This document shows positions 1 to 32,519 of a DNA stretch of 32,519 nt, in pieces; the first letter of the stretch is position 1, and each line of letters opens with the position of its first letter. The position numbers were made by a program, and so were the translations under genes. Source of the stretch: Chitinophagales bacterium (lineage in GTDB: Bacteria; Bacteroidota; Bacteroidia; Chitinophagales; Chitinophagaceae); contig JBIOGX010000001.1 of NCBI GenBank assembly GCA_044448445.1, positions 1 to 32,519 on the forward strand, read 5' to 3'. Below the pieces are notes generated by a model. That model had not been told where the DNA came from and searched no databases. It saw only the letters and a program-made list of their open reading frames with translations.

Positions 1-570
1 CAATGTGTGGATGCTGTAATTCATTATGGCTATGATACCAAGATCATGTTTAGCTCTGTGCGCAGTTCAGAGCATGTGCGCAATGCCATTAATATAGGCG
101 TACATACTATTACTGTACCGCTCAAAATATTGAAAGCATTAACCGATAATAATTTTACTACCGTAGGCACTGAGCAATTTCTGAGCGATACCAGATTAAT
201 GACCGTAAGGGTGAAAGAAGCGATCAATGGGGCGAATCCGCTCGTAACTACGGATATGAATATGAAGGACGCTATTGTAAAGATGACCGAATACGGCTTT
301 GGCTGCGTAACCGTGATAAATACAGACGGCAGCTTGAAAGGCGTGTTTACCGATGGTGATCTCAGGCGGTTATTGCAAAATGAAGGTGAGCATATTTTAG
401 GTAAGAAAATGGGGAGCCTTGATTTCAAAGCCCCTATAAGTATTGATGCTAATGCGCTGCTTAACGAAGCAGATGCGATATTTAAAAAGACGAAAGTAGA
501 TACTATACTGGTAACAGATAGCGGCAAGCCATTTGGAATGTTGGATATACAGGACTTAAAGAAATATTAA
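1..570 (+). CDS. Transaldolase/fructose-6-phosphate aldolase (TalC/FSA) family domain fused to a C-terminal KdsD/KpsF-type CBS pair; 5'-truncated
   Basis: Frame is open from base 1. YGYDTKIMFSSVRSSEHVRNAINIGVHTITVPLKILKALTDNNFTTVGTEQFLSD matches the TalC/FSA C-terminus pattern (ILxASxR..HV..A...GA...TxP..VL..L..HP.T..G...FL.DW). It is followed by two CBS domains with GVFTDGDLRR and GMLDIQDL, as in KdsD. Confidence 0.8.
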   Translation, partial: QCVDAVIHYGYDTKIMFSSVRSSEHVRNAINIGVHTITVPLKILKALTDNNFTTVGTEQFLSDTRLMTVRVKEAINGANPLVTTDMNMKDAIVKMTEYGFGCVTVINTDGSLKGVFTDGDLRRLLQNEGEHILGKKMGSLDFKAPISIDANALLNEADAIFKKTKVDTILVTDSGKPFGMLDIQDLKKY

Positions 571-574
571 ACGT

Positions 575-1282
575 ATGGCTGATATCGGGCACATAAAAAG
601 TTTTTTTAAGGGACATTTTCTGGCTCTGCCTGCTGTCATACAGGAAAAACTGTTCGGGGCAAAAGCTTTTGTTTTTGACTGGGACGGTGTTTTCAACAGT
701 GGTGTGAAAGACGAAAATGGTTCCAGTCCTTTTAATGAAGTGGATGCAATGGGCACAAATCTCCTTCGCTTCAATCACTATCTCCGTACAGGTAGCAATC
801 CATTTACCGCCATTATTTCGGGTGAGATGAATAAGGCTGCATTTACATTGGCAAAGCGGGAACATTTTGAGGCGGTATATTATTGTATGAAGAACAAAAA
901 AGAAGCCTTGTCTCATCTATGTGCTACAAACAACATTTTTCCTGAGGAGGTTGTTTATTTTTTTGATGATGTACTTGACCTTTCCATAGCAGAACATTGC
1001 GGCCTCCGCATTATGGTGGGCAGGGGGGCAAATCCATTGTTGCTAAATCTGGTACAGGAAAAGAATCTTGCTGATTATATTACTGCTGCTGATGGTGGTA
1101 ATAACGGCTTGCGTGAAGCCTCAGAATTGCTGATGGGATTAAGCGGACGATATGATGATACCATAATGGAACGCGTTCACTACACTGAACATTACCGGCA
1201 ATATATAGTTTTACGGAATACCCCTGAACCATCTTTTTATACAACTATAGGATCTAAAATCACAGCACATTCACCACAATGA
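575..1282 (+). CDS. KdsC/YrbI-like HAD phosphatase (divergent, 235 aa)
   Basis: HAD motif I FDWDGVF, motif II IISG, motif IV FFDDVLD, and C-terminal GGNNGLREASELL as in KdsC GG.GA.RE. Overlaps the kdsB start (ATGA). Confidence 0.75.
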   Translation: MADIGHIKSFFKGHFLALPAVIQEKLFGAKAFVFDWDGVFNSGVKDENGSSPFNEVDAMGTNLLRFNHYLRTGSNPFTAIISGEMNKAAFTLAKREHFEAVYYCMKNKKEALSHLCATNNIFPEEVVYFFDDVLDLSIAEHCGLRIMVGRGANPLLLNLVQEKNLADYITAADGGNNGLREASELLMGLSGRYDDTIMERVHYTEHYRQYIVLRNTPEPSFYTTIGSKITAHSPQ

Positions 1283-2022
1283 TAGCAGGTATTATTCCCG
1301 CACGGTATGCATCCTCCCGTTTTCCGGGGAAACCGCTTATAGATATACGGGGAAAAAGCATGATTCAGCGCGTATATGAGGAAGCGGCAAAAAACAAATC
1401 ATTGCAAAAACTGGTAGTTGCTACAGATGACAACAGAATATTACAGCATGTGCAATCATTCGGAGGCGAAGCGGTAATGACGGCAACACATCATCCGAGC
1501 GGCACAGACCGATGCTGGGATGCATTGCAGCAATTAGGCGCAGCATACAGGTACGTCATTAATATACAGGGCGATGAACCTTTTATTAATCCGGCCCAGA
1601 TTGATGAACTCGCTACGATATTAGCAGACAGCTCTGTAGAACTGGCTACCCAAATGATAGCCGTGCGCACTCATGAAGAATTATTTGACACAGGTGAAGT
1701 AAAGATCGTGCTGAATGACAAAATGGAGGCTTTGTATTTCAGCCGCATGGTTATACCTTTTATAAAGGGCGTGGATGAAGAAGAATGGCACTTGCACTAT
1801 AATTATTACCGGCACGTAGGGATGTATGCATACAGGCGAGATATACTTGAAAAAATAACCAGGCTTCCGGTATCTTCATTAGAACATGCAGAATCATTAG
1901 AGCAGTTGCGGTGGCTGCAACACGGATTTAAAATTAAATGCGCTGTAACACAATTTGAAAGCCATTGCATAGATACACCGGAGGACGTAGAAAAGGTGAT
2001 GCGCAGGATGGGAATAAACTAA
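1279..2022 (+). CDS. kdsB: 3-deoxy-manno-octulosonate cytidylyltransferase (CMP-Kdo synthetase)
   Basis: IIPARYASSRFPGKPL, HPSGTDR, NIQGDEP, ALYFSR, HVGMYAY and ESLEQLRWL motifs. Confidence 0.96.
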   Translation: MIAGIIPARYASSRFPGKPLIDIRGKSMIQRVYEEAAKNKSLQKLVVATDDNRILQHVQSFGGEAVMTATHHPSGTDRCWDALQQLGAAYRYVINIQGDEPFINPAQIDELATILADSSVELATQMIAVRTHEELFDTGEVKIVLNDKMEALYFSRMVIPFIKGVDEEEWHLHYNYYRHVGMYAYRRDILEKITRLPVSSLEHAESLEQLRWLQHGFKIKCAVTQFESHCIDTPEDVEKVMRRMGIN

Positions 2023-2060
2023 CTGTTGTATTATCTCTTTTACAACTGCTTTCTTTAGCC

Positions 2061-3608
2061 TTAATGCACTACTTTATAAACACATACCACAGTGCTGCTA
2101 AGCACAACAATGGAATATTCAACCGGGTTAGGAAAATCATTCGGGTGTCCCCTGAAATTGGTAATAAAATAATCTGCCTGGTCACATTCTACTAATTCAA
2201 TACGTTTTCTATCCCTTTCCTGTAGCATCATTACGTTGTTCCTTAATGGTTGGTCCCTGATGTAACATATTTTTATTGTTCCATAGGGCTTTACATGGAC
2301 AAGATGGTCTAATGCCTGCAGGTAGCTGGCTCCCCAATAGTCAAAATCATAATTTTTACGTAAATATTCTTTATCATGAGACACGAGTGAATTGAAATAT
2401 ACCTGCTGCAGTGGGTGGTTTTTGATCATGAAATAACTTATAAATCCCACTTGTATGATGCATGCAGACTGAACAATTAGCCTAAACTTTTTTTGATAGA
2501 CTTTATTAATAAAATAAAGCGACATGAGTATAAAAGAAGGGTAAATAAAATAGAGGTGCCGCCAATCATCATAAATTACGGAGTGCAGATACATCACCGC
2601 AAAGATGGGCATTAAAAAACTGCAGAGGTATAAGAGAAAATTACGGTCATTTGTATTTTTGAGAAAATTTAAAGGCTTTCTGAACATACCGATCATGATC
2701 CACACGATTCCCGCAAAGCCGGTAATAAGCCATAAAACAGGATTGGATATCAGGAACCAAATGGGAAAATAGTAATAGGGCAGATGCTGACTCATCTCAA
2801 ATTTGCCTGCTAATAAAACTTGTCCTTCCCAGATATAATGTGACATCTTATTGTAAGCTTTCATGAAATTGATCAGTGGGTTTCCCCATAAATATGGCCA
2901 TGATATATATAGGATAAAACAGAACCCTGTTAAAAACAACATAGTGTTGATGATTGTTTTCTTTGGGTTTTTCTTACTGGTAATATCTGTAACAAGGTCT
3001 GTTAATAGGAAAAAAAGTACAAGAACACCCAACATAATTCCCATAACCCGTATGCCTGTAGTATAACCACATGTAATCCCAAGTATTAAAAACAATGCAG
3101 CTTTTTTTTCTTTAAACGCAGCATGAAAAATAGTAAACGATATGAGAAACATTGATAAGGCAGGTATATCCTTAGTATTAAAAAATGAATGAGCGTAAAT
3201 ACGTGGTGCAAATGCCAGCATAAAAAACCCCAAACAAGCAAGGAACTGATTTTTGAACAACCTGTATATTAATACATAACCGAAAAGCACACTGATGAGG
3301 AAAAAAATATGCGTAACAAGATGCCGCATCAGGTAAATATCACGTTCATCAGTGATATTCATCTTTCTCTGAATGAATATTAACGGTATTTCAAAACCTG
3401 CACCATATTCTTTATTGGACAATGTTAATAACTGTTTGCTTTCATGAGTAACATAGTCATAATTGGTTCTCCCTATGTCAACCTGGGTTGGTTCATCCCA
3501 GCTGATCCCATAGTCCTGGTAGGTAAGCAGGCCAATTAGCATTGCAACAAGAAATAATAATATTCCCGGGAAATAAGTGGACAGGCTCTTTTTTATATTC
3601 ATGTTCAA
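2061..3608 (-). CDS. GT-C fold membrane glycosyltransferase (ArnT/PMT_2-like)
   Basis: Many TM helices, an N-terminal loop acidic motif YGISWDE, PRIYAHSFFNTKDIP, IYDDWRHLYF and DYWG. TTG start at 3608 or ATG at 3602. Confidence 0.8.
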   Translation of the reverse strand: MNMNIKKSLSTYFPGILLFLVAMLIGLLTYQDYGISWDEPTQVDIGRTNYDYVTHESKQLLTLSNKEYGAGFEIPLIFIQRKMNITDERDIYLMRHLVTHIFFLISVLFGYVLIYRLFKNQFLACLGFFMLAFAPRIYAHSFFNTKDIPALSMFLISFTIFHAAFKEKKAALFLILGITCGYTTGIRVMGIMLGVLVLFFLLTDLVTDITSKKNPKKTIINTMLFLTGFCFILYISWPYLWGNPLINFMKAYNKMSHYIWEGQVLLAGKFEMSQHLPYYYFPIWFLISNPVLWLITGFAGIVWIMIGMFRKPLNFLKNTNDRNFLLYLCSFLMPIFAVMYLHSVIYDDWRHLYFIYPSFILMSLYFINKVYQKKFRLIVQSACIIQVGFISYFMIKNHPLQQVYFNSLVSHDKEYLRKNYDFDYWGASYLQALDHLVHVKPYGTIKICYIRDQPLRNNVMMLQERDRKRIELVECDQADYFITNFRGHPNDFPNPVEYSIVVLSSTVVCVYKVVH

Positions 3609-3740
3609 GAGAAAAAGGATTCGGTTATAGCAACAAAAGTATAGTACAAATTCTTTAGAGCAAAAAATGTCATTTTATAAGAATGATCACATAGTTACGA
3701 AAAATCTTCCTCCGAATATACCTATCTGCTCCCGGATAGC

Positions 3741-4193
3741 TTATACTTTCACTTTTACAACTATTTTCTTTACCATAGCACTATCATGAACCTTTATGCA
3801 AGGCATATGCATGTCTGTGGGAAAGAATACCATGAATGTCCCAGTTTCCATTTTGGTAAAGAAAGAAGGGGTATCAGGGAATAGCATGAAGTCATTATCT
3901 GCATCATATTCCTTGGAAGGAGTCTGGCCATTTAGTAATGCATGTCCTACAAGTTCCTCTCCTTTTATCATATACTGGACATCAATGTATTTTATGTGCG
4001 TTTCCATTTCTTCATTAGTTGTGTCCATCGTTTTATATTCCTGTACGATAGCAAATACATCATCGCCATCAATGGCATATTTACCCAGGGCCGCCTCATT
4101 GAGGTCTGTGGTACGGAGATAATGAAATGCCTTGCCTATCCTTTTATGAACAGAGGTATATTTTTCGGCATTTTCCAATAGGTCTATGATCAT
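3741..4193 (-). CDS. YhcH/YjgK/YiaL (NanQ/TabA, DUF386) family cupin
   Basis: MIID start, ETHIKYIDVQY, FFPTDMHMP and C-terminal KKIVVKV are typical of the family. Confidence 0.9.
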   Translation of the reverse strand: MIIDLLENAEKYTSVHKRIGKAFHYLRTTDLNEAALGKYAIDGDDVFAIVQEYKTMDTTNEEMETHIKYIDVQYMIKGEELVGHALLNGQTPSKEYDADNDFMLFPDTPSFFTKMETGTFMVFFPTDMHMPCIKVHDSAMVKKIVVKVKV

Positions 4194-4337
4194 ATAAGCA
4201 GATTATGAGACGGTAAAGTATGAAAAATAATATAACAGGGCGAATAGCCCGCAGTTGTACCGTTTTTTTAACTTTTGACTTAACGCAATGACTAGTACCT
4301 TTAGGACAATTTTATTTCCCTTTTATAATAACAGACC

Positions 4338-5762
4338 TTGAAACAGGAAAGCATATCGGTATTTGATATTTTTAAGATAGGAGTAGGCCCCAGCAGTTCT
4401 CATACACTTGGCCCATGGCGCGCAGCATTACGCTTTATAAGTACTGTAAAACACAGAGGCCTGGATAAAGTAAGGTCTGTAAGGGTGCTTCTTTATGGTT
4501 CACTTGCAAAGACCGGAAAAGGCCATGGCACAGATATAGCTATAGTACTGGGATTATGTGGTGAAGACCCTGTTACATTTGATGTGAACCAGATCACCCC
4601 GCGTATGGAGCATATTGCCGGGCACAGAAGATTACTTGTGAACGGTAAAAAAGAAATAATCTTTGACCCGGCTATTGACGTTGTTTTTCTTTTTGATGAA
4701 AGCCTTCCGTACCATCCCAATGCCCTTACTTTTTTATGTTCTTTTAATGATGGTGATGAAATTGCGGAGACCTATTATTCAGTAGGCGGAGGCTTTGTAG
4801 TGAAAGAAGGAGAAGAAGACAACGATGAAGGTTTTGTAACCCTGCCTTACCCCATAGAGAAAGCCGAATACTTGATAGCCGCCTGCGAAAAAACAGGATT
4901 AGGAATATCAGAAGTGGTAATGGAAAATGAAAAAACATGGCGGTCTGAAGAAGATATAAAATACGGCATATTGGCAATATGGGAAGTTATGCGTGATTGT
5001 ATATTCCGGGGCGCTCATATTGGTGGAGAATTACCCGGTGGCTTGCAGGTATCACGCCGTGCTGAGGCCCTAAATACAAAACTAACCGGTGGCAAACCAT
5101 ACAAAAATTATGATGAATGGCTTAATGTAATTCGGAGCGGAGGGCAATCATTTAAATATACGCTCGATTGGGTCAGTTGTTTCGCTCTTGCAGTGAATGA
5201 AGAGAATGCGTCTTTCAGCCGGGTGGTAACCGCGCCTACAAATGGCGCCGCAGGAGTAGTGCCCGCAGTGTTACTTTATTTTATCGCTTTTTGCGATGGT
5301 AATGATCCTGGCAAGATCATTAAGTTCCTGCTGACGGCTTCTGAAGTAGGCAGTATATTTAAAAAAGGTGCTACGTTATCGGCAGCTATGGGCGGTTGCC
5401 AGGCTGAGATAGGCGTTTCTTCTTCAATGGCTGCTGCGGCGCTGACGGAAGCATTGGGGGGTACTGTTCAGCAGTGCCTGATGGCCGCCGAGATAGCTAT
5501 GGAACATCATCTTGGCCTCACCTGTGACCCAGTGGGCGGCCTGGTGCAGGTGCCCTGTATAGAACGTAATACCATGGGCGCGATAAAGGCTATCACTGCG
5601 TCCCAGCTTGCCTTGCAGAGCGACCCGGGAAAGGCGCGTATTTCCTTAGATGCTGTAGTTAATACCATGTGGGAGACCGCACTGGATATGAACCATAAGT
5701 ATAAAGAGACGGCTGAGGGAGGCCTTGCAGTGCAGTTGCCGATAAGTTTGAGTGAGTGCTGA
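4338..5762 (+). CDS. sdaA: L-serine ammonia-lyase, Fe-S dependent, single chain
   Basis: [51 protein letters not shown] and [26 protein letters not shown] start. Confidence 0.96.
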
Positions 5763-5766
5763 TATG

Positions 5767-5774
5767 TACATTTG
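5767..5774 (+). promoter_or_regulatory. Bacteroidota -7 promoter element for kdsA
   Basis: TACATTTG matches TAnnTTTG, 47 nt upstream of the kdsA ATG. Confidence 0.55.
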
Positions 5775-5821
5775 CAATATCCGGTTTTGTAGCAGATCAT
5801 ATAAAAATGTAGTTTTAAAGA

Positions 5822-6658
5822 ATGAATAAGACATATCCCTTTTCTTCAGAGATCTTCGCAAGCCAGGATACCAACTCCAATAATTTCTTCCTTATGGCCG
5901 GGCCATGCGTGGTGGAAAATGAAGCGGTAATAATGAATGCCGCTGAGAAAATAGTACGTATTTGTGAACGCCTGAAAGTGCCGCTTATATTCAAATCATC
6001 ATACCGGAAAGCAAACCGCAGCCGCATGGATAGCTTCTCTGGCATAGGCGATGTGCCTGCGTTGGAGATATTGAGCAAGGTAAAGAACACCTTTGATGTG
6101 CCAATAGTAACAGACATTCATGCTGCTGAGGAGGCTGCGATGGCTGCAGAATATGTGGATGTGCTGCAAATACCCGCCTTCCTGTGCAGGCAGACAGACA
6201 TACTGATAGCCGCAGCACAGACCGGGAAAGTGGTGAATGTGAAAAAGGGGCAATTTCTTTCACCGGAGTCTATGCGTTTTGCTGTTGACAAAATACAGCA
6301 GAGCGGCAATGATAATATTATCCTTACCGACAGGGGCACTATGTTCGGCTACCATGATCTTATAGTGGACTACAGAGGCATACCTATTATGCAGGCTATG
6401 AATGTACCGGTTGTCCTGGATTGTACCCATTCGTTGCAGCAACCAAACACGGCCAGCGGCGTTACCGGCGGCAACCCGCTAATGATAGAGACCATTGCGC
6501 GCGCAGGCATAGCGGTAGGCGCTGACGGCTTGTTCATTGAGACACACCCTGATCCGGCACATGCTAAATCAGATGGGGCTAATATGCTGCACCTTGATCT
6601 TTTAGAACCACTCCTTGAAAAACTGATACTGTTAAGGCAGGTGGTGAATAAATGGTAG
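5822..6658 (+). CDS. kdsA: Kdo-8-phosphate synthase
   Basis: AGPCVVE, KANRS, TDIH, LQIPAFLCRQTD, KKGQF, DCTHSLQ and FIETHPDP..AKSDG. The Cys in AGPC suggests the metal-dependent class. Confidence 0.96.
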   Translation: MNKTYPFSSEIFASQDTNSNNFFLMAGPCVVENEAVIMNAAEKIVRICERLKVPLIFKSSYRKANRSRMDSFSGIGDVPALEILSKVKNTFDVPIVTDIHAAEEAAMAAEYVDVLQIPAFLCRQTDILIAAAQTGKVVNVKKGQFLSPESMRFAVDKIQQSGNDNIILTDRGTMFGYHDLIVDYRGIPIMQAMNVPVVLDCTHSLQQPNTASGVTGGNPLMIETIARAGIAVGADGLFIETHPDPAHAKSDGANMLHLDLLEPLLEKLILLRQVVNKW

Positions 6659-6672
6659 AGACACAAAACCTG

Positions 6673-6694
6673 GAGACGCGAAGCATCGCGTCTC
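6673..6694. repeat. REP-like palindrome / possible bidirectional terminator between convergent kdsA and rlmI
   Basis: GAGACGCGA-agca-TCGCGTCTC: 9-bp perfect stem. Confidence 0.6.
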
Positions 6695-7866
6695 TATAGG
6701 ACCTGCACGATCAGGAATTTCAGGTATTGTGTAGAAGGTACGTTCAACAGGATAGGATGGTCTGAAGCCTGTGTACGCCATTCTACCTGCCGCAGGGTGC
6801 GTTTTGCATCTTTAGCAGCGTCCCCGATAATATCGAGGAACATTTGAGGAGATACAAGATTGGTGCAGGAAGCTGTCACTAAGAACCCACCGGGTTTTGT
6901 GAGTTTCATGCCACGCAGGTTGATCTCTTTATACCCAGTAACTGCTTTTTGAATATTCTCCCTGCTCTTGGTGAATGCAGGCGGATCAAGGATGACCGTA
7001 TCATAACGCCTCCCGTCTTTGACCCATTGCTTTAACACATCAAACGCATTGACCGCTTCGAATTTGCATATATCTTCATACCCGTTCAGCGTGGCATTTT
7101 TACTGGCCAGGCTTACAGCATTCTCTGAAATATCCAGCCCAAGCACGCTTTTAGCGCCATATTGAGCGGCATGTAATGAGAAGGTGCCGGTATAACAAAA
7201 TACTTCGAGTACATCAGCGTCCTTAACTATGTGCTGTATGGCGCGGCGATTATCCTGCTGGTCGAGGAAGTAGCCGGTTTTCTGCCCGTTTTCAATATCC
7301 ACATGAAATTTCAGGCCGTTCTCGTTCAGTATAATATTGGTATCAAAAGGTTCGGATAAAAAACCTTTTATTTGTTGCATGCCCTCAAGCGTGCGTACAG
7401 GCACATCATTGCGCTCATAAATACCTTTCGGGCTGAATATTTTTTGAAGCGCAGCCACTATTGCACCCTTCCATTTTTCAATGCCAAGCGCCAATGTTTG
7501 TAAGACAAAGTAGTCATTGAATTTATCAATAATGAGCGCGGGCAATTGATCTGCTTCACCAAAAACGAGCCTGCAATTTTCTATATAGCCAAGTAGTTTG
7601 CGGTATTCCCATGCGTCCTTTATGCGGTTATAAAAAAACTGATCGTCAATCACTTCATTCTTATCCCTTGTAAGGAGCCGGATACGTATTTGTGATGCCG
7701 GGTTTATGTAACCCTTACCGACAAAAGAGCCATTATAAGAATATACTTCCACTATATCGCCCGGTTCGGCAGCGCCTTCACTATCACCCAATTCATTTCC
7801 GAATACCCACGGGTGGCCATTGACTACCCGGTCGCCTATTTTTTTTCTTAAAAAGAATTTTGTCAT
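6694..7866 (-). CDS. rlmI: RlmI-family 23S rRNA m5C1962 class I SAM methyltransferase
   Basis: N-terminal PUA-like GHPWVF, RLVFGEADQLPALIIDKF, GQKTGYFLDQ, FCYTGTFS, ILDPPAF and DHP...YLK. Confidence 0.88.
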   Translation of the reverse strand: MTKFFLRKKIGDRVVNGHPWVFGNELGDSEGAAEPGDIVEVYSYNGSFVGKGYINPASQIRIRLLTRDKNEVIDDQFFYNRIKDAWEYRKLLGYIENCRLVFGEADQLPALIIDKFNDYFVLQTLALGIEKWKGAIVAALQKIFSPKGIYERNDVPVRTLEGMQQIKGFLSEPFDTNIILNENGLKFHVDIENGQKTGYFLDQQDNRRAIQHIVKDADVLEVFCYTGTFSLHAAQYGAKSVLGLDISENAVSLASKNATLNGYEDICKFEAVNAFDVLKQWVKDGRRYDTVILDPPAFTKSRENIQKAVTGYKEINLRGMKLTKPGGFLVTASCTNLVSPQMFLDIIGDAAKDAKRTLRQVEWRTQASDHPILLNVPSTQYLKFLIVQVL

Positions 7867-7870
7867 GCGG

Positions 7871-7878
7871 CAAAGATA
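7871..7878 (-). promoter_or_regulatory. -7 promoter element of rlmI (likely leaderless mRNA)
   Basis: Minus strand reads TATCTTTG-ccgc-ATG. Confidence 0.65.
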
Positions 7879-7892
7879 AGTTATAGGGTAAT

Positions 7893-7932
7893 GGGGTTGA
7901 TTGGTTAATAGGTTAATTGGTTAAAAGGTTAA
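7893..7932 (-). repeat. Short TTAACCNN 8-bp tandem array
   Basis: Minus strand: TTAACCTT TTAACCAA TTAACCTA TTAACCAA TCAACCCC. Same unit as the 18961-19136 array. Confidence 0.8.
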
Positions 7933-8304
7933 ATAGAAAGCCACATTCCCCAACACTTTTTTTGTGGATAAATGACAATTCCCGACAAATTGTTATCCGA
8001 TGTATTCCTTTGTGGTAGCGGTTTAGCGTTTTTATTTTAATTTGTCGTTGCCACAATTTGTGGCACAACTTCACTCCACTTTTATGTAAGGATAATTTTT
8101 GTTTTTGGCATAAAGGTCATACATGATTCTTGAAGTTGCAAATTGGGTTTTTATGATAGTGCGTTTTTAGTAGTATGATAAGCTGCCTGCTGCTTATCAT
8201 AGAATTCATTTGAGCTAAAGGGTTGATGGATAGGGTGGTATATGTTATCATTACCATAAGATTTATTCAAGCTATTCCACCTCTTATCATGCCGCAAATT
8301 GATG

Positions 8305-9249
8305 TTATTTCTCTATCAAAAAACACTTCCTGTTCAGCTTGCCTTGGAAATCAAATGGCGTAGTGGCGCCGGTAATGTCCTTTACCGTAACTGCAGGGAT
8401 ACTATCCCTATCGAGTACAAAATCGCGGTAATTACTGCTGAAGTATATTTTGCCGACATCAGTACACCCCTTTAGTAGTTTTTTCAGCAGTCGGACATGG
8501 TCGCGCTGCACGTCAAAATTATCTTCCATGCGCTTGCTGTTGGAAAACGTAGGAGGATCGCACACAATGAGGTCGTAGGTATTGGCAGGCATATATTCCA
8601 GCCACTCCAGCACGTCAGCGTTAATAAATTCGTGTTGCTTATCCTTATACAGTTTGTTGTACTGCATATTGCGCTTCGCCCAGTTCAGATAGGTCTTGGA
8701 AAGGTCTATTGATGTAATATTGCTTGCGCCACCGTCTGCCGCATACACAGTGAATGAACCCGTATAGCAAAAAAGGTTCAGTACATTCAGACCCTTAGCC
8801 TCAGCACGCACCATGCCGCGTGTAATACGGTGGTCGAGGAAAAGCCCGGTATCGAGATAATCGGTAAGGTTGATGATAAAGCTAAGCCCGCCCTCCGGCA
8901 CAATACGTTCCACCTTTTGCTCGTCAAACTTTTCGTATTGCCCCTGTCGTCCGGCCTTACGCTGGCGCACCTTCATGAAAATATTGGCGGGTTCTATTGC
9001 CAGCACCCTCGCCAATACTTCCTTGCAGGCTTGCAGCCACACCTCATGTTCATCGTCCTCCATGCCATGCCTGCGCTTGTATTCGGCTGCATGCACTACC
9101 CCATTATACCATTCTATGGCAAATGGAAATTCCGGCAGGTCGTGATCATAAAACCGGAAGCAGGCCACCTCCTGCCGCCGTGCCAGCTTGCTGAAGTGCT
9201 TATACACCTTCTGCAGCCGGTTTTCAAACATGGATAGTTTATCTGTCAA
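8305..9249 (-). CDS. rlmK: Stand-alone RlmK-like 23S rRNA m7G2069 methyltransferase
   Basis: FRFYDHDLPEF, NLTDYLDTGLFLDHR, LNLFCYTGSF and DPPTFSNSKRMEDNFDVQRDH match the C-terminal half of RlmKL. TTG start. Confidence 0.85.
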   Translation of the reverse strand: MTDKLSMFENRLQKVYKHFSKLARRQEVACFRFYDHDLPEFPFAIEWYNGVVHAAEYKRRHGMEDDEHEVWLQACKEVLARVLAIEPANIFMKVRQRKAGRQGQYEKFDEQKVERIVPEGGLSFIINLTDYLDTGLFLDHRITRGMVRAEAKGLNVLNLFCYTGSFTVYAADGGASNITSIDLSKTYLNWAKRNMQYNKLYKDKQHEFINADVLEWLEYMPANTYDLIVCDPPTFSNSKRMEDNFDVQRDHVRLLKKLLKGCTDVGKIYFSSNYRDFVLDRDSIPAVTVKDITGATTPFDFQGKLNRKCFLIEK

Positions 9250-9279
9250 AATTCAAAAGTAAAAAATAATTAGCCGTCC

Positions 9280-9717
9280 TTATTGTTTCTTCAATATATG
9301 ATTCAGTGCCGGTTTTATCTCCAGCAAAGCAGTATCTAACTGTTGCAGATTCCCATCTTTTCTTCTCAGGTAGTAGTCTCTAAAAGAACTATTATCATCG
9401 AGTTCTACGACAGTTGCATTCTCATCTTTGGCATCTCCTTTAAGTACAGTCCACTCACCATTTATCGTAACTGTGATACCGTTATAGGTTTTGGAATATA
9501 CAAATTTTCCCTCATCATGATATTGTTTATGATCTAATTGCAACATCGTATTTACCTCGTTGCCATTGTCGGTTATGACACCTTTGAATACATCACGCAA
9601 TATGGTCGTTGTATCTATAGACGAAAGCATCCTTTTTTGTGGCTTGTTCCGGCCATAAGCAGGCAAGCAAAGTAATATAGGGAATAACAATATTAAAACC
9701 GTACGAATTATAGTCAT
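9280..9717 (-). CDS. Exported protein, NlpE N-terminal-domain-like
   Basis: Signal peptide. FKGVI..., GEWTVLKG...ATVVEL and LQQLD...EI...LNHIL resemble Bacteroidota NlpE-N proteins, but there is no CxxC. Confidence 0.55.
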   Translation of the reverse strand: MTIIRTVLILLFPILLCLPAYGRNKPQKRMLSSIDTTTILRDVFKGVITDNGNEVNTMLQLDHKQYHDEGKFVYSKTYNGITVTINGEWTVLKGDAKDENATVVELDDNSSFRDYYLRRKDGNLQQLDTALLEIKPALNHILKKQ

Positions 9718-9719
9718 AG

Positions 9720-10379
9720 TTAAAATTTTATCTTTTTTAAACCTATTTCTTCTCTTGCCCGGTTTGTAGCTTCCAGGTCTTTGGGTTGCCTGATGTGTGA
9801 TGTTTTTGTTGTCGGATCATAATGTTCACATACATAATAAAGCTCAGGAAGTTTATTGTTTAGTTGTGCCTTATCATAAATCGTTGCATACTCTAATCCG
9901 GGCATATTATTGTTTTTCACTTCCTGCATCAGTACTTTAAAAAAATCGTCGGTTAGGAATTGAACCGGGCTATGCAGGAAGATTGCCGAAGCCTTATACA
10001 CTTCGACATATTTTTTCGGGAATCCATACCTGCGCACTATACCAGACATTTTAATAAAATTTACAGAATCAATTGCGCCCTGCAATTGCCAGAGAGAATC
10101 TTTCTGATGCTCTGATATGCCCACCTTATTATCCTGTACCTGTTTCATTCTTTTCCACTGATCACCCTCCGGCAGTTTTCTCATTTCCGCCAGTTTTTTT
10201 TCATCCAGTTCACCAAACATCAACATCCACCTGTATTTCTGATCATTAACCAGCATAGTTTCTACTTCTTTTCTTAAACTGTCTTTCAGGTGTTTCGTCA
10301 ATGGAATATGCTCCTGGTTTTGACCATATGCTTGGAACAAAAGAACAATAGAGAAAAACATGGTTAGTATAGCACGCAT
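9720..10379 (-). CDS. Exported hypothetical protein (DUF6624-like)
   Basis: Signal peptide, M..NDQKYR, IDSVN....I..YGFP and NRAREEIGL pattern. Confidence 0.6.
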   Translation of the reverse strand: MRAILTMFFSIVLLFQAYGQNQEHIPLTKHLKDSLRKEVETMLVNDQKYRWMLMFGELDEKKLAEMRKLPEGDQWKRMKQVQDNKVGISEHQKDSLWQLQGAIDSVNFIKMSGIVRRYGFPKKYVEVYKASAIFLHSPVQFLTDDFFKVLMQEVKNNNMPGLEYATIYDKAQLNNKLPELYYVCEHYDPTTKTSHIRQPKDLEATNRAREEIGLKKIKF

Positions 10380-10397
10380 ATTGTAAAACTACAATTA

Positions 10398-10492
10398 ATT
10401 AAGCCATTGAGATATTGAGCAATTATTTGCACATTTTCATATTTACACATTTTCACATTAATTGAGTCATTGAGTTATTAAGACATTGAGTA
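10398..10492. repeat. Composite 8-bp-period tandem repeats (ATTRAGNN x3, NCAYATTW x4, ATTRAGNN x4)
   Basis: attaagcc attgagat attgagca ... gcacattt tcatattt acacattt tcacatta attgagtc attgagtt attaagac attgagta. Confidence 0.7.
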
Positions 10493-10494
10493 AT

Positions 10495-10502
10495 TACCTT
10501 TG
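10495..10502 (+). promoter_or_regulatory. -7 promoter element of trhO (likely leaderless mRNA)
   Basis: TACCTTTG-cacc-ATG(10507). Confidence 0.65.
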
Positions 10503-10506
10503 CACC

Positions 10507-11589
10507 ATGCCAGTGTTACACAACCGCGTCAATAATGAGGAACTGAAACAGCGTATGCTCGCCGAAACCGAGCCGCGTACCACAGTGTCCTTTTACAAAT
10601 ACTTCCCGGTAGCGGACCCCGCTGCTTTTCGCGATGATCTCTATATCAAATTCAGCGCACTTAAAGTTTTCGGGCGCATCTATGTGGCGCATGAAGGCAT
10701 TAACGGGCAGGTAAGCGTACCTGAAAGCAATTATATGCTTTTCAGGGATGCCCTGTATCATACAGCCCCTGAACTGAATGGTATCCGCATGAATATCGCG
10801 GTTGACGATGACGGTAAATCTTTTTGGGTATTGCGGTTGAAGGTGCGCCCCAAAATAGTAGCCGATGGTATAGTTGACCCAAACTTTGACCCCGGCAAGA
10901 CAGGCGCCTATCTCAAAGCCAGGGAATACAATGAGTTGTCGCAGCAGCCGGGTACTATCATTGTGGATATGCGCAACCACTACGAATATGAAGTAGGCCA
11001 TTTTGAGAATGCCATTGAAGTGCCTTCAGATACTTTTCGGAATCAGCTACCCATGGCGGTAGATATGCTGAAGGACAAAAAGGACAAAAACATAATCATG
11101 TATTGCACCGGCGGCATACGCTGTGAAAAAGCAAGCGCCTACCTCCTCCATAATGGCTTTAAGAATGTATTTCATGTAGCGGGCGGCATCATAGAATATA
11201 CCAGGAAGGCGAAAGAAGAAAACCTGCCGTTAAAATTTAAAGGGAAGAACTTTGTGTTTGATGAACGCCTCGGTGAACGCATCACTGATGATGTAATTGC
11301 CAAATGCCATATCTGCGGCAAACCCTGCGATACACATACCAATTGCAAAAACGATGGCTGCCACCTGCTTTTTATACAATGTGATGAATGTGCCGAAAAG
11401 TTTGAAGGCTGCTGCAGTGAAGCGTGCAGGGAGGAAAAGAATCTGCCGGAGCATGAGCAACGCTCCCGCCGTGCAGGCAGGGAGAACGGTCCGATGATCT
11501 TCAACAAATCGAAAGAACATCCATTGCGGAAACATAGGAGCAGTTGGCAGGAGCAGCGTGCAGGGACAGACGGCAGCGAACCGGTATAG
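10507..11589 (+). CDS. trhO: Oxygen-dependent tRNA uridine(34) hydroxylase (rhodanese YceA family)
   Basis: MPVLHNR start, [48 protein letters not shown] and a Cys-rich C-terminus. ATG 10507 preferred over TTG 10486. Confidence 0.93.
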
Positions 11590-11630
11590 GAGCAGCATGC
11601 AGACTTACGACCCTGCCTATCGGCCTTTGG

Positions 11631-11852
11631 TTAAATATCCTTAGCCATTTTCAGCAACCGGGCTATTGCTTCGGGACGGGGCTGCAGCAGATCTTTTGCG
11701 GCTTCCCTAAGCATATTCATTTCATGCCCATAGCCTGCGCTAAACCATGCCGGAGCAATGGTTAGCCTATCATCACCATTGAAGCCTGGCAGGATGGGCG
11801 GGTAAGCATTTTGGTGTTTTTCAGTAAGTTTCCTGTGTAAAGTTTTGTTCAT
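11631..11852 (-). CDS. Small hypothetical protein (73 aa)
   Basis: Non-overlapping ORF that fills the gap, with an A-rich upstream region and an amphipathic C-terminal helix (QPRPEAIARLLKMAKDI). Confidence 0.5.
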   Translation of the reverse strand: MNKTLHRKLTEKHQNAYPPILPGFNGDDRLTIAPAWFSAGYGHEMNMLREAAKDLLQPRPEAIARLLKMAKDI

Positions 11853-11991
11853 TGAAATATATAGTTTTATACAAAAACGCAGAATGGAAACAGATTATTG
11901 CATAGAATATAAAAAATTAAGGTTAAACCAGATATATTTGAATAAATTATATTTTTTATATTCTGTTACCTGACTATAATGCACTCATGAA

Positions 11992-12028
11992 TACAAAAGC
12001 GCGGAGTATAGCCCCCCGCGCTCTTGTA
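11992..12028 (-). terminator. Intrinsic terminator of the metalloprotease gene
   Basis: Stem AGCGCGG (11998-12004) / CCGCGCT (12016-12022), followed on the minus strand by TTTGTA, about 20 nt past the stop. Confidence 0.6.
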
Positions 12029-12046
12029 ATATATTTAGATACCGGT

Positions 12047-14368
12047 TTATCTGATAACACACGACTTAACAGTAACATTTCCATTTGTCATATCAGCAAA
12101 ACGAATATAATAAACACCTTTAGCCCAGGCATTTACCTGTATGTCTGACTTGCCGTTTATTTCACCTTGCCATACTGTTTGTCCGACCGAGTTACATACC
12201 ATAACATGGAAATTATTATTACCGGTAGTGATGTGCAAAATATTAGTTGCAGGAATGGGGAATATTTTAATGTCACCTGCGGTGGTATTAACTTGTTTAA
12301 CACCGGTAACAGGCAAGCTTGAATTATAAGTAATTGTGAAATTTGCGCTATTGATGTTAAAAAACACATTGCCTGAACCTTTTACTTTAAAACGCACCGT
12401 TGACGACCAATCAGCAGCGGGGTTAGGTAAAGTAATACTTGCGGTACCTGTATTAGGGTAGTTACCAATATAGTCAGGCCATGTATTACCCCCATCGTGC
12501 GATAAGTATATGTCAACATTAGCAGCGCTGACAGGGGCGGCATTTGTACCTACCACATTCCAGGTAACCGTTTGTGTGCTGCCGCCTATATAAGAAATAC
12601 CTGCGGTGCCCTGGCTGGTAACTTTAAAACCGGCAAATGTAGATGTCTGAACCGCATTAATATGAATTGAGTCATCGGGGAACAGGAAGCAGCCGTTACC
12701 GTTGAGCATATCGCGCACTACCATTCTAAAGGTCATATAGCGAGCAGTATCCGGGGCTTTTTCTCCTTCGTTACCTTCAGTACCTGCATTACTCAACACA
12801 CCGGCAAGAACCATACTAACTTTGGGAAACACGCGGGTAGGATTATAAGCAGGGTTATAACTACGGAAGATAGGCCCTTTAAAAAAGGTTTGGTTCAGCC
12901 TTTTGCCAAAATCTCCCAGGTTATATTGCGTCCATCCGTAAGTGATGGCGGTATCAGCTACAGAATCAACAGCAACAGGGCCGATGAGTTCAAACGGTGT
13001 TTTATAAGGAATGGTGTATGTTGCGGAAAAAGTGGGTAAATAAACCAGTTTATTATTTGTAGCTGTTGACACAGCGCAGGCATTTTCTGAGCCTGCAAGA
13101 TATCCCTGGATCTGCACAAGGCTTGAAGCGCTGAAGTAGGAATTACTGTGCATCTGCAGATCATCCGGGGAGCAGATTCCTGCATAATCCATAATTGTAC
13201 CTCCACTACCAGGCTCATAGGCACATGTTGACACCGCATTGCCGCCACAGCTACCATCATTATTGTTATTAAATGTATGCTCCGAACCGTATTCATGGCC
13301 CATTTCGTGCGCTACGTAATCAATATCAAAACCATCGCCTACAGGAGTTGGAGACCCGGTACAACTTTGCGCTTTTTGACCATTATTACACACTACTCCC
13401 AAAGAAGATATACCACCGCCACCAGTTGTAAAAACGTGGCCAATATCATAATTTGCAGAACCTACCCTATTGGTACATTGGGTCTGATTTGCAGATAAAC
13501 AGGCGCCACCATTGTTGTCAATGGTATTAAAAGGGTCATTACCATTTGTACTGCCGGTATTTGTCGGCCAGATCAAAGTATCTTCCTTACTGCAAAAATT
13601 CATTTGGACAGAAAATTCATGATTGTAAACTCCATTGATACGGTTCATAGATATAGTCATTTTGGCAAGAGCCTGGGCAATAGTTGGCGTTGAAAGGCCT
13701 GTAGCAGCCTGGCAGTAAAAATGGTCTGCAGATAAAGCAAGTCTGTATGTGCGTAAAGTATAACCATTGCTGGTGCGTTGTTGCAGCTTAGGCAATTGTT
13801 TTTGCATCATATCCATGCTTTCTCCTGCAGGGCCTATTTCATCTTCACCTTTCACAAGGCATTTCATACGATCACCGATTGCACGGGTTTCATCCCTTTT
13901 ATAATGCACCATATAAAAACCATCATGATAATTGTCGAAAGGATCTACAAATGATGTATTGTCTCTATCATAGATCATAGCCGTAAAGCCATAAAGTGTA
14001 AATTCCATTTTGGCAGTTACACGCTGATCGTTTGCCGCCCTTCCGGTAAAGGTTTTAATGTCGGGGTATCTTGCTGCAAGATCATCGGGCATCATAGGAG
14101 TCTGCCATACTATAAAGTCCCGGAAGGAACCGTCAGGCATAGGCAATGTGATGGTGATCCCCTCATTGGGGTTAGCTGACAGATTCCACATTTGCAGTTT
14201 TAATGTGGGTTCGTCCAATGTGTAAACAAGAAAACCTGAAGGATGCATGACCTGTAAATTTTTTGGCGCCTGCCCCGGATCAACCTGTTGCCAGAGGTTT
14301 TCAGCGTAGCCAGTACAAGTGCCGAGTACACCTGCGCATAGAAGCAATCTTGTAAATAGTCTTTTCAT
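12047..14368 (-). CDS. Secreted reprolysin-like (M12B) zinc metalloprotease with T9SS type A CTD
   Basis: Signal peptide MKRLFTRLLL (ATG 14368), prodomain, LRTYRLAL, YDIGHVF, HEMGHEYGSEH zinc motif, Met-turn GGTIMDYAGIC, and CTD IFPIPATN...KGVYYIR. Confidence 0.92.
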   Translation of the reverse strand: MKRLFTRLLLCAGVLGTCTGYAENLWQQVDPGQAPKNLQVMHPSGFLVYTLDEPTLKLQMWNLSANPNEGITITLPMPDGSFRDFIVWQTPMMPDDLAARYPDIKTFTGRAANDQRVTAKMEFTLYGFTAMIYDRDNTSFVDPFDNYHDGFYMVHYKRDETRAIGDRMKCLVKGEDEIGPAGESMDMMQKQLPKLQQRTSNGYTLRTYRLALSADHFYCQAATGLSTPTIAQALAKMTISMNRINGVYNHEFSVQMNFCSKEDTLIWPTNTGSTNGNDPFNTIDNNGGACLSANQTQCTNRVGSANYDIGHVFTTGGGGISSLGVVCNNGQKAQSCTGSPTPVGDGFDIDYVAHEMGHEYGSEHTFNNNNDGSCGGNAVSTCAYEPGSGGTIMDYAGICSPDDLQMHSNSYFSASSLVQIQGYLAGSENACAVSTATNNKLVYLPTFSATYTIPYKTPFELIGPVAVDSVADTAITYGWTQYNLGDFGKRLNQTFFKGPIFRSYNPAYNPTRVFPKVSMVLAGVLSNAGTEGNEGEKAPDTARYMTFRMVVRDMLNGNGCFLFPDDSIHINAVQTSTFAGFKVTSQGTAGISYIGGSTQTVTWNVVGTNAAPVSAANVDIYLSHDGGNTWPDYIGNYPNTGTASITLPNPAADWSSTVRFKVKGSGNVFFNINSANFTITYNSSLPVTGVKQVNTTAGDIKIFPIPATNILHITTGNNNFHVMVCNSVGQTVWQGEINGKSDIQVNAWAKGVYYIRFADMTNGNVTVKSCVIR

Positions 14369-14531
14369 TTTCTTTTGTTTTAAATAATTATTTAGAATAA
14401 GATTTCTCATTAAGTGAAGAGGATATACAGGTGTACACAAGTACACGCAAATTACGTATTTTTAACTTAAAAATAATAATCAGCGAAAATTTTGTGTACC
14501 TACACCTTTTGCCAGTATATTAGCCATCAGC

Positions 14532-14990
14532 ATGAAAACAGACCTCTTACATATTACCTATTCGCTTGAAGATATTGAACAGGCTGTTAAACAGTTTTGG
14601 GAAAAGCTGCATACTTATAACACCTTTGCCTTTAGCGGAGAAATGGGAGCAGGCAAGACTACATTCATCCATAAACTTTGCGACTACCTGCATGTGCAGG
14701 ATACGGTGAGCAGCCCAACCTTCGCCCTCATAAATGAGTATCATTTTACTGATAACGAGGGTCAAGACAAAACCATATACCATTTGGACTGGTATCGCCT
14801 CAGGGATAGAGCGGAGACGATTCATACCGGCATGGAAGATTGCATAGAACAGGCAGGCAGCGGCGAGGCATACTGTTTTATAGAATGGCCTGAAAAAGCC
14901 AAAGAACTGCTACATACTCCTTACTTATGGATCACTATTGAAGCGAAATCCCCTACAGAACGGGATATTTCAGTCAAATTGAACGGCTGA
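14532..14990 (+). CDS. tsaE: tRNA threonylcarbamoyladenosine biosynthesis ATPase
   Basis: GEMGAGKTTF, VSSPTFALINEY, HLDWYRL and FIEWPE. Confidence 0.96.
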   Translation: MKTDLLHITYSLEDIEQAVKQFWEKLHTYNTFAFSGEMGAGKTTFIHKLCDYLHVQDTVSSPTFALINEYHFTDNEGQDKTIYHLDWYRLRDRAETIHTGMEDCIEQAGSGEAYCFIEWPEKAKELLHTPYLWITIEAKSPTERDISVKLNG

Positions 14991-15119
14991 CAACCCAAGC
15001 CGGCAAAACCTTTTCATACCCTGCAAAGAGGACTTGTTATTCAGCAAGGTAATGGTTGGGATTTCCAAATATATTTCCTACTTTGCAGTCTATACCAATA
15101 ACCAATAAATATCTAGTAT

Positions 15120-18100
15120 ATGTATTTTAATGGTACAAAATGCTGTTCTCTTATATTTTGCAGTTTCTTATCGCTGTCGCTTATAGCGAAAGATGCAAAG
15201 CCGGCTATCTCACAAGGCTTAAGAAAGCCATTGTGTTTCGTAGAGAATAAGGGCCAGGTTACGGACCAGGAAAACAATCCGCGAAATGATATACAATACA
15301 AGCTGTCCACGCCCGGCATGAGCCTGTATGTTGGTAACGGGCAACTGCACTACCAGTTTAAAAAAATAGAAGGCAATACGCCGGCTACAACACAAGTATC
15401 CGGTTATAATATGAATGTTACCTTGCTGGGGGCAAACCCTAATGCCAAAATTATTTCCGCTGACAAGCAGGAATACTTTGAGAATTATTACGTCTCGCAA
15501 TATTCAGAAAACGGATTTACCGTTCATTCCTATAACAAGATCATTTATAAAGATGTATATCCCGCTATTGACTGGGTATTATATGTAAAGAATAATAAAG
15601 TAGAATATGATTTCGTAGTGCATCCCGGCGGAGATATTCACGATATACGAATCGCATATAACGGCGCCACCGCACTCAGCCTCACCAAAGACGGTGGTAT
15701 ATCTGCCGAAACGCCTATGGGCCGTATCGGGGAGAAAACGCCTTATGCTTATGAAACTTCATCAGGAAAAACTGTTGCATCAAAATTCGTTTTAAAAAAT
15801 AATGTTATCAGTTTTGAAACCGGAGCATACGAAGGCTCCCTTACCATAGACCCCTACCTTTTATGGAGCACTTACTTCGGCGGTACGGCTGAAGATGTTG
15901 TCACATCGGTAAAAGAAAGCGCCGGGAACACTTATGCAGGCGGCTATACTGCCAGTACCGGGCTGTCATTCGGAGCAGGTATTTTCCAGGCTGCAAATGC
16001 GGGAGGAACTTATGATGCCTTCGTAGCGAAATTCACTAATACAGGAACTTTGACTTGGGCTACTTATTTTGGCGGCACAGGCGACGACCAAGGCACCTGT
16101 GTAGCATTTGATAATACCGGCACTAATCTATACCTGGTTGGTTCCACCACTTCTCCGGCAACCGGCTTAACAGCTCCCGGCACAGCATGGCATACAACAA
16201 ATAATGGCGGCACAGATGGTTTCCTTATTAAATTTTTAGCTAGTAATGGTTCAAGAGTATGGTGTACATTTTTTGGCGGTGCCGGTAATGATGTTATCAA
16301 TGGAGTTGCCTGTGATGGTACCGGCAATGTATATATTACCGGCCAGACAGCAAGCGCCACACTTATTACTTTTGGCGCTGCATACCAGGCAACATTAGAC
16401 GGCGCCAATGATGCTTTTGTTGCACAATTTAATGCAGCAGGCGCTATGCAGTGGTCAACCTATTATGGAGGCCCCTTGCAGGAAAATGGATTAGCAATCG
16501 CATGCAATGCGGCAAATGATGTTATCATTACCGGGCAAACAAACAGTACCACAGCCATGTCTTCCTTTGGAAATACTTTAAACGGCGCAAATGATGCATT
16601 CGTTGCAGTATTTAACACGAGCGGCGCACGGCTTTGGGGCAATTATTTCGGCGGGCCCGGTACAGAGCAAGGCAATGGTGTAATTTGCGATCCGGCCACC
16701 AGCGACATAATCATCGTAGGCAACACTACCAGCGCCAGTGGTATCGCAAGCCCCAATGCATACCAGATTGCTTATGGCGGTGGTGTACAAGATGCTTTCG
16801 TTTCCTGTATTACCAACACAGGCACAGTGTCATGGAGTACCTATTATGGCGGTAATGATATTGATTACGGGCAAGGTATTTGCCTTGACGTATTCAGAAA
16901 TATCGTGATTGCCGGCGGCACCATGAGCACTTCAGGAATTGCGAGCAGCACAGGCGGTTATCAAACCACCATAGGCGGCAGTTATGATGCTTTCGTAGCA
17001 AAATTAACTCCCCTTGGGCAAAGGCTTTGGGGCAGCTATTACGGTAGCACGCTGTATGATTTCGCAAATGCCGTGGCCTGCGACCCGACAAACAACGAGG
17101 TGGCAATAGCAGGTTATACTAACAGTACAGCAGGCATTGCAACCGCCGGCACTTATGGTGGCGGCACTTATGATGGCTTTGTTACAAAATTTTACAAGGA
17201 TACGTTCGTAACCATTAACCAACCCTATACCGATACCCTGCTTTGCCCCGGAGGAACGTTTGTCATAACCTATTCTGTAAACTATAATTTTCAGTTAGGG
17301 AACATTTTTACCGTAGAATTGTCTGATGCTTTTGGCAATTTTGCTGCTCCTGTTACCATTGGCACGATTACATCAAACGCTTCGGGCGCTATATCCTGCA
17401 CTATACCTGCACTCACTGCCCTGGGTACTGCTTACCGCATACGCATACGCGCCAGTAACCCTGTATATATCTCTCCTGACGATATGCTGGATATACAAAT
17501 AGACAATGCTACTCCCAATACAACTGCCACAGGCACTACCCCAACATGCGTAGGTGGTAGCATATCATTATTTGACGCAGCCACCTACTCAGTTACAAGC
17601 TGGACCTGGGCAGGGCCAAATGGTTTTAGTTCAGGAGTGCAAAACCCTACTGTGCCAGGCCCGATTACAATCGCCGATGCCGGAACATATTCCGTTACCA
17701 CAACCCATGCCGGCTGCCCGCCGTCAACAACTACTGTTACAATTGTAGTGAATACCACCATCCCGCCCACGCCTTCAAGTAGTGTAAACGGACATTGTGT
17801 AGGCAGTGCGATATATCTTTTCGCAAATCCTGATACAACTGCAGGCGGCATTACTTACAGTTGGTCTGGGCCGTTGGGATTTTCATCAACTTTGCAAAAC
17901 CCTGTCATACCCATAGGCTCAACTGCAAATGCCGGATATTATTATGTAACTGATGTTGTGGCCGGGTGTCCTTCCGGCATTGATTCTGTTTACGTAACCG
18001 TATCAAATACCACTCCTGTTTCGATAGCCATTACAGTAAGTCCCGGTGATACGGTTTGCCAGGGTACAAATGTAACCTTTACGGCAACCACTTCTACGGG

Positions 18101-18836
18101 TGGCGCTACCCCCACTTATCAATGGGTAAATGGCAGTACACCTGTTGTAGGCGCTATCTATAGCACTTGGTCAACGCCAACGCTAATCAATGGCAATCGC
18201 ATTTATTGCATACTCAACAGCAGCCTTAACTGCCCCTCACCAACACCGGCTAACAGTAACGTAATTACTATGGACTTAATCAATAATTCTCCGCTTGTTT
18301 ATATCAGTGCAAGCGCTGGTCCGTCTGTTCCTCCGGGTAGCCCGGTTACGTTTTCTTCTATTGCTTATAACGCAGGCCCGGGCGCCTTATACCAGTGGTC
18401 GCTCAATAGTACAAATGTGCCGGGAGCCACTAACGCTACTTACACTTTACCGAGTGTAACAAGCTATGATACGGTATCTCTTATCGTAACCAGCATTATG
18501 GCTTGCGCAACTCCTAACTTTGCAAAAAGCACACTTGTAGTACACGCACATACTGTAAGTGTGGCAAATGTTACCGCTACATTCGATAATTTAGAATTGT
18601 TCCCTAATCCGAATAACGGCAGCTTTACGCTGAAAGGAGACCTTCAAAATACCAATACCGTATCCATCGACATATTAAATACGCTTGGGCAGGTAGTGTA
18701 TGGCGGCAAAATAACAACGCCAGGTACACAACTAAATAAAACCATTGATCTCTGCAACCTGCCCAATGGTATTTACCTGTTGCATATTTACCGGGAAGGC
18801 GAAAGTAAAATGCTTCGCTTCTCGGTTCAACATTAA
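15120..18836 (+). CDS. Large secreted SBBP (beta-propeller) repeat protein with Ig-like domains and T9SS type A CTD
   Basis: N-terminal FVENKGQ...YKDVYPAID...EYDFVVHPG...IDP domain, repeated W(S/A)TYFGG...D...DAFVAKF units, WTWAGPNGFSS / PTYQW Ig-like units, and CTD LFPNPNNGSF...NGIYLL. Confidence 0.9.
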   Translation: MYFNGTKCCSLIFCSFLSLSLIAKDAKPAISQGLRKPLCFVENKGQVTDQENNPRNDIQYKLSTPGMSLYVGNGQLHYQFKKIEGNTPATTQVSGYNMNVTLLGANPNAKIISADKQEYFENYYVSQYSENGFTVHSYNKIIYKDVYPAIDWVLYVKNNKVEYDFVVHPGGDIHDIRIAYNGATALSLTKDGGISAETPMGRIGEKTPYAYETSSGKTVASKFVLKNNVISFETGAYEGSLTIDPYLLWSTYFGGTAEDVVTSVKESAGNTYAGGYTASTGLSFGAGIFQAANAGGTYDAFVAKFTNTGTLTWATYFGGTGDDQGTCVAFDNTGTNLYLVGSTTSPATGLTAPGTAWHTTNNGGTDGFLIKFLASNGSRVWCTFFGGAGNDVINGVACDGTGNVYITGQTASATLITFGAAYQATLDGANDAFVAQFNAAGAMQWSTYYGGPLQENGLAIACNAANDVIITGQTNSTTAMSSFGNTLNGANDAFVAVFNTSGARLWGNYFGGPGTEQGNGVICDPATSDIIIVGNTTSASGIASPNAYQIAYGGGVQDAFVSCITNTGTVSWSTYYGGNDIDYGQGICLDVFRNIVIAGGTMSTSGIASSTGGYQTTIGGSYDAFVAKLTPLGQRLWGSYYGSTLYDFANAVACDPTNNEVAIAGYTNSTAGIATAGTYGGGTYDGFVTKFYKDTFVTINQPYTDTLLCPGGTFVITYSVNYNFQLGNIFTVELSDAFGNFAAPVTIGTITSNASGAISCTIPALTALGTAYRIRIRASNPVYISPDDMLDIQIDNATPNTTATGTTPTCVGGSISLFDAATYSVTSWTWAGPNGFSSGVQNPTVPGPITIADAGTYSVTTTHAGCPPSTTTVTIVVNTTIPPTPSSSVNGHCVGSAIYLFANPDTTAGGITYSWSGPLGFSSTLQNPVIPIGSTANAGYYYVTDVVAGCPSGIDSVYVTVSNTTPVSIAITVSPGDTVCQGTNVTFTATTSTGGATPTYQWVNGSTPVVGAIYSTWSTPTLINGNRIYCILNSSLNCPSPTPANSNVITMDLINNSPLVYISASAGPSVPPGSPVTFSSIAYNAGPGALYQWSLNSTNVPGATNATYTLPSVTSYDTVSLIVTSIMACATPNFAKSTLVVHAHTVSVANVTATFDNLELFPNPNNGSFTLKGDLQNTNTVSIDILNTLGQVVYGGKITTPGTQLNKTIDLCNLPNGIYLLHIYREGESKMLRFSVQH

Positions 18837-18904
18837 GGTAGTTAACCTGCCGGCCGGCAGGTAGGTTAGTTTATGAAGTAAACAAGTAATTTCTTTTTTT
18901 TTTC

Positions 18905-18943
18905 TCATAGCCCACGGTCGAAACAGTGGGCTATGATTTTTTT
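18905..18943 (+). terminator. REP-like hairpin with U-tract (terminator)
   Basis: TCATAGCCCAC-ggtcgaaaca-GTGGGCTATGA (11-bp stem) followed by TTTTTTT. Confidence 0.75.
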
Positions 18944-18960
18944 AATGCTTCAGTAACCCC

Positions 18961-19136
18961 TTAACCTATTAACCTTTTAACCCTTTAACCAATTAACCTT
19001 TTAACCAATTAACCTTTTAACCCTTTAACCAATTAACCTTTTAACCAATTAACCCTTTAACCTTTTAACCAATTAACCAATTAACCCTTTAACCTTTTAA
19101 CCCTTTAACCAATTAACCTTTTAACCAATTAACCAA
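18961..19136 (+). repeat. Tandem array of 22 x TTAACCNN
   Basis: Exact 8-bp period with NN = TA,TT,CT,AA,TT,AA,TT,CT,AA,TT,AA,CT,TT,AA,AA,CT,TT,CT,AA,TT,AA,AA. The last A is the A of the downstream ATG. Confidence 0.97.
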
Positions 19137-19444
19137 TGGAAGAGATGACAACAATAACGGAAGTAATAAACAAGCTCCGTGCTGACGGATATACGGAGGA
19201 CTTCAATCTGCAGCAGAACTGCCTGGTCTGCCGCAACGGGCACTATACTGTATTCCATAACGAGTTTGTTATTGACAAAGTCTATCGTTTTGAAGGGGGC
19301 AGTGATCCTGCGGATGAAGCAACTGTTTACGCTATATCCAGCCCCAGGTATGGCATCAAGGGTGTGCTCGTTAACGGAGCGGGCATATACACGGATGAAT
19401 TGACCGATGAAATGCTGGAGTCGCTGAAGATGAACAGAAAATGA
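19136..19444 (+). CDS. Conserved Bacteroidota hypothetical protein (family often mislabelled phosphoribosylpyrophosphate synthetase)
   Basis: T..E.IN.L...GYTEDF, F.ID..YRFEG.SDP.D...VYAI and KGVLVNG.G.Y pattern. Confidence 0.8.
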   Translation: MEEMTTITEVINKLRADGYTEDFNLQQNCLVCRNGHYTVFHNEFVIDKVYRFEGGSDPADEATVYAISSPRYGIKGVLVNGAGIYTDELTDEMLESLKMNRK

Positions 19445-19480
19445 CTCAACCCTTTGGCCGGGCGCACCACGATAAAAGTG

Positions 19481-20482
19481 TCAATACCTGAACCAGATTT
19501 CCGTTGCCCCGAAACCATACTTACCGCTCCATTCATTTTTAAAGCTGCTGACTTCTGGTATTTGTTTGAGAACAGCATGCACTTCTTCCCGTAGCTTTCC
19601 CTTACCGAGGCCATGTATCACTACCATTCGCTCCTGGCGGTGCACTATGGCAAGATGCAGATAATGCTGCAGGGTATCTAATTGTATTTTCACAATCTCA
19701 GCATTGCTGATGCCCCGTTTGTTGTTTACGAGCGCCTCAATATGCAGGTCTATCTCATATTTAGCGGGTTCTATAGTTTTTGCCGTGACCAACGGTATGG
19801 CTTTGGACTTTGCCGGAGGCTCAAACTTTTCTTTAGGTTCCATTTTTTTCTTAGGTGCAAAATCTTCAATCAGCGAATAGCTAAAGGTCGGTTCATTATG
19901 CTTCATCAGGTGGGTGATGTGTTCAAACAACTTAGCCGGGCGTATGCGCAGCACACCTTCTGCTGTTTCCAGGTTTGTATTTACAGTATCAGTTAACTGC
20001 CAGTGAAACCGTGGCTGGTCATTCATATCCGGGTAACTGATGCTATGCAGGTAAACATTACCAAAGGCATGTAGCACGCCCTCATGCCTGAAAGCACTTT
20101 TGTTGGATAAGCGCACATCATACACAAACTTCACGGCCTGCGGCAATTCATTGAGCAGGTACACCTTCAGATGATCCACAACTTCTTCCAGGTCTTCTGT
20201 TTTGTAAACCGGCATAAAGGACAGATACACTCCTTTTGCAAGGCGTTGTTTCCTGCCCTCCGCTTTCTCAACAGGCAATTGTTCTGGTAGTGATTGCTTT
20301 TTCTTTTTAGCGTTTTTGTCTGTAAACCATTTCAGGTAGGGATGATCTATATCTTCCAAATGCACAGGAAAAGTAGTCCCGCCTACTTCCACCTCCAGCA
20401 TTTGCTGGTTGATGAAAGCGGTTACATGGCCTTCCTCGCCGGTGCGCTTCAAGACTATCCTATCGCCTATGGAAAATTTCAT
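19481..20482 (-). CDS. Smr/MutS2-domain protein (N-terminal KOW-like region, DUF2027-like middle)
   Basis: MKFSIGDRI, EIDLHIEAL, VIHGLGKGKLREEV and YGFGATEI. Confidence 0.88.
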   Translation of the reverse strand: MKFSIGDRIVLKRTGEEGHVTAFINQQMLEVEVGGTTFPVHLEDIDHPYLKWFTDKNAKKKKQSLPEQLPVEKAEGRKQRLAKGVYLSFMPVYKTEDLEEVVDHLKVYLLNELPQAVKFVYDVRLSNKSAFRHEGVLHAFGNVYLHSISYPDMNDQPRFHWQLTDTVNTNLETAEGVLRIRPAKLFEHITHLMKHNEPTFSYSLIEDFAPKKKMEPKEKFEPPAKSKAIPLVTAKTIEPAKYEIDLHIEALVNNKRGISNAEIVKIQLDTLQHYLHLAIVHRQERMVVIHGLGKGKLREEVHAVLKQIPEVSSFKNEWSGKYGFGATEIWFRY

Positions 20483-20536
20483 ACAGTAAAACTAAGTGTA
20501 ACAATAAACTTCTCGTAAAGGAGCAAAGATAAAGGA

Positions 20537-21121
20537 TCAGGAAGTTAGCATTCTGTCTTTTAAAAATTCCACCATTTTCTTTATTGCCTTTCCCCTATGA
20601 CTAATACTATTTTTAATACTCAGCGACAGTTCCGCGAATGTTTTATCATAACCATCCGGTATAAATATGGGATCATAGCCAAAGCCGCCCTGCCCTCTTT
20701 TTTCTTCAATGATTACTCCATTACATATTCCCTCAAAATAGTACACCTCACCATCCCAAATAAGGCATATAACCGCCTTGTAAAATGCACTCCTGTCAGC
20801 AACGCCATTAAGCTCTGTGAGTACTTTTTGCAGGTTCTGCTCATCATCCCGCTCCCCTGAATAGTGAGCGCTATCCACACCCGGAGCGCCATGCAGTGCA
20901 TTTACACACAGCCCGCTGTCATCGGCAAAAACATTTTTCCCGCAATACTTATGGATAGCTGACGCCTTGGCAAGCGCATTTTCCTCAAAGGTATGGTATG
21001 GCTCAGGTATCTCTGCAGTAAAATCAATATCACCAAGCGATAACAGCTCTATGTCCACTACCATCTGCCTTATCTCCCTGATCTTACCTTCGTTATTGGA
21101 TGCGATTACAAGCTGTTGCAT
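20537..21121 (-). CDS. rdgB: RdgB/HAM1 non-canonical purine NTP pyrophosphatase
   Basis: ASNNEGKIRE, TFEENALAKA, ADDSGL, GFGYDPIF and KNSISHRGKA. Confidence 0.96.
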   Translation of the reverse strand: MQQLVIASNNEGKIREIRQMVVDIELLSLGDIDFTAEIPEPYHTFEENALAKASAIHKYCGKNVFADDSGLCVNALHGAPGVDSAHYSGERDDEQNLQKVLTELNGVADRSAFYKAVICLIWDGEVYYFEGICNGVIIEEKRGQGGFGYDPIFIPDGYDKTFAELSLSIKNSISHRGKAIKKMVEFLKDRMLTS

Positions 21122-21126
21122 ATATG

Positions 21127-21134
21127 CAAAAGTA
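21127..21134 (-). promoter_or_regulatory. -7 promoter element of rdgB
   Basis: Minus strand reads TACTTTTG-catat-ATG. Confidence 0.6.
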
Positions 21135-21181
21135 AGAAGTTGATAAGTAGTAAAATTTCACACCTGCCTGCAGGTAGGTTT

Positions 21182-22081
21182 TCACTTCAACCGGCTGCTT
21201 ACAACGAGGTCTTTACTGCCCGGCGTATATTTATAAAAGCCTTCCCCTGATTTAGCGCCCAGATAACCTGCCTGTACCATGTTTATGAGCAAGGTAGCGG
21301 GAGCATACTTCGGCTTACCAATGCCTGTGTATAACACATTCATAATGGAAAGGCAGGTATCAAGGCCGATGAAGTCGGCAAGCTGGAGCGGGCCCATAGG
21401 GTGCGCCATTCCAAGCTTCATAATGGTATCTATCTCCGCAACACCCGCTACGCCTTCCTGCAATGTTATGATCGCTTCATTGATCATAGGCATGAGAATA
21501 CGGTTGGCGACAAAACCCGGGTAGTCATTTGCCACGCAGGGCACTTTGCCAAGTTGCTCAGACAGCTCATAAACAGTTTTTGTAATCGCCGCATCGGTAG
21601 CATAACCATTGATCACCTCCACCAGCTTCATCACCGGCACGGGATTCATGAAGTGCATTCCTATCACCTTGCCGGGACGTTTGGTAACGGCAGCTATGCG
21701 CGTGATAGATATAGAAGAAGTATTGGTAGCGAGTATGCAACCATCGGGACAATGCTGATCAAGCTGGCGAAAGATATTCAGCTTCAGATCTATGTTCTCC
21801 GTAGCAGCTTCTACAACGAGATCCGCATCTTTCACTGCGGCAGCCATATCCGTAAAGGTACTGATACGGCCCAGTGATTGTTGTTTTGCCTCCTCTGTAA
21901 GTGCACCTTTGGCTACCTGGCGGTCCATATTTTTGCTGATGGTTGCTATAGCTTTATCCAGCGCACCCTGGTTAATATCCATCATGTACACATCAAAACC
22001 ATTTTGAGCAAATACATGGCAGATGCCGTTGCCCATAGTACCGGAACCTATTACTGTAACTATCTTTAATTTGACTGACAT
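21182..22081 (-). CDS. hbd: 3-hydroxybutyryl-CoA dehydrogenase
   Basis: VIGSGTMGNGI, VEAATEN, TNTSSISIT, GMHFMNPVPVM, PGFVANR and HPMGPLQLADFIGLD. ATG 22081 preferred. Confidence 0.93.
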   Translation of the reverse strand: MSVKLKIVTVIGSGTMGNGICHVFAQNGFDVYMMDINQGALDKAIATISKNMDRQVAKGALTEEAKQQSLGRISTFTDMAAAVKDADLVVEAATENIDLKLNIFRQLDQHCPDGCILATNTSSISITRIAAVTKRPGKVIGMHFMNPVPVMKLVEVINGYATDAAITKTVYELSEQLGKVPCVANDYPGFVANRILMPMINEAIITLQEGVAGVAEIDTIMKLGMAHPMGPLQLADFIGLDTCLSIMNVLYTGIGKPKYAPATLLINMVQAGYLGAKSGEGFYKYTPGSKDLVVSSRLK

Positions 22082-22185
22082 ATAATATATGTTTTTCTTT
22101 TCGCCCGGCAAGGTAAGCATTGCAAACTCAAAATTCAAGAACTGTCATCAGGCAGGCAGAGTAAAAGTTATGTTCATTTTTATTA

Positions 22186-22218
22186 AGATTTGTCAACTTT
22201 TAAAAAGTTGACAAATCT
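22186..22218. repeat. Perfect 16-bp inverted repeat
   Basis: AGATTTGTCAACTTTT-a-AAAAGTTGACAAATCT between divergent hbd and pth. Confidence 0.9.
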
Positions 22219-22259
22219 GGCGAAGTATTATTCAAAAGTAAAAAAGTTATCTTCGCTGC

Positions 22260-22820
22260 ATGAAATTCCTTATCGTCGGGTTAGGTAATATAGGGATGGA
22301 GTATGACGCTACACGCCACAACATTGGTTTTGAAGTGGCGGATACTTTTGTGATAAAAAACGGGGGCAAGTATGAATTAAGCAGGCACGCCTTTGTATCT
22401 GAGGTAAAGTGGAAGGGCAAAACTTTTGTAGTAATAAAGCCTACTACCTATATGAACCTCAGTGGCAAGGCAGTAAAATACTGGCTTGACCATGAAAAGA
22501 TACCCCTGGAAAATATGCTCGTGATTGTTGACGATATAGCTCTGCCGCTTGGCACATTAAGATTGCGTGCTTCCGGCAGCGATGCGGGGCATAATGGCCT
22601 TAAAAATATCCACCTCCTGCTGATGACAGATAAATACCCCCGCCTGCGTTTTGGTATTGGCAGTGATTTTCCTAAAGGCAGGCAGATTGATTATGTTCTT
22701 GGAAAATGGAAACCATCAGAAGTACCTGTGGTAAAGGGTATGCTGCTGAAAAGCGTTGATGCAATAGAGTGTTTTGCCACACAAGGGATAGGCAAGGCAA
22801 TGACGGAGTTTAATAAGTAA
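22260..22820 (+). CDS. pth: Peptidyl-tRNA hydrolase
   Basis: LIVGLGN.G..Y..TRHNIGF, KPTTYMNLSG, GHNGLK and RLRFGIG. Confidence 0.97.
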   Translation: MKFLIVGLGNIGMEYDATRHNIGFEVADTFVIKNGGKYELSRHAFVSEVKWKGKTFVVIKPTTYMNLSGKAVKYWLDHEKIPLENMLVIVDDIALPLGTLRLRASGSDAGHNGLKNIHLLLMTDKYPRLRFGIGSDFPKGRQIDYVLGKWKPSEVPVVKGMLLKSVDAIECFATQGIGKAMTEFNK

Positions 22821-22908
22821 TTGCTCAATGGCTCAATTGGGTGTCTCACATCTGTCTATGTCAGACAAAGTTACTGTTGTATAAAACATATTCACCAGTG
22901 AAGCCCCT

Positions 22909-24555
22909 TCAAGGGTTTGGGGTATCCGGCTGATGGAAAGAATATCTGTAATCCGTTGGAGATACATAAGTTTCTTTGATCGTTCTCGCACTCAGCCAGC
23001 GGTAAAGGTTGAGTATAGAACCCGCCTTATCGTTAGTACCTGATGCCCGCGCGCCGCCAAATGGCTGCTGGCCTACCACCGCCCCCGTCGGTTTATCATT
23101 GATATAGAAATTGCCTGCACTGTTTACCAATGCCTTCGTCATGTATTCAATAGCGTGGCGGTCTTGAGCGAATATAGCGCCAGTGAGGGCATAAGGTGAC
23201 GTGCTATCCAATACATCCAGTGTTTGTATCCACTGGTCTGCTTCGTACACATAGATGGTAAGCACCGGGCCGAATACTTCTTCGCACATGGTTACATAAG
23301 AGGGATCAGTTGTTTCTATAACCGTAGGTTCTATAAACCAGCCTTTCGACTTATCACACTTGCCGCCGCACAATATCTTTGCAGCGCCATTGCTGTCCTT
23401 TACGTTGTCTATGTACTTTGCAATGCTGTCGAATGATTTTTCATCTATCACTGCATTGATGAAGTTGGTAAAATCATCCACCACTCCCATCTTCATGGTT
23501 TTAAGCTCTGCTACGAGTTTTGTTTTTATCTCATCGGCAAGGTTAGCCGGCAGGTAAGCGCGGGAAGCAGCGGAACATTTCTGCCCCTGGTATTCAAATG
23601 CGCCTCTTGCCAATCCTGCTACCACTGCATCCACCTGGGCGGTGGGATGAACGAACACAAAATCCTTTCCTCCCGTCTCCCCTACTATACGTGGATAAGA
23701 CTTATACCTCGCTATGTTAGCGCCTATGCTTTTCCACATACTCTGGAACACAACGGTGGAACCTGTATAGTGCACACCGGCAAAATAAGGATGCGCATAA
23801 CATATCTCACCCACCACCGGGCCGGAAGGATAGATCAGGTTGATAACCCCATTAGGCAGCCCGGCCTCCATAAGTATCTCCATAAACACACTGGCTGAGT
23901 AAACCTGTGTATTGGCGGGCTTCCATACCACCACATTACCACACATAGCCGGAGCCGTTGGCAGATTACCACCAATAGCAGAGAAGTTAAATGGGGTGAC
24001 AGCCAGTACAAAACCTTCGAGTGGGCGGTATTCCAAACGGTTGTTCATGCCTTGCGGCGATAATGGCTGTTGCTTATATATCTGGCTGAGGAAGTGTACA
24101 TTGAAGCGAAGAAAATCAATCAGCTCACACGCGCTGTCTATCTCTGCCTGGAAAGCGTTTTTGCTTTGCCCAAGCATAGTAGCGGCGTTCATCTTAAAGC
24201 GGTACTTGGTAGCGAGCAGTTCAGCAGCCTTTAAGAATATGGAAGCGCGGTGTTCCCAGCTTGTGGCGGCCCAGGTTTCACGGGTAGCGAGGGCTGCATC
24301 TATAGCGTCATTAATGTGCTGTTCATTAGAAACATGAAAATGCCCCAGTAGGTGTGCTGTTTCATGCGGGGGGCGTATCTCTTTTTTATTTTCGCTACGC
24401 ACTTCCCTGCCATTAATATACATAGGTATATCCCGCTGGTGCTTTTTCATGTCCGCCACAGCTTTCTGCAATGCTTTGCGCTCATGGCTATTCGGAGCGT
24501 AACTTAATATCGGTTCATTCTTTGGTTCTGCGAAATCGAAATATGCGTTATTCAT
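22909..24555 (-). CDS. pruA: L-glutamate gamma-semialdehyde (P5C) dehydrogenase
   Basis: AEIDSACELIDFLRFN, PFNF, GETGGKDF, FEYQGQKCSAASR, YALTGAIF and NDKPTGAVVGQQPFGGARASGTNDKAG. Confidence 0.96.
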   Translation of the reverse strand: MNNAYFDFAEPKNEPILSYAPNSHERKALQKAVADMKKHQRDIPMYINGREVRSENKKEIRPPHETAHLLGHFHVSNEQHINDAIDAALATRETWAATSWEHRASIFLKAAELLATKYRFKMNAATMLGQSKNAFQAEIDSACELIDFLRFNVHFLSQIYKQQPLSPQGMNNRLEYRPLEGFVLAVTPFNFSAIGGNLPTAPAMCGNVVVWKPANTQVYSASVFMEILMEAGLPNGVINLIYPSGPVVGEICYAHPYFAGVHYTGSTVVFQSMWKSIGANIARYKSYPRIVGETGGKDFVFVHPTAQVDAVVAGLARGAFEYQGQKCSAASRAYLPANLADEIKTKLVAELKTMKMGVVDDFTNFINAVIDEKSFDSIAKYIDNVKDSNGAAKILCGGKCDKSKGWFIEPTVIETTDPSYVTMCEEVFGPVLTIYVYEADQWIQTLDVLDSTSPYALTGAIFAQDRHAIEYMTKALVNSAGNFYINDKPTGAVVGQQPFGGARASGTNDKAGSILNLYRWLSARTIKETYVSPTDYRYSFHQPDTPNP

Positions 24556-24578
24556 TTTTTAATGGAATTGGGGGTTGG

Positions 24579-24596
24579 TCCCGATAACTATCGGGA
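24579..24596. repeat. Short palindrome TCCCGATA-ac-TATCGGGA in the pruA leader
   Basis: 8-bp inverted repeat between the -7 box (TAACTTTG, minus strand 24604-24611) and the pruA start. Confidence 0.7.
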
Positions 24597-24687
24597 TGGA
24601 TTGCAAAGTTAATGAGCTAATTTGGATAATTAACCCAGGTTGATAAAGATTTTATCGCATTTGCTTAGCCGAAGGATTACTATTAAA

Positions 24688-24996
24688 CCTCTGTTGCGTC
24701 GCACTCTTGTACGTTCAGGGCACTCTCCTCCTGTTGCGAGCCTGCCTGCCGATAGGCAGGGAACGAAGCAATAGGAGGAGTACCCGCCGCGGCGGGGAGG
24801 TGGTTAGAGCCTGCCCTGATGAACCCAGGGGGCGGAAATTAAAAAAGCCCCATCAATGCCGTCATTGCGAAGCGCTGCATAGCTTGAAGCAGAGCCAGCG
24901 TTGTGGCAATCTCCTGAATATTTGCTATCCGCTCCACCTACGCAACACCTCCCTCCGCTCTCCGCTCTGTTTCTCCGCTCTCTCCACTAGGTGAGG
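24688..24996. repeat. Cluster of nested short palindromic/REP-like elements
   Basis: CCTGCCTGCCGATAGGCAGG (~24741-24760), CCCGCCGCGGCGGG (24783-24796), CCCTG-atgaacc-CAGGG, GTCATTGCGA...GCAATCTC (24861-24913) and TCCGCTC x3 (~24954-24980). Confidence 0.7.
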
Positions 24997-27900
24997 TTAC
25001 CTCGCCACCACTATCTTTCCCTTGCTTATCATGCTTTTTTCACTGTTTGCCTGGTAGAAGTAAACCCCCGTAGGCTGATGGCTCGCATCCCAATACGACT
25101 TACCGGTATTATTACCCGTATGCAGTTCCATCACTTTTTCTCCGAGTATGTTTGTTACCACTATCCTTATATCACCATTCGCCTGCGGTATATTGTAGGC
25201 AAAGGTTACCGTCCCGTTTGCAGGATTAGGATATACCGTAAACTGATCGCCCGCTTTTTTCTTAATTCCGTCAACAGGGGTATTCAAATTACCCGCTACC
25301 GGTTTCTTTGGCGGTGGAGGAGCGGTTCTATAATTGGAAGCATTTGAAAGGATACAAGGCACAGTATAAGGAGGGGAAGAAAATACCCCGCTGCTGACGC
25401 TGGTAAGGTTGACGGTAACATTCCTAAGGAGTTGCTGACCGATAAATGGAGTAAATACAGGCACGCTCGTGGTATCTAACTTGGCTATCTCCATACTGTC
25501 TAACCGCAATATATTCCTGCCATCTTTTTCGGCTTTATATAAAACCTTCCATATCTTTGCATAGGCTTGGTCAGCATTATTAACATTTGTGTTTCCACCC
25601 TGGGCTGTATTCCCCATATTATTCTGCTGCGTAGTGTCTGTACCTTGTGTGCTGTCTGTCCCTGTTCCCACCTGCTGCACAGCATTATTAGGATTTAGGC
25701 TCTGAAATATACTGTCCGCCACATCATATTGCCCGCGGTAGTTGTAGTAGCCTACGCGGTCATTCTGCGGCCAGAACCCTTTCAGATTCTGCACCCAGGT
25801 ATCAAGGCTGTCAAGGCCAAAATAATAGCTGTTGCTGTCCCGCATGTAATAAACGCTGGTACTGTCTGTGCATATACCCGCGCCTGTAGTATCATTAACG
25901 CTTACAGCCGTGTCTAAACAGGTTCTCAGCGACATCATGATTACATTGGCGTCATCACACGCAGCCATCACCGAGATATTGATCGCCGCTTCCAGCGAGG
26001 TACGCGGCGTGGTTCGTTGCGCGGCGTTCAGCACGGTGTCGGTATAATCGGTGGTATAATCATTCTGGATATCCACGCCGGTATAGTAATTTACCATAGC
26101 AGCCAGGAAATCACCGTTGTGCAAATTATCAGGGTTCAGCACAAGGAGGCTTACCACCTCGCTGTCGGGCCACTTGCTCACATTAAAGAACTCCTGCACC
26201 ACAGCCTGCGAGAGATAAGGGGAATGTGAAATACAGGTATCATACAATAGCGCCAGCGAGGCCGAATCAGTCGTAGTGTCTATAGCAGATATTAGATCAT
26301 ACGTTAAGCCGCCCATGTCTATCAGGCTGTTATACGTTTCCATCGAATCTCTCCATGCCTCTTTGTTACTAAAGAACGCTCCCTTGTAGGTTTCCAATAC
26401 ACCCGGGTCTATTCTAACAGGTAAACCGGTACTTCCTCCCGTATTTAATGTTGACGAGCATGATTTAGTGTAATTGGTAGCGGTAGCTATATTGGGAGAT
26501 GACAAGTGAGGATTTTCAGCCGTGGCATTGGAAGTATCGTAATAATAATTTATCGCTCCGCTGTTATTAATGAACCTGTTCGTTGAATTGGAAAAAGTAT
26601 TACCTGCCGTGATATAAGCGCCTCCCGTATAGCCGCCCTGGTATTGTGCTATTCCCTGGCCAATCAATCCATCGGGCGCTACTTGTATATCCGTGTAATC
26701 AGTACCGAAAGTATTGCAGAGTACCTGTAACCCGGTAGTAAAACCGCCGCCGGTCGTCCTGTTCTCTCCTATCGCATATACGCCGTATGTCAGGCTGTCA
26801 AATGAATTGAGATATACTTTATTTTGCTGAAAAATGCTTGTACAGGTATTGGCCACAACAGCGCCGAAGTTATGCCAGTAGGTAGTCTGTGGCGGAGACC
26901 CTATAAAATTATTACCCTCCATCCTGAAATTGTATGCGTTTTGTATCAGTATGCCTATATTCTGGCCGCAGTTGGTGGAATCCTCGGTTATATCCGTCAT
27001 GGGCACTCCATGGCCTATCTTAAAATTGCACAGCGTAGTAGAGGTATTATTTTCTGCCGATACATTGACCCCAACAGAGCATGAGTCAAAATCTGCCTGG
27101 TCTATGCTTATGGGTATGTCTGCGCTATAAACTCCCTGTATGGATATGGCATTTCCGAAACCGCTGAACCGCGAGGGTATCCAGGAACCACCTATGCAAC
27201 TGCCTGTACCTGCTGAGGCGTAGCCGCTGCAATAGCGCGCTACATAAAATCCGCCGCCATCAACAGCGTGTATCCCTTCGCCAAATCTATTATCCGCAGT
27301 TGTGGTGTAGCGGTTGAGGAATTGGCAACCGCTGAAAGCAACACCGTCCACATCGCTAAGAAAGCTGTGATACCAGAAAGGATAACCCCAGCTATTGCCC
27401 TTGTAGCCATTATCCAGCAGGAAGGTGCAGTTACTGAAACCAGATAGGTTGTCATGCAAACCGGAGACATCATAATTATGATAGCCATAAAACGAAACGC
27501 TCACATGATTGTTTAAAAAAACTGAGTTTGTTGCCCAAATAGCCCCGCCCGTAGCTGTATCCGAGTTCCACCTGTCGCAGTTGGATACCGCATAGCGCGC
27601 GTTCTCTATCACCGAATTTGTTATCTGCACTCTCGCGTGGTGGGCAAAGTCGTTTTGCGGAGAGAAAGTGCCGCCATTCCCCAGCGCCTCTATCCCAAAC
27701 CACATACACCCTTCACACTCATTGGTAATTTTACTCCCATTAACCACCAGCTTACCACCCGGTTCTACAATGATCACACCGTTTTTCGGCATGTGTACCG
27801 TTATACTGTTCATATCCAGTTCAGCCCCAGGCTCTATCACTATCGCCCCGGTTATGTATTTATCCGTGGTCCAGGTAGTATTGGTAGTAATGGTATCTCC

Positions 27901-30459
27901 GCCGGCGACAATATCCCATGGGTTACCAAGATCAGTTTCCCATATACCCCGCCCAAAAGTGGATACCCGCAATTTTTTTGCACAATAATTAAACTCCATA
28001 TCGGTTATATTGCATGCAGGCAATCCATCATTAAAACATTCCCATGTAATACCGTAAAAAGGAGTATCTGCAGGGTTAAATGTGCTGAAATCACAATAAT
28101 AAACACCTAAAGCAGTGGCACAGTAAAGCTGGTCGTTGCTGCCATGCCTGTACTTTATTTTATTTACAGCAAGTGGTGGCAGGCCGCGCGATACATCACA
28201 CCAGTTTTGACCGTAATTTGGCGAATATAATAAACGGTTATGCCTGTATTGAGCGGAATCTTTAAAATGCCCCCAGTCAGCGCCGCCAAGCGCCACCCAT
28301 ATTCTACCTGGCTGCTGTGGGTCTGTTTCTATATTTTCTATCGGCCACCATTGAACTTGACTTGGCGTTATATTTGTCCAGTTCGGATTTGATGAAGTTG
28401 CCTGAGAGGTAAGAAATAGTTTCGGATTAGTAGTAGGACCACCGTATGCCATATCGCGGTAAGCCACATATACCATGTCAGTATCTGGTTCAGCAATACA
28501 TATAGAATTTACTTTGGGGCAATTACTCATATTAATTGGGTCATTACTACGAGTACCAAATAAATCATTCCACGTAACACCGAAATCGGTTGATTTCCAT
28601 ACCGTCCGCTCACCTATATACAGGTTATTGTTTTTGTCCACGTACCAGGGACGGATATTATTGTTTAGGTTGCTCCAGTAAGCTTCATTGCATGTATCGC
28701 CCGGGTCATTAACCCCAAAATACGTATCAGTACTTGTAGAAAAGTCAATTCCACCTAATTGAAATTCCGGTGATGATGGACTTCCGGGCTCTATATATTC
28801 ATAAATTCCTTTCTTTACTCCATTCCCTGCAAATATTGGGATTTGGCTATCACTCGAAAAAACACTATTCCATTGAGAAGGCCTGTTCTTCCTGTAGGTA
28901 AACGCGCCATTATCCTGCGCCCCACCCATCATCAGGTCATCTTCACCTTCCATATTGCTCATGCCAAAAAATTGGGTAATGCACAGGCTATCTCCTGTAA
29001 TGCTTTCAAAGTTTGGATTACCGTATCTCTTTTTTACCACGCCTCCATCTGTTGCCCCATATAGCACATCATTGATCCCATTTGTTGAGGTAGTTGGAGC
29101 ATATAACGTGATATACCTTGCATCAGCATGAGTGCTTCCCTGTATGCCACCGGTGCCGCCATAATACTGAAAATCAGTGCCTCCGTTTACTGATTGATAA
29201 AAATTTTCACCACCATTGTGTAGCGTACAATACATAATTTGTGGATTTACCGGATTTACAACTAAGTACTGCATACTCCAGGATACCGTATCTGTCCCGG
29301 ACATAAACCAAAATACATTATTGCTTATTACTGATATATTAGCAGGGGAAAGAGGTGTTTTTATTAGATGTTGATGTTCATTCTTTACTTCTGCAAACAT
29401 ATATACTGTATCTGTCGCAGACAGGGAAATATCGTCAATACCGGTTATTATATCCCCGGCAGCGGGCATGGTGACATTTAAATTCGTCCAGGCTGTAGTT
29501 GCGGTATCATAAGTCCAAAGGTGGGCAGTATCATCTGCGGCATTGGTACTAAAAACAACTTTACCCGGGCTTGCTATAGTAAACTCCATATCTGAAATCA
29601 GGCTATCAATACCCAGCGTGGGTGTAATATTTTGCCATGCAGCCGATGAGTTTGGCTTCACTAAAATAGTACTCTTTTGACCCGTGGAGTCACTTAAATA
29701 AGCAAATAATTTTTCAGTGCCAGGCATATACATCATTTTCAAATGAGGTTGGCCGGTGAAATACGAAAAGCCCGCAAGACTATTAAACGCGGCATCAAAA
29801 TACCAATGATCACCGCTATCATTGGAATAAGCAGCGCCTATGCCCATTCCACTCCAGTCTGCGAGGTAAACGTAAATATTGTTACTGTTGAGGGGATCAA
29901 CGGCAAGGCTTACCATACCCATAGTACCCGGTATTTGATTGCCGGTATAACCCACACTGATGCCATCGCTGATATTATGCCATGTCAGCCCGCCGTTCCT
30001 GCTTTTCCACAGCCCGCCATACGTTGCAGCAAGTATATAATTGGTATCTGTGGGGCATACCCAAACACTATTAGCCCTACCCTGGTTTTCGTAGCCGCCA
30101 TAATTATTATTAAAGGGCCCCAGGCATTTCCAGTTGCCCCCGCCGCCTATGCAGTAGGCGTCAGGCTGCATGATAACGCTCATCGTGGTTCTGGCGGCAG
30201 GCAGCCACGCTTCTGAATCGGCAGGTGCGTTACCGCAAAAATATTTTGCCATAAAAGATGCCCTGCGTGTAAATTCGTTTACCTCGCTTCCCTCCGAAGT
30301 ATCAGTTGGGTGGGCGGCTCGTAATTGCTGTTGCTTGGCCAGAACTGCCTGCGGGTAAGTCATTGCAGGCATGTTGTATCTTAGCGCCGAATCAACTAAA
30401 GTTTGCGCATGGAGTATGCCCACATTCATTAGCAGGCATAAAAGTGCTATCTTTTTCAT
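24997..30459 (-). CDS. 1820-aa secreted protein: BNR/VPS10-like beta-propellers, beta-helix region, helical region, T9SS type A CTD
   Basis: Signal peptide, Asp-box repeats (SRNGGLTW, SNDSGDHW, SVNGGTDF, STDFGVTW, SPNYGQNW), STFGRGIWE, beta-helix-like N/S/F-rich turns, and CTD VYPNPANG...GVYFY. Confidence 0.88.
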   Translation of the reverse strand: MKKIALLCLLMNVGILHAQTLVDSALRYNMPAMTYPQAVLAKQQQLRAAHPTDTSEGSEVNEFTRRASFMAKYFCGNAPADSEAWLPAARTTMSVIMQPDAYCIGGGGNWKCLGPFNNNYGGYENQGRANSVWVCPTDTNYILAATYGGLWKSRNGGLTWHNISDGISVGYTGNQIPGTMGMVSLAVDPLNSNNIYVYLADWSGMGIGAAYSNDSGDHWYFDAAFNSLAGFSYFTGQPHLKMMYMPGTEKLFAYLSDSTGQKSTILVKPNSSAAWQNITPTLGIDSLISDMEFTIASPGKVVFSTNAADDTAHLWTYDTATTAWTNLNVTMPAAGDIITGIDDISLSATDTVYMFAEVKNEHQHLIKTPLSPANISVISNNVFWFMSGTDTVSWSMQYLVVNPVNPQIMYCTLHNGGENFYQSVNGGTDFQYYGGTGGIQGSTHADARYITLYAPTTSTNGINDVLYGATDGGVVKKRYGNPNFESITGDSLCITQFFGMSNMEGEDDLMMGGAQDNGAFTYRKNRPSQWNSVFSSDSQIPIFAGNGVKKGIYEYIEPGSPSSPEFQLGGIDFSTSTDTYFGVNDPGDTCNEAYWSNLNNNIRPWYVDKNNNLYIGERTVWKSTDFGVTWNDLFGTRSNDPINMSNCPKVNSICIAEPDTDMVYVAYRDMAYGGPTTNPKLFLTSQATSSNPNWTNITPSQVQWWPIENIETDPQQPGRIWVALGGADWGHFKDSAQYRHNRLLYSPNYGQNWCDVSRGLPPLAVNKIKYRHGSNDQLYCATALGVYYCDFSTFNPADTPFYGITWECFNDGLPACNITDMEFNYCAKKLRVSTFGRGIWETDLGNPWDIVAGGDTITTNTTWTTDKYITGAIVIEPGAELDMNSITVHMPKNGVIIVEPGGKLVVNGSKITNECEGCMWFGIEALGNGGTFSPQNDFAHHARVQITNSVIENARYAVSNCDRWNSDTATGGAIWATNSVFLNNHVSVSFYGYHNYDVSGLHDNLSGFSNCTFLLDNGYKGNSWGYPFWYHSFLSDVDGVAFSGCQFLNRYTTTADNRFGEGIHAVDGGGFYVARYCSGYASAGTGSCIGGSWIPSRFSGFGNAISIQGVYSADIPISIDQADFDSCSVGVNVSAENNTSTTLCNFKIGHGVPMTDITEDSTNCGQNIGILIQNAYNFRMEGNNFIGSPPQTTYWHNFGAVVANTCTSIFQQNKVYLNSFDSLTYGVYAIGENRTTGGGFTTGLQVLCNTFGTDYTDIQVAPDGLIGQGIAQYQGGYTGGAYITAGNTFSNSTNRFINNSGAINYYYDTSNATAENPHLSSPNIATATNYTKSCSSTLNTGGSTGLPVRIDPGVLETYKGAFFSNKEAWRDSMETYNSLIDMGGLTYDLISAIDTTTDSASLALLYDTCISHSPYLSQAVVQEFFNVSKWPDSEVVSLLVLNPDNLHNGDFLAAMVNYYTGVDIQNDYTTDYTDTVLNAAQRTTPRTSLEAAINISVMAACDDANVIMMSLRTCLDTAVSVNDTTGAGICTDSTSVYYMRDSNSYYFGLDSLDTWVQNLKGFWPQNDRVGYYNYRGQYDVADSIFQSLNPNNAVQQVGTGTDSTQGTDTTQQNNMGNTAQGGNTNVNNADQAYAKIWKVLYKAEKDGRNILRLDSMEIAKLDTTSVPVFTPFIGQQLLRNVTVNLTSVSSGVFSSPPYTVPCILSNASNYRTAPPPPKKPVAGNLNTPVDGIKKKAGDQFTVYPNPANGTVTFAYNIPQANGDIRIVVTNILGEKVMELHTGNNTGKSYWDASHQPTGVYFYQANSEKSMISKGKIVVAR

Positions 30460-30554
30460 ATAGTGTGTGATTTAGAAAATTTCTATTTTACTGTTATTGT
30501 AAAAATGTTTCGTACCTACACAACTCCACCTCTCCTTCGGAGCAGGGTGAGGTC

Positions 30555-32162
30555 TTATTGTATCAATATTTTTTCAGTAATTCTGTAACCACCATCACTT
30601 ACCACTTGCACATAATATACTCCCTTAGCCCAGCCGCTCACATTGATCGTTATTCCTTTTTTGTTTAAAGGTATTTTCCCAGCAAAAATTTCCCTACCCA
30701 ATAAATCATTGATAATAAGATTGTACTCATATTGCTCATTGGTAACTTCTATAGTCAATAGTTCATCCGCAGGATTTGGAAACATAACAACATTACCTTT
30801 TTGCTTTTCTATATTATTTACGGCAGTTGCCCATGGTGCAAAAACAGCAAGAAAAGCGTCAACTGAAGGAAAAGAACCATAAGACATAAGCGAAGAAAAA
30901 GAGCCGTTGTTTTCACTGTAAAAACCTCCCGCCATAACAAAACCATTTGATAATGAGTAAACCATTGTACCCTTATCATATCCCAAACTCCCAAGCACTT
31001 TTGCATTTAAGAAATTACCTGCGCTGTCCGCATGAACTAACCAAGCATCACCATTCAGTACATCATAAACAGTATCTATCTCCCCGCCTTGCCCATTAGA
31101 TAAGCCGTTTATCCAGATGCTTCCATCTGTAGCTTTACAAATAGACATAGGGTATGGGTTACCGCCTCCACCATAACTATTGTCCCATAAAATATTATTA
31201 CTGCTATCCACTTCCAAAACCCAGTAATCATAATTTCCGGTATTATGATGCACATCTCCATCGGTAGAATTGCTACTGTTAGCTAACAGCACACCTCCCT
31301 TACCATCTGCTGTTCCCCATCCATTTTCTCCATCATAAGCGCTTCCGCCCAAATCGTGGTGCCATAAAATATTGCCATTACTATCCAGCCTTGCAAGATA
31401 GGCATCTGGGCCTGCTGGCCCTCCCGGTACACTGCCGTGATAACCGGTACAATCATAATCATCAGAATTAGTACTACCAAAAATGTAGCACCCTCCTGCC
31501 GGCCCTGGGATAACAGAAAAAACCGCTTCATCATAAGTACCACCTACAACAATGCTCCATACTTTATTACCGTTACTATCCACCTTTAACACCCAAATAT
31601 CATCATGTCCCAAACTGCCATAGTGAATGAGTACATTTGTATCTGTACGATTAGATAATCCTGCCATTATGAATCCCCCATCATCAGTTGAGATCATATC
31701 GCTTAAACCGCCACCATTTCCCTTGCTGTAATTATGACTCCAAACAACATTCCCAAGCACATCTTCTTTACATATCAGAAAACCTCCAGAAATGCCATGA
31801 ATAAATTCACCACCTAAAACAAGACCGCCATCATTAGCGGGAAACATATACATAAAAGCACTATCGCCACCGTTACCGTAACATTTAGACCATTCAAGTA
31901 CACTGGCATCTGCATTGTACTTTAAAAAAATAGACCTATACCCACTCAAAATGCAAAAGGAATCTATGTTCCCGGTACCTACCGTAGAGTTTGATCCTAC
32001 CTGTATTATAAATCCTCCATCCTGAGTTTTGATAACATGAGTTGCTACCTGGTCATCACCATTTCCACCATAACCTTTTAAAGAAAGCATGGTAGGCTCC
32101 TGCGCATATATACTTGTAGCACAAGAAAAAAGAATAAAGAGAGAAGTAAAAAACGTTTTCAT
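30555..32162 (-). CDS. Secreted beta-propeller repeat protein with T9SS type A CTD
   Basis: Signal peptide, repeated D.WVLKVDS.GN..W....GG...D units, and CTD MFPNPADE...KGVYYVQ. Confidence 0.88.
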   Translation of the reverse strand: MKTFFTSLFILFSCATSIYAQEPTMLSLKGYGGNGDDQVATHVIKTQDGGFIIQVGSNSTVGTGNIDSFCILSGYRSIFLKYNADASVLEWSKCYGNGGDSAFMYMFPANDGGLVLGGEFIHGISGGFLICKEDVLGNVVWSHNYSKGNGGGLSDMISTDDGGFIMAGLSNRTDTNVLIHYGSLGHDDIWVLKVDSNGNKVWSIVVGGTYDEAVFSVIPGPAGGCYIFGSTNSDDYDCTGYHGSVPGGPAGPDAYLARLDSNGNILWHHDLGGSAYDGENGWGTADGKGGVLLANSSNSTDGDVHHNTGNYDYWVLEVDSSNNILWDNSYGGGGNPYPMSICKATDGSIWINGLSNGQGGEIDTVYDVLNGDAWLVHADSAGNFLNAKVLGSLGYDKGTMVYSLSNGFVMAGGFYSENNGSFSSLMSYGSFPSVDAFLAVFAPWATAVNNIEKQKGNVVMFPNPADELLTIEVTNEQYEYNLIINDLLGREIFAGKIPLNKKGITINVSGWAKGVYYVQVVSDGGYRITEKILIQ

Positions 32163-32199
32163 TTCAATAGTTTGTTACATAAAATTACGGTTTAATAAA

Positions 32200-32264
32200 T
32201 GCTAAGATATAAAAAATCTTAGTAATTGCTAAGAATTTAAAAATTATCTTTTTATTTCTTAGCA
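32200..32264. promoter_or_regulatory. Candidate operator array (four TGCTAAGA half-sites in alternating orientation)
   Basis: TGCTAAGA 32200-32207, TCTTAGTA 32217-32224, TGCTAAGA 32227-32234 and TCTTAGCA 32257-32264. Confidence 0.5.
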
Positions 32265-32267
32265 GCC

Positions 32268-32519
32268 ATGCCTTCTGTGGGAAAAACAAAGTTTGAAATT
32301 GCTGTTATCGAAAAAGTAACAGAAATGCGTCGTCAAAAAGGTTTTTCTCAAGAATACATTGCTGCAATATTAAATACAACTAAAGGCTTTATAGGGCAGG
32401 TTGAAAGTCAAAATCATCCAAGCAAATACAATTTAAATCATCTCAATAAACTAGCTTACGAAATGGGCTGCTCTCCTAAAGAATTTATGCCAAATGATCC
32501 CATACCTGCTGATAATTGG
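32268..32519 (+). CDS. XRE-family helix-turn-helix transcriptional regulator; 3'-truncated, absent from the ORF track
   Basis: Manual translation: MPSVGKTKFEIAVIEKVTEMRRQKGFSQEYIAAILNTTKGFIGQVESQNHPSKYNLNHLNKLAYEMGCSPKEFMPNDPIPADNW, open to the window end. Confidence 0.88.
   Translation, partial: MPSVGKTKFEIAVIEKVTEMRRQKGFSQEYIAAILNTTKGFIGQVESQNHPSKYNLNHLNKLAYEMGCSPKEFMPNDPIPADNW

Follow-up and report, generated by a model that had tools for sequence, protein, structure and literature searches.

Which enzyme supplies arabinose 5-phosphate (A5P) to Kdo synthesis where the gene lying beside the kds genes encodes a transaldolase-like barrel? The stretch of DNA analyzed here (the window; 32,519 nt from a Chitinophagales bacterium) raises this question at its first base: its first ORF joins the end of such a barrel to a CBS pair of the type carried by KdsD, the A5P isomerase, and kdsB and kdsA lie downstream (Table 1). 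Synthesis of Kdo, a sugar found in lipopolysaccharide cores and many capsules, is considered to start with A5P isomerase. From the comparisons below, we consider it quite probable that this enzyme, a TalC fold followed by a KdsD-type CBS tail, stands in for KdsD in providing Kdo-8-phosphate synthase with A5P; the chemistry by which it would do so is proposed with much less confidence.

Table 1. Features of the window that bear on Kdo synthesis
Feature	Position (nt)	Strand	Basis or remark
Remodeled TalC-fold barrel, C-terminal third (residues 149-212 of 337)	1..192	+	Pfam TAL_FSA; TIGR00875 stretch; P0002
Phosphate-site motif M-F-S-S-V-R	46-63	+	Inside barrel part 1..192
KdsD/KpsF-type CBS pair, up to stop codon	196..570	+	Pfam CBS x2; TIGR00393 positions 152-265; PDB 4o9k; CBS tree
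GVFTDGDLRR motif	340-369 (aa 114-123)	+	Within CBS pair
KdsC-like HAD phosphatase, divergent, third gene of the cassette	575..1282	+	Best match KdsC NF007019, E 1e-13, below cutoff
kdsB, CMP-Kdo synthetase	1279..2022	+	TIGR00466 and PRK05450 over cutoff
Canonical resident kdsA (KANRS/PAFLCRQ/HSLQQ)	5822..6658	+	Over cutoff; intact

A TalC-type barrel with a remodeled active site

Positions 1 to 570 of the forward strand encode the 3′ end of a conserved 337-aa protein that combines a TalC-fold barrel with a CBS pair. The ORF is open at its 5′ end because the window begins at the first base of its contig (C1); the assembly is 60% complete, and no fragment of the upstream half of the gene, or of the variant kdsA, kdnB, and waaA (described below), was found elsewhere in it. 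Pfam recognizes TAL_FSA at aa 4 to 53 (E = 2.6e-6) and two CBS stretches (E = 8e-14), and the best NCBIfam matches, all below cutoff, are to the CBS parts of KpsF/KdsD/GutQ and to the C terminus of fsa_talC, which confirms what the earlier note had read from this ORF, namely, a TalC/FSA C terminus joined to a CBS pair bearing GVFTDGDLRR. The fragment corresponds to residues 149 to 337 of a full-length relative, P0002 (95% identity), from which we read the residues encoded upstream, off the contig (Glu57, Lys86, His110, Cys130, and Leu132); Ser167 and Arg169 are encoded within the window itself. All 120 relatives among the matches listed (334 to 349 aa; 78 to 95% identical over 98 to 100% of the fragment) share the TAL_FSA-plus-CBS architecture, which rules out an assembly chimera at the barrel/CBS junction: the fusion protein is real. 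The source names of these listed relatives point to Flavipsychrobacter.

Confidence is high along the whole length of the AF2 model of P0002 (pLDDT 95.9), and the model's barrel, a TIM-barrel fold of the TalC type (PF00923 superfamily), superposes on the short transaldolases 1vpx and 3s0c with an rmsd of 1.4 to 1.5 Å (Foldseek). The protein does not reach the cutoff of any NCBIfam model: TIGR00875 (fsa_talC) scores 161 versus 246 bits, and TIGR00393 is matched only at positions 152 to 265 (60 to 65 versus 204 bits), with no SIS catalytic domain. The CBS part is of the KdsD type: its best PDB matches are the CBS pairs of A5P isomerases (4o9k, the best, at E = 2e-13; 3fna; and 3k2v), and in a CBS tree (130 columns, 5 outgroups, motif-selected rows) it groups with the CBS of KdsD at an SH-aLRT of 94. 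Since members without it (~216 aa) occur among metagenome loci, the CBS pair is accessory.

In an alignment with the transaldolase (TAL) of Thermoplasma acidophilum, Asp6, Glu60 (57), Lys86, Asn108, Arg135, Ser167, and Arg169 are retained, such that both the Schiff-base lysine on strand 4 and the Asp6/Arg135/Ser167/Arg169 substrate site are present, and Thr110 is changed to His, Ser130 to Cys, and Phe132 to Leu; further changes relative to short TalC are Ala166 to Ser and Ser58 to His or Gln. We compared 318 distinct barrel sequences, about half of them close relatives, and 241 carry His110, the residue by which we define the group. Asp6, Thr26, Glu57, Lys86, Ser167, and Arg169 are found in 241/241 of these domains, Cys130 and Leu132 in 240/241, and the CBS motif in 202/241; the remaining 77 barrel sequences mostly have Thr/Ser/Phe at the 110/130/132 positions. 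A change of Asn28 to Thr is a trait of a subclade only (164 Thr, 77 Asn). In a FastTree tree, the His110 group occupies one side, save for four nested degenerate copies, with support that is not strong, and degenerate paralogs without Lys86 occur.

The earlier note had proposed to choose between TAL (Glu/Phe) and FSA (Gln/Tyr) by two residues, and the answer is neither. The combination of Glu60 and Phe132 with Thr110/Ser130 that marks TalC (EC 2.2.1.2) survives only in its Glu, alongside Leu132, His110, and Cys130, and Gln59/Tyr131, which we take to be the diagnostic pair of FSA (in agreement with the title of 4xz9), are replaced by Glu57/Leu132. Because Lys and Glu are kept and His110/Cys130/Leu132 are present, the family is, as judged from its residues, a subfamily of its own that belongs with neither TAL nor FSA, and neither of the reactions that the note had favored (formation of A5P from glycolaldehyde and G3P, or by transaldolase chemistry on an octulose phosphate) is therefore the natural reading. 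Nor is it the housekeeping transaldolase, since a separate ordinary TalC (~35% identical) is present in most genomes of the window's genus, the window's genome included. His110 and Cys130 presumably line the pocket that binds the ketose C1-OH, side-chain geometry being taken from the alignment and from the residue roles in TacTAL/FSA; this placement would fit a ribulose-5-phosphate isomerase and the epimerase discussed below equally well. His55/Glu57/His110/Cys130 were also weighed as a possible metal site; position 55 is Gln in 138/241 His110 domains.

A cassette with kdsA as its constant partner

The spacing described in the earlier note is as observed: the KdsC-like ORF (51 versus 208 bits against the curated KdsC cutoff) begins after a 4-nt gap and is the next gene after the fusion in many relatives, kdsB overlaps it by 4 nt, and the resident kdsA lies 3.8 kb beyond kdsB. 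Two points of the note need correction. The fusion had been placed where kdsD would be expected; it is a separate cassette, not the occupant of the chromosomal slot of kdsD, and none of the genus's 10 kdsD loci has a further kds gene. The resident kdsA, which the note had listed downstream of the fusion, is not the cassette's partner: the partner is a second, variant kdsA (43 to 47% identical to the resident gene) that lies directly upstream of the fusion in relatives, at a place that is off the contig in the window's genome. The usual order in nine loci of the genus is waaA–kdnA–kdnB–variant kdsA–(sometimes a PIN gene)–fusion–kdsC-like–kdsB, except that waaA is not adjacent in several and kdsC is absent in one (G018); kdnA and kdnB are named from their homology to PDB 5k8b and 5k8c (E = 6e-130 and 2e-122). 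This operon covers Kdo8P synthesis through transfer, all steps but A5P supply. An apparent triple fusion to KdsC in genome G021 proved to be a read-through across an N gap, and an obligatory link to 8-amino-Kdo was rejected, as many fusion loci are without kdn genes and KdnB homologs also occur in KdsD genomes.

The constant partner is kdsA. Among metagenome loci (the best 80 of 351, from a scan with distant members), kdsA occurs in 61 of the 63 with at least 1 kb of upstream sequence (46 KDN-type and 15 KAN-type), and KdsD occurs at 0/80. Of 17 wider genome loci, 14 have it, in the variant form, immediately upstream of the fusion, and the other three genomes have the variant elsewhere. Within the genus, where kdsA was classed by score with motifs verified on subsets, the variant is present in 41/42 fusion genomes (the exception is the window's genome, whose upstream DNA is missing) and in 0/9 KdsD-only genomes; it is the only kdsA found in 34/42 fusion genomes, the operons of which include kdsB and often waaA. 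In a draw of 300 phylum genomes, the variant occurs in three, all with the fusion and without KdsD.

The pocket of the variant is altered at A47D, F103Y, R106M, Q188R, S197K, and S232C (Aquifex numbering), its motifs KDNRS, PAYL-MQ, H-IR, and CDA are invariant, and the metal and PEP residues are kept. Given this altered pocket, the substrate of the commonest partner may not be free A5P. Loops L2, L7, and L8 of KdsA gate the active site, according to part of PMC6650799. Motifs between the canonical and variant forms make up a gradient among the best 80 of 351 metagenome loci, in 13 of which the same enzyme stands beside a kdsA bearing fully canonical KANRT and PAFLCRQ; KdsD absence at these 13 is a locus-level statement. 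Moreover, in seven fusion genomes, none with a detected KdsD, a canonical kdsA remains intact, the window's (60% complete) being one; pairwise dN/dS values for these genes are <0.1, or dS is saturated, but they are weak evidence because they also span the history before kdsD loss. The occurrence of the same enzyme with canonical kdsA in these 13 loci and seven genomes suggests that its product is one that a normal KdsA accepts, i.e., A5P. Decay of the resident kdsA was considered in gammaproteobacterial genome G080 and rejected, its motifs being near canonical.

Near-exclusion with KdsD

Among 53 genomes of the genus, the fusion is present in 42 and KdsD over its cutoff in 10; 9 have KdsD only, 2 (57% and 65% complete) have neither, and 1, G021, with 4% contamination, has both. 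In a further genome (G064), the fusion has one internal stop and a KdsD-like CBS fragment lies at a contig edge. A similar distribution holds in the gammaproteobacterial family of G080 (41 genomes, with completeness not given): the fusion occurs in 36 and KdsD in 4, never together, and 1 genome has neither. There, kdsD–kdsC normally lie between a murA-like gene and lptC–lptA, and in 4/4 fusion genomes chosen for long contigs both genes are gone from this native slot, with no N. Outside these sets, KdsD over its cutoff occurs in 0/17 further fusion genomes from Bacteroidota, Desulfobacterales/Desulfobacteraceae, and Gammaproteobacteria (one duplicates genus genome G004, and three belong to the G080 family), nor is there any match to the SIS half of KdsD in them; as a baseline, KdsD is over its cutoff in 71/100 genomes drawn from the phylum. 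In five fusion genomes, no SIS match resembles an A5P isomerase: the matches are GlmS-sized, ~300- to 360-aa, or weak ~200- to 240-aa frames that go unrecognized by the KpsF model. A scan of genome contigs by the CBS motif returned at least 16 fusions.

Absence of KdsD is by itself no proof of this role. Four of five KdsD-less control genomes are also without kdsA, and the fifth, G027 (100% complete in 3 contigs), carries a canonical kdsA but lacks both KdsD and the fusion, such that other, unrecognized sources of A5P exist. As most genomes are MAGs and kin are not independent, we count the exclusion as two lineage-level replicates plus scattered cases rather than as a statistical test. None of the sequence-level observations that the earlier note had named as speaking against it (kdsD in all fusion genomes, no linkage to kds genes, a chimeric junction) was encountered. 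Its central claim, a KdsD-independent supply of A5P by an aldolase-fold domain, is thus well supported by genomics (near-exclusion in two unrelated lineages, linkage to kdsA, and loss of kdsD from its native slot), in contrast to the reactions it had proposed.

Candidate chemistry and relation to known enzymes

As a whole, this is probably the best explanation: a likely non-orthologous displacement in the known Kdo pathway, whose chemistry is proposed only. For that chemistry, our leading candidate, offered tentatively, is a Lys-aldimine ribose-5-phosphate/arabinose-5-phosphate 2-epimerase. Open-chain ribose 5-phosphate would form an aldimine with Lys86 through its C1, Glu57 would form and break the imine, and Arg135, Ser167, and Arg169 would hold the phosphate, as for F6P. 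The paired swap of Thr110 to His and Phe132 to Leu, on neighboring strands, would bring an imidazole near the place of the Tyr that protonates the enamine in FSA; C2 could be inverted via an enaminol or via retro-aldol/re-aldol of an enzyme-bound glycolaldehyde unit, and A5P would be released by hydrolysis. CMP-Kdo feedback is a property of KdsD, and the KdsD-type CBS pair, where present, may add such end-product control. The enzyme would move with kdsA (often the variant) and the kdsC-like gene as a cassette, the resident kdsD then likely being lost.

A5P differs from F6P in lacking the C1 hydroxymethyl. With its C1 attached to Lys86, an aldopentose 5-phosphate would therefore suit the phosphate site, which has not changed; TAL is known to bind A5P covalently. 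Since the cassette holds no co-substrate gene, the simplest net reaction would be ribose 5-phosphate to A5P. With glycolaldehyde and G3P, FsaA makes only A5P and TalB F178Y also ribose 5-phosphate, according to part of PMC9947464; the precedent for ribose 5-phosphate is weakened and uncertain, given that a portion of PMC8208507 describes TalB F178Y/Fsa as 2S,3R-selective and treats the product of glycolaldehyde and G3P as A5P.

The same role could be filled by other chemistry, and the alternative that we weigh most seriously, while holding it unlikely, is a non-covalent enediol isomerase, an analog of KdsD that would convert ribulose 5-phosphate to A5P with Glu57, His110, Lys86, and Asn108 in the manner of triosephosphate isomerase. 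It would use the substrate of the displaced KdsD with no co-substrate, and the new His110, Cys130, and His/Gln55 surround the ketose C1 position known from TacTAL; against it, the entire Schiff-base apparatus is retained in 241/241 domains, and for an isomerase an imine formed with ribose or ribulose phosphate alike would presumably be off its path. It is improbable that the fusion works together with the variant KdsA in a coupled route whose intermediate is something other than free A5P (a different aldose phosphate, or one that is channeled), possibly toward a stereoisomer or derivative of Kdo: the invariant pocket changes, and the restriction of the variant to fusion-bearing genomes among those tested, argue for it, and the same His/Cys/Leu enzyme beside canonical kdsA in 13 loci, the graded intermediate motifs, and the status of the variant as the only kdsA found in 34/42 genus fusion genomes, in operons with kdsB and often waaA, argue against.

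The two reactions of the earlier note fare no better. An FSA-like aldolase making A5P from free glycolaldehyde and G3P is a similarly improbable candidate, even though FsaA performs this reaction (part of PMC9947464) and loss of Phe132 together with the new His could provide a proton donor to the enamine. The Gln/Tyr pair is absent, with Glu57/Leu132 instead; no glycolaldehyde-forming gene recurs among the scanned neighbor clusters; and the affinity of FsaA for glycolaldehyde is described, in the same part of PMC9947464, as too low for in vivo flux from ethylene glycol. More doubtful still is a specialized transaldolase, fed by transketolase, that converts D-glycero-D-ido-octulose 8-phosphate and G3P to A5P and F6P. 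Glu57 is kept as in TAL, and the metabolites belong to the proposed L-type pentose pathway, itself of limited confirmation (both from part of PMC4470864), but the changes lie at the C1–C3 end while the phosphate site is unchanged, Phe132, which separates transfer from aldol release, is lost, and no octulose-supplying gene recurs among the scanned neighbor clusters. The least probable reading, an ordinary transaldolase or non-catalytic regulator that merely resides with kds genes, can appeal to the TalC fold and to the paralogs lacking Lys86; set against it are the separate TalC, the missed TIGR00875 cutoff, and the loss of kdsD in two lineages, which neither role explains.

Relative to the short TalC transaldolases (T. 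maritima 1vpx, T. acidophilum 3s0c, and Bacillus subtilis 3r8r), the family shares the fold and the seven residues retained in the T. acidophilum comparison at ~35% identity and differs in five swaps (positions 58, 110, 130, 132, and 166), the CBS pair of most members, and linkage to kdsA. FsaA (1l6w) and TalB F178Y, of the same superfamily, handle A5P via a lysine Schiff base (part of PMC9947464), but the fusion has Glu/Leu rather than Gln/Tyr, is ~25% identical, and has no evident supply of co-substrate. KdsD/KpsF/GutQ (SIS plus CBS) resemble it in CBS type, size, inferred pathway step, and the existence of CBS-less versions, whereas the fusion has no SIS domain, an unrelated catalytic fold, and a separate cassette and is nearly never in the same genome. 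Close homologs of the Shewanella 8-amino-Kdo enzymes KdnA/KdnB (5k8b and 5k8c) lie upstream in the same operon in the genus, but the fusion does not depend on them. Among solved structures, identity to the barrel reaches ~35% at most, and the literature searched (mainly open-access articles) held no description of the family.

If the preferred reading, replacement of KdsD, is right, a pathway hole would be filled in whole lineages (42/53 genus genomes; 36/41 in the gammaproteobacterial family), and a recurring annotation as "transaldolase" would be corrected. The TAL/FSA fold would gain a new reaction, of interest for biocatalysis, and the remodeled KdsA partner offers a second natural variant for the study of aldose-phosphate selectivity. 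More speculatively, this would be the first Schiff-base ribose-5-phosphate/A5P 2-epimerase and the third reaction type of the transaldolase fold, an enzyme that may have taken the entry step of Kdo synthesis, captured the feedback CBS module of KdsD, co-evolved with a remodeled Kdo-8-phosphate synthase, and spread as a cassette across phyla and viruses.

A viral scan with P0002 as the query gave no match, and GenBank phages gave ~35%-identical matches to the barrel part only, none covering 80% of the query (best 12 of 431). With an alignment of distant members as the query, four IMG/VR contigs, all fragments and none with KdsD, carry a fusion-family gene, at least four beside kdsA.

Variant KdsA and cassette composition

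In the variant KdsA family, the KDNRS, PAYL-MQ, H-IR-YGIPS and CDA motifs are invariant, and this variant is the sole KdsA detected in 34 of the 42 fusion-bearing genomes of the genus. In metagenome loci, variant and canonical KdsA motifs grade into each other. Six genomes of the genus hold two kinds of KdnB homologue together (~85 to 95% and ~45% identity), and the genus probably makes 8-amino-Kdo. In some genomes of the genus a PIN-domain gene separates the variant kdsA from the fusion, and some cassettes (loci L043 and L050) lack the kdsC-like gene. The KdsC-like HAD protein of the window is on the long side and scores far under KdsC cut-offs. In the gammaproteobacterial family, a two-gene cassette is flanked by two waaA-like genes (loci L061, L062 and L064), and kdsC is gone from the lpt locus along with kdsD.

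Features of the cassette, the window and genome G027
Feature	Location	Remarks
Variant kdsA	L045:4417-5247 and orthologues	upstream of window, beyond contig end
KdnB homologues	L045:2100-4411	both kinds present in genomes G004, G001, G058, G007, G060, G021
PIN-domain gene	L045:5557-5976; L043:5566-5976	between variant kdsA and fusion
KdsC-like HAD protein	window 575-1282	235 aa
kdsB-kdsA interval	window 2061-5762	PMT-like membrane glycosyltransferase (-), YhcH/YjgK/YiaL (-) and serine dehydratase (+) genes
M12B metallopeptidase	window 12047-14446	large, secreted
T9SS C-terminal sorting domain protein	window 15120-18836	large, secreted; 1238 aa; DUF7948
T9SS C-terminal sorting domain protein	window 24997-30459	large, secreted; 1820 aa
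T9SS C-terminal sorting domain protein	window 30555-32162	large, secreted; 535 aa
Canonical kdsA	G027:C1:1950924-1951685	locus L164

A genome without KdsD or fusion

One Bacteroidota genome (G027, 100% complete) carries a canonical kdsA, and neither KdsD nor the fusion was found in it; it is a case of another, unexplained A5P source.

Degenerate paralogues and viral copies

Four TAL-CBS paralogues (P0126, P0127, P0135 and P0149) are without Lys86, Asp6 and His110, retain the CBS motif, and branch inside the fusion family; these degenerate proteins are possibly regulatory subunits. Viral contigs (L246 to L249, L188 to L191, L217 and L218) also encode kdsA and the remodelled TAL, and on several of them cytidylyltransferase, DUF115/MptE-like, SDR, Zn-ADH and methyltransferase genes adjoin capsid genes, a set that could represent a virus-encoded ulosonate glycosylation module.
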